Source: Methanobacteriota archaeon (GTDB taxonomy: Archaea > Thermoplasmatota > Poseidoniia > Poseidoniales > Poseidoniaceae). Taken from it: a stretch of 64,000 nucleotides of DNA. Positions 1 to 64,000 of the stretch are shown here, one piece after another; the first letter of the stretch is position 1, and each line of letters begins with the position of its first letter. Position numbers and translations under genes: made by a program. Below the pieces are notes generated by a model. The model worked only from the letters and a program-made list of their open reading frames with translations, did not search any database and was not told the DNA's origin. Location: contig PBMS01000029.1 of the NCBI GenBank assembly GCA_002722695.1, positions 5,724 to 69,723 on the forward strand. The letters are read 5' to 3'.

Positions 1-893
1 CTCCCAGAGAACGAACCCCGTTTCAGTCGTAGGAGCATGAAGCCGGCGGTGGATGTAAGGAACGCAATGACGGTCCACGCCAAGGATGAGTGAATCACAG
101 TGAGCCAGAGAACGGACTGTGAGTTCGCGGCACCCTCATCAAGTCCAAACGCTCGCCATCCTTCTGCGACGGCAAAAATAGCGCTGAAAAGGGTGGCCGT
201 CCAAAGCAGAGAGGAAAACATTGCAGCGTCGGCGTTTTCACGCATTTCCTGAATCACACGGTTGACGGTTGATTCAATGCCGGCACCTTTGCTGAAGATG
301 TAGAGGCCCAAGACCAACGGAAGAGCACCGATGACCACGCCCCCGATTTCATTGGGCAGCATGATACCCAGGCCAAGAATGGCCAACACGGCACCGAAGG
401 GGATCATGAATCGAGAACGCCACTTTGGGTCCTCCAAGGCTTTGACGATGTAGTAGTACGTCCCTTCAATGCCTTTGGATTGCTTGACAATGATTTTTTC
501 CGTGTGGTCGATGCGGACCTGGGAAGAGATGAGTGGGAGAACGCTCTCATCTTCGGCGCCATCGGTGATAAGAATGGCCTGATCGGGTTGGAACGCCGAC
601 ACGACTTCGTCCAGTTGGGCGGCGATGGCGCGATCCGAGCGAACGCCTACTTTTTCATCCCCGGTTAGAATGGCGATTTCGACATCGTCCTCCTCGGATT
701 TACCCTCTGCCAGGTTGTCGTGGGCCTTCAGGGCGCCGAGAATGGCGTTGGTGTCGCTCTCCTCGGGATCGGCGATACCGAGTTTAAGCGCCGCCGTCAA
801 CACCTGTCGGCGACCAACAACAGGGCCACGAATCGAGGTTTTCAAACCGAGGTCGTTGTCCCGGTCAACCGTTAGCACCAGCGTTCTGGTCAT
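1..893 (-). CDS. Partial (3' end beyond window start) membrane protein. The N-terminal soluble domain begins MTRTLVLTVDRDNDLGLKT and the C-terminal half is hydrophobic. Resembles the archaeal DUF373/COG2237 family.
   Basis: My own translation of the minus strand from ATG at 891-893. The open frame runs to the window edge. Not in the supplied ORF track because it is truncated. Confidence 0.4.
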   Translation of the reverse strand, partial: MTRTLVLTVDRDNDLGLKTSIRGPVVGRRQVLTAALKLGIADPEESDTNAILGALKAHDNLAEGKSEEDDVEIAILTGDEKVGVRSDRAIAAQLDEVVSAFQPDQAILITDGAEDESVLPLISSQVRIDHTEKIIVKQSKGIEGTYYYIVKALEDPKWRSRFMIPFGAVLAILGLGIMLPNEIGGVVIGALPLVLGLYIFSKGAGIESTVNRVIQEMRENADAAMFSSLLWTATLFSAIFAVAEGWRAFGLDEGAANSQSVLWLTVIHSSLAWTVIAFLTSTAGFMLLRLKRGSFSG

Positions 894-971
894 GAGCATC
901 CCCCGTTTGGTCAACCCACCGCGGTTCTATCTTTCAAACCCTTTTGCGAAACGCCCGTTTCGGGCCGAAGG

Positions 972-2573
972 TCAAACGGCGTTCTGAGATTGACGAAACC
1001 GCACGGAGGCGACGTCGTCATGACCCGAGGGAGGGTCCTTCCATTCCGGGTCACCGGGAAGCACCAACCCGGCCCCGAGGTTGACCAGTTCCACCGACAA
1101 ACGTCGTTGTTCCTCCACCAGCTCCGCCCAATCTTTGGATTCGTCCTTCCATATTTTCCACCGATTCAAATTCTGATAGCTCCGAACCAGATTCGCGTAG
1201 AGTTTCAAATGAAGTCGGGCAGAAATCGGCCACCAGAGGAGGAACACCACGAAGACGCCAAGAGCGGGCAATCTGGTGATTTCCAGCAGCAACCAATGGG
1301 AAAGGAGGAGTTCGTTCACCGGACTCTGAGCGCTCAACAACGACCACGTGACGAAGGCAGAAGCTGCCACCCACCACAACGGGAACATCACCACGGCTGA
1401 AACGACCTTCATCGTACCCACAGCCGAGGGTTCGATGCCTCGTCGTTTGAGGGCCCGGCTCACAAAGCCGTTGCCCTTGTAGGGAACGTAGTTGCCAGCG
1501 ACGGCGCTCCATGTGACCAGGCCAAACATCCAAGAAAAGGCCCAAATCCACTGTCCGAAATGCTTGATGTACCCCGGAAACGAAAGGCGCTCTGGCCGGG
1601 CGTCCACGTCGTACGGTGTGATGCCGCGCTGTTCAAGGGTGTCAAAATGAGACCCGCAACGCTCGGCGAGGGCTTTGGTCGAGGCTGGCTGGTGTTCCGC
1701 CATAAACTCCCAACCGGCCCGGAGACGGCGAGCAGCGAGGACCGAAGCTGCAAAGGAGGGTTTTCTGAGGTCCACGCCGGTCTGCCGTTGCTTCTCTGCG
1801 TAAACCAGACTGCGTCCACGCCAAATCATGGTGCGTTCCGACCAGGAGGTTTTCGAGTGGTTTGCTCGTTGAAGTTCAACCGCAAAAAGGTCCGTGACCT
1901 CGCCGACCCAGGCTCGATCGTTTCGATCCTGTTGGTTCGAATCGTCTGTGCGGTCCGGTAAAGGAGGAAGGTCCATGACGCGCTCCATGACCACGGCCGC
2001 ACGCTCTCGGAAACGTTGCGATTCGGAATAGTGCAAGCCCACCGGGACAACTTTTGGCGAAGGGAGACCGCGTTCATTCGCTTTACGGGTAGCGTTCAAA
2101 AGAATCCGAGCCGCTCCAGAACGGACCTTGCGAACGCTTGATTCAGCGTGCGACACGCCTTCGGGAAAAATCAACACGCTGCCCCCCGAGGCCAAGGTTG
2201 AGGAGACGTTGTTCAGCTGTGCCCGATTTCGTTCCTGAGACATGTCGGAATCTTCGGCGTCCTGCGGTCGCTCGATTGGAACCACGCCCGAAGCCTTGAG
2301 CATCCGTCCAAGCAGAGGAATCTGAAAGAGCGTGTGTTTCGCAACGGTGGTGAGTTTTCCCGGGACAATGGAGGTCATCAGCATCGGGTCAATGAGCCCG
2401 CTCGGGTGCCATGTGATGTACAAAACCCCGCCCTCTGGCGGAATGTTCTCCTCGTCAACGATGTTGATTTCTCTGAACCAAACATTGGTCAAAAATCGGT
2501 AAAATCGCCGAACCAAACGATACCCCAAAGACGGTGACGCGAAGCCTGTAGGACCGCCAACCGCCTGCTGCAT
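972..2573 (-). CDS. Lysophospholipid acyltransferase (PlsC/LPLAT family) with a C-terminal multi-TM domain
   Basis: Acyltransferase motif I H(x)4D appears as WHPSGLID and motif III as IFPEGVS. Hydrophobic C-terminal segments are present. The likely start is MQQAVGG, internal to the 541-aa ORF. Confidence 0.6.
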   Translation of the reverse strand: MQQAVGGPTGFASPSLGYRLVRRFYRFLTNVWFREINIVDEENIPPEGGVLYITWHPSGLIDPMLMTSIVPGKLTTVAKHTLFQIPLLGRMLKASGVVPIERPQDAEDSDMSQERNRAQLNNVSSTLASGGSVLIFPEGVSHAESSVRKVRSGAARILLNATRKANERGLPSPKVVPVGLHYSESQRFRERAAVVMERVMDLPPLPDRTDDSNQQDRNDRAWVGEVTDLFAVELQRANHSKTSWSERTMIWRGRSLVYAEKQRQTGVDLRKPSFAASVLAARRLRAGWEFMAEHQPASTKALAERCGSHFDTLEQRGITPYDVDARPERLSFPGYIKHFGQWIWAFSWMFGLVTWSAVAGNYVPYKGNGFVSRALKRRGIEPSAVGTMKVVSAVVMFPLWWVAASAFVTWSLLSAQSPVNELLLSHWLLLEITRLPALGVFVVFLLWWPISARLHLKLYANLVRSYQNLNRWKIWKDESKDWAELVEEQRRLSVELVNLGAGLVLPGDPEWKDPPSGHDDVASVRFRQSQNAV

Positions 2574-2623
2574 GGGAGGAAGTATGCATGCTCTCATTTA
2601 GAGAAGATGCCTGCGTTGGAAGG

Positions 2624-3838
2624 TTATTCGTCCGGTTTGGTGTCATCGTCATCGCTTTGAGTGCCGGTGCTTGAAGAGCGGTCCGTCAATCGTTTCCAGC
2701 GCTGCGTTGCGCGGATGTATTTCAAAGGGTGATCCATCCATGATTGGTCGCATGTTCGGTTGTCTCCGGGTAGAACAGGGCAGTTGTGATTCACCTTGAG
2801 TTTCCCACAGCCCGCCGGCGTGTATTCGTGCTGGTAGACGTGTTGAACCTGATACGATGTGGTGGACTCGCTGAAATCCGGTGCACCGCGGAAGAAATTC
2901 ACGCACGACTCCTCAGGCAACGCCAACGTTGCCGACATGGACGCCAAGAATAAACGGCCAAAGTGGTTGACGTTGACCCCCACTGAGAGGTCAGCAATGA
3001 CCTTCTGCATGCAGGGCGGCCAGTCCGTCTCCTCGGCACCGACCAGGGCGATGGCTTCGCTCGCCTTGTTGGCCATCAAATTTCGAACCATCCCGACGGG
3101 TTCTGCAAGACGCACAGCAAGGTCGGTCGTCACCTCGGCCATTTTGTCGAGAGCTTCCGCCTCAATGCCCGCTTTGATTCGTTCCCGCAACAAACGCGCC
3201 ACCTTGGCCGACGACGCGTATTGGCGTTCATTGTGGAGTTTGACCCATCCGTTGTCCACGTCAACGTTGGGGAGGCGCCAACGATGGCCGGTGATTTTAG
3301 GACAAATTTCGATGAAATCGGCAAGGCCAACGCGCCACTCATCCACCGCCGTGCGGCGCGAAGAGGTCAACGAACCCCCCAAACTGGGGAGAGGAACGTT
3401 CGACGTCGCAGCCGAGACCTCCACCTGAGAGAGATAGGTGTTGGCCACCGTGCGCAAATTGCTCTGGTCTTGAATCAACAGTTGCTCGGCGCGGGCTGCT
3501 TCGGCCTGCGCCCAACGAGCGATGAGTCGCTCATCCTCGCTCGCGCACATGACGAGTCGGGCATAGTAAAACGAGAACGCCTCTACCAGCCGCCCCTCCT
3601 CGGTGTGAATGTCACCTCCTGAAACCTGAACGCCTTCCTTCGATTGGACCGAATCGATCAAACGAATACGCGCCCGCTGACGAGCTTGCTCCATCCAGGT
3701 CCCCTCCAACAACTCGTTGAGATCGATGCTGTGGCGCACCGCCATCGACCGAATCCAACCCGACGCCTGAGGCAGGAACGGGTATCGAGCCAGCGTGACC
3801 TCGTCCGCAACGCTGGGCGGCGTGGTTGGAACGGGCAT
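2624..3838 (-). CDS. priL: DNA primase large (regulatory) subunit PriL
   Basis: The N-terminal LARYPFL motif is typical of archaeal PriL. The C-terminal domain has four Cys (PPCMQK, ESCVNFF, AGCGKLKVNHNCP), consistent with the Fe-S cluster domain. Size is ~400 aa. Confidence 0.55.
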   Translation of the reverse strand: MPVPTTPPSVADEVTLARYPFLPQASGWIRSMAVRHSIDLNELLEGTWMEQARQRARIRLIDSVQSKEGVQVSGGDIHTEEGRLVEAFSFYYARLVMCASEDERLIARWAQAEAARAEQLLIQDQSNLRTVANTYLSQVEVSAATSNVPLPSLGGSLTSSRRTAVDEWRVGLADFIEICPKITGHRWRLPNVDVDNGWVKLHNERQYASSAKVARLLRERIKAGIEAEALDKMAEVTTDLAVRLAEPVGMVRNLMANKASEAIALVGAEETDWPPCMQKVIADLSVGVNVNHFGRLFLASMSATLALPEESCVNFFRGAPDFSESTTSYQVQHVYQHEYTPAGCGKLKVNHNCPVLPGDNRTCDQSWMDHPLKYIRATQRWKRLTDRSSSTGTQSDDDDTKPDE

Positions 3839-3915
3839 GGCTACAGGACAAGGCCACGGATTATGAAGTCCTGCGTGGCGCGTTCTTCTTGACCTGCGCG
3901 CGTTTCCAAGGAAGC

Positions 3916-4656
3916 ATGAGGACCGACCCTCACCCGGCGCTGGTCAACATCCAACACGAAGTGAGAACGCATTTTGGGTGGAGTTATGAGCGGGATTTGA
4001 ACAGTGCTTTGGGCTTGCAAGAAGCGTGCGACAGCCACCCGTTCGGTGATCGGTTTGGATGGACCCCCCGTCATCGAGTCGCGACCCTTGAGGCCATTCA
4101 AACGACGTTGAATGAGGCCTCAACCATCGTTGTGGTTGGTGCCGCCATCAAAAAAGAAGCCCTCGACCAACCCTTTGACGCCGGGACCGTCTTTGTGGCT
4201 GCTGACGGCGCCGTCGGAGCGTGCCTGGGCCGGGTTGATGTGGCGTGTGTCGTCACGGATTTGGACGGCGAACCTCATCTTTCCAACGCCGTAGGACAAG
4301 GTATCCCGTTTGTTGTTCACGCACACGGGGACAACGACGAGGCATGGAAACGATGCCTGAGCAAGTGGGCTACGACGGGCGGAGTTCGTCTGGTGCTGAC
4401 TCATCAAACCGACGAAGCAATCGAGGGAATGCACAATCCAGGTGGATTCACCGATGGTGATCGTGCGGCGTGTTTCCTTTCCTGGCTGGGCGTGCCGGAC
4501 GACAAAATACGGTGGGCTGGCTTCGCCACCGATCGCGTCGGTCCTTGGTCAGGAACAACGCATGCCGAGCGAAAACTCGCGAAGTTGTCCTGGATGGCAC
4601 GGGTGTTGAGTCTCATCGACCCCGGATGGGCCAAGCGCTGCATCGATGACGATTGA
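3916..4656 (+). CDS. MptE-like / DUF115 protein (archaeal 6-hydroxymethyl-7,8-dihydropterin pyrophosphokinase family)
   Basis: Motifs IVVVGAAIKKEA, VFVAADGAVGA, VVTDLDG and VVHAHGDN match the DUF115/MptE Rossmann-like pattern. Start was chosen at an internal Met to avoid overlap with the divergent priL start. Confidence 0.45.
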   Translation: MRTDPHPALVNIQHEVRTHFGWSYERDLNSALGLQEACDSHPFGDRFGWTPRHRVATLEAIQTTLNEASTIVVVGAAIKKEALDQPFDAGTVFVAADGAVGACLGRVDVACVVTDLDGEPHLSNAVGQGIPFVVHAHGDNDEAWKRCLSKWATTGGVRLVLTHQTDEAIEGMHNPGGFTDGDRAACFLSWLGVPDDKIRWAGFATDRVGPWSGTTHAERKLAKLSWMARVLSLIDPGWAKRCIDDD

Positions 4657-4704
4657 CTCCCTCAGCGAACATAGGTAGAAGAACAAACAGGAGGGCCCAA
4701 AGGC

Positions 4705-5325
4705 ATGGAGCGTGGTGTCACCTGGCAAAGTGCCCTCATGTGGGTGATCGCTCTGGTGATCGTCAACGCCCTCTGGCTGAACGTTGCCGGACAAACGGCA
4801 CCCAACGAAATCAACACGGAAAATCAGTTCCAAACCCATCGAGAAATCGACATCTCCTCGGTGTTTGGGAACAACGCCCCCATCCCTGCTGAATTGACAA
4901 CAGCCTTTTCGAGCACTTCGCTGGACTCAGCCAACGTGAGTTACGCCATCAAAAAGGACAACAAAACGGTGGTCGCATCGTGGTCGGGAGACCTGAACAG
5001 CGACGTTCCAATTTGGACCGGGGAATTGGAGCCCGGGCAATACACCATTGAAACAGTGGTTGAGGACGGCGTTTTGGTGGAGCAGGACCTGCTTCTGCAG
5101 CCCTTTGCATCGGTTCAGCCGCACGGCCACGTTGTGCTGACGTTGTTGCTGGTCGCCCTTGCGTGGGGCGAACAAGGCGTCCGTGCGCTTCTTGCGAAGC
5201 GAAGTCCATCAACAAAGTCCATTCCGACCGAAAAGGTGCCGTTCAAATCCAAAGGGTTCCAGCAGGAACAGGACTCGCAGGACTGGGAGGAAGGCGACTC
5301 ACCTTGGCGTGACCCGATTCGGTGA
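4705..5325 (+). CDS. Hypothetical secreted/membrane protein with an N-terminal signal/TM and a C-terminal TM helix
   Basis: Hydrophobic N-terminus WVIALVIVNALWL and a second hydrophobic segment HVVLTLLLVALAW. No recognisable catalytic motif. Confidence 0.3.
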   Translation: MERGVTWQSALMWVIALVIVNALWLNVAGQTAPNEINTENQFQTHREIDISSVFGNNAPIPAELTTAFSSTSLDSANVSYAIKKDNKTVVASWSGDLNSDVPIWTGELEPGQYTIETVVEDGVLVEQDLLLQPFASVQPHGHVVLTLLLVALAWGEQGVRALLAKRSPSTKSIPTEKVPFKSKGFQQEQDSQDWEEGDSPWRDPIR

Positions 5326-8300
5326 TCAAAGGAAATCGGACAACGAGAGTTGCTTGGCTCGGTCGTTGTTGAACAAAGAGTCAGCGCTGGAAGCCAGCCA
5401 ATCGGCGTTCTGGCGCGTGTAGAGGTCAACCCCGTAGTGATCCATAACGAAACGCATGACCTCGATGTATTTTCGAACGGCGCCTTCCGAAACCGTCAGT
5501 GCCAAATTCCCGTTGCACAAACCACCCTCGGATTTCGCAACGCCCATGTTGGCCAGCCCGCGACCCGTTTCCTTCTTGGCTTGAATGCATTTTCCAGAGA
5601 GCGGCATTCGCCGATAGGAATGACCGCACTTGAGACACCGAACCTTCTGTCGGCCGTAGGCGTTGAGGTTACCTCGCAAATCCGGAAGGAAGTGAGAGCG
5701 GACGACGCTGGAAGCCACCTGACGCACGTTCACACCCCGCAGGCGCTGTCCAAGGGCCAGCTGCCCGTTCATTTTGTCGATCATCGTTTCCAGCGTTTTG
5801 TAGGCGGACAAGGCGGGGCCGTCGTCGAGGGAGCGGCAATCGTGCGTAAAACCGTACCCGCGAACGGCTGCGACACTCCCAAGGCGACGCTCCACGAAAT
5901 CCATCCGCCCTTGAATGTCCTTCGGGTGAGGTTGCTTGAGGGTCGCCTCGTAAAAATCGCGCTCGTAGAACCATCCCGCGTCAACGTTGAGGGCTTCCTT
6001 GTCGACCTCGGTCGGGTTGAGACGGGTGGTCAACACCAACGGAGCGTCCATCTGACCCCCTCGGTTGGCGGGTAAAATGTCGCGACTGAAGTTCAGCAAA
6101 CCGTCCATCAACAGCATGATGGCGTCCTCATCTCCGTCGCAGTTTCTTCGCTTGGCAGCGTGGAACAAGGGGTGAGCATAGCCGCCCGAACAGTCCGCCC
6201 AGCCAATGATTCGTGAGAGCACGCCACCGCTGGTGTGCGGTGCAAGTGCACAGATCAGCTGGCCAACCAAATCGTCCGCCTTGTCTGCGTTGTAATACGG
6301 TTCCATGCCGTAATATCGAACCAGCAGTTCATCGATGTACTTCGCCGTGCGCAACAAAAAGTCAGCCGCACCCTTGGCCACGATGAAATCCTGCGGAAAC
6401 AACTCCAAAATTTGCTCGTCGTGTTCCAAAACACGCCCACGATGGTCGTGTGTGTAGCCAAGGGCATGAAGGGTTTTCCACGGAACACCGACTTCACGAG
6501 GTCGAAAGTGTGTGGTCGGGACATCGCTCATGTCGAAGCGAACCGTTCCGTCTCTGAACACCGGCAATTCATGGCGTGCACGAAGAATACCTTTCTCGAT
6601 CGCCTCGGGGGTTTGGTTGCGGCTGTTCAGTTTTTTCATGCACTTGACCTGCGCAGGGAGCCGGTCGAGGCCGAGGCGGATTCGTGCGTCTTCGACCATT
6701 TCGTCCACCCGAACGGATTGGACTTCTCCGCGCCGGTAGGCGTTGGGTCTGGTCGGGTTGGCCTTCGTTCGCCCGTTGCAGGTTTCGCCCGCTTTCCCTT
6801 CCCCGTGGGCGTCCAAGCCACGGTGATGACATCGAAGATAGGGGGATTCCTTGCCGCACACCGTGCAGGTGCGACGACCGACTTGGACTCGTATGGTGCG
6901 CTTGTCGATGGCGTTGTTCAACAAACGCTGGTTACCGCCGTTGAGCTCGATGGGAAAGAGGGAGTGGGTCATGGGGTTCATCACTCGAGGGGCCGCTTTT
7001 TCCGGGCGCCCCATTCGGCAACCAACTCGAACCGGTGCGCTGTGTTCCCATCGCAGCTCGGACATTTGTCTCACCAACACCATGATGCCTTCAACGGCAT
7101 GCTCGTCCTCAATCCGTTGCGCTGCGAGGTAAGCGGCCGGGTCGCTTGGGCCATCATCGGGCACGGAAGCAGCCGCTTCCTGTCCAACCCGATCGGTTTC
7201 AGCAATGCCCAAGCCTCGTTGACGAGCCCCTGTTTCTGCGGCAATGCGCACGGTCGCGCGGTCTTTTTCCAGGGCGGAGTTCCGCTCGCGCTCTTGGTCC
7301 AAGACCCGTTTCGCTTGGCGCAAGGCCTCGATGCGCTTCTCAGCGATGGTCAGCGCATTTTTATGCCGCAGCGGAGCATCGCCGTCGCTCTTGAAACCGA
7401 GGCCTTCGAGAAGCGACTCCCACCCGGAAGTAACGACGAGGTCGTCGCCATCGTGATGGTGAGCGAGCCCGAGAACCATCATCGTCGCCTTTGCTAAACC
7501 GTGCTGTTGAAGGGCCCAACCTTCGGGAACTTCAGCGCCCATGAGCGGCGATTCGATCTCAACGTTGGGCCCGGGTAAGTGAACGTCACTCAACGGAGGC
7601 AACGACTCCGGTTCGAGCGCGTCCATCGCAGAAGCCTTCCACCCACGAACACCGCCCGACAACCGCAACCAGCGTGCGCCCGACTCTGGCCGACCCTCGA
7701 TCGGCACGTTGTCGCGCTCGATTCGTTCTTCGATGCTGCCCGCAGCCAACAGCTTGAGGAAGGCGGGTAGCCACTCCAGCGGGAGATCCTTGAACCAAGG
7801 ATTGTGCGGCGGTGGGAGGGACGTGCCAAAACGTCGGGAACAACCGACGGCTTCGAGCCAGGTCAATCGACACTGTCTCAGGCGCTCGTGCCAGTCACGA
7901 CGAACCCAAAACTGCGCGTCAGGATCTGCTGCCTCTCCGGAAGGAACCCCCGGGGTTCCGGCAGGCCAGTCGTCCCGAACCTCTCCTACGATGTCGAGGA
8001 AGGCTGAGACCTCATCGTCGTCAACGAGGTTATCCAGAACATCGCTGGCCCACCAATCCATGGTGTAGCCAGCTGGCACAAGTCGCTTGTTGTTCTCCAA
8101 AAATTCACCATAACCGATGACCAATTCACCGTTGTCCCAGACCTGCTTCACCCGGTGACGCAATTCCACGTAAGCGGACGGGTCGTCAACTCGGAGAAAC
8201 CGACCGTCGTCGAGAACGACCCACGGGCCCTCGGCTTCGTCACACGGTGTGATGGCGCAGGCCTTGCCCGGTCGCTCGATTTTCATCTGCGTTCCGATGG

Positions 8301-9429
8301 TGATGAAATCATCGAGAGCCAGCATGGACGTGGTGTTGGTTGAGGCTGCCGCCAGACCCGATGGACGGGAACGCCCGTATCGCAGCCTGAAACCACCGGG
8401 CTGAAGCGGACCTCCGAAGACGGGTCGGCCAGCGATGATGTCCTTCATGAACTTCGTAATGGGTGCAATTTGTTGGCTTTTGAACGACGTGTTGTCCTCG
8501 GGTTCGTCTTCTTTGCCTCGTGAAGCAAATTTTGCGATAAAATCCCAGCCGGGCATGTTCAAACGATCGGTGTGCTTCTGAATTTTGGGCGCTTTGAGGC
8601 ACATGCCCTCGCCGATGACCAACAGAACGCCTCCTCGGATGCGCGGCTCGTCGATGTTGCGGACGTTTCCGTAACCAGCGCACTCAATACGCTCGGTGGA
8701 CTCGCCGTTGATCATCACGGGACAGGCACGGACGATCTCATCAATCTCATGAGGGGATGGTCGGTACTGCAGGTTTCCGCGATACAGTCCGAATTCTTCC
8801 TTGACGCGTTCCACCTCAGGGTCGGTGGGTTGGTAGTGGCCGACGTTGAGCTCCCGCCGTATCATGTCAGCGATGAGCACAGCCAAGGCCTGAGCCGTTC
8901 CACCCGCTGCACGAATCGGTCCCGCAAAATGGACGGAAACAAACTGAGAGCCGTCAACGTTGTTGAGGAGCCGAACTTCACTGATTCCCTCCAGCGGTGC
9001 AACGAGAACCGCTTCAGTCAGCACGGCGAGGCCGACGCGAAGACCTACATCGATGGATTTCTCAAGGTCATACCCCAGCTCTCGGAAGCCCCGAGCAACG
9101 GATTGAGCTATGATGATCGATGTCGTTTCACGGTCGTGTTCGTCCAGCAAAGCACGGATGTCGTCGGCGACCGCATAGCCGTCAAGATGTTCGATCAGCA
9201 ATTTTTCTGTGCGTCCGGCCAAATCGGATGCTCGTGGAATCTCGACTCGGTTTTTGTGGTCAAGGCCCTGCCTTCGAGCCAGTTCTGCGATTCGATACGC
9301 ATCGTCTGTTCGCTCGTCCAACCACCGGTGATAAGCATCCATTTCCCGTTCCAGACGGTCGATGTCGAGGCCGATAAGGGGGTTGTGTTCCCCCAAATTC
9401 ACGGTCTGCTCGGCGTCGCTCATGTTCAC
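5326..9429 (-). CDS. DNA polymerase II (PolD) large catalytic subunit DP2
   Basis: 1367 aa with the conserved DP2 C-terminal region, including Cys clusters (CTVCGKESPYLRC, CLKCGH). No intein-sized insertion is apparent. Confidence 0.9.
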   Translation of the reverse strand: MNMSDAEQTVNLGEHNPLIGLDIDRLEREMDAYHRWLDERTDDAYRIAELARRQGLDHKNRVEIPRASDLAGRTEKLLIEHLDGYAVADDIRALLDEHDRETTSIIIAQSVARGFRELGYDLEKSIDVGLRVGLAVLTEAVLVAPLEGISEVRLLNNVDGSQFVSVHFAGPIRAAGGTAQALAVLIADMIRRELNVGHYQPTDPEVERVKEEFGLYRGNLQYRPSPHEIDEIVRACPVMINGESTERIECAGYGNVRNIDEPRIRGGVLLVIGEGMCLKAPKIQKHTDRLNMPGWDFIAKFASRGKEDEPEDNTSFKSQQIAPITKFMKDIIAGRPVFGGPLQPGGFRLRYGRSRPSGLAAASTNTTSMLALDDFITIGTQMKIERPGKACAITPCDEAEGPWVVLDDGRFLRVDDPSAYVELRHRVKQVWDNGELVIGYGEFLENNKRLVPAGYTMDWWASDVLDNLVDDDEVSAFLDIVGEVRDDWPAGTPGVPSGEAADPDAQFWVRRDWHERLRQCRLTWLEAVGCSRRFGTSLPPPHNPWFKDLPLEWLPAFLKLLAAGSIEERIERDNVPIEGRPESGARWLRLSGGVRGWKASAMDALEPESLPPLSDVHLPGPNVEIESPLMGAEVPEGWALQQHGLAKATMMVLGLAHHHDGDDLVVTSGWESLLEGLGFKSDGDAPLRHKNALTIAEKRIEALRQAKRVLDQERERNSALEKDRATVRIAAETGARQRGLGIAETDRVGQEAAASVPDDGPSDPAAYLAAQRIEDEHAVEGIMVLVRQMSELRWEHSAPVRVGCRMGRPEKAAPRVMNPMTHSLFPIELNGGNQRLLNNAIDKRTIRVQVGRRTCTVCGKESPYLRCHHRGLDAHGEGKAGETCNGRTKANPTRPNAYRRGEVQSVRVDEMVEDARIRLGLDRLPAQVKCMKKLNSRNQTPEAIEKGILRARHELPVFRDGTVRFDMSDVPTTHFRPREVGVPWKTLHALGYTHDHRGRVLEHDEQILELFPQDFIVAKGAADFLLRTAKYIDELLVRYYGMEPYYNADKADDLVGQLICALAPHTSGGVLSRIIGWADCSGGYAHPLFHAAKRRNCDGDEDAIMLLMDGLLNFSRDILPANRGGQMDAPLVLTTRLNPTEVDKEALNVDAGWFYERDFYEATLKQPHPKDIQGRMDFVERRLGSVAAVRGYGFTHDCRSLDDGPALSAYKTLETMIDKMNGQLALGQRLRGVNVRQVASSVVRSHFLPDLRGNLNAYGRQKVRCLKCGHSYRRMPLSGKCIQAKKETGRGLANMGVAKSEGGLCNGNLALTVSEGAVRKYIEVMRFVMDHYGVDLYTRQNADWLASSADSLFNNDRAKQLSLSDFL

Positions 9430-9540
9430 TCAAATACGGTTCATGCCGACCCTTTATCATCAACACGGTGGGAATGAATGGGGTTTTTTCAACGCTTCAC
9501 GGGAAGGAAAGTTCATGTCGTGACCGCCAAGGAACAACCC

Positions 9541-10140
9541 ATGGGCGTTCATGACACGGTTCGAAACCACCCCGAATGGCCGACGCTCGCCGAGCTGGTC
9601 CGCGAGTTGGCCTTCCTCGACGGCGGAAACGAGACCGCTTTTACCCTGGCCAGCGGGAAGCAATCCCGATGGTTCTTCGACACGAAGCCCGTCATGATGC
9701 ACCCCCGGGCTGCCACCATCATTGGCTCCCTGCTCAACCTCCGCATACAGGCCATGGGGGGCCAGCTGGTGGGGGGTCTGGAACTCGGTGCCGTTCCTTT
9801 GACGGCGATCGTCGTGACGTCCCCCGATGCCGACCCTGCTCTTCGGGGCTTCATGGTGCGAAAATCGCCCAAGGGACGCGGAGGGCGGAAAACAAACAAC
9901 CCACCTGGCATCGAGGGAACCTCGCTTGAAGGCGGAGGGGACGTGGTCATCGTGGAAGACGTGACCACGACCGGAGGGTCGTCCATTCTTGCCGTTGAAC
10001 GCATTCATCGAGACACGGACTGCAAGGTCATCGGGGTCATCAGCATTCTCGACCGAGAAGAAGGGGCTGAGAAAGCGTTCGCCGAGGCAGGTGTTCCCTT
10101 TGAATCGCTGTTGACGCGGTCCGACATTGCGGGCTTGTGA
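9541..10140 (+). CDS. pyrE: Orotate phosphoribosyltransferase
   Basis: PRPP-binding motif VIVEDVTTTGGS. Length is ~200 aa. The N-terminus LAELVRELAFLDGGNETAFTLASGK is typical of OPRTase. Confidence 0.75.
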   Translation: MGVHDTVRNHPEWPTLAELVRELAFLDGGNETAFTLASGKQSRWFFDTKPVMMHPRAATIIGSLLNLRIQAMGGQLVGGLELGAVPLTAIVVTSPDADPALRGFMVRKSPKGRGGRKTNNPPGIEGTSLEGGGDVVIVEDVTTTGGSSILAVERIHRDTDCKVIGVISILDREEGAEKAFAEAGVPFESLLTRSDIAGL

Positions 10141-10149
10141 GGAGAGCGC

Positions 10150-11430
10150 ATGCATCAAGCGGTTCGACCTGTGGACGCATCGGCCGTGGGTTTGGTCGAG
10201 CAGGCGCAAGACGCCACGGCACCACCGGGTTTGCTGTTCCACCACGCCAACGAAGGACGCCCACTCGCCACACCGTGGCAAATCGCCGCCCTCCGGGCCC
10301 AAGCTCTGCGAGAACACGACCTTGCGAACGGGTTCATTCTCGATTGCGCCTGCGGCAGTGGCATCCAACTCGCTGCATACGCAGCAACCCTCCAGCGACC
10401 CGTTCTGGGCGTTGAACTGGCACCAGAACGCGCCCAAGCAAGCGCTGTGAATGTGCGCTCGGTCGCCGCTCACACCAGGTCCATGGACGAGGCTTGGTTC
10501 CTGAACAGTTTCGTCGTTTGTGGGGACGGTACGGACGCAGAGGGCGTGCTTTCTTCCCTCGGAGAAGGAAGGTTCAGCGTATCGTTTCTCCACCTCGATC
10601 CCGCCCGTCCTCGAAACAGCAGAACACACGCGCTCGAGGAAATGCAACCGCCGTTGCATCGTGTTCTCGAGGGTTGGGCGCCGTACTTGGACGACCCGGC
10701 CCTTCTGTTGGATCTCTCGCCTCGGCTGACCTCCGACCAGCGAGACGAAGTTGAAACCATCGTCGATGCTGTTTGGCCAGGCGTTCAGCGCACGTGGGAA
10801 TGGACCTCTCGAGGAAGGGGGCGCGTTGACCGATTGGCGCTTTGGTTGGGGCGGGTTGCCGATCCCTCAGCTGCACGTCGGTTTGTTCGTGTACCGTCTT
10901 CGCTGGCCGACGCCCCGGTGGTGTTGACCAGCGCGGCCACTCCAGAAGCCATTGAGGCAAGGCATCACCCGCCTCAACGTGGGGAACACGTCAGCATCCT
11001 CGACGCAGCTCTGATGGAAAGCGGACTGATGACCGAGTGGCTGCGCATCGCCGCACCGGACGATGTCGGTCGCTGGGCGTGCGTGGAGGGGCGTCGCCCG
11101 CAGTTGCATCACGACCGACCGCTCCGATTGGATTCAGGCAGCCGCACGTTGGTGCAAGCCACTGGAAAAGTGGTGGAATTGCTGAAATTCCCGCTCGACG
11201 AATCCACCGTTGACCGTCTGGTGGAAACGGCGCTGGAACACCGACTCGGCTCGGTGAAATTGCGCTACGACCTCGCCCCGAACTTGCAACCGAAATTGCA
11301 GGGTTCCTTGGACCGACAACTTCGGCGGCGGCACGGTGACCGACAGGGCTTCGTGGCTCAGCATCCACACGGTGAGGTGTTGATGCTCTGTGTTTGTCCC
11401 AGTCCGGCCAGAGAAACCGATTCAATTTGA
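10150..11430 (+). CDS. Class I SAM-dependent methyltransferase, probably an RNA (N-amino) methyltransferase
   Basis: Motif I LDCACGSG and a motif IV-like LHLDPARP (degenerate D/NPPY). No THUMP domain is evident. Confidence 0.5.
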   Translation: MHQAVRPVDASAVGLVEQAQDATAPPGLLFHHANEGRPLATPWQIAALRAQALREHDLANGFILDCACGSGIQLAAYAATLQRPVLGVELAPERAQASAVNVRSVAAHTRSMDEAWFLNSFVVCGDGTDAEGVLSSLGEGRFSVSFLHLDPARPRNSRTHALEEMQPPLHRVLEGWAPYLDDPALLLDLSPRLTSDQRDEVETIVDAVWPGVQRTWEWTSRGRGRVDRLALWLGRVADPSAARRFVRVPSSLADAPVVLTSAATPEAIEARHHPPQRGEHVSILDAALMESGLMTEWLRIAAPDDVGRWACVEGRRPQLHHDRPLRLDSGSRTLVQATGKVVELLKFPLDESTVDRLVETALEHRLGSVKLRYDLAPNLQPKLQGSLDRQLRRRHGDRQGFVAQHPHGEVLMLCVCPSPARETDSI

Positions 11431-11474
11431 CAGGTTTTCAAGGCTCAGTGGCGCGAATCCATCCATCGCGGTCT

Positions 11475-11485
11475 TGATATATGGG
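11475..11485 (+). promoter_or_regulatory. Candidate archaeal TATA box (TTGATATATGG) ~55 nt upstream of the S13 start, with a GAGG Shine-Dalgarno-like element at ~11527
   Basis: An AT-rich element in an otherwise GC-rich intergenic region upstream of the r-protein operon. Confidence 0.3.
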
Positions 11486-11538
11486 AGGTTGGTCGGAGGG
11501 ATGCGTGACACTGTGGTGTTAACGTTGAGGTAGAGGAC

Positions 11539-12006
11539 ATGGCACGACCTAAGGATGCGGACCTTGGTGATGACTTTTCATACATTTTGCGAATGGCCGA
11601 TACCGACATGGACGGCCTGAAGCCCTTGGCAACGGCCTTGACCTCGGTCAAGGGTGTCGGCGCCCGCACCGCCGTTCAAATCTGCAAGAACACCGGATTT
11701 GACCCCTACGCTCTCGCCGGATTCCTCGACACCGAACAGCAAGAAAGTCTGCGTGTCGCGATTGAATCCTACGCCGAGAGCGTGCCCCTTTGGATGCTCA
11801 ACCGGCAGCGAGACCTCGAAACCGGCAACGAAGTTCACCTGACCGGTCAACAAGTCCGATTCACACTTCAAGACGACATCAACCGCCTTCGAACCATGAA
11901 GTGCTACCGCGGTGTCCGCCACGCCTCAGGCAACAAAGTTCGCGGCCAGCGCGGCCGCTCGAACGGCCGTGGTGGCTTGACCTTGGGTGTCAGCCGAAAG
12001 AAGTGA
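11539..12006 (+). CDS. rps13: 30S ribosomal protein S13 (uS13)
   Basis: Typical uS13 sequence (MARPKDADLGDDFSYILRMADTD... KGVGARTAVQIC...). The basic C-terminus is present. Confidence 0.9.
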   Translation: MARPKDADLGDDFSYILRMADTDMDGLKPLATALTSVKGVGARTAVQICKNTGFDPYALAGFLDTEQQESLRVAIESYAESVPLWMLNRQRDLETGNEVHLTGQQVRFTLQDDINRLRTMKCYRGVRHASGNKVRGQRGRSNGRGGLTLGVSRKK

Positions 12007-12021
12007 TGAGGGGGATTTGAC

Positions 12022-12672
12022 ATGGGAGAGCCAAAGTTTTCACGACCCAAGTACGACACGCCTTCTCACCCCTGGAAGGCCGACCGAATTGAGGAAGAGC
12101 ACGCTATTCAAGGCAATCACGGACTCAAAAACATGAAGGAGATCTGGAAGGCCAAGTCCCAACTTCGACGCCACCGACGACAAGCCATGCGACTCATCGG
12201 AAACATCGACACCACCGAAGGCCACGGCAAGCGAGAACGGGAAGATCTTCTCCGCTCGCTGCACCACAAAGGCCTCATCGAGTCCGATGCCGACCTCGGC
12301 GACATTCTCTCTCTGAACACCGAGGATGTCCTCAACCGTCGCCTGCAAGCGCAAGTGTACTACAAGGGACTGGCCTGCACCATGAAGCAAGCTCGCCAGT
12401 TGGTCACGCACGGCCAAATCTGCATCGGCGACCAGAAAATCACCATCCCATCCTACGCAGTTGGCCGAGACGAGGAAGCCGAGCTCCGGTACCACCCCGC
12501 CTCCCCACTCAACGACCCCAACCACCCCATCCGCAAGGCCATTGAAGGTGTGCGAGAAGCAGCCTCCTACGAAGACGAAGACGTCAGCCCTGACGCTACC
12601 GCTGAGTTCGCCGAAGAAGTTCGTGAAGCGGCTGAGGCCTCGACCGAGGCCATTGAAGGGAGCGATGAATGA
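12022..12672 (+). CDS. rps4: 30S ribosomal protein S4 (uS4)
   Basis: An archaeal uS4-like sequence with an S4 RNA-binding domain. The position after S13 is canonical. Confidence 0.9.
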
Positions 12673-13055
12673 TGTCCCGGAAAGCCATTGTGAACATTTT
12701 CAGTTCGTACAACAACATTCTCATGACGGCCACGGACTTGACCGGAGCCGAAACCATCACCACGTGCAACGGCGGCGAAGTTGTGAAGGCCGGCAAGGAC
12801 AAAGGCGGCCAATTTGCAGCCACCCGTGCAGCCGAACGCATGGCTGACGCACTCAAGGACAAAGAATTCAAGGAACTCATCATCAAATATCGCGCCCCCG
12901 GTGGGAACCTCTCCAACAACACCGGTCCAGGAGCCCAAGCTGCCATTCGAGCACTGACCCGTGCCGGCATGACCATCACTCGAATTGAAGACGTGACGCC
13001 CATCGCCCACGACGGAACGAAAAAGAAGGGCGGTCGACGTGGCCGACGTGTCTGA
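12669..13055 (+). CDS. rps11: 30S ribosomal protein S11 (uS11)
   Basis: [28 protein letters not shown]... is typical of uS11. The start overlaps the S4 stop by 4 nt. Confidence 0.9.
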
Positions 13056-13064
13056 AAAAAGAAG

Positions 13065-14006
13065 GTGAACTCCATGAAGACCGAGATCGTAGATGGCTGG
13101 CCACAAGGGAACGAAATTCGCATTTTGATCAGCGAAACCAACGCCTCCCAAGTGAACGCCATTCGTCGTGCACTCATCGCTGACGTGCCCAAGCTGGCCA
13201 TTACCCGAGTCGACTTCTCTCAGGGCGTTACGCAAGACAACAAGGGCGAAGTGGTTGAATCCGTGAACGTGCTTCCCGATGAAGTGCTGGCCCACCGACT
13301 TGCCATGATTCCCATCCCGACCAACCTTGAGGAGCCTCTCTATGAACCCAGCCAGTGCATCAACTGTAAAGACGTCATTGAGCGCGACAAGGGATGCCCC
13401 CTGTGCCAAGTGCTCTACACCCTCTCGGCTCGAGGCCCATCGGCGGATTCTGAAGAGGAATTCAAGACGGTGTATGCAGGAGACATCACCACCATTTCAG
13501 ACCCGTACTACGATATCCGGGATGAGCACAAGTCCATTCCGCTCACCGTTCTATCCAAGGGACAGTTTCTCGAGTTCTACGCCTTCGCTGTCGTTGGTCG
13601 AGGTCGCGACCACGCAAAGTGGTCCCCCGTCGCTGCGGTCGGCTTCCAACCTCACCGCATGGCCGTTCTGAACAAGCCCAAGAAGGCCAGCGTGCTGTTC
13701 GAACTTGGATTGACCACCTCTGACGGAACACCCATCAACGCCAAACTTTTCGGCAAGGACAAGAAATTGACCAACGTAAACCATGTCATGGACATCGAGC
13801 AAGCGCTCCATCAAGTGGGTGAAGGCACTGGACGAGACACGGCCTTTGACGATGCCATCACGCTTGAGACGATCGACGATTCGTTCGTGTTTTCGTACGA
13901 GACCGACGGAAGTCTGGACCCCGTGGTCGCCTTCAACGCCGCCCTCGGAGAACTCAAAAACCGATTTGACAATCTTGGCGAGGACTTGATGTCCGCACTC
14001 GCCTGA
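13065..14006 (+). CDS. rpoD: DNA-directed RNA polymerase subunit D (Rpo3)
   Basis: The canonical archaeal position after S11. Residues EIRILISETNASQVNAIRRALIADVPKLAI match the RpoD/Rpb3-like dimerisation domain. Cys motifs CINC...CPLC are present. Confidence 0.85.
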   Translation: MNSMKTEIVDGWPQGNEIRILISETNASQVNAIRRALIADVPKLAITRVDFSQGVTQDNKGEVVESVNVLPDEVLAHRLAMIPIPTNLEEPLYEPSQCINCKDVIERDKGCPLCQVLYTLSARGPSADSEEEFKTVYAGDITTISDPYYDIRDEHKSIPLTVLSKGQFLEFYAFAVVGRGRDHAKWSPVAAVGFQPHRMAVLNKPKKASVLFELGLTTSDGTPINAKLFGKDKKLTNVNHVMDIEQALHQVGEGTGRDTAFDDAITLETIDDSFVFSYETDGSLDPVVAFNAALGELKNRFDNLGEDLMSALA

Positions 14007-14053
14007 AACCTCCAGCGTGGAGTTCATCAGCCAACACCGCCTGGCGTGGAAGC

Positions 14054-15085
14054 ATGACGACCACCGTTCAGCGATGCGGCGGCCATATCACGTTGCTCTT
14101 CACCGTTGACAAGTCGAGTGCGTTGATGCGAAGTCAGGGCAGCAAAGGTGCCGGGTTTTCCATTCACCACGGCGTTGAGGTTACCGCCACCTTGCATCGC
14201 GTCCCCCCAACGTCAACCACGATCATGAACGGGGTTAAACCCGACAAACCTCAGGCACAACGGGAGATTGTCCCGTCCATCATCTCGGTTCAGACCGCTT
14301 CTGGAACGTACATGGAACGCATTGACCTCTATCTCGACTACATTCAGGCCTGCCGAGACGCAACCCTGCTGAAGGAAGACGAATGGCTCACGTTGGACAT
14401 CAGTCTCGAGTGCCCCCTCAGCCAGGGGTTTGGGATGTCGGCCGCAGGACTTGTGGCCGTCGGGCGTGCAGTCCACGCCCTCACTGGACGTGGACGAATC
14501 GTGCAATATCTCAAAATCGCTCACCGAGTTGAGCGAGCGCACGCCGGAGGCTTGGGCGATGTGCTGGGTGTGTCGGTGGGTGGGGTTGAACTTCGACTCG
14601 CACCGGGTGCACCGGGTTGGCCCGGACACGCTGTCGGTTTCGAGGCCGACGCCCCGGTGTTGTTGGCATGGGACCCGCTTGAGGAGCGACACACGTCCAC
14701 CTACATCGACGACCCGGATTGGCAGCGCTCGATCACCCTTGCGGGAGAAAAGGGTGTTGCGGCCCTTGCAGCAGGCCAGTGGACCGCACAACAGTGGCCC
14801 AGTCTTCTGCACGAGGCTCGCCTGTTTGCGACCGGTTCAGGGATGTTGGAGGAAGAGCAACGTGCCCGAATCCATCGAACCGTTCTAGAGGCCGTCCAGC
14901 AGGGAGGCTGGCAGGCCAGCATGGCGGTTCGTCTGTGCATGCTGGGAAGTTCGGTTGCGGTTCTACCTCGACGCTTTGGGAAAGAGCCTGCCCTTGAAGA
15001 GTTGGAAGCGCTGGAACAGCTCGTGCGGGAGCAGGGGTTTTCCTGTCTCATCTCCTCGTTGGCCCCGCTCAATCGTCAGGATTGA
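14054..15085 (+). CDS. GHMP-kinase family protein, pantoate kinase-like
   Basis: The GHMP motif II-like PLSQGFGMSAAGLVA and the N-terminal GGHITLLF resemble the archaeal pantoate kinase HITGFF motif. The assignment is tentative. Confidence 0.4.
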   Translation: MTTTVQRCGGHITLLFTVDKSSALMRSQGSKGAGFSIHHGVEVTATLHRVPPTSTTIMNGVKPDKPQAQREIVPSIISVQTASGTYMERIDLYLDYIQACRDATLLKEDEWLTLDISLECPLSQGFGMSAAGLVAVGRAVHALTGRGRIVQYLKIAHRVERAHAGGLGDVLGVSVGGVELRLAPGAPGWPGHAVGFEADAPVLLAWDPLEERHTSTYIDDPDWQRSITLAGEKGVAALAAGQWTAQQWPSLLHEARLFATGSGMLEEEQRARIHRTVLEAVQQGGWQASMAVRLCMLGSSVAVLPRRFGKEPALEELEALEQLVREQGFSCLISSLAPLNRQD

Positions 15086-16112
15086 GACGGCTGAGATCAA
15101 TGGGGCTGGCGTCGAGCATCAAGACACCCGGCAAAAACAGGTTTTCTGAGAACCCGTGGCGGAACATGATGGCCCCGCTCCCCCACTCCTCAATGTAGCG
15201 ATTCATCTGTTTCTTCATCTTCTTCCTCTGGAACTCCACGTCGGCCCCGTAGAAGTGTTTGGCGTCGATCCACGCAACCGGCTGGTCGTTGATGTAGACA
15301 TGGTCCAAAAACAGCAAGTCCGGTGTTCGAACCGGTCGGCCAAGAAGTTCGGATTGCTCTTTCACCATCTCGGGTTGGCGACGGAGGCGGATGCCTTGAG
15401 CCTCAAACCAATCCGCAAGGATGTCCTCAAACAAATCTGCCTTCACTTGAGTTTCCGATTGATCAACGCTCGAAACGCGATCGACGGCTTCCGCAGCCTC
15501 GAACTCATCCCGCTCCCTCTGCTTCATGGAGGAAGGGTTTCGCAGACTGTCCTTGATGCGTTTTTTTGACCACCCTATCGATTCCAGCACCACCCGGAAC
15601 ACGTTAACTGGAGGAAAATCGTACCGCTTTGACAATTCAACGATTGAGGCACCTGAACGATAGTGTCGAGCCAGTTCTTTGCTCTTGGACTTGAGTCGAT
15701 GGTGAGAATACACCGTTTTCTGCTGGAGCAACGCCGAGCGCAGGGACAAGGCTTGGTCGAGGGTCATGTCCTTCGCATCAAGGGCGTTGGCGATTTCATC
15801 CACGCGCTCGTCGCTCAGCCAGCCAAAATCGCCTCGCTTGACAACCATGCCAGCAACCCGTTCTTCGGCTTTTAGAGACACGGGTTCGGGCGTCCAGGAC
15901 AAATGAAACGTACGTGGTGCGTCCATGCCCTCGGGAAAGGCCATCGGGGAGGGGCGGCGTTCAAAACGCTGCTCTGCAACCTCGTTCATGCTGCGAATCT
16001 CTGAAGCAAAGCGTTCCATTTGGTGAACTCGTTTCGGTCCACCGTATCGCCGTTGCGAGGACGAACCGCGTCGCTGCTTTTGCCTTCGACGCTGGCCGTT
16101 TGAGTCACTCAT
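15069..16112 (-). CDS. PD-(D/E)XK nuclease-fold protein with N-terminal HTH-like region (CDIN1/C15orf41-like)
   Basis: The C-terminal PDLLFLD ... IDAKHFYG matches a D...(D/E)xK nuclease core, preceded by helical HTH-like segments. Start set at MSDSNGQ, internal to the 421-aa ORF whose N-terminal extension looks non-coding. Confidence 0.35.
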   Translation of the reverse strand: MSDSNGQRRRQKQRRGSSSQRRYGGPKRVHQMERFASEIRSMNEVAEQRFERRPSPMAFPEGMDAPRTFHLSWTPEPVSLKAEERVAGMVVKRGDFGWLSDERVDEIANALDAKDMTLDQALSLRSALLQQKTVYSHHRLKSKSKELARHYRSGASIVELSKRYDFPPVNVFRVVLESIGWSKKRIKDSLRNPSSMKQRERDEFEAAEAVDRVSSVDQSETQVKADLFEDILADWFEAQGIRLRRQPEMVKEQSELLGRPVRTPDLLFLDHVYINDQPVAWIDAKHFYGADVEFQRKKMKKQMNRYIEEWGSGAIMFRHGFSENLFLPGVLMLDASPIDLSRLNPDD

Positions 16113-16179
16113 GTTGGCCGCTTTGGCCGACACCCAATGAAGGCTCCCCTGCGCTTGGACGGTTACACGACGGGTTCTT

Positions 16180-18876
16180 ATGGCAGAGCAGGTTGGTGAA
16201 ATCATGAGATTCAGCGCCCTCTTTGCAGCGGTGGCTGTCTGCCTGCTGACCCTCGCTCCTCTCTCAACTTTTGAAACGGTGAGCGAGGAGAGGACGCTGG
16301 ACTCCAAACCTGTGATGCGGACCAATTCCGACAACCTAAGCGGTTGGCTGGCAAGCGCTGGCGGCTCAAGCTCAGAACGGGTTCAGGCCATGGTCCCCCT
16401 CCCAAACGGAAGCATGATCGTTGCGGGGATGTTTGAACAGAACATTGAATTCTACGGCGATGTTATCGGCTACTCGAGCAACGATTCCACGTTTGGCATC
16501 GACTTGTTCCTTGCATGGATCGACAGCAACGGCACGTGGACCGAGACCTTGTCCGCATCGAGCAGCGGACTGGACGGTATCGACGCCATGGGGCGTCTCA
16601 GCGATGGAAACGTGGTCGTCACCGGCACGTTTTGCGGCATGACGAAAGGGGATGCGTGCAACATGACGCTCGGTGGACTTGAACCGCTCAACAAATCGAA
16701 CGACGACGACGAGAACGCTGTTTTCGTGGCGGCCATGACGCCAACGGGTGGATGGATGTGGGCCACCTCCTTTTCCAACAACTACCAAATGTCGGTGATG
16801 GATTTACTCATCACGCCCAACGATGAGATCCACCTCGCGCTTCTCCACCGAGACACGTTGATGTCGGGTGATGATGTCGCCCCGGGAAGCCTCTCGGAGG
16901 ACACCGTTGCGGTCCTGATGCTCGACAGCAGTGGAAACCACATGCACATGAACACCGTGTTTTCAAGCGAGAGTCTCGAGGGGTTGGGCTCTCTGTGCAT
17001 GGATTACACCGGCCAAACCTACTTCGCAACCAGTTTCCTTGGCTCGATCAACTTTGGCGATCACGCCCTGACGAGCTTCGGAGGCTCCCACATCGCTGTT
17101 GGTCAATACAACTCAGGTGGCTGGCTTTGGGCCAGCGGGGCGGGCGGTACCAGCGATGCTTCCGTTGCGGATTGCGACGGTCGAAACAGCGGCGGTGTCG
17201 CCATTGTGGGCGATTTCATGCAAAATCTCACGTTTGGTGGGATTGAAATCAGCCCGTCGGTATGGGTTGATTTCTACGAAGCGCATGTTTCCTCAGACGG
17301 TACGTGGTTGCACGCCACCGGTTTTGGAGGCACGGGCGCAGACCATGCCACGGCCATCCACATCACCGAACAGGGCGATTCCATCGTTCTTGGGAAAACG
17401 ACCGGGACCATCGCCCTCGGAGAGTACACCCTGGCCGACATCGACGGGTTCAACGACGGAAACCATCACGATCTCTTCCTCGCCCGGCGCCAAGCCAACA
17501 GCACTTGGGATTGGGCGCTCTCGGCAGGAGGAGGGGGCGATGACCTGCCGGCCATGTTGAGCATGAGCGCCACCGGTTCTCCTGTGGTCGCCTTTGTTTC
17601 AAACGACGACGGAACCTACGGCGCCCACGACTTCACCCAGCGACAAGGCTACGATCTTGGTGTTTGGATGTACGAAACCGACCTTGACCTCGACGGTGTG
17701 CTGGACGGACTGGACAACTGTCCAAACACCGTCAACAGCGATCAAGCCAACCTTGACAACGATGCCTACGGGGATGCTTGCGACGACGATGACGACGGCG
17801 ACGGCGTGATGAACGACATGGACGATTGCCCAACCGGCGAGGTCGGGTGGGTGGCCAACGGGATTTCGGATCACGACAGCGATGGATGCAAAGACATCAC
17901 AGAAGACCTTGACGACGACGAAGACGGGGTCTTCGACGAGTACGATGCGTGCCCCAAAGGCCCGATTGGTTGGGTGTCAAACGAAGAGACCGACATTGAA
18001 TCGGACGGCTGTTCAGACCAAGACAACGATGAGGACGGCTTCGTTGATCAAGCCGACAACTGTCCGAGCGTGGCCAACCCCACCCAAGCCGATTTGGACA
18101 ACGATGGACTTGGCGATGCATGCGACGACGACAAAGACGGCGACGGCGTTTCTGTCCCCGACGACAACTGCCCCAACGACATTCAATCATGGGTTTCGTT
18201 TGAGTGGAACGACTACGACAGGGACGGGTGTCTTGATGAGACGTTAGACGAAGACGACGACGACGATTCGGTGTTGGACACCAACGACGCCTGCCCTCTT
18301 GGAGAAAAAAATTGGGGCGATGAGGCTGCGGCACTGGACAACGATGGCGACGGATGCCACGACGACCTTGAGGACAACGACGACGACCAAGACGGCGTAA
18401 AAGACCCCATCGATCGGTGCCCTCGCGGACTAATCGGCCCTGCGCAACCGGGACAAGACAACGACGGGGACGGCTGCATCGATGCTGTGGAAGACGATGA
18501 CGACGACCAAGACGGTGTGCTGGATCCGATGGATGACTGCCCCAACACGGACCTTTCCGAGTCGGTCTCACTCAATGGATGCAGCCAATACCAACTGGAC
18601 GGTGACAACGACGGCGTGGTCAACGCGTACGACTACTGCCTGAATTCGCCCGCGGGCAGCACGGTCAACGAACGCGGCTGCGAAACCAACCAGGTCGATG
18701 CCGCAAGTGATGCTCAAGGCGACGGGATAAGCCCGGCAACCGTCGTGTTCATCCTTGCCGCAGGCGTGGTGGTGTACGCCGTGTACAGCAACGCTCAACG
18801 ACCGGGGCCCCCGCTGCCGAAACCGGAAACATTTGCGATTCCACCGCGCCCCACGGTCATGGACGAAGAGGCCTGA
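16180..18876 (+). CDS. Large secreted/membrane-anchored surface protein with an N-terminal signal peptide, beta-rich repeats, many thrombospondin type-3 (Ca-binding) repeats and a C-terminal TM anchor
   Basis: Signal-like FSALFAAVAVCLLTLAP. There are more than 12 copies of DxDxDGxxDxxDxC-type motifs (DLDNDGLGDACDDDKDGDGV etc.). C-terminal TM segment VVFILAAGVVVYAV. Confidence 0.7.
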   Translation: MAEQVGEIMRFSALFAAVAVCLLTLAPLSTFETVSEERTLDSKPVMRTNSDNLSGWLASAGGSSSERVQAMVPLPNGSMIVAGMFEQNIEFYGDVIGYSSNDSTFGIDLFLAWIDSNGTWTETLSASSSGLDGIDAMGRLSDGNVVVTGTFCGMTKGDACNMTLGGLEPLNKSNDDDENAVFVAAMTPTGGWMWATSFSNNYQMSVMDLLITPNDEIHLALLHRDTLMSGDDVAPGSLSEDTVAVLMLDSSGNHMHMNTVFSSESLEGLGSLCMDYTGQTYFATSFLGSINFGDHALTSFGGSHIAVGQYNSGGWLWASGAGGTSDASVADCDGRNSGGVAIVGDFMQNLTFGGIEISPSVWVDFYEAHVSSDGTWLHATGFGGTGADHATAIHITEQGDSIVLGKTTGTIALGEYTLADIDGFNDGNHHDLFLARRQANSTWDWALSAGGGGDDLPAMLSMSATGSPVVAFVSNDDGTYGAHDFTQRQGYDLGVWMYETDLDLDGVLDGLDNCPNTVNSDQANLDNDAYGDACDDDDDGDGVMNDMDDCPTGEVGWVANGISDHDSDGCKDITEDLDDDEDGVFDEYDACPKGPIGWVSNEETDIESDGCSDQDNDEDGFVDQADNCPSVANPTQADLDNDGLGDACDDDKDGDGVSVPDDNCPNDIQSWVSFEWNDYDRDGCLDETLDEDDDDDSVLDTNDACPLGEKNWGDEAAALDNDGDGCHDDLEDNDDDQDGVKDPIDRCPRGLIGPAQPGQDNDGDGCIDAVEDDDDDQDGVLDPMDDCPNTDLSESVSLNGCSQYQLDGDNDGVVNAYDYCLNSPAGSTVNERGCETNQVDAASDAQGDGISPATVVFILAAGVVVYAVYSNAQRPGPPLPKPETFAIPPRPTVMDEEA

Positions 18877-21702
18877 TCACGAATAGACGACGGCTGGAGA
18901 AAGCGGCATGGCCGAGCCTGATCGACCGGTGTCGTCGTGGTCGCTTTCGCCGACCACCACCATCACCGCCTCAAGGCCGAGTTCGACGGCGATGAACGCA
19001 CTCGCAGCGTCGAGGACAGCCTGTTCCTCCATGGTTGACGCAACGACGGCTTTTGACGCATCGTCCCACTTGAACACCTGCGGAAGCATTTTTTTGCCCC
19101 AGAACCCAATCATCTCGCCTTTTCGCTCACCTTGGGTCATCGGCATTTCTTGAAGGATCGGTATGAATTTCTTCGGATGACCACCGTCGTGTATGAACGT
19201 CAGCGCTGCTCGAGCCATGGTGCGCTTCCACGACGGAGCCACAACAAACGTCGCCTGAGATGCGGACGTCCCGAGATGGCGTTCCGCAACCACACGAACC
19301 TTTCTGGCTTGTTCGAGGACGTCTCGGATGTATTGCTCCGCAGAGAGCACGAGGTTCTGTTCATCCGTGAGAGGAGCTGGCAGAGGCAACGTGCTGCCGG
19401 AAACGAAGGTCGAGGTGGAATCGAGGTTCGCCCACCACTCTTCGGCGAGATGCGGTGTTGAGACCGAGACCATTTGAGCCCAGATCGGCAACCAACGATG
19501 AGCGACCTCAAGATTTTCTCCGCCTCGGCGTGTGTACCAGTTGATGTCTTTGATGATGTCGTAATGCGATATCTCGACGGCTCGACGCAAATCGTATTCA
19601 TCCATCGCCGTGCAGAATTCATGCGTGCGCTGGGTCATTCGAGCGTCCAACCAAGCGTCCATCGGTGAAGGCTTGACCTTCCAGGCGGTGAGTTGGTGAG
19701 GCATGGACCGCATCTGCACCATCACGCGATGGTTCGCATCCAGTGCGGTGTCGGACCAGTCCATGCCGGCCGTGGGGTTGGCGGCGAAGAGAATGAACAG
19801 ACGCACGGTGTCTGCCCCGTACAGCGAGATCATCTCCTCGGGAGAAACGGTGTTGCCAAGCGATTTGCTCATCTTGGCCGATCGTGAACTCAACTCGCTG
19901 CCGCATTGAGGACAGGGGCTTCCTTCGTGCACGGTTGGGAGCGTGATGCCGCACGGTTGACAAAACGGTGCTGCCTTGTTGACCATCCCTTGACACAGAA
20001 GCTCGTTGAAGGGTTCGGCCACATCCGTCAACCCCAGATCTCGGAGCGCCTTGGTCATGAAGCGAGCGTAAATGAGGTGCATTTGGGCGTGCTCAATACC
20101 GCCGCAGTAGAAATCCACCTGCATCCAATGGTCGGCGATGTTCTTGGCGAACGCTTGGTCGTCGTTGAGCGGATCGGTGTAGCGTAGGAAGTACCAGCTC
20201 GAATCCATGAACGTGTCCATGGTGTCGGTCTCCCGCCGGGCTGGTTTGCCGCACTTTGGGCAATCCACGTTGACGAAGGTCTCAGAGGTTTCCAATGGGT
20301 TTCCGTGGCCGAACACCACGTCGCGCGGGAGTTCAACCGGGAGATCCTCTTCAGGGACCGGCACCGCCCCACAATCGTCGCAATGGATAACGGGTATAGG
20401 AGTCCCCCAATACCGTTGGCGAGACACGAGCCATGGACGTATTTTCCAGTTGATGGTTTGATGCCCTCTTGAGCGCTCTTCGAGGGCCTGGCATACGGCG
20501 TCCTTGGCAGCTTGACCGTACAGACCGTCGAAGCCCTCCACCGGGCTGTTCACCATCCAGCCAAGATCGATTTCCGCTTTGCTCATCGGTGCCGCTGGAT
20601 CTGCCCCCTCCTTCATGACAAGCACGCGCTGAATGGGAATGCCGTATTTTTTTGCAAAATCAAAATCGCGCTCATCGTGAGCAGGAACGGCCATGACGGC
20701 CCCGGTTCCGTAGGTTGCGATCACGAAATTTCCAAACCAGATGGGCACCCGTTCCTCGGTCAATGGATGAACAGCGTAGCGACCGGAGAAAATGCCCTTC
20801 TTTTTGTTCATGTTCTTGATTCTGTCAAATTCGGCAATGGTGGCCATCTCGTCATGAAATTCTCTCCATACGGGCTCATGTTCGGTGCCGGCCACGAGCG
20901 ATTCAGCGAGGGGATGTTCCGGCGCTAAGGTGACGAAGGTGGCGCCAAACAACGTGTCCGGGCGAGTGGTGAACACGTCGATGGTCTCCTCTCGTCCTTC
21001 GATGCTGAACTGGATGTTGGCGCCTTCAGAACGACCCAGCCAGTCCAACTGGAGGGATTTCACGTGCTCAGGAAATGCAATGCTGTCCAACCCGTCTTCG
21101 AGCTCTTGACAGTAAGCGGGGAGGTCGAGGAACCACTGACTCATTTCCTTCTGAGCCACCGGGCCGTTGCATCGCCAGCAACGCCCAGCCTTGACCTGTT
21201 CGTTGGCGAGGACGGTGCTGCAGGATTGACACCAATTAACGGGCGCAAATTCTCGACGAGCCAATCCATTTTCCATGAATTTTGTGAAAAACCACTGATT
21301 CCATTTGTAATATCGGGGGTCGTGGCTTTTGAGCGTCCGTCGCCAATCGTAAGAGAACCCCATCCGCTTGATTTGCTCGGTGATGGACGCCATGTTGCGC
21401 TCGGTGATGTCGTGAGGATGGCCGCCTTCGGAGATGGCTGCGTTTTCTGCAGGCATCCCGAAGGAATCAAAGCCCATTGGGTAGAGGACATCAAAGCCCA
21501 TCAGGCGCTTGAACCGGGCCACTGCATCGCCGATGGAGTAGTTTCTGACGTGCCCCATGTGCATTTTACCGGATGGGTACGGGTACATCTCAAGACAGTA
21601 GAACTTGGGTCGGTCCGGGTGAAGGTCGGCATGAAACAAACCGGCATCGTCCCATTGCCGCTGCCAACCGACTTCGTCAACCGGCGTCGTTTCCACTGAC
21701 AT
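18877..21702 (-). CDS. leuS: Leucyl-tRNA synthetase (archaeal type)
   Basis: 941 aa with the HIGH-region context YPYPSGKMHMGHVRNY and a KMSKS motif (SAKMSKSLGN). Confidence 0.9.
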   Translation of the reverse strand: MSVETTPVDEVGWQRQWDDAGLFHADLHPDRPKFYCLEMYPYPSGKMHMGHVRNYSIGDAVARFKRLMGFDVLYPMGFDSFGMPAENAAISEGGHPHDITERNMASITEQIKRMGFSYDWRRTLKSHDPRYYKWNQWFFTKFMENGLARREFAPVNWCQSCSTVLANEQVKAGRCWRCNGPVAQKEMSQWFLDLPAYCQELEDGLDSIAFPEHVKSLQLDWLGRSEGANIQFSIEGREETIDVFTTRPDTLFGATFVTLAPEHPLAESLVAGTEHEPVWREFHDEMATIAEFDRIKNMNKKKGIFSGRYAVHPLTEERVPIWFGNFVIATYGTGAVMAVPAHDERDFDFAKKYGIPIQRVLVMKEGADPAAPMSKAEIDLGWMVNSPVEGFDGLYGQAAKDAVCQALEERSRGHQTINWKIRPWLVSRQRYWGTPIPVIHCDDCGAVPVPEEDLPVELPRDVVFGHGNPLETSETFVNVDCPKCGKPARRETDTMDTFMDSSWYFLRYTDPLNDDQAFAKNIADHWMQVDFYCGGIEHAQMHLIYARFMTKALRDLGLTDVAEPFNELLCQGMVNKAAPFCQPCGITLPTVHEGSPCPQCGSELSSRSAKMSKSLGNTVSPEEMISLYGADTVRLFILFAANPTAGMDWSDTALDANHRVMVQMRSMPHQLTAWKVKPSPMDAWLDARMTQRTHEFCTAMDEYDLRRAVEISHYDIIKDINWYTRRGGENLEVAHRWLPIWAQMVSVSTPHLAEEWWANLDSTSTFVSGSTLPLPAPLTDEQNLVLSAEQYIRDVLEQARKVRVVAERHLGTSASQATFVVAPSWKRTMARAALTFIHDGGHPKKFIPILQEMPMTQGERKGEMIGFWGKKMLPQVFKWDDASKAVVASTMEEQAVLDAASAFIAVELGLEAVMVVVGESDHDDTGRSGSAMPLSPAVVYS

Positions 21703-21798
21703 GCTGCATCACCGCCCTGAGGACAGCCCGACCCACTCGCCAACACGCTATGAAATCCACGCTTCAAATCGTGCCACACGACGAAGAATCCAAGGGAT

Positions 21799-24357
21799 TC
21801 AAACGAAGTCGGTGTTGGTGAAGTCGTCGCTGGTCTCCAGCAAGAACACGGCTTCTCGAGTGAGTTTGTATCGGTTTTTGACGCCCATCTTTCTTCGTTC
21901 AACCAGGCCGAATTTTTGCAAGGTTCGCAGGTGATGAGAAATCAATTGCTGGCTCTTCTCAAGTCGCTTCGCAAGCTCGGCCTGCGTTGGGAATTGGCCG
22001 AGTCCACCTTCGCGATCGAGCAGGTTGAGGATCTTTCCCTGCAGACTGTTCGGATCGGGTGAAAGGGGTGGGACCGGCAGGTCTTCCTCGGGCATGTTGG
22101 GGTGAAGCTGATTGGTCAACGGGTAAAAGCGAACCAAGCGCCCGTCGGACTTCCGCCACACGTGCTCTTCCGCTTCCAGCACTCGAAGGTGGTGGGTGAT
22201 TTGCCCGTTGCTCATGTCGAGGGCGCTCATCAACGCACGGAAGTGGCAGCCGGGGTTGGCGGTTAGATACCCCATCAACCGACCGCGCTGATAGCGCCCG
22301 TCGGTGGTTTCGTGGGTCTTTCCGATGAGGCCGAGGAACCACAGGCCTGCGGCTGTGGCCGGAATCCGCAAGGCTTCATTGGTGGCGGTGGCCACCAGGA
22401 AAAGCGACAACACCGAAGTCGTGATGACGACCACGGCCACCGAAACCGCTGTGCTTGGCGAGGGTGCTTCTTGGACGGCTTCGACCGGTGCCGCCGCAGC
22501 ATCGGTGGAGTCGTCCTCCGCCTGCAGACTGGCTTCCATGCGGACCTCAAGGACTTCCACAGAGGGTGCGAGGTAGTCTGCACAAGCGGGTGAAGGCTCG
22601 GTCGGTGATACGACATAGAGCCCTTCGACGAGAGAACTGGGTTCCCAGGAGGGAAGGGTTCGTGCGTTGGACAGCAGATACGTGGATCCGTCTGTGTCCA
22701 TTGCATGACAGACGCCCCGGTCCGTGAGGAGGCCAAACCACGTGCCGAGCAGTTCGAACGTTTCGGGCTCAACCGTCGCTTCCTCCGCATCATCGGTTCC
22801 CGTAAAGTCAGCTGGCCAAGCAAAAGGCATGCTGGTGGAAGCGGCGGACGTGGAGAGGACGGTGAGACGAAGGGTGTAGAAGCCGTCGGGGAGAATGGGG
22901 GTGCCGTCCTGGATCAAACGAACATCAAGGTCGTCGAATTGGAGCGGTTCTGAGTCCCCAGGGATGAGAATCTTCCGTCCATCGTAAGCGTCGCAAAGGG
23001 TCTGGAACATGTGAATTGAGACTTGGTCTTCGTCAAGGAATTCAACCTCAAAGGAACACGGCTGAGCCATCCTCAAATGATGGGGTTCAGCGTTGGAAAC
23101 GGTCGGTACCACTCGCAACGTGTCCTCGCCTGACCATTCCAACGTGGCCTCGAGCAAAGCCGATTGAGTCGGGGCGCAGGGGTTGGTTTCTCCGGGGTGG
23201 AAATCTATGCGTTGCGTGGTGCTCATACCGAGCTCAGGAAGTTCAGCCACCACGGTGTACACACCGGGCTCGGCCTTGCAACCGTCGGCTGTGAAGAAGT
23301 TCCACTGAGGAAGCGTGAAGCGTTCGGTTTCGCCTGTGGAAAGCGCCATTTCCAATTCAATATCGACGCAGTTCGCTTCCTCCCGGCTGTCAAAGACAAC
23401 GTCGCCCAAATCGTTGACCACCCACATCTCTGCCTTGCACGAGGTGGTGAACTCCAAAACCACCTGCTCTTCCAGCGAGTTGCTGAGCAACACTTCGCTG
23501 ATCAGAACGTCGTTTGAGCCGAAGGCGGGAAGCTCGTTTCCGCTGAGCGCGAGCGTCATGTCCAGTGCCAGGATGTCTGGGCCCTCGCTCTGACTCAGCA
23601 GGGTGGTGAAGATGGACACACCACCGGACGAAGCGATGGACACGCTTGACGACGGGTCAGCGCTGAATTGTTCCACGAGGATCATCTCACCCGGCATGAG
23701 AAGGTCAACGCCCGCCGTGCACGGGGCACCCAATCTGTGAACGTCGTCGATTGTAAGTTCAAGCAAGCACGGTGTTGCTGATGGAAGAACGACGCTTTCC
23801 GGCAAGGGGTTGTGGAGATTGACCATGTGAACCACAGGACCGCTGGACGTCCGCTGAGCGGTTTCCACCGAGTACACGAGTCCCGTGGGGAGGGGCACCG
23901 GCGTCTGGATGGTGACGAGTTCAGTGGTCGAAATCCCCGATGAATGCATCAGTTCAACGCTGTATTCGCCGCTTTCAAGCCACAGGCCTTCGTTGTCTTT
24001 CATGGACCATGTCATCGCCTCGTACTCAACTCGCTCACCCGCAAACACGTCCATCCCCTGCTCACGGGAAGGGCATGCGTCCGCACCGTTGACGAGTTGG
24101 ACGCCGGTGGCGTTGTAGACGTTGATGTACAACGGACAGGAGGGGTTGACGGTGAGTGTGACGTCAGGGCCGCTGTTGGACAGCGTCGGGACCAACACAA
24201 GCGGCTGATCGGGTGAATACCACGGCTGGTCGGGAATGCTCTGTGGGACGGCCTCGAGAACAACGTTGCCTTCATCGGCCGACGCCATGCCGATGAACAG
24301 CGAGGTCAACAACAACCCCGCAAGGACCAACATACGGCCTGTCGGCTTCTCGCCCAT
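21799..24357 (-). CDS. Membrane-tethered transcriptional regulator-like protein, with a signal peptide, a ~650-aa extracellular beta-rich domain, TM helices and a C-terminal cytoplasmic winged-helix (ArsR/PadR-like) domain
   Basis: N-terminal LVLAGLLLTSLFIGMASA. Hydrophobic stretch AVVVITTSVLSLFLVATATN...GLWFLGLIG. C-terminal GCHFRALMSALDMSNGQITHHLRVLEAEEHVWRKSDGRLVRFYPLT is a wHTH. Start moved to the internal Met before the signal peptide. Confidence 0.5.
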   Translation of the reverse strand: MGEKPTGRMLVLAGLLLTSLFIGMASADEGNVVLEAVPQSIPDQPWYSPDQPLVLVPTLSNSGPDVTLTVNPSCPLYINVYNATGVQLVNGADACPSREQGMDVFAGERVEYEAMTWSMKDNEGLWLESGEYSVELMHSSGISTTELVTIQTPVPLPTGLVYSVETAQRTSSGPVVHMVNLHNPLPESVVLPSATPCLLELTIDDVHRLGAPCTAGVDLLMPGEMILVEQFSADPSSSVSIASSGGVSIFTTLLSQSEGPDILALDMTLALSGNELPAFGSNDVLISEVLLSNSLEEQVVLEFTTSCKAEMWVVNDLGDVVFDSREEANCVDIELEMALSTGETERFTLPQWNFFTADGCKAEPGVYTVVAELPELGMSTTQRIDFHPGETNPCAPTQSALLEATLEWSGEDTLRVVPTVSNAEPHHLRMAQPCSFEVEFLDEDQVSIHMFQTLCDAYDGRKILIPGDSEPLQFDDLDVRLIQDGTPILPDGFYTLRLTVLSTSAASTSMPFAWPADFTGTDDAEEATVEPETFELLGTWFGLLTDRGVCHAMDTDGSTYLLSNARTLPSWEPSSLVEGLYVVSPTEPSPACADYLAPSVEVLEVRMEASLQAEDDSTDAAAAPVEAVQEAPSPSTAVSVAVVVITTSVLSLFLVATATNEALRIPATAAGLWFLGLIGKTHETTDGRYQRGRLMGYLTANPGCHFRALMSALDMSNGQITHHLRVLEAEEHVWRKSDGRLVRFYPLTNQLHPNMPEEDLPVPPLSPDPNSLQGKILNLLDREGGLGQFPTQAELAKRLEKSQQLISHHLRTLQKFGLVERRKMGVKNRYKLTREAVFLLETSDDFTNTDFV

Positions 24358-24415
24358 GTGAAAACATGACCCGTTCTCCTTTGAAAGGGCAGCGGTGCAA
24401 AAGGTGTGTGAACCA

Positions 24416-27400
24416 TCACAGGTTTTCAAGGTCCATCATCGTTGGAATGGCAGCGTCTTGTGCGGCTTGCTGTTGCATTTCGTACTGCTTCCACTCCGGC
24501 AAGCCCTCGGACCCTTCCCAACCGAGTGCGCGGGCCTCTGTGTAATTCCCTTCGGCGAGGTAGTGTTGAATCCACGCTTGTCGACGTTCCTCTTCTTCAG
24601 CAACCGATGCTTGGGCAAGTTGGCCCTCTCGCTTGGCGGCCAGAGCCTTCCGCCTTCCAGCGGCACGAGCGACCTGAGCGACAACAATCAAGGCGAGCAG
24701 GAAGATGATCACGCCAGCCATGAGCTGCAGCGTTCCGTTTTCACCGCTAAGAAGTGAAGAGCCTCCGCCGTCGTTGGATTGAAGATTGGGATCCGAGGTG
24801 ATGCCGCAAACAGCCGTGGACCGGGAGCCCTGAGAGACATCGGGATCCCAAGGGCACGGATCTGCGTCGTCTGAAACACCGTCGTTGTCCGCATCGGGAC
24901 ATCCGAACTCTTCGTTCGCGGTTGACGTTCCGGGCACCTTCGGGCACGCATCGGGCTGATAGGAGCCTGTTACAGCGTTGTCGCCGTAGCCGTCCCCGTC
25001 AAAGTCGTTCCACTGCGTCACTCGAAGCGGGAAGTTATCGACGCGATTTGAACTGCTTTGGTTGTCGCCCCAGCCGTCTCCATCGATGTCGGACCACTGG
25101 CTGGCGATCTCCGGGAACGCATCGCCGCGCTGTTCTCGCAGCACCAGGAACATACCTTGGTTCTCCGTGTCAGCCTCGGTAACGTTCTCCCAGTAGTAGT
25201 TGTCACCCCAGCCATCGCCGTCGAAGTCTTCCCACTGCTCCTGGTCGGTTGGGAAGAGATCGTCAACGTCGGCATAGCCGTCCAAATCAGCATCGGGGCA
25301 CCCGTGGCGGCCTTCCTCAAACGACTTTCCAAAGACGTCAACGCAATCGTCGCCGCTGGGCACGTTGGTGTTGTCACCAAAGCCATCACCGTCGCTGTCG
25401 GCCCACTGGAACGGGTCGGAAGGGAACGCATCCAAGGGATCGGTTACACCGTCCAGGTCCGAGTCGGGGCACCCACGACTCAATTCTGCTTGCGATTCAC
25501 CGTAGTCAAGGGGACACACGTCGCCGTTTTGACCGTCGGTGTTGTCGCCGTACCCGTCGCCGTCCTCGTCACTCCACTGCGTTGAATCCGTTGGGAAGGC
25601 GTCGCCGTTGAATCCACCTGGATTGTCGCCGTAGCCGTCACCGTCACTGTCCTTCCATTGACTGGTGTCGTCGGGGAACGCATCGGGGTTGTTGCCACTG
25701 GCGTTGTCCCCACGGTTGTCGCCGTCTCGATCCGACCATTGAGTGCCGTCATCGGGGAAGGGGTCGCCAGCGTTTGAGTAGCCATCACCGTCTCGATCAG
25801 CGCATCCAATTCGGTCGATGGTGGACGAGCCCGGGTTGTTGGGGCACTCGTCGGGTTGATTCCCTTCGGGGTTGCTGCCAAATCCGTCGTTGTCTTCGTC
25901 GCACCACTGCGTGGGGTCGTCTGGGAACGCATCGGCACCAAAGCAATCGCTCGTGCTGGGCCAGCCCGCCGTTGGGTCGGAGTACCCGTCACTGTCGGTG
26001 TCAGGACACCCAAGACGATCGTATTGGGAGTCACCCCACGCGTTGGGGCAGGCGTCGGCTCGGTCGCTGTTGGGGTTGTCACCCACCCAGTCGCCGTCGC
26101 TGTCCATGTGTTGGGTTCGATCGAGCGGGAAGACGTCGGGTTGGTTCGCCGCAGGAAGGAGCAGGCCAGGCCACTCAAACGGTCGGTAGGCATTCCATGA
26201 TTCATTCTCGTAGTTGTCCCCAAAACCGTCACCGTCCGTGTCGTTCCACTGGGTGGGGTCGTTGGGGAAAGCATCACCCGACTGGTTCACGTGGTATTGG
26301 TACTCGTCCAGTTCAAAGAGGTAGTTGTCGCCGTAGCCGTCCTCATCGGCGTCCACCCACTGACTCGGGTCGAGCACCGCCCAGTCGCCTTCGTCGGACC
26401 AACCGTCGCCGTCGGCGTCGGGGCAACCGTAGCGGTCTTCGGTGGACGTCCCTGGCGTGCTGGGGCAGGCGTCGGGCTCGTTGGCTGGAGCGGGGTTGTC
26501 CCCGTACCCGTCGTTGTCCGTGTCGTCCCATTGGGTTCCGTCGGAGGGGAACGCATCGACAACACCGTCGCCTTGGTCGGTGGTGTTGTAGCCGTCGTTG
26601 TCCTCATCGATGTCAGCAAACCAGTAGTAAACGCCCTCGTCGTTGCGCCCGTGAGCCGTGACGATGTGGGTTGAGTCAGGGCTCCACGCCACGCCGTACA
26701 TGGTTCCGCACTGGTTGTTGCCTCCTGACGTGCAACCCCCCGGTCGTGGACCGCTGAACGAATCGATTTGATTGCCGGTGTAAGACTCGAAGACACGAGC
26801 GGTGGCACCGTCACTCTGGTACCAGTACATGCCCGCAACAACTTGCGAACCGTCCGATGAGAAGGTCGTGGATGCACACGATGTCGAGATCGTTGTTTGC
26901 CAAATGCGATTCCAAGAACCGCTTCCGTATTGATACATGTCAAAACTTGCCGATTGGCCTTCCCAGCCTCCGCACATGGAGATGTAATTGCCGTCCGGAG
27001 ACCACGCCACGGCGTTCACGGCAGCGGGGGGATTGGTGAACGTCCACGTCGTTGACCCGGAGGTGGTGTTCACGATGTAGATGTCACCATTACCGGCCAG
27101 CGCAATGTACTGACCGTCGGGAGAGAATGCAGTGTCGAAAAATCGATCTTCGCTGTTGGGGTTGAGGGTGTAAAGTTCCGCTCCCGTTTGCACGTCGTAG
27201 ATGGCCACTTCCCCGTTGGTGCCTTGATTGCCGTTTTCACGTCCAATCGCCACGGCTACCTTGGAGCTGTCGGGCGAGAATTCCACACTGTTCACGAGAT
27301 CGTTTCCGCCGACGTCGACGCTGCTCACGTCGTAAACCAACGACAGGTTGTTGCTGTAGAGGATGGCCAACGAATCGTTGTTGAGGCCGGCTGCGATGTA

Positions 27401-27841
27401 CATGCCGTCACCCGAGTAGTCGACGGTGGTCACTGCGGTGTTTGCGTTGAACGACCGCAGGTTGGTCCACGTGCTTGCGTTCCATATTCGAACGAATCCG
27501 TCTTCTGATCCGGTAACGATGAATTCCCCGCTGGGCGAATATTCAACAGCGTAGTAATCGTTGCTTGAACTTGTGGTGAACTCGTTCTGATAGTTGGGGT
27601 TGCTGATGACCCACGGGTCGCTGAAATCAGAGGTCCCGTCGCCGTCGCGATCCGGACAGCCGTCCTTGTCGACCGTTGAGGTGCCGGCAGCCCAAGGGCA
27701 GTCGTCGGCGCTGTCCTGAACCCCATCGCCATCGGAATCTGCGGCTTGGGTTGCAAGACTGGTCACGGAAACAAGAAACAGGAACACCAAGAGGACGGCG
27801 CCGTGTTTTCGATGCGAGCGGGTCTCGGCAGATTTTGCCAT
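24416..27841 (-). CDS. Surface protein with a signal peptide, WD40/beta-propeller repeats, extensive thrombospondin type-3 repeats and a C-terminal TM anchor with a cytoplasmic tail
   Basis: Signal LLVFLFLVSVTSLATQA. WD-like repeats (GSEDGFVRIWN). Many DxDxDGxGD repeats. C-terminal TM LMAGVIIFLLALIVVAQV. Confidence 0.65.
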   Translation of the reverse strand: MAKSAETRSHRKHGAVLLVFLFLVSVTSLATQAADSDGDGVQDSADDCPWAAGTSTVDKDGCPDRDGDGTSDFSDPWVISNPNYQNEFTTSSSNDYYAVEYSPSGEFIVTGSEDGFVRIWNASTWTNLRSFNANTAVTTVDYSGDGMYIAAGLNNDSLAILYSNNLSLVYDVSSVDVGGNDLVNSVEFSPDSSKVAVAIGRENGNQGTNGEVAIYDVQTGAELYTLNPNSEDRFFDTAFSPDGQYIALAGNGDIYIVNTTSGSTTWTFTNPPAAVNAVAWSPDGNYISMCGGWEGQSASFDMYQYGSGSWNRIWQTTISTSCASTTFSSDGSQVVAGMYWYQSDGATARVFESYTGNQIDSFSGPRPGGCTSGGNNQCGTMYGVAWSPDSTHIVTAHGRNDEGVYYWFADIDEDNDGYNTTDQGDGVVDAFPSDGTQWDDTDNDGYGDNPAPANEPDACPSTPGTSTEDRYGCPDADGDGWSDEGDWAVLDPSQWVDADEDGYGDNYLFELDEYQYHVNQSGDAFPNDPTQWNDTDGDGFGDNYENESWNAYRPFEWPGLLLPAANQPDVFPLDRTQHMDSDGDWVGDNPNSDRADACPNAWGDSQYDRLGCPDTDSDGYSDPTAGWPSTSDCFGADAFPDDPTQWCDEDNDGFGSNPEGNQPDECPNNPGSSTIDRIGCADRDGDGYSNAGDPFPDDGTQWSDRDGDNRGDNASGNNPDAFPDDTSQWKDSDGDGYGDNPGGFNGDAFPTDSTQWSDEDGDGYGDNTDGQNGDVCPLDYGESQAELSRGCPDSDLDGVTDPLDAFPSDPFQWADSDGDGFGDNTNVPSGDDCVDVFGKSFEEGRHGCPDADLDGYADVDDLFPTDQEQWEDFDGDGWGDNYYWENVTEADTENQGMFLVLREQRGDAFPEIASQWSDIDGDGWGDNQSSSNRVDNFPLRVTQWNDFDGDGYGDNAVTGSYQPDACPKVPGTSTANEEFGCPDADNDGVSDDADPCPWDPDVSQGSRSTAVCGITSDPNLQSNDGGGSSLLSGENGTLQLMAGVIIFLLALIVVAQVARAAGRRKALAAKREGQLAQASVAEEEERRQAWIQHYLAEGNYTEARALGWEGSEGLPEWKQYEMQQQAAQDAAIPTMMDLENL

Positions 27842-27930
27842 GCTTCGCCTACCTTTGTCCCTATAAAGGGCTTTTTGCCCAAATGCTCAGACAAGAAGAG
27901 CGACCAAGTCGGGCACAAAGTCTTGAACAC

Positions 27931-29502
27931 ATGAAGAGTTCAGCACGAACCATGGCGGGCGACATCCCCAAGGTGAACGTCGCCGCCAAAGACCGTGTGC
28001 TGCTTCACCTTTTGGCCCACGACGAATGGGCAGACCGATACATGGTGCCGCCCGCTCTGACACGGCCCGGTATCGCCGAAGCGTGTGCGCAGCACCCGCC
28101 CAACGTTAGCCGTTCGATGCGCGACCTGCTGAAAGAACTCCTGGTCGAAGAGCACACGCGGGCCGTTCAAGGCGATGAACGGCGGCAAAAGACCTGGCAG
28201 CTCACCGAAGAAGGGCGTCTGCGTGCCCGGCAGCGACACGTTGCGCTCGAGGACGCCAAAGTCCTGGTTCGAAACATGGACGGCGACCTGCTCGAAGTGA
28301 AGGCAGCGGAGGCCACTCAGCTGCTCGATACAAATCTCAGTTTACTGCAAATTTTGTTGCACGCGCAGCACGAAGGTGTGTTGACCTACGGTGATATTCG
28401 GTTTGGCAGCATCAAGAAAACCACCGAAGGCGAGATGCCTGAACCGGGTCGTTTGACCCCACTGGTCGGGGTGCACTCAACCTACGCCAACCAACCTCCG
28501 GTCACCCGACCCGTCTACGGGCGAGACGACGAGCTGAAAACCCTGCACGACTGGTTTGCGGAACGTCATCCGTGCATGGTCGTTCACGGCATCGCCGGCA
28601 TCGGGAAATCAACTCTGATCGCTCACTGGCTCCAGCAACACATGAACACCGACCCACACCTTTCGGTGTGCTGGTACACCTGCCAACCGTGGGACCGAGC
28701 GTTGGGCCTGGCCACCAGTCTTCTTCATCGGTTCGGCATCGATGAATCGCACGACCCCTACCGCATCATCGAAACGCTTCCTTTGACCCCGGGTGCTGAC
28801 ATGGACGTGGACGCTTGGCGACGAAGGCTTTCTGCGTACATGACCGACGCCAACACGATTCGTGAACGATTCAAGGACACCGCCGGGGGGCCGCCTCCCT
28901 ATTGGCTCATCGTCTTGGACGACGTCCATCACATCAGTGAAAAAGCACGACATCTGCTTGGCTCGCTGCTTCAACTTGCGCAAAATGGTCCGCTCCGAAT
29001 TCTGTTGGTTTCTCGAACGGAATTGAACGTGTACGACCGGCGCGATGTTCACATTCGCGACACGGTCAGAGAATTGCCCCTCAAGGGCCTCAGCCTCGAA
29101 GCCACCGAAGCGTGGCTCTCGAGCCTTGAAACCGACGACACCCCTCCGGCCAAAGAGGTTCACGCAGCGACCGGAGGACATCCGCTGGCCATGGAATTGC
29201 TGGAACTCTATGGCCAACCGACTCACAACGATTGGTTGCGATTCCTCGATGAGGAAATTCTGCTTCGTCTGCCCGAGCAAGAAAAGGAATTGCTCGCCAC
29301 CCTTGCCGTGGCGGAATCGCCGGTGGCGTGGAACGTTCTGGCCAACAGCGTGGGATGGAACGGAACGCCGCCGGACAACCTGTTGAAGCACGGACTCTTG
29401 CTTGAGTTGGAAGAGGGCATGTGGCTTCACGAAGCCTTGCGAGAGCGTTTGCTCCGGGACGTAGGCGACCGTTTGGAGGAGCGCAAGCTTCGACTCAATT
29501 GA
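27931..29502 (+). CDS. STAND-type P-loop NTPase with N-terminal winged-helix DNA-binding domain (putative signal-transducing transcription regulator)
   Basis: Walker A VVHGIAGIGKSTLIAHW and Walker B-like LIVLDDVHH. The N-terminus is predicted wHTH, with a C-terminal helical region. Start moved to the internal Met to avoid overlap with the divergent upstream gene. Confidence 0.5.
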   Translation: MKSSARTMAGDIPKVNVAAKDRVLLHLLAHDEWADRYMVPPALTRPGIAEACAQHPPNVSRSMRDLLKELLVEEHTRAVQGDERRQKTWQLTEEGRLRARQRHVALEDAKVLVRNMDGDLLEVKAAEATQLLDTNLSLLQILLHAQHEGVLTYGDIRFGSIKKTTEGEMPEPGRLTPLVGVHSTYANQPPVTRPVYGRDDELKTLHDWFAERHPCMVVHGIAGIGKSTLIAHWLQQHMNTDPHLSVCWYTCQPWDRALGLATSLLHRFGIDESHDPYRIIETLPLTPGADMDVDAWRRRLSAYMTDANTIRERFKDTAGGPPPYWLIVLDDVHHISEKARHLLGSLLQLAQNGPLRILLVSRTELNVYDRRDVHIRDTVRELPLKGLSLEATEAWLSSLETDDTPPAKEVHAATGGHPLAMELLELYGQPTHNDWLRFLDEEILLRLPEQEKELLATLAVAESPVAWNVLANSVGWNGTPPDNLLKHGLLLELEEGMWLHEALRERLLRDVGDRLEERKLRLN

Positions 29503-29504
29503 AA

Positions 29505-29909
29505 TCAGAAATCGTCGGCTGACATGACCTCGTCGATCCACGAGAGGAGTTTGGTTTTGGGCATGCTGCCCACCTTTTGAGCCACGATGGAGCCGTTTCG
29601 GTAGATGAACAGGGCGGGAATGCTGCGGACGCCGAGTTGCGCCGCCGTTCCAGAGTTTTGTTCGGTGTCGACTTTGGCGACCAGAATCTCTCGTTCCTGA
29701 GCCACGGATTCAAGCACGGGTCCTATGGCTTTGCACGGCGCACACCATGGTGCCCAGAAATCTACAATCACCCACTCGGAGTCGTTCACAGTGTCGTTGA
29801 ATTCACTGTCGCTTACGTTTCGTACCTCACCCATGGGTTCACCTAACCTCCGCTCAAGTTGAGATTTTATAGGCGTTTGGCCAACAGCAAATGGCGTGAA
29901 AAATGGCAA
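29505..29909 (-). CDS. trxA: Thioredoxin (with a WCAPC active-site variant)
   Basis: VIVDFWAPWCAPCKAIGPVLE shows the thioredoxin fold signature. ~130 aa. Confidence 0.8.
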   Translation of the reverse strand: MPFFTPFAVGQTPIKSQLERRLGEPMGEVRNVSDSEFNDTVNDSEWVIVDFWAPWCAPCKAIGPVLESVAQEREILVAKVDTEQNSGTAAQLGVRSIPALFIYRNGSIVAQKVGSMPKTKLLSWIDEVMSADDF

Positions 29910-29951
29910 GTCTCATCAATTGGCGACGATTGGCGACGGTTGAGGGATGAC

Positions 29952-30623
29952 ATGATAATCGCACCCAGCGTCCTCACGGCCAACCTTGCTGACCTCTCAA
30001 CCGACTGCAAGGAAGCCATGGCTGCCGGCCTGGATTGGCTCCACCTCGACGTGATGGACGGGAACTTTGTGCCGAACCTGACCTTCGGACCTCCAGTGAT
30101 TCGAAGCCTTCGTCAGGCGCTCGGGCCAGACGCCGTGTTTGACGCCCACCTGATGATTGAAAACGCCGAGGCTTGCTTTCAAGATTACATTGACGCGGGG
30201 TGCAATCACCTTTCGGTTCACGTCGAAGCCGTCAAGCACCTGCACCGACTGTTGAATGCCATCCGAGAGGGAGGCGCCACGGTTGGCATTGTGCTCAACC
30301 CGGCCACCCCCGTAGAGGCGGCGCTTGAAGTGTTGACCGAAGTGGACCTCGTGCTCATCATGAGCGTCAACCCCGGCTTTGGCGGGCAGTCGTTTATTCC
30401 CAACGTTGAGAGCAAGATTCGCCGCCTCGCTCAGGCCATTGAGCAACAAGTTGCGGAGGGCGGACGAGCGGTGCAAATTCAAGTCGATGGAGGCGTGAAA
30501 GCCCACAACATCGCCATGCTCCAAGACTGGGGCGTCACCAACTGCGTGGTCGGCTCGGGCCTGTTCAACGACCGGGCCAACGTTGCCGACAACCTCGCTG
30601 AAATCCACACTGCGCTTAGCTGA
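29952..30623 (+). CDS. rpe: Ribulose-phosphate 3-epimerase
   Basis: MIIAPSVLTANLADL, HLDVMDGNFVPN and the GG...VDGG C-terminal motifs are typical of Rpe. Start set at the internal Met (29952) rather than the longer ORF. Confidence 0.8.
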   Translation: MIIAPSVLTANLADLSTDCKEAMAAGLDWLHLDVMDGNFVPNLTFGPPVIRSLRQALGPDAVFDAHLMIENAEACFQDYIDAGCNHLSVHVEAVKHLHRLLNAIREGGATVGIVLNPATPVEAALEVLTEVDLVLIMSVNPGFGGQSFIPNVESKIRRLAQAIEQQVAEGGRAVQIQVDGGVKAHNIAMLQDWGVTNCVVGSGLFNDRANVADNLAEIHTALS

Positions 30624-31725
30624 TGGGGGACTGGACATTCAGATCCTCGTCGTTTCGCTGCTCTATCCGGTTCCGTTGAACCCAACGCGAGGGGTTTTTG
30701 TTGAAGATCACGTTGATCTCCTGAAAACTCAGGGTCACGACGTCAAGGTCGTGAACCCTTTGCCCCGGATGCCGCGCTACGCAGAAGCGCGACGTTCGAC
30801 CCTGATGGGCGTGGCCAAGGCGCCTCGTCGTTGGACGCACAACGGCACATCGATTCTCGCTCCCCGGTTTTTTGCGCTCCCCGATCACCCCTATCCGCGT
30901 CTTACGGCCTCCAGCGTAACCCGCCGTGCGAGGTGGGTTGAGAAACACCTGGGCTCGTGGAGACCGGATGTCATCGTGTGCCACACCCTCTGGCCCGTTG
31001 CCAATCTTGCGAAGGAACTCGCCCAGCGGTGGAAACGTCCGTGGGTGGGCGTGGTCCACGGCTACGATTTTGATGTGGGGCTGGACCTCGATGGCGTGAG
31101 CGAGCAGGTTCGATCTGCGGCCACGTCCTGCGACGTGTTGGTGTGCGCATCTCAGCGTCTTTCGGACGTGGCACAAGGTTGGTCGAACAAAAGCGCGGAA
31201 ACCATTCCGTGCGTGACCGAGATCGACCGAGACTGGCGTCGTCCGGTTCGTCCAATGAAAAAACCGTGGAAGAAAGAGCCCATTGACGTCCTCTTCCCTG
31301 CCGACCCTCGACGACCTGAAAAACGACACTTGCTCGCCTTGCAAACGGGCGAGGTGCTCGAAGAACGAGGATGGATGGTCGGCATCACCACTCTGCGCCA
31401 CCAGCCGAGGGACATCGTCTACGATCGCATGCTGACCGCAGACGTCACGCTCATCACCTCCCGCAGGGAAGCGGGGCCGTTGGTGGCGCGCGAATCTTTG
31501 CTGTGCGGAACGCCCGTGGTCAGCGTAAACGTGGGAGAAGTGGACCGGTATCTTCCGAAAGAGTGGGTCCACGGAGACGATCCGGAAGCCCTTGCCGATG
31601 GAATCGAAGACGCGCTTCGGAACGGATGGCAAGGCGAAGAAACGGTGGATGAACGGCTTGCATTCGCCTCATTTGATACGGTCAGTCAAGCGTGGACCGA
31701 GCTGCTTTCCAGCCTTGTTTCGTGA
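30583..31725 (+). CDS. Glycosyltransferase family 4 (GT-B, RfaB-like)
   Basis: N-terminal ILVVSLLYPVPLNPTRGVFV and the EX7E-type C-terminal region (TSRREAGPLVARESLLCGTPVV). There is no in-frame ATG, so the start is TTG or similar and uncertain. Confidence 0.6.
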   Translation: MPTTSLKSTLRLADGGLDIQILVVSLLYPVPLNPTRGVFVEDHVDLLKTQGHDVKVVNPLPRMPRYAEARRSTLMGVAKAPRRWTHNGTSILAPRFFALPDHPYPRLTASSVTRRARWVEKHLGSWRPDVIVCHTLWPVANLAKELAQRWKRPWVGVVHGYDFDVGLDLDGVSEQVRSAATSCDVLVCASQRLSDVAQGWSNKSAETIPCVTEIDRDWRRPVRPMKKPWKKEPIDVLFPADPRRPEKRHLLALQTGEVLEERGWMVGITTLRHQPRDIVYDRMLTADVTLITSRREAGPLVARESLLCGTPVVSVNVGEVDRYLPKEWVHGDDPEALADGIEDALRNGWQGEETVDERLAFASFDTVSQAWTELLSSLVS

Positions 31726-33136
31726 ACGCAAACAACGGCAACCCCATGACCCACCACAACGTGTTCGACACCAACCCCCCAACAACGAACAACGTGCACA
31801 CCATCACCAAGGTCCATTCGTCTCTGCGAGCCACAATCGTCGAAAATTCACCGCTCATCCACCACGATAGGCCCAACAACACGGCGGCAGAAAGGCTGCT
31901 TGCGGCCGCGCCGGCGTAGAGCTTCTGTCCCGGATTGCTCGGACCGTTCAGCACCAACACCGCCCCGAGCATGCCAGCAGCGAGAAGCACCAGAGCGATG
32001 AACAACGTGAATCGCCATGGTCGGTCCCCGGCCATCAATGCTGTGTAGGTTGGGGTCGCAAGAAGGGTCAAGCCCCAACCCGCCAAAAGAACGGTGAACA
32101 CGTCGATGGCCGATGCCCCGTATGTCCCGTCCAAATAGTCGGAGGGGAAGGCCATCGGAGCGAACAAGGTCACCACCAAATGGCCACCAAAGAGACCGTA
32201 CGGCAGTAGACCAAAACACATGTCCACTGCGTTGTTCAATTCCCTGCGATGCTTCTGAGGCTTGAATCGCGCATCGCCAAGGACGGGCAGTAGAGCGGAT
32301 CGAACCGCGGCGGGAACGACGAGCCCAGCCAACCAAGCCAGCTGTGCGACATGGAACACAGCACCCAATTCTGCGCCACCCGAGGCTGCGACCATGAATT
32401 TCTCAATCCGAACCACGTAGGGAAGAATGCCCAGCGTGATGGCAAAAGGGAGAGCCGAAGCCAAGAGTTGAGGTGTTGAAACCCAGCTCGGCCCCAACGC
32501 ATCCCAATCAACGGTTGCCTGGGTCGGTGGAGCTGTTCGCACCACCCAAAACAGTGCCAAGCCCCATCCGGCCGTGGCCCCGAACAAGAACGCACATGTG
32601 AATGCAGTGGCGGACGTGGAGCCCTGCCACGCCAGCAAGCTGTAGAGCACGACCGTACATCCGCGTTCCACCACTTTTGTAATGGCTTCCAATCGAGCTT
32701 CCCCCAACACCCGCAGACCCGACCGTGGAGCGTACGACGCAACGTGTGCAAGAGCGATGAGCCCCGCAGCGAGAAGAAGTTCAGACGGTGCCTGAACGTT
32801 CAGCCACGCCTCGGGTCGCAGCAAACCAGCGACGGCGACGAACGGCAGCACCGCCAATGCCTGCAAGCGGTACGTGCGCCACACAGCGGCGGGAACCAAC
32901 GATGGTGCTCGCGTCCCATCGCGTGCCAGCAGGGTGGGCAAACCAAGGTCAACCACGAGAAACAAGGAAGCGTACAAGTCGATGGCCAACACCATCCAAC
33001 CGTAATGCTCTGCCAACAATGCGTGCGTCAGTATGATTTGTCCGATGAAGGCCAGCGCAACTGCGAGCAAATCTGCGCCCACCAACCACGACGCGTCCCG
33101 CCCGGTGGAGGGGGTGCGATGGGTTGGCTCGGTCAT
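31682..33136 (-). CDS. Polysaccharide biosynthesis flippase-like polytopic membrane protein (Wzx/MOP superfamily)
   Basis: ~12 predicted TM helices over 484 aa. Located in the glycan locus. No soluble domain. Confidence 0.45.
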   Translation of the reverse strand: MTEPTHRTPSTGRDASWLVGADLLAVALAFIGQIILTHALLAEHYGWMVLAIDLYASLFLVVDLGLPTLLARDGTRAPSLVPAAVWRTYRLQALAVLPFVAVAGLLRPEAWLNVQAPSELLLAAGLIALAHVASYAPRSGLRVLGEARLEAITKVVERGCTVVLYSLLAWQGSTSATAFTCAFLFGATAGWGLALFWVVRTAPPTQATVDWDALGPSWVSTPQLLASALPFAITLGILPYVVRIEKFMVAASGGAELGAVFHVAQLAWLAGLVVPAAVRSALLPVLGDARFKPQKHRRELNNAVDMCFGLLPYGLFGGHLVVTLFAPMAFPSDYLDGTYGASAIDVFTVLLAGWGLTLLATPTYTALMAGDRPWRFTLFIALVLLAAGMLGAVLVLNGPSNPGQKLYAGAAASSLSAAVLLGLSWWMSGEFSTIVARRDEWTLVMVCTLFVVGGLVSNTLWWVMGLPLFAFTKQGWKAARSTLD

Positions 33137-33179
33137 GAAACAGCTAGGGTGAACGGGCTTTCAATGGATTCCACCGTTC

Positions 33180-33446
33180 TCAACCGAGGTCGTCCTCTTC
33201 CAGACCCCAAGCCCATCGACTGACGGCGCCGCGTTTGCCCTCGGACGACCCAATGCGGTGAACGAAGGGTGACTTTCGGAGGGCTCGTTGCAAAATGTGT
33301 GCGCGAACCGCCCGGCCCTCGGCTTCCAAGGCCTGAACGATTTCGGGTGTGGTGGCCGGGCCGTTGGTTCGAAGCCAGCCGACGATCCACTCGGCTTGCT
33401 CTCGAGTGGCTTTTCGTTCTTCGCTCCATCGAGACGGGCGTGCCAT
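33180..33446 (-). CDS. Small putative winged-helix protein
   Basis: 88 aa. TTPEIVQALEAEGRAVRAHILQRALRKSPFVHRIG resembles HTH-wing. Weak. Confidence 0.2.
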   Translation of the reverse strand: MARPSRWSEERKATREQAEWIVGWLRTNGPATTPEIVQALEAEGRAVRAHILQRALRKSPFVHRIGSSEGKRGAVSRWAWGLEEDDLG

Positions 33447-33481
33447 GCGGTGAGGTTGGGCACCCGAATCAAGAAGATTTG

Positions 33482-34102
33482 TCAGTCCTCGTCGTCGAAC
33501 TTCAAGTCTCGAGCACGCTGCATGGCGGCGTCATCGGTGAACCAAAACGTCGGCGTGGGCCCGAGGTCTTTGTCCCACCGTTGGACCGCTCGTGCGAACA
33601 TTTCCCCATCGGCGTATTTTTCACACCAGCGAAGGAACCATTCGGCCTGTTCCTGCATCGCCTCGTCGCCCTCGGACTGTCGACGAAGCATTTCAGCTTG
33701 GAGAGCGGTTATCATCATCCAGTTTGGTGTCAAGGCGTAAGTGACGTAGGGGTTTCGTTCCATGTCCACGCTGCGCCATTCCGTCCACAAGGAGAAGACC
33801 TGGTCGTAGAGGTAGCCGATGGTGAGGACACCCAGCATGACGGTCAGGAAAATTGACAGCAAACCAAAGTACGTTGCAGGTACACCGGCGATGGTGTCGT
33901 TGAAGCAAAGAGCGTCCGCGCAAGAGGCTTCGAATCGCCACCGAACGTAGGGCCAAACAAGCAGGGTGATGGTGGTGCCCCACAACAAGAGGCCAACCAC
34001 GGCCTGGGATTGTTGCATGCGCCAATACTGACGCATCACCCACTTTCGGAACAGCGAAGGAGAACCGTCTTCCGTCATAACAGCAACCTTCCCAAGCGAC
34101 AT
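33482..34102 (-). CDS. Hypothetical membrane protein
   Basis: Two or three hydrophobic helices (VVGLLLWGTTITLLVW; FGLLSIFLTVMLGVLTIGYL) and a C-terminal acidic soluble region. Confidence 0.3.
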   Translation of the reverse strand: MSLGKVAVMTEDGSPSLFRKWVMRQYWRMQQSQAVVGLLLWGTTITLLVWPYVRWRFEASCADALCFNDTIAGVPATYFGLLSIFLTVMLGVLTIGYLYDQVFSLWTEWRSVDMERNPYVTYALTPNWMMITALQAEMLRRQSEGDEAMQEQAEWFLRWCEKYADGEMFARAVQRWDKDLGPTPTFWFTDDAAMQRARDLKFDDED

Positions 34103-34154
34103 TCACTTAACAAACAAACCCATGGATGGGAGGTTGCAAAAGACATTTTGAGTT

Positions 34155-35129
34155 TTACACCCCGTCCTTCAACCACAATCTTCCGGCGAGGCTCTCCCAC
34201 TCAATGGATTGCGGGTGGCATGAATTGTGGTAGTTGGTGAATTCACCAAAGTACCACCTCCCATCGGCCCGGAACAAGTCCACTCGCGTGTAATCGATGT
34301 CTTCGGCCAAGCGTTCGACGATGTTGACAAGTTCGGTCAACCCATCCTTGCCGAGAAGGGACACGATTTCAGCGGGCGTGTTCTCTTCGCTCCATCGAGG
34401 GTTGGTTTGGTGAATGCGCTGCCCGCCGGGCGTGTAGATGGACTGGGAATGATTGGTCATGCGCCCTGTGTCGTATTGGATGAACCCCACCTTTCCGTGG
34501 AACACATGGACCTTCCAGTCGTTGGGCAATCGATTGTTGTCGGTGAGCAACTCTTCGATCATCACGCCGCGAGGCTGAATGTTCGCAGCTCCCCATTCAA
34601 GCGGAGCGGGGAAGTCCTGCCGTAAACACCATCGCAAGGATCGCTCGATCCGCCATTTTGGCCACGGTTTACCGTCTTGGTCCCGCCCGTTGCGAATGAC
34701 GCGGTATCGGTGCGCCCTGCGCGAAAACAAACGAAGTTTTCGAGAAACGTTGGCGAGCGGTACGGGCCCGTTGTCCATGATGAACAGAGCGTCTCCCGAC
34801 CAGTGGTTGGTTTTGATGACACATCGATCGGGCAGATTGTCCCAATCAATGCTCACGTCCTCCGACCAGTGGTGAAGTTCGGTGAGGTGGCAGACGTTTT
34901 TGGATTCGACCAGAGCCCGAGAGCGGTGTTTGTCCTCCATGAGCGGAAGGAGAGGATTGCGGTCTTCCACGCACCGTTTGAGAAGAAGTTGGCTGTAATG
35001 GCCCGCCTTGGATTCGTCGAGAGCGTGCCACGGGTGGACACCGCCTGGAAGTAACTCGGCCATCGATTGCGCGTGCGAGCGCGCCCGTTTTAGGCTTGGC
35101 ACCGTTCGTCCGGCGGACGGACAAATCAA
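34155..35129 (-). CDS. TupA-like ATP-grasp enzyme (PF14305 family; carboxylate-amine ligase associated with teichuronopeptide-type glycans)
   Basis: QLLLKRCVEDRNPLLPLMEDKHRSRALVE ... LPDRCVIKTNHWSGD matches the characteristic TupA-like N-terminal and KxxHGSG segments. The real start may be the internal Met near 35063. Confidence 0.65.
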   Translation of the reverse strand: MICPSAGRTVPSLKRARSHAQSMAELLPGGVHPWHALDESKAGHYSQLLLKRCVEDRNPLLPLMEDKHRSRALVESKNVCHLTELHHWSEDVSIDWDNLPDRCVIKTNHWSGDALFIMDNGPVPLANVSRKLRLFSRRAHRYRVIRNGRDQDGKPWPKWRIERSLRWCLRQDFPAPLEWGAANIQPRGVMIEELLTDNNRLPNDWKVHVFHGKVGFIQYDTGRMTNHSQSIYTPGGQRIHQTNPRWSEENTPAEIVSLLGKDGLTELVNIVERLAEDIDYTRVDLFRADGRWYFGEFTNYHNSCHPQSIEWESLAGRLWLKDGV

Positions 35130-35455
35130 GCTTGACGGCCAGCGTCAAACATTTCTCGAAGACTTCCGTCTTGCAACATCTCAAGCGCGATGTCGGACCC
35201 GCCGATGAGTTCGCCGTGAACGAAGACTTGAGGCATGGTTGGGAAATCCGACCAGGCGCAAATGGAAGGGATGGCTCGGGCATCGGAGAGGACGTTCACC
35301 GAGGCAAATTCCTCGCCGAGGCTCTGCAAGACCTGAGCGGCGCGGTTGGAAAACCCGCACTGAGGCTGATTCGGGCTGCCCTTCATGAACAGCACGATGG
35401 GGTGGTCGTCAACGAGGCTTTGCAATTCTTCTGGGCTCCAATTCATGGTGTTCAC
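35126..35455 (-). CDS. Monothiol glutaredoxin (CGFS type, Grx4/GrxD family)
   Basis: QPQCGFSNRAAQ active-site motif. ~109 aa. Confidence 0.8.
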   Translation of the reverse strand: MNTMNWSPEELQSLVDDHPIVLFMKGSPNQPQCGFSNRAAQVLQSLGEEFASVNVLSDARAIPSICAWSDFPTMPQVFVHGELIGGSDIALEMLQDGSLREMFDAGRQA

Positions 35456-35775
35456 TCCTTGTTTTTCATGATGCGGCGGATGTGGACGCCTTGACCCCCG
35501 CCGTGCGGGTCAAAGGCCGTGTTGCCCGCCGTTTCGGCTTGGGAGGGCGTCATGCACTTGAGATCGAGTGCGTGAATGGGATGGGGGATGTGCTGGCCCA
35601 TGACGGCGAGCACCTGCTTTTGGCGCTGAAGAGGGCGGACGCCCTCGAAGGTCTCGGAGATGATGCGCACGTGGAAGTGGTCGCCAGACCCGTGAAGATC
35701 GATGACCTCGACGGTGGCTTCGGGCACGGCCTTCAACACCTCTGCCTCAATCCACGCCGCTTCAACCATGTGCAC
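35452..35775 (-). CDS. BolA-family protein
   Basis: ~107 aa. The HFHVRIISETFEGVRPLQRQKQV pattern is typical of BolA. Overlaps the Grx start by 4 nt, so the two are translationally coupled. Confidence 0.65.
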   Translation of the reverse strand: MHMVEAAWIEAEVLKAVPEATVEVIDLHGSGDHFHVRIISETFEGVRPLQRQKQVLAVMGQHIPHPIHALDLKCMTPSQAETAGNTAFDPHGGGQGVHIRRIMKNKE

Positions 35776-35831
35776 GCCTCATGAGTTCCTGTGTGAGCAC
35801 CTTCTTTGAACCTGCGCCCGAATCTCTTGCG

Positions 35832-37079
35832 CTATTCGGACGCCAATCGTTCCAAAATAGCGTCAACTGCGGTGGCCTTCTTGACACGTATCCATGGATT
35901 CACGGTCCGTGTTTCAATGTCCATTTTGAGCCGTTCAACACCTCCGCCGCTGATGTTGAGAAGAATGCAGTCGTCCTTGTCCACCTCACCGGATTCCACC
36001 GCTTGGAGAATACTTGCTGCTGCCACCGCTCCGGGCGTCATGATGTCGATGCCCTCGATGGTTTCGATCATGGTGCGCGCCTCCATGGCAGATTCACGCT
36101 CAACGATGTGGGTTTGGCCGTTCGAGGCTTTGAGAATGTCGTGCACAGCACCAGCTTGGCCGTACGCAGGGCCTTTGTTGAGCAGATAGTCGGAGTACAC
36201 CTTGACCTCTTCAGCGGGATAATCTCCGGGAACGAGGTGGTCGCGCCCCGCTTGCCAGGCGCTGTGTATGGGATGATGTTCGACGTTTTGTGAGACGTGT
36301 TGGCGAGGAGCGGGTCCTTCGAACAAACCGGCTTCGATCAACCGCTCAGCCATCTCGTGAATGCCGATGGGGCCCGGGCCGCCACCGATGCCTTGGAAGT
36401 AATGGTCGGGCAAACGCCCAATCGTGAAGGCTGCATCGATCATCAAGGTCCCAATGCCGTCTCGGCGAGCAACGTTGTGGACGCTGCCTTCCATCTGCCA
36501 GCCTGGAAGTTGAGCAGCGATGCTCTTGGCGACGGTCTTTGCGTCGTAATAGTCACCGTCCTCAATCACGACAAGGCGAACGCTTTCTGCGTTGTTTTCT
36601 GGGCGAGCCCAGATGCGTTTGGCGTGGTCCCTGCCCACCACGACGATGAGTGGGGTGCCGTCCAGCCCACAGAAGTGCGTGAAGGCTCGGGCGGTGTTGC
36701 CAGCGCTCGCGCAAATCAGCCCCTTGCAGCCGTGATCGTGCATGCGTTGGATGGTCGGAACGGCCTCCATGTCCTTGAAACTCCCTGTTGGACAAAGACC
36801 ACCTTTCTCAGGCCAATACCCATGGTAGGTGACCCAGAGGTTGCTCAAGCCCATCGCTTCACCGAGGGCCTCGGCCCGGTAGGTCACCGTACCGGCAACG
36901 TACTCGTTGGCCTTCGAGGTAGGAATCCATGAGAGGTACTTCCACACGCCTTTTGCGCTGTCTTGAAGCTGAAACGGTTCGCTGTAGACCGCACGCAGCA
37001 ACGCGTTGTCCGTGTAGTGGAGCGTGTAGGCGTCGTCGATGAGATCGCCTGTCTTCAGGCATTTGAGTTGATACTTCAT
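35832..37079 (-). CDS. Threonine synthase-like PLP enzyme (ThrC / cysteate synthase family)
   Basis: N-terminal MKYQLKCLKTGD. PLP-lysine motif TGSFKD. ASAGNTARAF. Start set at the internal Met with a good match to ThrC N-termini. Confidence 0.6.
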   Translation of the reverse strand: MKYQLKCLKTGDLIDDAYTLHYTDNALLRAVYSEPFQLQDSAKGVWKYLSWIPTSKANEYVAGTVTYRAEALGEAMGLSNLWVTYHGYWPEKGGLCPTGSFKDMEAVPTIQRMHDHGCKGLICASAGNTARAFTHFCGLDGTPLIVVVGRDHAKRIWARPENNAESVRLVVIEDGDYYDAKTVAKSIAAQLPGWQMEGSVHNVARRDGIGTLMIDAAFTIGRLPDHYFQGIGGGPGPIGIHEMAERLIEAGLFEGPAPRQHVSQNVEHHPIHSAWQAGRDHLVPGDYPAEEVKVYSDYLLNKGPAYGQAGAVHDILKASNGQTHIVERESAMEARTMIETIEGIDIMTPGAVAAASILQAVESGEVDKDDCILLNISGGGVERLKMDIETRTVNPWIRVKKATAVDAILERLASE

Positions 37080-37171
37080 CCTTTCACCATGCCCATGGTT
37101 GGCTACGCCCTCTCGTCTGGAAGCCGTGGTATAACAGTTCGGAACATAGTGAACACCGGGAGGCCGTTCTC

Positions 37172-38479
37172 TCACGACAGGGGGCGGCCAACAGCGAAAC
37201 ACTGCCAACCCAACTTTTGCAACCCGTCCAAGTCCAACACACGACGACCGTCATAGACTCGAGGTGCGTTCATCTGTTGGCCGAGCGCTTCCCAATCAAG
37301 GTCAACACACGCTTTGTGTGCTGTCACCAATACAGCGAGATCGTGATTTTTTGCCATGGTAAGGTCCTCGACCACCTCGATCGAGGCAGGAAAAGTTTCA
37401 GGATCAATATGAGGGTCGTAAACGCTGACGGCGATGCCACGTTGGTGCAAGGCTTCAGCCAACGGTTCAGCCGGTGTTTCCCGAGGGTCGCCCACTTCGG
37501 CTTTGTACGACCAACCAAGGAAGAGCACCTTCGTAGATTCCGCCGACAGCCCAGCCTTCCACAGGATGTCGACCAGGACCTGCGCGACATGGTTGGGCAT
37601 GGAGCGGTTGACCGCCCGAGCAGCGGTGATGAGCCCTGCAGGCACACCAACGTCGCTGGCTCGCTGAATCATGTAGTACGGGTCAACGGGAATGCAGTGG
37701 CCGCCCACCCCGACGCCAGGCGTGTAGCGATGGAAGTTCCACTTTGTTGCAGCAGCAGACAACACGTCCTCGACGTCCACGTCCATGGCGGGGAAAATAC
37801 GAGCCAGTTCATTGACGAGCGCGATGTTGATGTCGCGTTGCACGTTCTCAATGACCTTCGCTGCCTCAGCAACTTCAAGTTTTCCAACGTAGCGAACGTC
37901 CTCGCTCGTGAGTTGGCTGTAAAGTTGCACAAGGGCGTCGCCCACTTCAGGGTTGGAACAACCGACGACGCGAGCCACTGAACGCACGCCGTGGGCGGCG
38001 TCGCCGGGGTTGAATCGTTCGGGACAATACGCGATTTCAACATCGACGCCGATCTCTAGACCCAAATCCTCAATGAGAGGCAACCAAGTCTGAGCCGTTA
38101 CGCCGGGGTAGACCGTGGATTCGAGCACAACGATGGTGTTGGAACCTCGGGGTATTGACTCAAACACCGCTTTACCGGCCGCCTTGACATACGATAAATC
38201 AGGCTTGAGGTCGTGTGTTATGGGTGTTGGAACAGTCACAAGCACGATGTCGCATTGTGGAACGGCTTCCGCTGTGGAGGTGGTGATGTGCCAGCGTTCG
38301 CTGGCCGGCTGTGGGACGATGTCGTCGACATCAGGATCGCCCGTCGGGTTCTTTCCCGCTTTGACCGTGTCAACGGTGCGCTGCGAGACGTCAACGCCCC
38401 ACACGGTGAACCCGGCATCGTGAAACCCAATGGCCGTAGGCAAACCGACGTATCCAAGTCCGATGACGCCGATGGTCAT
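37172..38479 (-). CDS. Nucleotide-sugar 6-dehydrogenase (UDP-glucose/UDP-ManNAc dehydrogenase family)
   Basis: N-terminal Rossmann IGVIGLGYVGLPTA. Family-typical central and C-terminal domains. Confidence 0.8.
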   Translation of the reverse strand: MTIGVIGLGYVGLPTAIGFHDAGFTVWGVDVSQRTVDTVKAGKNPTGDPDVDDIVPQPASERWHITTSTAEAVPQCDIVLVTVPTPITHDLKPDLSYVKAAGKAVFESIPRGSNTIVVLESTVYPGVTAQTWLPLIEDLGLEIGVDVEIAYCPERFNPGDAAHGVRSVARVVGCSNPEVGDALVQLYSQLTSEDVRYVGKLEVAEAAKVIENVQRDINIALVNELARIFPAMDVDVEDVLSAAATKWNFHRYTPGVGVGGHCIPVDPYYMIQRASDVGVPAGLITAARAVNRSMPNHVAQVLVDILWKAGLSAESTKVLFLGWSYKAEVGDPRETPAEPLAEALHQRGIAVSVYDPHIDPETFPASIEVVEDLTMAKNHDLAVLVTAHKACVDLDWEALGQQMNAPRVYDGRRVLDLDGLQKLGWQCFAVGRPLS

Positions 38480-38653
38480 GTCGGCGTTTGAGTCCAGCGA
38501 AGCAAAGCGCTGACTCCATCCCATGTGCTATCCGAATCGGTTCATGTTATCAACTCAACCTATCAATGGACGGTGGAATATGCAAAACACCGAACGAATC
38601 CCCTCTCCGTTGAGGAACGGTCCGGTTTAGTCATATAGGAACGAAACGAGGCT

Positions 38654-39514
38654 ATGTCGATGGGGCAGAATGGTCCAACCACCCCCGTGCTCCGCCAAAT
38701 TGGGGTAAAATCAAATCCACTTCTTGCGCCCATAAACACGCTGAAAGAAGTCCGTTCGAATCGATTCCTGGTGCGGAATCTCATTCGACGTGATGTGCGA
38801 GGTCGCTATCGAAACGCTGCTCTCGGATACGCTTGGACGGTGATTGAACCTGCCTTGCTGGCCTCTGTTTACTGGTTTCTGTTCATCATGCTCAGTGGGA
38901 ATCCTGACGAAATGTACGCCGTTTGGGTGCTGTTGGGAGTGATTGTTTGGGGCTCTTTTTCAAAATCCTTGAACGCCGCAACGAATTCCCTGACCGGCAA
39001 TGTACGTACGATGCATCTTGTTTTCTTCCCGAGATCGATATTCCCCGTTTCTGGTGTTGGTGCTAACATCGTCGTCACAATGATGAGTTGTTTGATCATC
39101 CTCCCTCTTCTCTACATCTACGAATTACCAATCACAATCCACCTGGTCTGGATCCCCATCGGCGTGTTGTTGGCCGGGTTTATGGCGCTCGGTTTTGGCA
39201 TGATGATGGCGCCTCTGAATTGTGTTCAAAGGGATGTCCAGCATCTGATTCGTTTCATCACGCGTGCTGGCTTTTTCGTGTCCCCTGTGATGTGGACAGC
39301 AGAAATGGCAATGGAGCGCGGGGCTTGGGGCGAAGCTGCCCTATGGAACCCGATGGTACTACCAATCACGATGGTTCGTCATGCCCTCGAAGGGAAGAGC
39401 GTTGAATTACCGGATTCGATTGTAATTTCAAGTCTCGTGGTTTCGTTTCTGATCTACGTCGTCGGGACGATGATTTTCTCAAAATACGAGCGTGGGGCGG
39501 TGAAGTATCTATGA
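38654..39514 (+). CDS. ABC-2 type polysaccharide/teichoic-acid exporter permease (Wzm/TagG-like)
   Basis: Six predicted TM helices. The N-terminal RFLVRNLIRRDVRGRYRNAALGYAWTVIEP matches the ABC-2 signature. Confidence 0.7.
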   Translation: MSMGQNGPTTPVLRQIGVKSNPLLAPINTLKEVRSNRFLVRNLIRRDVRGRYRNAALGYAWTVIEPALLASVYWFLFIMLSGNPDEMYAVWVLLGVIVWGSFSKSLNAATNSLTGNVRTMHLVFFPRSIFPVSGVGANIVVTMMSCLIILPLLYIYELPITIHLVWIPIGVLLAGFMALGFGMMMAPLNCVQRDVQHLIRFITRAGFFVSPVMWTAEMAMERGAWGEAALWNPMVLPITMVRHALEGKSVELPDSIVISSLVVSFLIYVVGTMIFSKYERGAVKYL

Positions 39515-40230
39515 CAGAAACGAGCATCAGCCTTCAGGACATCGTCCTTCATTTCCCAAAGCAGCGGAATATTTTCGGGATTATCTCGGACTTTTTCCGT
39601 AAAAAAATACGGCGGTTCACTGCACTAAGCGGTGTAAATTTGCACATTAAGCAGGGCGAAGTGGTTGGAATAATCGGACGAAACGGTTCCGGAAAATCCA
39701 CACTCCTTAGAGTGATATCGGGTATTTACCCTCCTGACGAAGGCATGGTTCATGCTGCGGGAGACATCTCCTTGCTTGCAGGTCTAGGAACAGGGTTCTC
39801 TCCGCATCAAACGGGACGAGAAAACGCTTTGCTGTACGGCTCAATACTCGGCCACAGTGAAGAAGAAATGTTGTCCAAGCTGGATGAAATTATTGAATTT
39901 AGTGAACTGGGTTCGTTTATTGATGAGCCGCTGAGAACGTACTCAGCAGGAATGAAAGCCCGTTTGGGCCTGGCCGTCGCTTCTGCGATTAAACCGAACA
40001 TCCTTCTCATCGACGAGGTCTTGGGTGTGGGAGATCCAAATTTTCGAGAGAAATCCAAAAATAAAATTCTCGCAATGGTGAAGGGAGCCAGTACCGTTGT
40101 TATCGTATCCCACAGCTTTGGTTTGATGACCGACGTGTGCGATCGCGTCGTCCTTTTGGACCGAGGAAAAATCATTGCTGAGGGTGACCCGCAAACATCG
40201 ATCAAAGCGTATTACGATTTGGAGGAATGA
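39511..40230 (+). CDS. ABC transporter ATP-binding protein (Wzt/TagH-like)
   Basis: Walker A GRNGSGKST, ABC signature YSAGMKARL and Walker B ILLIDE. Confidence 0.8.
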   Translation: MTETSISLQDIVLHFPKQRNIFGIISDFFRKKIRRFTALSGVNLHIKQGEVVGIIGRNGSGKSTLLRVISGIYPPDEGMVHAAGDISLLAGLGTGFSPHQTGRENALLYGSILGHSEEEMLSKLDEIIEFSELGSFIDEPLRTYSAGMKARLGLAVASAIKPNILLIDEVLGVGDPNFREKSKNKILAMVKGASTVVIVSHSFGLMTDVCDRVVLLDRGKIIAEGDPQTSIKAYYDLEE

Positions 40231-41420
40231 ACGCAATGCCAACGCCGCGTAATGCAATGACGGCGAGAGAACGTCAACTGAGCGATGAACTAAACAGAAT
40301 CCGGTCAACATACTCTTTCAACCTCGGACTTCTGTTGACCGAGGCTCTCTTCAGAAAACCTTGGAAAATTCCTCTGCTCCCACTGTCGTTCGTCTTGTTC
40401 AACATCCGATACATCAAGCAAGGAAGAGTAAAAAAACTGCACATCGAAGAAAACTCAATCGAACTTGATGAAAACGTATTGATGCTCATCTCCACAACTG
40501 AAGAGGGCACGGCATCATTGGAACGGTGTGCGATTCTTGCAACAGAGTGGCTGAATGAACCTGAACGTAAGGTCGTGATCGTCAGTCCTCACGAAGACTA
40601 CCCGGGATTCTTACCGAAAAAAGCGGTGATGTATCCCATAAAAGATCCAAAGCTCTTGCACAAACAAAAACGGTCAGAGTGGAACGCATTGTGCGAGAAT
40701 CTGATCTCAAATATTCTTGAGTCGCATCGCCCGCAGCACGCAATTTTTGATGGGCCTTACCCCTATCGAGGAGTCTTAAACTCAATCAAGTCATTTCCGT
40801 CGGCCACATGGGTTTGGTTTCGACCCGAGGGGATCGACAACAGCACCCTCTTGACGCAATCCGAACATTTTACAAAAACGGAACGTTTCTCCATCTCAGA
40901 CAGACCCGGTGTGGCAATGCACGAATCGAGGAGATTACCTGTCAAAAAAGAATGGAAACGAATCTTACTCGACGCCCGAACGTATGGATCACACACGATG
41001 AAGCACGATGTGAAAATGCACAACATCTACAACGAGTTGGGGAACGACATCACTGTCGTTCACCCCTACGATGCAAATGCAATGGGTGGAGAAATCACAT
41101 CGGTGCTTTCTGAACAATCTCTTGAACACTTGATGGGGGCCGTCGTTCCTGCAAATCTAGAGATTGTTGCTGCCATGATGGCCGCAAATCTACCAACCCT
41201 GTGCATCCACACCGACGATACAAATCCCGCCACTTTAGCTGACCTGCGAAAGGGCTCGGCCCGTTGTCCGGTGATGTTTTGTCATGAACGGGACACGGTT
41301 CAGATTTTGCATTGTTTGACGACGCTGGTGAGAGACAACAACGCTATGAGAGAATGTTCCAACAGCGTGAAAAAAAGAAATTGGGTTTCTCAAATCATTC
41401 CGTCGCTTCATAAAGATTGA
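40227..41420 (+). CDS. GT-B-fold glycosyl/glycerophospho-transferase-like protein, paralog of 45208..46557
   Basis: It shares the N-terminal R..S..F.LG.LLT.A..RPW.I..LP motif with the 45208..46557 protein. Overall family is unclear. Confidence 0.35.
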   Translation: MNAMPTPRNAMTARERQLSDELNRIRSTYSFNLGLLLTEALFRKPWKIPLLPLSFVLFNIRYIKQGRVKKLHIEENSIELDENVLMLISTTEEGTASLERCAILATEWLNEPERKVVIVSPHEDYPGFLPKKAVMYPIKDPKLLHKQKRSEWNALCENLISNILESHRPQHAIFDGPYPYRGVLNSIKSFPSATWVWFRPEGIDNSTLLTQSEHFTKTERFSISDRPGVAMHESRRLPVKKEWKRILLDARTYGSHTMKHDVKMHNIYNELGNDITVVHPYDANAMGGEITSVLSEQSLEHLMGAVVPANLEIVAAMMAANLPTLCIHTDDTNPATLADLRKGSARCPVMFCHERDTVQILHCLTTLVRDNNAMRECSNSVKKRNWVSQIIPSLHKD

Positions 41421-44400
41421 CCGATGAAAGCAAACCGACGTCCCTTTCTGTCATCGGCAGTGCGAAATTGGAAAGTCGGTTTTTTGTGAAGGCCCTGTAC
41501 TTCTCCGGAATCATCTCAAGAGAAACGGGCAGGTAATGCTCAAGGAAGGTCCAATCCCTGTCAAGGTGGCGGTTTAAGTGTGGAAATTCATCAACCACCT
41601 TCAGTCCATCTTTTGATACCCCTCCATGTTTAATTGAATAGAGCGTACTTGCTGCTTGTTTCAATGGCTCTTTTTGCAAGAAGGTGGTTATTTCATTGCT
41701 CATTGCAAACGGCAACCCTTGCAAAGTGTTTTTTCTGAAACATTTCCAACAGGTTCCGCAAACCTGACCGGGACGGGAGGAACGAAGGCACGACTGTGCC
41801 CATCCGTCCCACCCCGAAGCCGTAACAATGTTGAGATTGACCACTTCCGAACAACCTGCAACCGGCTGGTACAGCGAAAGTCCGACGGCGTCAAACATTG
41901 GCGCATAGTGCTTCCAAAACCAAGATTGTTGGAAATCGCGATATTTGTACCCGTGAAAAAGGTATGAGTTTTCCAGCGGCATCCCTGTGCCTATGCTGTC
42001 CAATCCAAAATAATCAGCAAGGAGAATGGCCTGCACAGCGCATGCATAATCTGTTGAGAATCCTGCAGACTTTCCTTGATGTCGCCTTAATTCTTCATGG
42101 TTTGAAGGGATGCAATGAACGATTCTGCCAGTATCTGTTCTGATTTTATCAAAGAATCGAAAAGCGTTGGTGTGATCCAGCTGACCTGAAATGCCGGTTC
42201 GTTCATTGTAGAGCAGCACCGTATCCTCCGGCATAAGTGCCATAGCGGCAGCAGAATCTATCCCGCCAGAAAATGCCAGTCCAGGCCTCCATCCTGGTTC
42301 TCGTGTTGGGTTCCAATGTTCCATTGCTGACTTGTCCCAAGGCTCAACAAGAAGATGGTGGGCGAGTTGAAACAAGTCAGGGTGTGTATCATCAATGGAC
42401 CAGTCCATTGGCATTTGGAAGTACACTTCATGTTCTTTCCATTTCAAAACAAGCAAGTCTCCAGCGGTGGACCAGTGATCACCAACGATGTATCGATCTT
42501 GATCTCCTTTCGTGCCCGAACCACGACCGTCAAGATACTTCGCAAGCTCCTGTTGAGTCGATTTGCTCGTCCGAGTTAAATCGGGCAATTCATGTGACGG
42601 CATGAGTTCGGTTGACCATTTGCTTTCGTCTCGAAAACGAGCGCTGAGTTTGATTGCCTCGCTGTTGTTTTGGGAGGCCATCTGAACAACAACATAGTAT
42701 CCTATTTTCCCAGAGGATATCTTGGATTGAAGAGTCCCATCCAACTCAAATTCATTCCTGAGTTTCAGATGAACGTTTGAGGCAACTCGAGAGGAACCAT
42801 AGGGGCCAAGCACAAGGGACTTGATGGGACCGTTGAGCACAAGACGGCTGAGTTGGAGGGTTGAATCGCAAGCCAATGCATCCAATTCCCAACGTAGCAT
42901 GGGTGGAAATACGTCGTTTGAGATTCCTAATCGCCCAAACACATGGTCCAAACGCACGGAGTAATCCGTTGGATTTTCTCGCAGAACCGTTGCGAAACGC
43001 CGTGCGTCGGTTTCATCCACTATGATATCGACGCGTTCATCGAGTCCCGAGCGCCGGATCGATCGATTGACGCAATAAATCGTGTTGTTGTCTTGTTGAT
43101 CCTTGTTGACCGTGGACGTGTTGCTCTTGTGCTGCCTGTAGAGATACAGTGGTGTTTGCAGATGATACCCAGCGGTAATTTCAGACAGTTTCAGAAAAAA
43201 GTCATAATCCACAGCGTTGGTTATTGACTCGTCAAAGCCGCCTGAACGATTGAAATCACGCCTTCTAAACATTCGAGGATGATGAATCATCATGCCCTTC
43301 ATGAGGCGCTTTCGGCTGTATATCGCCCACGAATATGCCGGCCCCATCGAAGCTCCATGCTCATCAATAAGAAAAGAATCTCCGTACACAAATCCAACAT
43401 TCGAATTGTTCTGCAGAAACACCGAGAGCAATTTGTCTGCTGCCGATGGAAGAAGGACATCATCGCCGTCAAGCTGCAGTATGAACTCACCACGACCAGC
43501 ACGAATCGCTGCGTTTGATGCACTGGAGATTCCTTTGTTCTCCTGATGCAGGATGATGACTCGTTCGTTCCCTGAATACAATCGGTCGATCAACTCGCCC
43601 GTACCATCTGTCGATCCATCGTTGCATACAATTACTTCAAGGTCCGTCATGGTTTGGTTCAGAGCACTATCGACCGCCTCCTGAATAAAGTCCACACAGT
43701 TGTAAGCTGGGATGTATACGGTTAATCGAGGGACTTCATAGACTCGTCCTGGTTCAAATTTTCTGTACATTGCGGGACATTTTTCGACGAGTTGGTTTCG
43801 TGTGATCTCCTTCCCTGACTCACGGTCTGTCTCGTTTGATCCACCCGGTGGCTCTTGATGGAGGGCTTCAGCCCCCTCGACAGGTATGAACCACGCCCCG
43901 TGCCGATAAAGTCGATAGCCGTATTCCTGGTCCTCTGCTCCCCATGCAGTGAAGGTTTCGTCAAATCCACCGACGGATTCATGCAACTGGCGATCGATGC
44001 AAAGATTGCCACCACAGAGCCATCGAAACGCGTATTGAGCACTCTTTGCTTGCTCGGTTTCATGGTAGAATTTGTATCTCCAGTCTTCGCTCGGAGCTTC
44101 ATCGCCCACGGGTCCGCGTCCGGTGTCAACGCGTTGAGTGGGTAAATCGAGGACAGTTTCAATGTTCTCCAGAACGTCTTGAATCGAAAGGTCGTCGGTG
44201 TTTACATATCTTCGGCCGCCGATCAATACTGCCTTTTTTGACACATGCATGTACTTCATGAACGATTCAACCAGAGTTGGTTCGGGCAACATGTCGCAGT
44301 CAAGGATAATAATGCAGTCGTTGCTTGCTTCACGTACGCCCAAATTTCTGATTTCGCTCAATCGATAACCTAAATCTTCCTGAAAAACATGTTTGATGGG

Positions 44401-44685
44401 AAAAAAGTCCTTGAAAAGAGGAATGAGCGACTCCGGTGAATCGGATGAGCCGTCGTCCGCTATAACAATCTCAATCAGAGAAAGTGGATAACTGGAATGG
44501 GTGAGTGCTGCAATTGTCTTTCCCAGCTTCTCACGACGGTTGTAAACCGGTATAACAACCGAAACCGGTAGTGTGTATTCTGGCCTGCTTCGTGCAGGAA
44601 AGCGCAATTTGACCGCTCGTTGGAACAGAGTCCAATCATTTCCCTGCCCGAGGAGAGGAGGAAGTAATTCGTCGAATTCAAGCAT
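41395..44685 (-). CDS. Multidomain fusion of two tandem GT2 (GT-A) glycosyltransferase domains and a C-terminal PP-loop ATP pyrophosphatase domain (QueC/N-acetyl-sugar amidotransferase-like)
   Basis: GT2 #1 is VSVVIPVYNRREKL...DDGSSD...ILDCD. GT2 #2 is LTVYIPAYNCVDFI...NDGSTDGT...LDGDD. The C-terminal domain carries LAFSGGIDSAAA (SGGxDS) and a QueC-like zinc motif C-x9-CGTCWKC. Confidence 0.6.
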   Translation of the reverse strand: MLEFDELLPPLLGQGNDWTLFQRAVKLRFPARSRPEYTLPVSVVIPVYNRREKLGKTIAALTHSSYPLSLIEIVIADDGSSDSPESLIPLFKDFFPIKHVFQEDLGYRLSEIRNLGVREASNDCIIILDCDMLPEPTLVESFMKYMHVSKKAVLIGGRRYVNTDDLSIQDVLENIETVLDLPTQRVDTGRGPVGDEAPSEDWRYKFYHETEQAKSAQYAFRWLCGGNLCIDRQLHESVGGFDETFTAWGAEDQEYGYRLYRHGAWFIPVEGAEALHQEPPGGSNETDRESGKEITRNQLVEKCPAMYRKFEPGRVYEVPRLTVYIPAYNCVDFIQEAVDSALNQTMTDLEVIVCNDGSTDGTGELIDRLYSGNERVIILHQENKGISSASNAAIRAGRGEFILQLDGDDVLLPSAADKLLSVFLQNNSNVGFVYGDSFLIDEHGASMGPAYSWAIYSRKRLMKGMMIHHPRMFRRRDFNRSGGFDESITNAVDYDFFLKLSEITAGYHLQTPLYLYRQHKSNTSTVNKDQQDNNTIYCVNRSIRRSGLDERVDIIVDETDARRFATVLRENPTDYSVRLDHVFGRLGISNDVFPPMLRWELDALACDSTLQLSRLVLNGPIKSLVLGPYGSSRVASNVHLKLRNEFELDGTLQSKISSGKIGYYVVVQMASQNNSEAIKLSARFRDESKWSTELMPSHELPDLTRTSKSTQQELAKYLDGRGSGTKGDQDRYIVGDHWSTAGDLLVLKWKEHEVYFQMPMDWSIDDTHPDLFQLAHHLLVEPWDKSAMEHWNPTREPGWRPGLAFSGGIDSAAAMALMPEDTVLLYNERTGISGQLDHTNAFRFFDKIRTDTGRIVHCIPSNHEELRRHQGKSAGFSTDYACAVQAILLADYFGLDSIGTGMPLENSYLFHGYKYRDFQQSWFWKHYAPMFDAVGLSLYQPVAGCSEVVNLNIVTASGWDGWAQSCLRSSRPGQVCGTCWKCFRKNTLQGLPFAMSNEITTFLQKEPLKQAASTLYSIKHGGVSKDGLKVVDEFPHLNRHLDRDWTFLEHYLPVSLEMIPEKYRAFTKNRLSNFALPMTERDVGLLSSVNLYEATE

Positions 44686-45223
44686 GGTGGGGGGCTCCTA
44701 AATGCACGTCCAGCGCCGCAAATTTCCTTGGTTCCCCGTTGGATTTGAATTGCTCGCTGATGAAGATTTGAGCCTCGCAATTAAAATGTGCTTCCAAATC
44801 AATCATCAGGGAATGCTCAGCTTCCCGGTCGACATCGTCAACAAGGATGTGTTGTAACTTTGGTAAACGGGTGAGATGATTTAGTATTCCGCTGCGACCG
44901 ATTGAACCCGGCGGACCGTCGATGATGAGTAGGTGTGCTTCCATGGGGAGTTCATCAAAACACGATTCATCGTACCATCCCTCTTCTTTTCGGCTGATGG
45001 ACACAGAATTCGTCACGATCGGGGCAAAGACATAGGTCGACTTGGATTTGTGAAGCCAATCCTCGTTGTGTTCAACGGAATAGAGTTCAAATCGTTCGCT
45101 CAAACGCACGCTGCCGTCTCCACTACCGAATTCAATCACCACTGCTCCTGAGGGTATGCGTTCCTCAATCCATAAAAACGCCTCATTAGGAAGCATCCAT
45201 CCTGCGTTCATGTGTCCACCCAT
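44678..45223 (-). CDS. Putative class I SAM-dependent methyltransferase-like protein
   Basis: VIEFGSGDGS is a glycine-rich motif I-like segment and LLIIDG a motif II/IV-like segment. Weak. Confidence 0.3.
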   Translation of the reverse strand: MGGHMNAGWMLPNEAFLWIEERIPSGAVVIEFGSGDGSVRLSERFELYSVEHNEDWLHKSKSTYVFAPIVTNSVSISRKEEGWYDESCFDELPMEAHLLIIDGPPGSIGRSGILNHLTRLPKLQHILVDDVDREAEHSLMIDLEAHFNCEAQIFISEQFKSNGEPRKFAALDVHLGAPHHA

Positions 45224-46557
45224 TCTGAAAGCACCACCTGCAGAATGCTGGCACCGTTTTCCTGTTCAGAAACTGGGTTGCGTGGCCTTGACAGCAATTC
45301 AGCGACAGCGGTTTCTATTGCGGATTTGGTGCGCTCTCTAACCACCAACCCCCATCCTTCCGCTTCCGCTTGGCGACATCGAGCAAGCTGGTCGTCCATT
45401 CCAGTCGCCATGTTAGGGTAAAACACGGTAGGAATACCGAACTTCCTCATTTCGTGGTACGAGTTGTACCCTCCAGCTTGTACGCTGGCATCAAAGGCAT
45501 TGAAGTACACCGAATTAGGGTAATCTCGAAGCAAGACAACCCGATCAAGGTTCACAGAAAGACGTTCCCCCAGCATGCTTTCACCCAGCACCACGCTGAC
45601 ATTCTCATGAGCGAGAAGGGCGTCGATGGTAAGTCGCACCTCAGAACCAATTTCGTTGATTTGGCCAGCACCCAACTGAACGTACACGACTCTCTCTTCC
45701 AGCCCAAGTCCGAGGCGTTTTCTTGCATCGTTTCGTTGAATCAATTCTCCATGGTCAAGAAGCACCATTGGCGGAACTGATATTGTCTTTACACTGTGTC
45801 CAATTTCTGTTGGTTTCAGAGGAACACTGTCCTCGGGTCGCACGATTAGATCGAAGTGCTCAATTGAGTCTACGGGTATATTGCTCCCTTTCTTGAACAT
45901 CCCTCGTCGAAGCCACACTTTCTTGAGGGAGCGCTGCCCATTGAGCGCGTTTAACATACCACGATATGGAAAGGCTCCATCGTAAACAAACATCGTTGGG
46001 CGATGCTGGGTAAAAACGAGTGAAAGTTGCTCTTCCACCATCGCATTCCATTCGGATGTGGTCATGTTCTTGTGTTTTTTTCTACCCGCAAGGTGGTAGG
46101 TCGGAAATCCATCGTTGTACAACAGATGCAAGGTCGGCATTGTTGTAAAGAACACCACCTCAGATGATGGAAATCGCTTTTTCCACCTCTTGGCAAGAGC
46201 GTACATTCGAGTAAAATGGCCAAACCCGACGCCGTTTGTTGGAAACAGGACAATCGAATCCTTTCGAGGTTGATGCGCTTCTTCATGTTCCCCATCACCG
46301 TAGGGGATTGGGCGTTTACCAATTCGCTCCATGCCGATGCAAAACACAAGATAGGGAACCGTGAATGGAAGGAAAATAATCCTCCAAGGTCTCTGAACAG
46401 CGTTTGTCAGAAGAACACCCAGTCTGAATGGAGCAGAATTCCGAAGTCGCCTGTTCTCACGTTGGTAAAATCCATCCCGCTGAGTTGGCGTGTGAGATTC
46501 GTGTTCGTGGGCTTGATGATCTCCATCCATCACGTCATCAGAGTCGTAATCAATCAT
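45208..46557 (-). CDS. GT-B-fold glycosyltransferase-like protein (MurG/UGT-like G-x-G-H-x-x-R N-terminal motif)
   Basis: FPTNGVGFGHFTRMYALAKRW. The C-terminal YFNAFDASVQAGGYNSYHEMRKFGIPTVFYP resembles the GT28/GT1 C-domain. Confidence 0.45.
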   Translation of the reverse strand: MIDYDSDDVMDGDHQAHEHESHTPTQRDGFYQRENRRLRNSAPFRLGVLLTNAVQRPWRIIFLPFTVPYLVFCIGMERIGKRPIPYGDGEHEEAHQPRKDSIVLFPTNGVGFGHFTRMYALAKRWKKRFPSSEVVFFTTMPTLHLLYNDGFPTYHLAGRKKHKNMTTSEWNAMVEEQLSLVFTQHRPTMFVYDGAFPYRGMLNALNGQRSLKKVWLRRGMFKKGSNIPVDSIEHFDLIVRPEDSVPLKPTEIGHSVKTISVPPMVLLDHGELIQRNDARKRLGLGLEERVVYVQLGAGQINEIGSEVRLTIDALLAHENVSVVLGESMLGERLSVNLDRVVLLRDYPNSVYFNAFDASVQAGGYNSYHEMRKFGIPTVFYPNMATGMDDQLARCRQAEAEGWGLVVRERTKSAIETAVAELLSRPRNPVSEQENGASILQVVLSEWVDT

Positions 46558-49500
46558 TGAACCCCCTCCTCACCATTCCAAAATGAACCCAGGTATTTGT
46601 CGGCGTATTCAGTGTACCCGTTTCCTCCATGAGGCGTGGGGGTAAACTCTCCGAAAACCGCCCCTCTGCTGGTGGCGAACATGTCGATTCGCATGTACAT
46701 TCCTAGAGCGGCTCCTATGGTCCGCACGGATTCAATCATTTCTTGCCAACAATCTGGCCTCTGAATTGGATCTTGACCTTGATCCCTTTTTTCCATGATC
46801 TTCCCTGGCATCAACTTGAAATTTTCATCGTAATATTGATGTTCATTGAGGCTTTTGTTAACTTCAGATTTTCTCAAAGCCACATGCACCATCGCAATTT
46901 CTTCACCAAAGCAATAGAATTTGAAGTCCCGGGGTAAACCGTCGCTGAGTTGTTTAGGTTCTGGTTCAAGCAGTTCTTCAATCATGATTATTGGTTGATT
47001 TTGACGAATAAACTCATCCTCTGATAGTGCACGAACCAAATGCTCTCTTGTATACGCTTGGTGAGTCAAAATATCCATACCGTCCTTCATGCAATAGACA
47101 TTGTTTGAGTTCCACCCCTTTTCCGGCTTAATGACAAAGTTACGGGGCAATTGTGCCAGTTCAGGTATGTCTTGGCATTCCTTGCCCTCCCAATACAAGA
47201 CTGGGACCTTCAACCCCAAATCCTCCACGAAACTTCGCCCGGCAAGTTTCGGGGATAGTTTCTTTTGCCAAACTGGTTTTTTTGCCTTCCACCAATCGTG
47301 GTTTCGTTTCCTTATCATCTCTGAAAAAAGGGGCATGCCCGTTTCCCAAACATGATGTTTAGATTTCATCGCATCCGGAACCTCGAAAGGACGAATAGAC
47401 AACCTTCGAGGTAGGTAAGGTGAGGCGATTCCGGATTTGATTTTTTTGTGCCATAATCGGAACGAGCAGTGATGATTCAATCTGTGTCCGGACACAGAAC
47501 GCCAAGAAATGTGGAACGGCCCTCCACCTGTCAACGAACTGTTATGCAGCATCATGAACATTGAAGGTACGCTCATTCGTAATCGTCGCTCGTTTCCATA
47601 ATACGCCTCTATACGCTCAATGTACTCCGTATCTGCACCAACCCGAAGAGAATCAAAATATCCGATTTCGTCCACAACCTCCCTCCGTATGAGTAGGGAA
47701 ATACACGCCATTCTCAGAGCCCCAATTCCCCTGAATTCGACATCAGAGTTTTCGTCGATTCTGAAATAATCGTGAGTAATTCCTACCGCCTCAGGGTTTG
47801 AGCTCAGTGAATCAACCTGCATCTCAATACGTTGTGCATGACAGTAATCGTCGCTGTCCATGAAACCTATGAACGTCCCATTTGCTTGTGATATTCCGAA
47901 ATTTTTTGCGAGATATGTCCCCCCGTTTTCATTCATTTGAAACACGCGAATTCGGTCATCGGTTTGCTTCAATGTTTGAAGATACGTAAAATTATCATCA
48001 GGTGAACAGTCATCGACAATCAACAGCTCAACATTTCGGTATGTTTGATTGAGAATCGAAGCTATCGCTGAATCCAACAATGGATCTCGTTTGTACGTAG
48101 TCATGATAATGGACACAAGACGGTCATCGTCCACGAACTTGCTCACATCTGTGGAAAGATATCGCGGCGTTATGGCGTTGACTGGTGATGTGGATGTCAC
48201 CGGAGCGAGGCCATGTAATTCCAGCATGTTGTTGATGTGCTTAATTTGCATTTGGGCTTGTCCTGCATTTTTTTCGATTTGAGAGGCAGTGATGTACACA
48301 TCGTTGGATTCTGGCCAGCGGACCAAGCATTTTGATATGGTATTGCGTGCTGTTTGATGATTTCCCAGCCAGGAGTTCACCAAGGCAAAATAGAGTTGAC
48401 TTCGCTGATTGTTTGGGTGATGGTTTAAGCAGGTTTGAACAATTTCCAATGCCAAATCAAAGTCCTTCAAAACGCTCAAAACAAAATTTAATCGGGCAAA
48501 TTGATGATTTAGGTTATTTGGAAATTCTTTAGTTGCCTTCGTAATTTCAAACGAATACTTTTCTTCGGACCATATTTTAATTCCACATTTCAGCCTTCGC
48601 TGCAATGCCGATTGATGATTTTTGTTGATTTCCAACACCCGCTCAAACATGCGGATTGCGTCTTCCAACTTCCCCATGGACTCGAGAGCTATGCCTTTAC
48701 GCATCAAAAAAGAGATGCTCTCCGAATGTGAGGCTAAAGCGCCATCAAGTATGTCAAGCGCACTCGCCGCATCCCCTTCCTCCAGCATTCTCGCTGCCAT
48801 TAAATCGGTTTCAAGCAAAGTGCCTTCGATGAGTCCCAGGAGGTGTTCCGCTTCCTCCTTTTGACCTAATTCACATAACTTTAGATACGAATTACGTATT
48901 GTTGCCTTTGCGTCGACACCAAGCTCAACCAACCGTTTGCTTGCAAGTAAGATGTCCTGGACTGAACCATGGTTGATTGCAGCGTTAGCAAATCTCCGCA
49001 GGTGATACAATTTTACCTCGCCCAATTCATTGAGTCGATGGTAAGCGTCCAAAGCAAGCTGAGGCGTTTTCGTTCGATACCCAATTTCAGTCAAAATCTC
49101 CAACATCTGTAGGTCGTTTGGATCTTCCTGAAGGACCACAGAGGCAATTTGTGCTGATTCATCAAATCGTTTTGCGTGTTTCAGCCGCTTTGCCAGCGAA
49201 CGTTTTTTGGAAAGTTCACCGTCGATTTTTCCAAGATAATTCACCCATAAATTATGAGCCATTTCTATCTGCCCGAGGGATTCACACACCTGTCGCGCAA
49301 ACATCAACGTCGACTCGTTCACAACCTCTCGAGACATTAGCGAGTTGAGGAGTTCAATTCCTCCCTCAACATCTCCAGATTCAAAATGTTCTTTTGCTTG
49401 GACAAAGATAGGAAAGGGGATGTCCATGTCCCAGTTCGATTGGAGAAAAAAAGCCCTGCATGATTGCTCATGCCAAAATGTCTCAAACATCCTCGAGAGC

Positions 49501-49850
49501 AATTCTTCATCGGTGGATGTCCAAGTGATTCGGGAGGCAGCGCGCATCACGATTGAGCAATCGCCGCTTATGCATCCTGCGTGTATCAGACGTCGAAGAT
49601 ATTCTGGCTTTGGGTTAGAGGCGATGGCTCGTTGCATGAGGACGACGGCTTCTCCATGGCGAGCTGTGTTCATGAACAACCTCGAAAGGACATCTAACGC
49701 CCACAAATCGTTCGCATTATCACTGAGCATTGCCTCGAGGAAAGGCTCTGCCTCGTCGTAATTTTTGCTGTTGTAGTGGCGTCGTGCCTCGTCCTTGTTT
49801 GAGGTGGTGTTTTTCTTGAACGGCCACCTCATGAACAAATGGTCCTGCAT
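46554..49850 (-). CDS. Fusion of an N-terminal TPR-repeat region, a central GT2 glycosyltransferase and a C-terminal TupA-like ATP-grasp domain
   Basis: TPR-like helical repeats over ~550 aa. GT2 is LVSIIMTTYKRDPLL...VDDCSPD...MDSDD. The C-terminal KLAGRSFVEDLGLKVPVLYW...NFVIKPEKGWNSNNVYCM...FGEFTPTPHGG matches the TupA-like ATP-grasp. Confidence 0.6.
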   Translation of the reverse strand: MQDHLFMRWPFKKNTTSNKDEARRHYNSKNYDEAEPFLEAMLSDNANDLWALDVLSRLFMNTARHGEAVVLMQRAIASNPKPEYLRRLIHAGCISGDCSIVMRAASRITWTSTDEELLSRMFETFWHEQSCRAFFLQSNWDMDIPFPIFVQAKEHFESGDVEGGIELLNSLMSREVVNESTLMFARQVCESLGQIEMAHNLWVNYLGKIDGELSKKRSLAKRLKHAKRFDESAQIASVVLQEDPNDLQMLEILTEIGYRTKTPQLALDAYHRLNELGEVKLYHLRRFANAAINHGSVQDILLASKRLVELGVDAKATIRNSYLKLCELGQKEEAEHLLGLIEGTLLETDLMAARMLEEGDAASALDILDGALASHSESISFLMRKGIALESMGKLEDAIRMFERVLEINKNHQSALQRRLKCGIKIWSEEKYSFEITKATKEFPNNLNHQFARLNFVLSVLKDFDLALEIVQTCLNHHPNNQRSQLYFALVNSWLGNHQTARNTISKCLVRWPESNDVYITASQIEKNAGQAQMQIKHINNMLELHGLAPVTSTSPVNAITPRYLSTDVSKFVDDDRLVSIIMTTYKRDPLLDSAIASILNQTYRNVELLIVDDCSPDDNFTYLQTLKQTDDRIRVFQMNENGGTYLAKNFGISQANGTFIGFMDSDDYCHAQRIEMQVDSLSSNPEAVGITHDYFRIDENSDVEFRGIGALRMACISLLIRREVVDEIGYFDSLRVGADTEYIERIEAYYGNERRLRMSVPSMFMMLHNSSLTGGGPFHISWRSVSGHRLNHHCSFRLWHKKIKSGIASPYLPRRLSIRPFEVPDAMKSKHHVWETGMPLFSEMIRKRNHDWWKAKKPVWQKKLSPKLAGRSFVEDLGLKVPVLYWEGKECQDIPELAQLPRNFVIKPEKGWNSNNVYCMKDGMDILTHQAYTREHLVRALSEDEFIRQNQPIIMIEELLEPEPKQLSDGLPRDFKFYCFGEEIAMVHVALRKSEVNKSLNEHQYYDENFKLMPGKIMEKRDQGQDPIQRPDCWQEMIESVRTIGAALGMYMRIDMFATSRGAVFGEFTPTPHGGNGYTEYADKYLGSFWNGEEGVQ

Positions 49851-50053
49851 TGGGGTTATGGAGATGTTGTATTAATTTCAATCTGAAGGTCGTTTCCAAA
49901 GCCATCAGACCGGTCCCGAATCTTCTGCAATGATATGCGGAATTATGAACACGAACCCCTGTATATCTGCGGATTTCGATAGCACCATGCAATGGGTAGG
50001 AACTCTGGCATGGACAAGCGAAAAATGATGAACAGGTTGCGATTACGGATAGC

Positions 50054-51013
50054 ATGCCAACTCTCTTGATCACTGGGGGTGCAGGTTTCATAGGTGGGCG
50101 CACCGCTTCACTGGCAATTGAACAGGGGTGGAGAGTGAGGGTTCTGGACAACCTTTCCACTGGTTTGCAATCCACTTGCACGAGGTTGAAAAATCAAGGT
50201 GCAGATGTGTTGGTCGGTGATATACGAGACCCAAAAATGGTTGATTCTGCCGTGAGAGGCTGTGACGCTGTGGTTCACCTTGCAGCACAGGTTTCTGTTC
50301 CGTATTCGGTCGACCACTCAGACGAAAATTACGCAATCAATGTGGGAGGTACCGCTTGCCTTCTGAAAGCATGTCGAGACAACGATGTCTCACGCTTTAT
50401 CATGGCGTCAAGTGCTGCGGTTTATGGATCGTGCGAGACTCTCCCGCTCAGAGAAGAAGATGCTGGGGCCTTTCAATCCCCCTACGCAGAATCGAAACAC
50501 ATCAATGAAGACATGATGAAAGAAGCGAGGCAGAAAGGTATGGAAACAATAGCCCTGCGTTTTTTCAACGTGTATGGGACAGGGCAAAGAACGGACGGGG
50601 CCTATGCGGCAGTTGTTCCGAAATTCATTGAACTAGCAACACAAGGAAACGCGCCAATGATTTATGGGGACGGCCATCAAACACGAGATTTCATCCATGT
50701 TGATGACGTTGTTAACGCCGTTTTGATGTTGGCAAGAGAGAAATGGAATCCTGCTTACGCTCCTGTATACAACCTATCAACAGGTATTGAGGTCTCCCTC
50801 CTGCAGCTCATCAAAAAAATCCAAGGTGTGTTAAGTGAAATCTCACCAACCACAAATCGACCTGCTCCGGTACACACCGACGGCCGCACTGGCGATATCC
50901 TTCGGTCGGTAGGTTCGAGTGCTCGAATTCAAAAGGACACCGCATGGAGACCTAGTATCTCCCTGGAGAGTGGAATACGGCGTCAAATAGAGGACGCTCT
51001 CAACCGAACGTGA
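50054..51013 (+). CDS. NAD-dependent nucleotide-sugar epimerase (UDP-Glc/GlcNAc(A) 4-epimerase-like, extended SDR)
   Basis: TGGAGFIGG Rossmann motif, YxxxK context (YAESKHINE) and the usual length. Confidence 0.85.
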   Translation: MPTLLITGGAGFIGGRTASLAIEQGWRVRVLDNLSTGLQSTCTRLKNQGADVLVGDIRDPKMVDSAVRGCDAVVHLAAQVSVPYSVDHSDENYAINVGGTACLLKACRDNDVSRFIMASSAAVYGSCETLPLREEDAGAFQSPYAESKHINEDMMKEARQKGMETIALRFFNVYGTGQRTDGAYAAVVPKFIELATQGNAPMIYGDGHQTRDFIHVDDVVNAVLMLAREKWNPAYAPVYNLSTGIEVSLLQLIKKIQGVLSEISPTTNRPAPVHTDGRTGDILRSVGSSARIQKDTAWRPSISLESGIRRQIEDALNRT

Positions 51014-52116
51014 GCGTCATGGAATTGCTCTGGTTCACTGGACGCTCAATGAGCGATCTATGCTCATGCACTCAACGCGCTTTAATCGCTGGATTGTTGA
51101 AAAATGATGTGCTGATCACCTACGTCAATTCAGACGCAAGCGTGAACATTGAAAATCAAGCGTTCACCCACGTCGGCTTAACTCACCGTGCACGTCTCGG
51201 TTTCAAGGCACGCACGCTCGGGAAAATGATGGCGTTTTGGCTGTCGTCAACCGATGTAAGCGACCGCGCTGTGGCGTTGGTTGAGTGGCGCATTGCTCAG
51301 CACATTGTTCCTGTCCTCTCGGACAAAGGTATCCCATGGGCCTTGATGGACCGCAGCCCACCGGCAGATCCTGGTTTGTTGGGTCGTTTGCAGTGGAGGT
51401 CGTGGTCGCAAGCGTGGAAACTGGCCAAACGTGTGGATGCTCCTGGATTGGTTGTTTCTGCCGCACATCAGGCCTTTGTTGCGCAGAAAACCGGACATCA
51501 GCGAGCCACGGTGATTCAGGCCGGTGTGGATCTGAACCGATTCGAACCTGCGGAAAAGCAATCCACGTTCACGATGGTCTACCACGGGAGATTGGACCGG
51601 CACCGTGGATTGTTGGCGTGCGCAATGTTGGCCCAAAAAGCACGGAGTGAAGGTCTTGAGGTGGACATGATGTTCATCGGTGAGGGGGATCTTCTCCCTG
51701 CTTTGGAACGATTGGCGGACGCGAACGATTTCATTCATGTTCACAAACCGATGAAGCAAGAAGAGTTGGCACCGCTGCTCGGATCGTGTCATCTCGGCTT
51801 GTTGCCCATGCCAAAACGGACGGCCTGGATGCTGGCCAGTCCGCTCAAACGCAGTGAATTCCTTGCGTCAGGACTGCCTGTGTTTGGCATCGATCATCAA
51901 GGTCACAGGCTCGCCGGTGTGGAAAGCGATTGGTTTACGTTGGCTCCCCAGGAGGATTTTCATGCAGACGGTCTGGAGGTTTTGCGCCGCCACATGGGCA
52001 CGGAACGCCAACACTCTGCCGCGGCACGAACGTACGCAGAGAGCAACCTTGGCTGGTCGATTTCGGTCGAGGCGTTGATGGGCGTGTTGGACGATTTGCA
52101 TCACAGCGAATCGTAA
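51010..52116 (+). CDS. Glycosyltransferase family 4 (GT-B)
   Basis: The C-terminal FIGEGDLLPALERLAD ... LLPMPKRTAWMLASPLKRSEFLASGLPVFG has a GT4 nucleotide-binding-domain pattern. Confidence 0.55.
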   Translation: MSVMELLWFTGRSMSDLCSCTQRALIAGLLKNDVLITYVNSDASVNIENQAFTHVGLTHRARLGFKARTLGKMMAFWLSSTDVSDRAVALVEWRIAQHIVPVLSDKGIPWALMDRSPPADPGLLGRLQWRSWSQAWKLAKRVDAPGLVVSAAHQAFVAQKTGHQRATVIQAGVDLNRFEPAEKQSTFTMVYHGRLDRHRGLLACAMLAQKARSEGLEVDMMFIGEGDLLPALERLADANDFIHVHKPMKQEELAPLLGSCHLGLLPMPKRTAWMLASPLKRSEFLASGLPVFGIDHQGHRLAGVESDWFTLAPQEDFHADGLEVLRRHMGTERQHSAAARTYAESNLGWSISVEALMGVLDDLHHSES

Positions 52117-53084
52117 ACCAGTGCCCACTGTTTTTGCACCTCATCAACGGCGTGAGACGCCACAGAATCAGCAAGTTCACCGGTCGAACCTGGTCGTTCA
52201 AGCAGAGCGGCCAAGGTTGAAACCCATGCTTCGACGTCATCGTGAGGTGCATAAGCCACCGCATCGGGCAGACCCGCCACCCGGTCGCTCACGCAAACGG
52301 GTAGATCAGCGGAAAGGGCTTCAAGCGCCACCATGGGTTGGCCTTCGTAGGCAGACGGGACGAGGAGAACGCTCGCACGTGCGAGCAGTGAGGCTTTTTG
52401 TTCGTTTGAAACCCAACCAGGAGAATTGATCCAAGGGCGGTTCTCCTCGCCCCAACCCGTCATCGTGAGGCGAAGGGATGGATGGGACTGACGCAATCGT
52501 TCTGCCACTTCGATCGCAAAGGCATGACCCTTGACAGGGTCGTTGCGTCCCAAGAGGAGAAGATGGTGTTCGTCTCGTGCATGCGCTGGATGAGCCGATG
52601 ACGGCGGGAGTGGGTTGACGATGGCGGTCAACGGGCCAATGCGAGGTTCAAGTCGCTGCCGCCACACCTCAGAAAGGACAACCGGTTGAATGCCAGCAGA
52701 GGTCAGGATTGTCCTCACGGTCTCGACCCGACGTGCACCCCCTGCATCGAGCCACGCATCGAACCGACCCGAGTGAAGGTGAACGACCACGGCGACACCC
52801 TCCCGTCTGGCTACCGCAATCAGACGCGCTTTGCGACGCCATGACCAATCGGCAGCGACGTGAACATGCACCACATCGGGTCGTTGTGGTGCATCTGTGC
52901 AGCGGCGGTTCAGTTCGCGGCGCGCGCGCCGATAAGCGCACCATTTTGCCCACAGGCCACCGTCGCTGTGCGAGGACAAGAGCGTGGCTTCCCACCCTTC
53001 TGGAGGGTGGTCGGCGAGGGTTCGCATGACGGTGGCCATGCCCCCAGGGCTGTCGCATGGTCCGACGTGAAGCACCCTGCGCAT
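52101..53084 (-). CDS. Glycosyltransferase family 4 (GT-B)
   Basis: The N-terminal VLHVGPCDSPGGMATVMRTL and C-terminal SAYEGQPMVALEALSADLPV are GT4 (EX7E-like) motifs. Confidence 0.6.
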   Translation of the reverse strand: MRRVLHVGPCDSPGGMATVMRTLADHPPEGWEATLLSSHSDGGLWAKWCAYRRARRELNRRCTDAPQRPDVVHVHVAADWSWRRKARLIAVARREGVAVVVHLHSGRFDAWLDAGGARRVETVRTILTSAGIQPVVLSEVWRQRLEPRIGPLTAIVNPLPPSSAHPAHARDEHHLLLLGRNDPVKGHAFAIEVAERLRQSHPSLRLTMTGWGEENRPWINSPGWVSNEQKASLLARASVLLVPSAYEGQPMVALEALSADLPVCVSDRVAGLPDAVAYAPHDDVEAWVSTLAALLERPGSTGELADSVASHAVDEVQKQWALVYDSL

Positions 53085-53130
53085 GGCTCATCCACCACCT
53101 TCGCCGTCATGAAGTGGTTGGCAAAACCGC

Positions 53131-54414
53131 TTGGTCGCACCTCTGAATGGAGGAGAACCTAAGGGGAAGCGATGTCGGATGGAGGCCATGGTCGTGGTCC
53201 CTGCCGCCATCGAGGGGGTCGCTCTTGCTGTCGCCGCCGTACCGTTCCTGCAACACCGATGGGACATGCATCGCTGGGAACGCGATCATCAAACCGGATA
53301 CGGACCGAAAGGAGAAGGTCATGTTGAACCGCTGACGGTGCTGCTGCCCGTGTGGAACGAAGCCGTGGTGATCGATGAGAAACTGGCCAACCTCGCCGCT
53401 CAAAACCTCAGTTTCAACCTCCTCATCGTCGACTCGGCATCCACCGACCAAACGGTCGGTCGAGCGCAAGTCTGGCTTGAAAAGCATCCGGATGCGTTTG
53501 CGTCTGCGGAATTCATTGAGATGTCGGAACGAAAAGGGAAAACAGCAGCGGTGATTCAGGCCCTCAAACACATCGGGACGACCGCTAAGGGTCTGGTGTG
53601 CATGACCGATGCCGATGCCATGATGGAACCGGGTGTTCTCCAGCGGATGATGCAGTGGTTTGCCGACCCCATCGTCGGGGCCGTTGGCGCGGTCCCCAAG
53701 CGCTTGGAAGCACGGCGGGAGGAGCGCCTTCACCGTTCAGCTTGGGAAGCCATGCGGGTGGCTGAGTCCTGTGTGGACAGCACCCCGTTTTTGGAAGGTT
53801 CCTGCATGATGTGGCGCCCGTCATGTCTGGCGATTGAAGATCTCCACCCAACGGCCAACGCTGACGATGCACAAATTGCGACGTCCATCCGCTGCCGTGG
53901 ATGGCGAACACTGACCGACCCTCTGGCCACCTTCACCGACGCTGCACCCACATCCGGGAAAAGTCAACGTCGGCAGAAAGTGCGACGTGCACAGGGGCTC
54001 CAACGGTTGCTTGTCCGTGAACGAAAACGAGCAACAGCGAAAGGGCAAGGCGTATTTGGACGCATTTTTTGGCGTCAGCATCACTTTCACATCACGGCGC
54101 CTTTGGCGTTGACCGTCGCCCTCATCAGCGCCGTTCTTCGATGGGGGTTCATTGCACTGTACGGATGGCCGGCAACGTTCACGCTTGCCAACAGTGTTCA
54201 TCTCGGGTTCTGCATGTTGGAGGCTGCCTGCACGATGCTGTGGTGGCGGGGCCGTCAAGGCAAATCAAACGGCCCGCTGTCTCTGCCCGGCCAGTGGCTG
54301 GCCAGCATGGAGATACTCGGGCGCTCGTTGATCACGACTGCAACCGGACGTTCCCTTCACATGTGGGAACAGCACACCGACGTGCGTGAACGGTTGATGA
54401 GTTTAGAAGATTGA
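53131..54414 (+). CDS. Membrane-embedded GT2 glycosyltransferase (processive synthase-like; NodC/cellulose-synthase-like)
   Basis: DxD context LLIVDSASTD and CMTDADAM, a Q(x)xRW-like region, and several C-terminal TM helices. The start may be the internal Met near 53179. Confidence 0.6.
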   Translation: MVAPLNGGEPKGKRCRMEAMVVVPAAIEGVALAVAAVPFLQHRWDMHRWERDHQTGYGPKGEGHVEPLTVLLPVWNEAVVIDEKLANLAAQNLSFNLLIVDSASTDQTVGRAQVWLEKHPDAFASAEFIEMSERKGKTAAVIQALKHIGTTAKGLVCMTDADAMMEPGVLQRMMQWFADPIVGAVGAVPKRLEARREERLHRSAWEAMRVAESCVDSTPFLEGSCMMWRPSCLAIEDLHPTANADDAQIATSIRCRGWRTLTDPLATFTDAAPTSGKSQRRQKVRRAQGLQRLLVRERKRATAKGQGVFGRIFWRQHHFHITAPLALTVALISAVLRWGFIALYGWPATFTLANSVHLGFCMLEAACTMLWWRGRQGKSNGPLSLPGQWLASMEILGRSLITTATGRSLHMWEQHTDVRERLMSLED

Positions 54415-54424
54415 AGAAAAGGCC

Positions 54425-54450
54425 CCTCCGGCGGCCTTGGCCGCCGGAGG
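54425..54450 (-). terminator. Perfect GC-rich hairpin (12-bp stem CCTCCGGCGGCC/GGCCGCCGGAGG with a 2-nt loop), followed on the minus-strand RNA by UUUUCUUC. Probable terminator of the pilin gene.
   Basis: Read directly from the sequence between the convergent GT2 and pilin gene ends. Confidence 0.45.
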
Positions 54451-54501
54451 CGCGTTGTACAGGTGTGAAACCTGGATGGTGTGGCTACTCAGCGATCGAG
54501 A

Positions 54502-55005
54502 TCACTCAGCAACGACGTCGTTGGTGGTGTCGATGACCTTGCCTTCACGGGTGTCCGTGATGGTGACGTCGATGAGACAGCTGCCTCCGCAGAGATTCTG
54601 TCCGTTCTCGACGACGGTCACGCCGTCACCAACTGACCAAACTTGGTCGTCCGTGTTACCAAACTCGACGAGGCTGCACACACCGGTGCCTTCAACGCCT
54701 GGGTTGTCGCAGGTGACTGGAGCTGCGTCGTCAATCGCGAGCTTCACTGAGACAGCAGCCCAGTTGATGTCGCCGCCTTGGTCCATGGTCAACATGATGA
54801 GGTTGTCAGCGGTGCCTGTACCTGGGGAACCTTGGGCGTCCTGTCCGCTCACGGCGTACAGGGCAAGGTTTCCGTCGGTGTTGCCTTCTGCGAGGGAGCT
54901 AGCCCACACGTACAGCACACCAGCCAGCACAACAGTGATCGCAACCATCAAGATGGTAGCGATAACAGGGCTGACAGCCTCTTCGTTTCGGTTTTCTTTT
55001 TGCAT
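54502..55005 (-). CDS. Archaeal type IV pilin-like protein with class III (FlaFind-type) signal peptide
   Basis: The N-terminal ...EEAVSPVIATILMVAITVVLAGVLYVW is the canonical archaeal pilin/archaellin N-terminal domain. GGAGG lies 8 nt upstream of the ATG. Confidence 0.75.
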   Translation of the reverse strand: MQKENRNEEAVSPVIATILMVAITVVLAGVLYVWASSLAEGNTDGNLALYAVSGQDAQGSPGTGTADNLIMLTMDQGGDINWAAVSVKLAIDDAAPVTCDNPGVEGTGVCSLVEFGNTDDQVWSVGDGVTVVENGQNLCGGSCLIDVTITDTREGKVIDTTNDVVAE

Positions 55006-55049
55006 ATTTTTGTCCTCCTTTCCCCGTTGGGGGTAGGCCTGCCTATGTC

Positions 55050-55068
55050 CATCCTCATATTAAACCCA
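55050..55068 (-). promoter_or_regulatory. Candidate TATA box (TTTAATATG on minus strand) ~45-50 nt upstream of the pilin start codon
   Basis: An AT-rich element in the 350-bp AT-rich intergenic region 55006..55356. Confidence 0.3.
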
Positions 55069-55356
55069 TCTGCCTTTTTTCTTCGCCTCCGCGCGAGAAA
55101 CAGCGGTTTTTGGGAAAAAATGCCACTGTTACAAATCGGTGTTGAACGCGCCAGCGAGTGGTGCGAACGGTTTGTAAATACCAAAATACACCTGAAAATA
55201 TCTTGGCGTTGCTCACGCTGGTGTGAAGAAGATGGGTGAACAGGGTGAGAGAAAACGAGAGGGGATGGGATGCACTCAACGAGAACTTCAACAGCCCTGT
55301 TCAAGATTACGTAGATGAATCAAGTTTATAGGCGTTTTTGAGGAGAAAATCAACGA

Positions 55357-56370
55357 TTATTCCACGGTCAAAATTTCGGGGCCGCCCGATGTCACGTGAA
55401 CGGTGTGCTCAAACTGAGCAATGTTGCCGCCGTCTCTGCAGCGAAGGACGTGGTATGTTTCAAGGAATCGAATGCTGATGAGCTTCTTCACAAGGGCGTT
55501 CCATTTGCTTTGCAAACTGGCCTCATCGGCGTCAGGGAAGGGTTTCTTCAGCATGGGGAACGCCCATCGTTCTGCAAACGGCAAGGTGGAGTAGCGTTCC
55601 TCGAGATTTCGAGCCATCTGTGCGCCCAGTGGTTTGAGCTGGTTTTTTGCGCGCGCTTTTCGTGACGTGGTAAGGCCCGTCACGCGGTAAATGTTGGAGG
55701 AATTGGAACGGCCGATGTTTTCGATAAGCCCTGATTTCCCGGTGGTGTTGAAGGGTTCGATGGCGTACACGCCGCCTTCTTCGACCACTCCAGAAAACCC
55801 TCGGTTGTCTTTTCCGCATGCAAAGGACGGCACGGACACGCCGGCGTGAAGTTCCCAAGGCTTGAGTTGATGACCGCACAGATTCCGGATCGGTTGGAAG
55901 CCGGCGTCGAGAGAGGGTTGAGCCGCAGCCTGGCCGACTTTGTGCCAGGGCGTTCCGGGGTGGAGCATTTCAACAGCGGCGTCGCGAGCCTCTTTTGCGG
56001 CCTTGATCTGTTCCGTGTGCTGATTGCTGTTGCCGATTTCAATCGTCAGGGCGTTGTCGCCAATGTGGCCCTTGATGTGTACGCCAAAATCGATCTTCAC
56101 GCAATCGCCTTTCTCAAGCACCATGTCGCCCTCCCACCCCTCAACGCCCAGCACTTGGTGGTTGGTGGTGAAGTGAGCAGCGAGGTCGTTGACAGCAATG
56201 GTTCCGGGAAACGCTGGCTTTCCACCGTGTCGGTGAATAAATCGTTCAGCGGATTCAATGATCTCGTGGAAGGTCTTACCGGGCTGAAGTTCGTCTTTCA
56301 TGGCTTCGAGGGTTCGTCGTGCGACGTGGCCCGCATCTCGCCAATACTTCAGGTTGGATTCTTCCACCAT
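55357..56370 (-). CDS. map: Methionine aminopeptidase, type 2 (archaeal)
   Basis: A pita-bread fold with metal ligands in conserved contexts (DFGVHIKGHIGD; GHQL; IEPF; EHTV). Start set at MVEESNLKYW, internal to the longer ORF. Confidence 0.8.
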   Translation of the reverse strand: MVEESNLKYWRDAGHVARRTLEAMKDELQPGKTFHEIIESAERFIHRHGGKPAFPGTIAVNDLAAHFTTNHQVLGVEGWEGDMVLEKGDCVKIDFGVHIKGHIGDNALTIEIGNSNQHTEQIKAAKEARDAAVEMLHPGTPWHKVGQAAAQPSLDAGFQPIRNLCGHQLKPWELHAGVSVPSFACGKDNRGFSGVVEEGGVYAIEPFNTTGKSGLIENIGRSNSSNIYRVTGLTTSRKARAKNQLKPLGAQMARNLEERYSTLPFAERWAFPMLKKPFPDADEASLQSKWNALVKKLISIRFLETYHVLRCRDGGNIAQFEHTVHVTSGGPEILTVE

Positions 56371-56942
56371 TGAACCACGCTGTGCGCAGGTACGATGCCC
56401 TCTCTCATAACAGTTACCTCCTCCCCATCGGTGCCGTTTTTGACGCTTAGGATGGTGCTCCCGACGCCTCCCGGGCATGTGCCTTCCAAAACAGCGTGTG
56501 CAGGGAGACCAAGATCGGCACCGGCCGCTTCAGAGGTTGCTGCGGGCGATTCACCGGATTCGTTGGCGCTGGTGGCCGTGATGGGTCCAAAGGCTTCCAC
56601 GAGCGACCGAGCCGCGGGATGGGCAAGGCACCGCACCGCAACACGACGCCCTCCCAATCGCTCGTCGAGCGGCTTGAGAGCATCAAGGATGAAGGTAAAG
56701 ACACCTGTCGGGAAAGCCGCCTCCAGACGACGAACCTTGCTGGACACGTGGACCAAGTCTGTGGCCTGATCGAGGGAGAGCACGCCCAAGCTGACCGGCT
56801 TGTCGGAAGGGCGACGCTTCAGTTCAAACAGGTTGTCCAGCGATTCAGAGGTTGGCAAGCAGGCCAGTCCGGGCAAGGTGCTGGTGGGGTAAGCAACGAC
56901 GCCGCCTTGCCGAACGTGTTGAACAAGCGCTTCGGGAAGCAT
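56349..56942 (-). CDS. L-threonylcarbamoyladenylate synthase (Sua5/YrdC/TsaC family)
   Basis: N-terminal VRQGGVVAYPTSTLPGLA, KRRPSDKPVSLGV and ATSANESG are typical YrdC-domain motifs. Start set at the internal MLPEAL. Confidence 0.75.
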   Translation of the reverse strand: MLPEALVQHVRQGGVVAYPTSTLPGLACLPTSESLDNLFELKRRPSDKPVSLGVLSLDQATDLVHVSSKVRRLEAAFPTGVFTFILDALKPLDERLGGRRVAVRCLAHPAARSLVEAFGPITATSANESGESPAATSEAAGADLGLPAHAVLEGTCPGGVGSTILSVKNGTDGEEVTVMREGIVPAHSVVQWWKNPT

Positions 56943-56947
56943 GACGC

Positions 56948-57229
56948 TCAACCCTTGACCCATTCTGTGACGTGCTTCTGTGCAACCTCGGCTGCGAGGA
57001 TTTTGTCTTCGGTCCGAACCATGAGCTTCCCGCTCGGATACAACGTCATGTCGCAGGCGCCTGAGAACGTCCAGCAAAGGCGCGAACGGACACCGACTTC
57101 GTAACCCGCCGCCTCGATGGCGCCACCGACCGCTTCGAGGTCAATGGATTCCACTTGATCGGGCACGATTTGATAGGAGCCTTGCGTACCGCACAGTTCC
57201 ATTGCAAATCCGTCGGACATGATCAGCAC
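56948..57229 (-). CDS. Small conserved-looking hypothetical protein (93 aa)
   Basis: An ORF with coding-like composition, co-directional and adjacent to the Sua5 gene. No recognisable motif. Confidence 0.3.
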   Translation of the reverse strand: MLIMSDGFAMELCGTQGSYQIVPDQVESIDLEAVGGAIEAAGYEVGVRSRLCWTFSGACDMTLYPSGKLMVRTEDKILAAEVAQKHVTEWVKG

Positions 57230-58273
57230 TCACAGTTCAGGGGGTCGGGAAGGCGGCCCGGAGGGTGGACCGCTCGGCGGGCCAGATGGGGGGCCGGAGG
57301 GTGGACCGCTCGGCGGGCCGGAGGGTGGACCGCTTGGAGGACCGGATGGGGGGCCCGACGGTGGGCCGCTCGGCGGGCCTGATGGTGGGCCGCTGGGAGG
57401 ACCGGATGGGGGGCCCGAGGGTGGACCGGAGGGTGGATCGCTCGGCGGGCCTGACGGCGGACCGCTGGGAGGACCGGATGGGGGGCCGCTCGGCGGTCCT
57501 GAAGGTGGTGGTGACGATGGGGGTGAGGGGGGGACGGGCGGTGGGGTTGGAGCCGTCTCAGGCGTGGTTTCAGGTTCGGGCTCGGGCATGGAGGTGCTCA
57601 CGGGCGTCAATGGAGCGAGAAGAGGGTCGGCCGCTGGGGGTGCGGGCGCTGGTTCAGAAGCAGGTTGCGGGGTGAGCGGCGTGAGCGGCGTTGGGTCAGC
57701 AGAGGCCGTTGCCCAGGGGGGTGTTCGTGGACCGTCTTCTTCCTCGTCGCTTGCCTCACCGGGCGTCATCATGGTTCCACCGCCCTGGATGTTTTCACCG
57801 ACGTAGGCGGTCATGACCACCGTGGATGAATCGATGATGCCGCGTTCTTCGGTGTTTCCAAAATCACCGAGGTGATTGTCAAAGGCGCCGCTGAACAAAT
57901 TGGAGCCGATGGCGTTACCGAGGACGCGCCCTTTTTGAGCTTGAAATTCAAAATCCGCATCGTAGGGGCCCAGCTTCATCGACTGCCCGCCACCGTTGAA
58001 TTCGAACGACCACGTACCGCTTTGAATGCGCGCCTCGAACTTGAATTGGCGCGTCAGGCCGGGGCCGATTGAACTGATGCCCTCCTTGGCCTCGTACCGC
58101 TTGCCTTTAGCGTCTAAAAGAGCAGCATCGAGACCCCCGATGGGGATCGACGATTCGTTCACCACGTCCACAACAACTTGGATGACGTCCTCATCGTCGT
58201 CGTCGATTTCCATGACCACCGACGTCAAGTGGGCGTTGAGGGAGCCGGCCCGGGCGCTGTGGTCATCGGTCAT
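57230..58273 (-). CDS. Protein with a ~230-aa N-terminal globular region followed by a Pro/Thr/Ala-rich linker and ~25 tandem PSGP repeats reaching the C-terminus
   Basis: The translation shows (PPSGPPSG)n ending SRPPEL. The N-terminal region is non-repetitive. The opposite-strand frame (Gly-rich) lacks a credible domain. Confidence 0.5.
   Translation of the reverse strand: MTDDHSARAGSLNAHLTSVVMEIDDDDEDVIQVVVDVVNESSIPIGGLDAALLDAKGKRYEAKEGISSIGPGLTRQFKFEARIQSGTWSFEFNGGGQSMKLGPYDADFEFQAQKGRVLGNAIGSNLFSGAFDNHLGDFGNTEERGIIDSSTVVMTAYVGENIQGGGTMMTPGEASDEEEDGPRTPPWATASADPTPLTPLTPQPASEPAPAPPAADPLLAPLTPVSTSMPEPEPETTPETAPTPPPVPPSPPSSPPPSGPPSGPPSGPPSGPPSGPPSDPPSGPPSGPPSGPPSGPPSGPPSGPPSGPPSGPPSGPPSGPPSGPPSGPPSGPPSGPPSGPPSRPPEL
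57240..57535. repeat. Imperfect 12/24-nt tandem repeat array (unit ~GGGCCGGAGGGTGGACCGCTCGGC), ~12 copies of the 24-nt unit, encoding the PSGP repeats
   Basis: Direct reading of the sequence. The repeats are contiguous with no spacers. Confidence 0.75.
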
Positions 58274-58337
58274 GCTGGCTCACCTGTTCCGACTGAGGAG
58301 TGGCTCTACTTCAATGGCTTGCTCCAACGGTCTGACA

Positions 58338-58901
58338 TCAGCGCAGTCGCAGACGTGTCTCCGAAGGCAGCGACCAGTCCACCGCCGCAACGGTGTGATG
58401 CTTCCGGTCAACAGCCGTGCGATATTCGGCGTCCGTGGAGCCGGCACTGAAGGTGTCGCGCAAACCAAACCACAGCGGACCGAGCACGGGTACGAGGTAC
58501 ACCATCTTGGCCACGGCTCGTGGACCCCAATGGTGGTGCTCGAGCATGGTACCGTTGTCGTGGACGATGGCGATGCGAAAACCTCGTTGAGCCAATGAGC
58601 GACCCATCGTTTGGCCGGTGTACTTGAAGTAGAGGTAAAACGCGGCAGCAAAAACAAACCAATTCATCACGAATGCGGCAGAGTATCGGCCGCCTTCGGT
58701 CATCATCTCGATGTTGAACAGGTTCGCCATCAATTGGCCACCGGTGAAGAAACTCAGAACGATGCTGATGAGCATAACGTCCAGCATGAACGCCAACACG
58801 CGCTTCCACGACGGGGCGATGAGCATGCCTTCGGGCGCAGAACCGATGATGTTCTGAGCCAGCGTTCCACCCTTGACGATGGTCACCGGGTCTTCGGCCA
58901 T
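58338..58901 (-). CDS. RDD-family membrane protein
   Basis: SWKRVLAFMLDVMLISIVL and GQTMGRSLAQRGFRIAIV match the RDD-domain pattern. Three TM segments. The true start may be the internal Met near 58826. Confidence 0.55.
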   Translation of the reverse strand: MAEDPVTIVKGGTLAQNIIGSAPEGMLIAPSWKRVLAFMLDVMLISIVLSFFTGGQLMANLFNIEMMTEGGRYSAAFVMNWFVFAAAFYLYFKYTGQTMGRSLAQRGFRIAIVHDNGTMLEHHHWGPRAVAKMVYLVPVLGPLWFGLRDTFSAGSTDAEYRTAVDRKHHTVAAVDWSLPSETRLRLR

Positions 58902-58946
58902 GCCGTGGCTACGACTTCTCCTTTGTCAAATGACGCGTTGGCCCCA

Positions 58947-60962
58947 TCATGCGCTGTGGGTCACGTGCCACGCAAACAACTGGTGCTCGTCCACCCAATC
59001 AAGGTAGGATTTCCACGTGCCGTCGTGTCGTAACGTGGTGGGGTGGCCGAGCAGAACGAGACCGCGTTTGGCCCGTGTGATGGCCACGTTCAAACGACGG
59101 TGGTCGGCAAGGAAACCAACTTCGCCGCGCTCGTTGGCGCGCACCGTGGAGAACACGATGACCTCTTTCTCCCGGCCCTGATACCCGTCCACGCTCTTGA
59201 CCTCCAACCCAGCGTACGGCTGCCCTGGTTCACGCCCGCCGGCCAGTTCAAACAGACGAACCAGCTCACGGACTTGGCCGTTGTACGGTGAAATAACGCC
59301 GATGTCCTCGGGCTGAAGGTCTCCCGGTGCAAGCAAGTCGTTGACCACGCTGAGCACTTTGGCTGCCTCGTCTCGATTGTATCGGCTTTTTCCCTCTTCG
59401 TCGCTCTCCTCCACCCCCTCCACGGGAACAAACGCCATCGGTCGGTCCCAATCGGGCCAGAGAAAACCTGCTGGTGGTGGGCGCTGATCGGCTGTGCAAC
59501 CGTCTTCGAGCCGATTTTCATAGAAACGGGCGCTTGGAAATTCTCGAAGAATCGGATGCATTCGATACTGGGTGGTCAGCATGTTGGAGTCGAGCCCGCA
59601 AGCGATGAGGCGGTCAAAGAGGGATCGGTTGAGCCCCCCTCGTTCGGCTCGTCGACTGAGCACGGTAGGTGGAAGCTGCTGGTGATCCCCCACGAGAATG
59701 AGTTGCCTGCAACCCTTGACGATGGGCACCAGCGCGCTGGGCTCGGTGGCTTGGGTCGCTTCGTCCATCAGCACGATGGGGAATTTACGGGATTCCAGAA
59801 GACGATGTCCGCATCCTATGGTGGTGGCACAAATGACCTCGGCTTCGTCAAGAACGCTCGCTGTCATGACGTCTTCCATCCTGCGAATTTCTTTGTGATT
59901 GATGTTGATGTCTCGGTGCATCAATCCTTTTTCTTTCCCTCTAAGGGACGGTAGGGCTTTCCTCAATTCTCGTTGTTCGTCTCGCAGGAACGCCAATTCT
60001 TCCTGCATGGGGTGGTCTTCCAAGACCGCATCAAGTGTTGCTGAACGCAGATGCTCTCGAACCTTGACGGGGCGACCGATGCGCAACGCTTTGACTCCCA
60101 AATCAAGGAGTCCCTCAAGCAGATTGTCAACCGCAACGTTGGATTCTGCGGTCGCAAGCAGTGGCCCGCTTCCCTCGAGTGAAAATTGATGCAAGAGGTG
60201 CGTTGCTGTGGTGGTTTTTCCGGTGCCAGGTGGGCCTTGAATCAGCGTGAGGCGGCGAGTCATGGCGGAGGCGATGGCGGCGTGTTGCGAGGCGTTTAGA
60301 TGGGCATGAGAGGGGTTTGGACCGCGTCGTTGTCGCTTTCCCCGAATATCAGGGGGAAGTTCTGCGCTTTGGTTCATGTTCAAAACGTTCCCGAGGAGGA
60401 GTTCTCGGAGAACGGTCCCCCCGTCCCCTTCTGTGGAGTGAAATGCGATGAGCGCCTCGTGCATGCGATCGTGAGCGACGCGATTTGCGCCTCGATCAAG
60501 CCGCCATCCACCCTTCCGAACATCCCTCGGTCGTTCGCTGACCACCACTCGCAACCGCGTGGGGCCTCGGTCGAGCACCACGCCTTCAACCACTTTTTCA
60601 CCCCAAGGGCGAGAACGGGATATGAGAACGATGTCTCCGTGGGAAAATCGGTGTTCGGGTAAGCGCCCCCCGTCCTGCGCTTCAAAGACAACGATGTCAT
60701 CGCCGAAAAACCGCCCCTGAGTTCGGCCACGAAGATCGAACAGGGAGACGCCTGACATCACAAGCCGTTGCTTTGACCAGGTCTTCCAGCGCTCCTCAAC
60801 GTGCTGTGTCTCATCGTCGAGTTCCTGTTTGATCAGCTCGGTCATCGTCGAGAAGTGATCTTGGCTTCGACGCCAGCGGTCGGGGGCAGGTTCGCCTTTG
60901 AGCCGAGGGGGTTCCGGGTCGCTGACGCTCTTCATGCGCTTGACCGACCCCTTTCGCGCCAT
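58947..60962 (-). CDS. Upf1-like superfamily 1 helicase (DNA2/NAM7 family; AAA_11/AAA_12)
   Basis: Walker A GPPGTGKTTT. Motif II is DEATQ, motif III VLVGDHQQLPPTV. Motif VI is VAITRAKRGLVLLG. An N-terminal beta-barrel-like region is present. Start chosen at MARKGSV; an upstream extension is possible. Confidence 0.75.
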   Translation of the reverse strand: MARKGSVKRMKSVSDPEPPRLKGEPAPDRWRRSQDHFSTMTELIKQELDDETQHVEERWKTWSKQRLVMSGVSLFDLRGRTQGRFFGDDIVVFEAQDGGRLPEHRFSHGDIVLISRSRPWGEKVVEGVVLDRGPTRLRVVVSERPRDVRKGGWRLDRGANRVAHDRMHEALIAFHSTEGDGGTVLRELLLGNVLNMNQSAELPPDIRGKRQRRGPNPSHAHLNASQHAAIASAMTRRLTLIQGPPGTGKTTTATHLLHQFSLEGSGPLLATAESNVAVDNLLEGLLDLGVKALRIGRPVKVREHLRSATLDAVLEDHPMQEELAFLRDEQRELRKALPSLRGKEKGLMHRDININHKEIRRMEDVMTASVLDEAEVICATTIGCGHRLLESRKFPIVLMDEATQATEPSALVPIVKGCRQLILVGDHQQLPPTVLSRRAERGGLNRSLFDRLIACGLDSNMLTTQYRMHPILREFPSARFYENRLEDGCTADQRPPPAGFLWPDWDRPMAFVPVEGVEESDEEGKSRYNRDEAAKVLSVVNDLLAPGDLQPEDIGVISPYNGQVRELVRLFELAGGREPGQPYAGLEVKSVDGYQGREKEVIVFSTVRANERGEVGFLADHRRLNVAITRAKRGLVLLGHPTTLRHDGTWKSYLDWVDEHQLFAWHVTHSA

Positions 60963-61076
60963 GCTTTCACCACCGCACGGCCCTTCATCATCGTATGCAT
61001 AAGGATTGAAGCGTTTGGCGAGCGACAAACCCTCAGTCTTAAACCGAGAATGCACCGCCCACGACTGGGTGGCTTG

Positions 61077-62201
61077 ATGTTTGGTCGCAGGAAAAAGGTA
61101 CAAGACGTCGATGGCGTTTCTTGTCCCTATTGCGGCCATCTGAACCCCGTTGGGTCTGAAAATTGCGAGCAATGCTATTACTCGCTCAACAAATCCGCTC
61201 GCGACCAGCCAACGGCCGAGCCCACGACCTCAGAAGACGAAATCATGAGTTTGCTGCTTGGCGAAAACGAAGAAGAGGAGGAGGCAGGCCCGGTGGTTGA
61301 AGCCGTTCTTTCCCTCGACGACGTGACCGTGGAGGTCGATCAGTACGCTGTGTCCGAACCGAAACACGACGAAGATGGCCAGCCCGTGCCGGATTCGTTT
61401 GATTTTATTGACGGTGAAGGCCCAACGCTGAGTTCCACCGTGGCTTCTCAGGAGCCCAACGAAGTCGAACTAACCGCCGAAGACGCACCCAAGAAGTACA
61501 TCGAATTTGAATTGAGCAATGCGGACCCGCTGGACGAAGTGGCCGAACCCGTGCACACGGGCCGAGGCGGGCTTTACTCGCCGACGGTCAGCATGCCCAC
61601 CGACGATGATTTGCTTGGCGAGGTGGGGCCGGCAACCAACACCGTGCCCGATTTGCCCGACCTACCTCCCGACGAGGTACCGCCCAGCGGCACGCTAGCG
61701 CAGGCCGCAGCAAGTGAAACCCCCGCACTTCCCGACCTGACGGACCTTGATGTGGGGCCGATTCCCGAGAAACCGCCCGCTTCTCAACCCCTTGCGGCGC
61801 AATACAAAACGCCCGATCTGCCGGATGTTGGAGAGGATGCACCCAACCAGGCGATGGCCACAACGCAATCGGTGGAAGCGGAACCGCTGCCCACTGAATC
61901 ACCAGCCCAACCTCGAATATGGCCGTGGCCGAAAGGCGAATCATGGGCACCGACTCAAATCTACCAAGAGGTGGTTGCGGCAATGGACCACATCAAGCAT
62001 CGTCGGATGGAGGAAGCCGCCGCCACCCTTGACGGTCTTGGTCCACACCTCGACCATCATCTTGACATGCTGCTTCACGTTTCGGTGTTGATGCAACATT
62101 TGGGCCGTCAAGAGCACATGAAGTGGACTCTTGATATGGCGGCGTACGTGCATCCGAACGACCCACATGTTCAACAAGCACGAGCCCAACTTTTGGCTTG
62201 A
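61077..62201 (+). CDS. Zinc-ribbon protein with a long acidic, proline-rich disordered region and a C-terminal helical domain
   Basis: SCPYCGHLNPVGSENCEQCYY is a C4 zinc ribbon. The middle region is strongly D/E/P-rich. Start set at MFGRRKK, internal to the longer ORF that would overlap the helicase. Confidence 0.45.
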   Translation: MFGRRKKVQDVDGVSCPYCGHLNPVGSENCEQCYYSLNKSARDQPTAEPTTSEDEIMSLLLGENEEEEEAGPVVEAVLSLDDVTVEVDQYAVSEPKHDEDGQPVPDSFDFIDGEGPTLSSTVASQEPNEVELTAEDAPKKYIEFELSNADPLDEVAEPVHTGRGGLYSPTVSMPTDDDLLGEVGPATNTVPDLPDLPPDEVPPSGTLAQAAASETPALPDLTDLDVGPIPEKPPASQPLAAQYKTPDLPDVGEDAPNQAMATTQSVEAEPLPTESPAQPRIWPWPKGESWAPTQIYQEVVAAMDHIKHRRMEEAAATLDGLGPHLDHHLDMLLHVSVLMQHLGRQEHMKWTLDMAAYVHPNDPHVQQARAQLLA

Positions 62202-62211
62202 GGTGAGGAAG

Positions 62212-62781
62212 ATGGTTGAGACGCCTGAACTTCGCGTCAGCGAACATCTGGTCCTCCAACCCGCGAACAACGGTGTTCTTGTGGCGATGTTTGAGGCTTA
62301 CAATGAGGACCCTGAAGCGGCGCAATCAGCCCTCCCGTGGCTGGATCCTAACGACGATGTGCGGCGGCAACTGCGGGACATGCTTTACGATATCGAAACG
62401 CAAAATGGAAACGACCAGCTTCATTTTTGGTCAATCCATCGAGTCGACACGGCGGAATTTGTTGGCTTGGTGGGCTTGGGGGACGAACTCCAATCGCTTC
62501 ATGCCAAGTTTAACCTCGGCTACTGGGTCAGAAGAGCCCATCGACGCCAAAACATCGCTTCAGCATGCGTTGATACGATTTTTGAATGGTTGACCTCACG
62601 AGCATCAACCACCACCGTTGAAATCGCCGTCCACCCTCACAACGATGCCGGATTGGCCACTGCGGACGCCATCTGCGACCGATGGGGTGGAGAACGACTT
62701 CCGGAGTTCATCGGCATTGAATTCAACGAACGCACCGTGCCTCACCATCTGCACCTGGTTGACCTTGGGCCGGAGGCCTGA
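62212..62781 (+). CDS. GNAT-family N-acetyltransferase (RimL/Acetyltransf_3-like)
   Basis: LRVSEHLVLQP...FWSIHRVDTAEFVGLVGLGDE...GYWVRRAHRRQNIASACV fits the GNAT core. Start at the internal Met. Confidence 0.6.
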   Translation: MVETPELRVSEHLVLQPANNGVLVAMFEAYNEDPEAAQSALPWLDPNDDVRRQLRDMLYDIETQNGNDQLHFWSIHRVDTAEFVGLVGLGDELQSLHAKFNLGYWVRRAHRRQNIASACVDTIFEWLTSRASTTTVEIAVHPHNDAGLATADAICDRWGGERLPEFIGIEFNERTVPHHLHLVDLGPEA

Positions 62782-62782
62782 C

Positions 62783-63580
62783 ATGCCAACATGGATGACG
62801 GTCGATGCGGACGACCTGAGGCACTTGCCCAAGCATCAAGGCCACCCCACACGCAGCACGACCGATTACACCGGAACGTCTGAAAAAGCCTCACCTTCGT
62901 TTCGTTTGGGATGGAGTGGCTTTCTGCGCTGGATGGGCACGCACGACGGAATTGTGACCCTGTTTGTCATCACCGATGCTCTCGAAGACACGACGTTTTG
63001 TGAGATGTTGGCTGAGGCAATCGACGCCTTTTCCGACCGACTGACCGTGGGCTGTCACGGCCACAGCCACCGCTCCTGGTCGGCGTGGGGCGAGGACGTG
63101 GACGGTTTTCGAACCATGCTTATCCGTTCGACGGAGCTTCTTCGCCGGCATGCTGGGACGGCGTTCCGACCTTATTTCCGCGCTCCAAACGGGTACGTGG
63201 CCCCTTGGATGGCCGCCGTTCTGTTCGAGCAGGGCTACAAAGTTGATACCTCGGTCAACCCTTCGTGGCTGGTCAAAGCCAAGGCGAATGGTGCAGCGTG
63301 GTCGGACGTGATTAAGGCCATGTCCGAAGCCGGTGTGGTGGAACGTGCCTGGTTGACGCAACTGACGCTCCCGGTGAACGGGCCTGCGTTGTTTCGATTT
63401 CCTCTGTCGCTCATCGCTCGTGGAGCGTGGAGGAAAACACCGCCGTTGCTCAAAGCAGGGCACCTGGGTGAGGTGGAAAACCCGCACGCACCGATCACGA
63501 CCGTGTACTGCCACGTGTTGGATTTCGCCCGAGACAACGGCACCTGGACACCGCCCCTTCCGAGGCATAGAGCCAAGTAA
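62783..63580 (+). CDS. Polysaccharide deacetylase family protein (NodB homology / CE4)
   Basis: FVITDALED (Asp motif), the His motif in GCHGHSH, and FRAPNGY. The start overlaps the GNAT stop (TGACATG). Confidence 0.6.
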   Translation: MPTWMTVDADDLRHLPKHQGHPTRSTTDYTGTSEKASPSFRLGWSGFLRWMGTHDGIVTLFVITDALEDTTFCEMLAEAIDAFSDRLTVGCHGHSHRSWSAWGEDVDGFRTMLIRSTELLRRHAGTAFRPYFRAPNGYVAPWMAAVLFEQGYKVDTSVNPSWLVKAKANGAAWSDVIKAMSEAGVVERAWLTQLTLPVNGPALFRFPLSLIARGAWRKTPPLLKAGHLGEVENPHAPITTVYCHVLDFARDNGTWTPPLPRHRAK

Positions 63581-63601
63581 AACCGACGCTCTGGCTGGCC
63601 C

Positions 63602-63961
63602 ATGACCGTGATCAACTTCGCTGAAAAATTCAGTCTCTTCTCCGACCTCTGGTCGCCCAAAGTCGTGGCTGAGATGAACGATTACCAATTCAAGCTCGTC
63701 AAACTGCAAGGTGAATTCGTATGGCACGATCACGGGCACACCGACGAGGTGTTCATCGTTATTGAGGGCAGCATGAACATCAAATTTGAGGACCGTACCA
63801 TTTCACTCAGCGCTGGAGAAATGCACGTCGTTCCCAAAGGAACACCCCACAAGCCCTACGCCGAGAAGGAATGCAAAGTGATGCTCGTCGAGCCACGGGG
63901 CGTGGTCAACACCGGGAACGCTGGCAGCGAGTTGACCGCTGAAAACGACGCCTGGATTTGA
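63602..63961 (+). CDS. Cupin-domain protein
   Basis: [16 protein letters not shown]...[14 protein letters not shown] shows the two cupin His-containing motifs. Confidence 0.6.
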
Positions 63962-64000
63962 GCGGTTCAGTGCTCGTTCACGATGCGGCGATACACCTCG

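Follow-up and report, generated by a model that had tools for sequence, protein, structure and literature searches.

The window, a 64,000-nucleotide stretch of archaeal DNA analysed as a whole, encodes a fusion enzyme of 1098 residues in which a TPR solenoid precedes a GT2 glycosyltransferase domain and a TupA-like ATP-grasp domain (Table 1). The initial annotation had proposed such a fusion. It stands: the open reading frame is intact, PF00535, PF14305 and TPR families all score above their cut-offs, and 27 metagenomic clusters of homologues (1086–1098 aa, 55–92% identity) align with it end to end at 99–100% coverage. We conclude that the three-domain fusion enzyme is real. New are the TPR solenoid at the N terminus of a GT2–TupA-like fusion and the confinement of this fusion to marine Thermoplasmatota. 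The DNA belongs to an archaeon of the Poseidoniales (Marine Group II); PolD DP2 and PriL share the window, which makes the host archaeal and rules out a bacterial source. A 90% match in a 'Rhodobiaceae' metagenome-assembled genome (MAG) lies on a 2.4-kb contig that is likely mis-binned.

Table 1. Features of the fusion gene, its cassette and neighbouring genes (positions in the window)
Feature	Position	Strand	Remarks
Stand-alone TupA-like ATP-grasp gene	34155..35063	-	Listed ORF extends to TTG at 35129
Cysteate synthase	35832..37079	-	TIGR03844, 410 bits (cut-off 325)
Nucleotide-sugar 6-dehydrogenase	37172..38524	-	All three UDPG/MGDP dehydrogenase domains; TIGR03026, 386 bits
ABC-2 permease	38654..39514	+	PF01061
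ABC ATPase	39511..40230	+	PF00005
Conserved protein, 397 aa	40227..41420	+	Translationally coupled to ABC ATPase
Two GT2 domains + PP-loop-like/DUF6395 domain, 1096 aa	41395..44685	-	Operon member
PP-loop-like/DUF6395 domain	41398..42450	-	C-terminal, aa 746–1096; SGGIDS and CxxCxxC motifs
SGGIDS motif	42253..42270	-	Within PP-loop-like domain
Protein of 181 aa	44678..45223	-	EFGSGDGS motif; overlaps 449-aa gene
GT-B-like protein, 449 aa	45208..46557	-	Overlaps 181-aa gene
TPR–GT2–TupA-like ATP-grasp fusion gene	46554..49850	-	1098 aa + stop; intact ORF
TupA-like ATP-grasp amidoligase domain (predicted)	46557..47330	-	aa 841–1098; PF14305
Middle region	47331..47756	-	aa 699–840; strongly conserved, many invariant columns
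GT2 (GT-A) nucleotide-sugar-binding core	47757..48113	-	aa 580–698; PF00535
TPR solenoid	48216..49799	-	aa 18–545; 32 helices, ~16 TPR-like repeats
NAD-dependent sugar epimerase/dehydratase, GalE/TviC-like	50054..51013	+	Conserved cassette right edge
GT4-like protein, 368 aa	51010..52116	+	Conserved cassette right edge

Domains of the fusion enzyme

Pfam matches to TPR_19 (67.8 bits), TPR_14, TPR_2 and TPR_1 exceed the cut-off within aa 240–545, and the AlphaFold (AF2) model gives 32 helices across aa 18–545 with pLDDT values of 80–90. The best fold matches of this region in the PDB are the TPR superhelices of OGT, SPINDLY and APC/C. OGT and SPINDLY, both of which combine TPRs with a glycosyltransferase, also lead the matches of the whole fusion model; like them and like TPR-bearing bacterial capsule polymerases, the fusion joins a long N-terminal TPR superhelix to a glycosyltransferase. 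These matches could be read as the mark of a protein-directed modifier, in which the TPRs would recruit a protein substrate, for instance an S-layer or surface protein, for glycosylation or aminoacylation by the GT2 domain, the ATP-grasp domain or both. That a TupA-like protein, CfmP, acts on the fimbrial subunit protein FimA and not on a polysaccharide (PMC13419641) is consistent with such a role. We nevertheless judge it quite unlikely: the matches stem from the generic TPR superhelix, the OGT and SPINDLY catalytic domains are GT-B (GT41) enzymes with protein acceptors and no ATP-grasp domain, unlike the fusion with its GT2 domain, and the surrounding genes form a classical polysaccharide cassette (ABC-2 exporter, at least five glycosyltransferase domains, NDP-sugar dehydrogenase and epimerase) that holds no conserved candidate protein substrate.

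The GT2 core (aa 580–698) matches Glycos_transf_2 with 97 bits against a cut-off of 23 (E = 1.4e-27), and its D613-D614 and D665-S-D-D668 (DxD) motifs are invariant in an alignment of 23 full-length homologues. Foldseek retrieved heparosan synthase PmHS2 (33–35% identity), chondroitin polymerase K4CP and TarP, and in the model the GT2 fold appears most similar to the polymerising uronic-acid-polymer synthases PmHS2 and K4CP. The middle region (aa 699–840) has invariant blocks G-A-D740-x-E742 and SLTGGGPFHISWRS and a pLDDT below 50, with no confident model over aa 666–838; it probably consists of a linker and the GT-A domain's acceptor half.

Scoring both ATP-grasp regions of the window against ATPgrasp_TupA gave 74.4 bits for the fusion (aa 868–1088, E = 1.3e-20) and 77.3 bits for a stand-alone gene (E = 1.8e-21), both well above the cut-off of 25. 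A PDB sequence search with the fusion's domain returned no meaningful match, so its fold was established from the AlphaFold model (pLDDT >90) and Foldseek, which retrieved VanA, LysX, PsnB and Ddl (E ~1e-6, TM 0.4–0.5 per target). In the 23 full-length fusion homologues, K908, E958-E959-L960, D975/K977, R1054-x-D1056 and G1067-E1068-x-T1070 are invariant. The lysine of a V-I-K strand, an EE-L hinge, a K-F strand, R-x-D and G-E-x-T are common to the fusion, the stand-alone copy, Cj1438C (the C-terminal part of Campylobacter jejuni Cj1438) and bacterial members, and alignment found the catalytic residues intact in both window copies. Because the ATP- and Mg-binding residues are invariant among proteins of 55–92% identity, the ATP-grasp domain appears to be under selection as an enzyme.

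The substrate range of the TupA-like family is broad, and an NRPS–TupA fusion exists (P0289). It is therefore conceivable, if improbable, that the ATP-grasp domain leaves the glycan alone, either making a small molecule or peptide in the manner of Ddl, RimK or teichuronopeptide synthesis or serving as a degenerate structural domain, and one homologous locus (L016) does carry a shortened fusion from which this domain is missing. The invariance of the ATP- and Mg-binding residues speaks against this, as does the absence, among the window ORFs scanned, of genes for making poly-gamma-glutamate or the polyglutamate component of teichuronopeptide, a copolymer of polyglutamate and polyglucuronate. 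So does the recurrence of GT2 next to TupA-like domains in Cj1438, P0181, P0222, P0297 and the archaeal clade: to judge from their sequences the two domains were fused repeatedly and independently, which argues for their functional coupling and points to a glycan-linked role. The L016 variant suggests that amidation may be dispensable.

The cassette and its neighbours

The fusion gene leads a tight four-gene operon on the minus strand with overlaps of 4–16 nt, its own stop overlapping the start of the next gene by 4 nt. The operon belongs to a cassette (38654..52116) with at least five glycosyltransferase domains, an ABC-2 exporter and an epimerase, whose synteny is conserved in four other contigs (L001, L014, L015 and L016). 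Its GC content is low and stays low in hosts of differing GC. The permease and ATPase, by sequence a Wzm/Wzt-like polysaccharide exporter pair, are adjacent in all five loci, and 380–387-aa orthologues of the 397-aa protein occupy the same position in each of the other four. The 449- and 181-aa proteins correspond to a single gene of 629–630 aa in L001, L014 and L015. We rejected a frameshift or assembly error as the origin of this pair, since L016 is split identically, with an overlapping start. Searches of Pfam, NCBIfam and the PDB gave nothing significant for the 181-, 397- and 449-aa proteins.

A further new element is the fusion's operon partner, in which a PP-loop-like domain follows two GT2 domains. 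The profile of the PP-loop-like domain matches PDB entries marginally (argininosuccinate synthase at E = 0.0087, NAD synthetase more weakly) and Pfam QueC weakly (E = 0.31). Its SGGIDS motif does not vary among fused copies; stand-alone paralogues read SAGTDS.

The nucleotide-sugar 6-dehydrogenase that had been noted nearby adjoins the cassette in all five loci, has host-like GC and is closer to the UDP-HexNAc dehydrogenases WecC and TviB than to UDP-Glc dehydrogenases. The Grx and BolA genes of the initial annotation were confirmed, and the gene described there as ThrC-like proved to encode cysteate synthase, starting probably at the ATG at 37079 (415 aa). Any tie of this enzyme to the glycan is speculative. 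It would matter for an unlikely alternative, namely amidation of the Cj1438 type with ethanolamine phosphate, serinol phosphate, cysteate or taurine in place of a proteinogenic amino acid, where cysteate synthase could act as supplier for a sulfonated uronamide glycan. Cj1438C indeed takes serinol phosphate or ethanolamine phosphate as its amine (PMC11800379). A PALP gene lies beside the dehydrogenase in three of the five loci (the window, where it is the cysteate synthase gene, L001 and L015), and a coenzyme M role for cysteate synthase seems to us unlikely, because Poseidoniales are not methanogens. Weighing on the other side, the gene is missing beside the cassette in L014 and L016, sits in DNA of host GC beyond the low-GC cassette and would feed a product for which we know of no precedent, cysteate-amidated uronic acids; nor does the cassette contain a phosphatase or decarboxylase. 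Pfam and NCBIfam searches for amine supply (aminotransferase, decarboxylase or HAD phosphatase) found no candidate among the genes of 38654..52116.

The stand-alone TupA-like gene probably starts at the ATG at 35063 and encodes 302 aa, since most of its homologues (113 clusters) are 302–308 aa long. The existence of this second copy is borne out by its PF14305 score, but the suggestion that the two copies jointly serve one glycan system is not. They share 25% identity across 127 aa and fall into different clades of a rough neighbour-joining tree of ATP-grasp domains without support values, in which Cj1438C falls outside the fusion clade and groups with the clade of stand-alone Poseidoniales copies. 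In five other Poseidoniales contigs the neighbours of the stand-alone copy vary and are unrelated to the cassette (for example AdoHcyase/DLH; a beta-propeller with GFO_IDH_MocA and DegT; Iso_dh with AXE1). On these grounds we rejected both a two-copy system and a link of the stand-alone copy to the cassette or to cysteate synthase. It was likewise an overstatement that a TupA-like protein is unusual in an archaeon: the stand-alone family numbers more than 100 clusters in Poseidoniales and Euryarchaeota MAGs, and some members are named 'ATP-grasp fold amidoligase family protein [archaeon]' by NCBI.

Comparison with characterized systems

The only characterized GT2–TupA-like fusion is Cj1438 of the C. 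jejuni HS:2 capsule, a glucuronate amidoligase and glycosyltransferase with GT2 at aa 1–325, a linker and the TupA-like ATP-grasp domain at aa 453–776; Cj1438C amidates the C6 carboxylate of GlcA, and Cj1438N glycosylates the amidated acceptor only (PMC11800379). What is unusual about the archaeal fusion is thus its TPR-bearing form, not the GT2–ATP-grasp pairing. The two proteins share the order of GT2 and ATP-grasp domains, the K, EE, RxD and GExT motifs of the latter, and a setting in a surface-polysaccharide cluster containing a nucleotide-sugar 6-dehydrogenase. The C. jejuni capsule, too, is exported by an ABC transporter. BLASTP aligns them collinearly, with 29% identity across 123 aa for GT2 (E = 6e-12) and 22% across 223 aa for ATP-grasp (E = 2e-4). 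They differ in that Cj1438 has a bacterial host and lacks the TPR domain, and in that homologues of Cj1435–1437, which supply the amine in C. jejuni, are absent from the archaeal cassette. In the rough tree the fusion's ATP-grasp domain and Cj1438C are not sisters, so the two fusions probably arose independently. The tree puts Cj1438C nearer the stand-alone copy, with which it shares 28% identity (E = 9e-18), and this placement, together with the low similarity to Cj1438, makes transfer of substrate by homology weak.

Bacterial stand-alone TupA-like proteins such as Sulfitobacter aestuarii P0044 (39–40% identical to the fusion's ATP-grasp domain), Proteus WemR and Bacillus halodurans TupA also match PF14305; unlike the archaeal fusion they are single-domain proteins of ~250–310 aa, and most are biochemically uncharacterized. 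Their genes typically lie in loci for surface polysaccharides, and the predicted role of the proteins is to attach amino acids to the polymers (PMC13419641). In Archaea, the N-glycans of Methanococcus voltae and M. maripaludis contain threonine-amidated mannuronic acids, and Methanoculleus has a C6-amidated diaminoglucuronic acid (PMC11407970). The modification that we propose for the fusion is of this kind, with an amino acid or amide attached to a uronic-acid C6 carboxylate, but these archaeal glycans are N-linked oligosaccharides, which AglB transfers after their assembly on dolichol, and not an ABC-exported polymer. Literature searches on the family of the threonine-attaching enzyme, which we take to be AglU/MMP1084, yielded nothing usable.

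Proposed function and significance

We consider it somewhat better than an even prospect that the fusion acts in the cytoplasm as a bifunctional enzyme that builds the polymer in an ABC-dependent surface-polysaccharide pathway whose product contains amidated uronic acids. By analogy with Cj1438, the dehydrogenase and epimerase would supply a UDP-(N-acetyl)hexuronic acid, which another glycosyltransferase of the cassette would place on the growing lipid-linked chain. The ATP-grasp domain would then convert the C6 carboxylate of this residue to an acyl phosphate at the expense of ATP (releasing ADP and Pi) and couple it to an amine to give a uronamide, to which the enzyme's own GT2 domain would attach the next sugar; the ABC-2 transporter would export the finished polymer. 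Because the cassette encodes no amine-making enzyme, a widespread metabolite, for example an amino acid, is the likeliest amine donor. More weakly, the 16-repeat TPR solenoid may act as a scaffold, for oligomerization or for docking of cassette enzymes or the exporter, and the partner's PP-loop-like domain may carry out a second, adenylate-type carboxylate modification, for example to a primary amide.

The original reading of the locus as a system that amidates uronic-acid carboxylates therefore survives in part, with respect to the activity of Cj1438, the dehydrogenase and the intact residues, though without its two-copy component. In favour of the proposed polymer-building role, the fusion's catalytic residues are those of Cj1438C and bacterial amidoligases. 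Counting against it are the L016 fusion without ATP-grasp, the missing counterparts of Cj1435–1437, the low similarity to Cj1438, the place of Cj1438C in the rough tree, the low confidence of the model over aa 666–838, the fold matches to OGT and SPINDLY, and the protein substrate of CfmP. A bolder version, which we hold to be unlikely, is a TPR-scaffolded assembly line in which ATP-grasp (acyl phosphate) and PP-loop (acyl adenylate) domains, each joined to a polymerising glycosyltransferase, would give an acidic, capsule-like heteropolysaccharide for ABC export that carries both amide decorations and is possibly sulfonated via cysteate synthase.

Marine Group II archaea rank with the most abundant archaea of the plankton; they are uncultured, and to our knowledge nothing has been established experimentally about their cell-surface glycans. 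The cassette predicts an exported polymer with amidated uronic acids, a concrete and testable prediction with domains that can be cloned. It would carry over to Archaea the principle seen in Cj1438, that the next glycosyl transfer depends on prior amidation, and brings in two features so far unexplored: a TPR scaffold of 16 repeats and, on a double glycosyltransferase, a PP-loop-like domain. Low GC across hosts of differing GC marks the cassette as part of a flexible surface gene pool that is probably exposed to phages or grazers. A doubly amide-decorated polymer, if it exists, would be a cell-surface polymer of a type not recognized before in Archaea, and might contribute amide nitrogen to the dissolved organic matter of the sea.

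Architecture and conservation of the fusion protein

The initial annotation read a single ORF as a TPR–GT2–TupA-like ATP-grasp fusion, and Pfam scans of its 1,098 open codons bear this out. Several TPR families scored above cut-offs within residues 240–545, Glycos_transf_2 matched residues 580–698 (97 bits against a cut-off of 23.3, E = 1.4e-27) and ATPgrasp_TupA (PF14305) matched residues 868–1088 (74 bits against a cut-off of 25, E = 1.3e-20). Among 5.8 billion proteins searched, 27 clusters of 1,086–1,098 aa matched the fusion over 99–100% of the query at 55–92% identity and carried the same Pfam set, which rules out an assembly or frameshift artefact and argues that the fusion is selected as one polypeptide.

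AlphaFold models made from family alignments resolved residues 18–545 into 32 helices forming ~16 helix pairs (pLDDT 80–90), and in the PDB the full-length model matched long TPR superhelices best (OGT, SPINDLY, APC/C subunits and Ski3). The GT2 core (pLDDT 70–87) resembles the polymerising GT-A enzymes PmHS2, E. coli K4 chondroitin polymerase and TarP; identity to the Pasteurella heparosan synthase PmHS2 is 33–35% over ~200 columns, and neither D613-D614 nor the DxD motif D665-S-D-D668 varies across the family. Residues 666–838 combine extreme sequence conservation with a low-confidence model. Residues ~860–1090 form a confident ATP-grasp domain (pLDDT ~90) that matches VanA, LysX, PsnB and D-Ala-D-Ala ligases. 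Its predicted ATP/Mg2+ residues (K908 in V-I-K, E958-E959-L960, D975/K977, R1054-x-D1056 and G1067-E1068-x-T1070) are invariant in the fusion family, intact in the second, stand-alone TupA-like copy, and shared with bacterial amidoligases and the C-terminal domain of Campylobacter jejuni Cj1438 (Cj1438C). In one related contig, L016, the fusion gene ends at 830 aa and encodes just TPR and GT2, with a 101-aa ORF behind it; there the ATP-grasp domain has been lost or disrupted, with the other cassette genes intact.

Stand-alone copy and wider TupA-like relatives

The second TupA-like gene noted in the initial annotation is also genuine, with 77 bits on PF14305. Its 113 homologue clusters are mostly 302–308 aa, so translation probably begins at the ATG at 35063. 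The family is widespread in Poseidoniales, and some members already bear the NCBI name 'ATP-grasp fold amidoligase family protein [archaeon]'; TupA-like genes are therefore not unusual in this lineage, contrary to the original suggestion. Nor do the two copies form one system: the neighbours of the stand-alone gene, here Grx and BolA as annotated, vary between contigs, and the two ATP-grasp domains lie in separate clades and share 25% identity over 127 aa (BLASTP E = 4e-4). The stand-alone copy is no part of the cassette system. A third architecture, in the 500-aa P0178 ('Candidatus Poseidoniaceae archaeon'), places ATP-grasp after a ~230-aa N-terminal region without a known domain, so that Poseidoniaceae have no fewer than three different kinds of TupA-like protein.

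Exhaustive phmmer searching of 1.84 billion cluster representatives returned 1,806 relatives of the fusion's ATP-grasp domain, the closest all being long proteins. TPR–GT2–TupA architectures were found by Pfam scans down to 40% identity (P0172, P0175 and P0176; the sole organism label is 'Candidatus Thermoplasmatota archaeon', on a P0175 cluster member). Other relatives are GT2–TupA without TPR (P0174, labelled 'Methanobacteriota/Euryarchaeota archaeon', P0181 and P0222), TupA–GT2 in reverse order (P0297) and NRPS–TupA (P0289). The nearest named non-archaeal relative, a 255-aa Sulfitobacter aestuarii protein, is 39–40% identical to the domain. A rough neighbour-joining tree of ATP-grasp domains, without support values, placed the fusion within a clade solely of long fusion proteins and the stand-alone copy in a separate Poseidoniales clade grouped with Cj1438C. 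The remaining GT2 fusions were scattered over the tree. GT2 and TupA-like domains have thus been joined several times independently, which we read as functional coupling of the two.

Cj1438 consists of a GT2 (residues 1–325), a linker and a TupA-like ATP-grasp domain (residues 453–776); the latter uses ATP to attach serinol-P or ethanolamine-P by an amide bond to the C6 carboxylate of glucuronate in the capsule, and the GT2 then transfers GalfNAc to the amidated acceptor only (PMC11800379). Using the sequence from the supplement of that paper, BLASTP aligned the archaeal GT2 with that of Cj1438 (29% over 123 aa, E = 6e-12) and the fusion's ATP-grasp domain with Cj1438C (22% over 223 aa, E = 2e-4). 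The matches are collinear and thus indicate a weak two-domain similarity. The stand-alone copy is nearer to Cj1438C (28% over 236 aa, E = 9e-18) than to the fusion's ATP-grasp domain.

Host and cassette

The window encodes PolD and primase large subunits, so the host is archaeal. A 'Poseidonia sp.' MAG holds relatives of the fusion, and remoter TPR–GT2–TupA proteins carry the label 'Candidatus Thermoplasmatota archaeon' or 'Euryarchaeota archaeon'; together these identify a Marine Group II (Poseidoniales) archaeon. A 2.4-kb contig (CALDQY010000052.1), 90% identical to the fusion, has been assigned to an 'uncultured Rhodobiaceae bacterium' MAG, most likely by a binning error, and would then belong to Poseidoniales.

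GC content drops from ~58% to 45–50% between ~38.6 and 51 kb, with per-gene GC3 of 0.46–0.57 inside this stretch versus 0.58–0.80 outside. The cassette core has ~44–47% GC even with much richer flanks (L001 and L015), and across the window and related loci its GC3 is 0.41–0.58 against 0.56–0.80 for flanking genes; only in L014, from a low-GC host, does the cassette match its surroundings. This pattern suggests lateral movement among Poseidoniales or a lasting compositional bias of a surface-glycan island.

Coordinates of features in the window and related contigs
Feature	Contig	Coordinates	Strand	Remark
Thrombospondin type-3 repeat protein, 898 aa	window	16180..18876	+	upstream of glycan region
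Protein with HVO_0163-type HTH domains, 876 aa	window	21799..24429	-	upstream of glycan region
WD40 protein, 1141 aa	window	24416..27841	-	upstream of glycan region
STAND/AAA_16 NTPase	window	27676..29502	+	upstream of glycan region
Stand-alone TupA-like ORF	window	34155..35129	-	
Cysteate synthase	window	35832..37208	-	probable start 37079
Nucleotide-sugar dehydrogenase	window	37172..38524		
Cassette core	window	38654..51013		
ABC-2 permease + ATPase	window	38654..40230	+	low-GC stretch
Conserved 397-aa protein	window	40227..41420	+	translationally coupled to ABC ATPase
SGGIDS motif of double-GT2 protein	window	42253..42270		
EFGSGDGS gene, 181 aa	window	44678..45223	-	
GT-B-like gene, 449 aa	window	45208..46557	-	
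Fusion	window	46554..49850	-	
Spacer, 203 nt	window	49851..50053		
PP-loop-like paralogue	L001	4598..5992		between epimerase and fusion
PP-loop-like paralogue	L014	2994..4412		between epimerase and fusion
PP-loop-like paralogue	L015	3200..4579		between epimerase and fusion
Truncated fusion	L016	345..3133		
GT-B-like + EFGSGDGS genes	L016	3133..4988		449 + 170 aa

The minus-strand operon runs from the fusion through the GT-B-like and 181-aa genes to a 1,096-aa double-GT2 protein with C-terminal DUF6395, with overlaps of 4–16 nt; an epimerase and a GT4-like gene lie beyond it in the low-GC stretch. Four independent metagenomic contigs (L001, L014, L015 and L016) share this order, and in all of them the dehydrogenase adjoins the permease. 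An N-terminal GT-B-like part and a C-terminal EFGSGDGS part, the latter possibly a SAM-methyltransferase-like domain, form a single 629–630-aa gene in L001, L014 and L015 and two overlapping genes in the window and L016. As the split occurs in both the window and L016, it is a natural fission/fusion polymorphism and no sequencing error. The 397-aa protein has 380–397-aa counterparts in every cassette copy and no match in Pfam, NCBIfam or PDB; it may assist the exporter or act as a chain-length/terminator factor.

An invariant SGGIDS and a C-terminal C-x2-C-x2-C lie in the final 350 aa of the double-GT2 protein. In a stand-alone DUF6395/PP-loop-like paralogue (459–472 aa), SAGTDS replaces SGGIDS; this gene separates the epimerase from the fusion in L001, L014 and L015, and the window has the spacer alone at that position. 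Run against the PDB, a profile of these sequences matched PP-loop enzymes and nothing else, with the motif in register (argininosuccinate synthase best, E = 0.0087; NAD synthetase weaker), and Pfam QueC reached only E = 0.31. An acyl-adenylate-forming PP-loop domain is plausible.

A candidate route to an amidated glycan

The dehydrogenase that the initial annotation took as the source of uronic acids has all three UDPG/MGDP dehydrogenase domains (386 bits on TIGR03026), and UDP-HexNAc dehydrogenase models (archaeal WecC-like, TviB) outscore UDP-Glc dehydrogenase models. This adjacent enzyme, the fusion architecture with its unbroken motifs, the operon, the cassette's conservation and the exporter are all established. 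By analogy with Cj1438, we propose that the ATP-grasp domain would phosphorylate the C6 carboxylate of a chain-terminal (N-acetyl)hexuronic acid and join the resulting acyl phosphate to an amine, and that the GT2 of the same protein would extend the chain from the amidated sugar. The TPR solenoid might provide a scaffold on which the protein oligomerises or docks, and the PP-loop-like domain might perform a second carboxylate modification. The whole polymer would be assembled in the cytoplasm and then exported by the ABC transporter, which fits the need of all proposed steps for cytoplasmic ATP or UDP-sugars.

TupA-like enzymes generally occur in surface-polysaccharide loci, with a predicted role in attaching amino acids to the polymers; one of them, CfmP, has a fimbrial protein as its target instead (PMC13419641). 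Rival readings are that the TPR region recruits a protein as substrate, or that the ligase has a role away from glycan. As for the amine, no enzyme making one is encoded in the cassette, so our default guess is a common amino acid; a phospho-amino-alcohol or a sulfonated amine would be the rival donors. The gene initially called ThrC-like instead encodes a cysteate synthase, with 410 bits on TIGR03844 (cut-off 325), here in a Marine Group II archaeon that is no methanogen. This gene directly adjoins the dehydrogenase and is placed outside the low-GC core; in L001 and L015 a PALP gene likewise adjoins the dehydrogenase, which makes three of five loci with the window. As a clue to the amine it is an intriguing but weak lead, and its product could go into a sulfonolipid, a sulfonated glycan or another compound.

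The aminoacylated-glycan interpretation is partly supported, and the finding is less surprising than first thought, because GT2–TupA fusion has a precedent in Cj1438, TupA-like genes are common in the lineage, and uronic acids with a threonine amide or plain C6 amide are established in Methanococcus and Methanoculleus N-glycans (PMC11407970). Poseidoniales are also noted for many lineage-specific O-antigen/glycosyltransferase-type fusion proteins (PMC11237513). Three features appear undescribed: a conserved TPR–GT2–TupA family confined to marine Thermoplasmatota, the cassette partner in which two GT2 domains are fused to a PP-loop-like domain, and the setting beside an ABC exporter in an archaeon that is globally abundant and uncultured.
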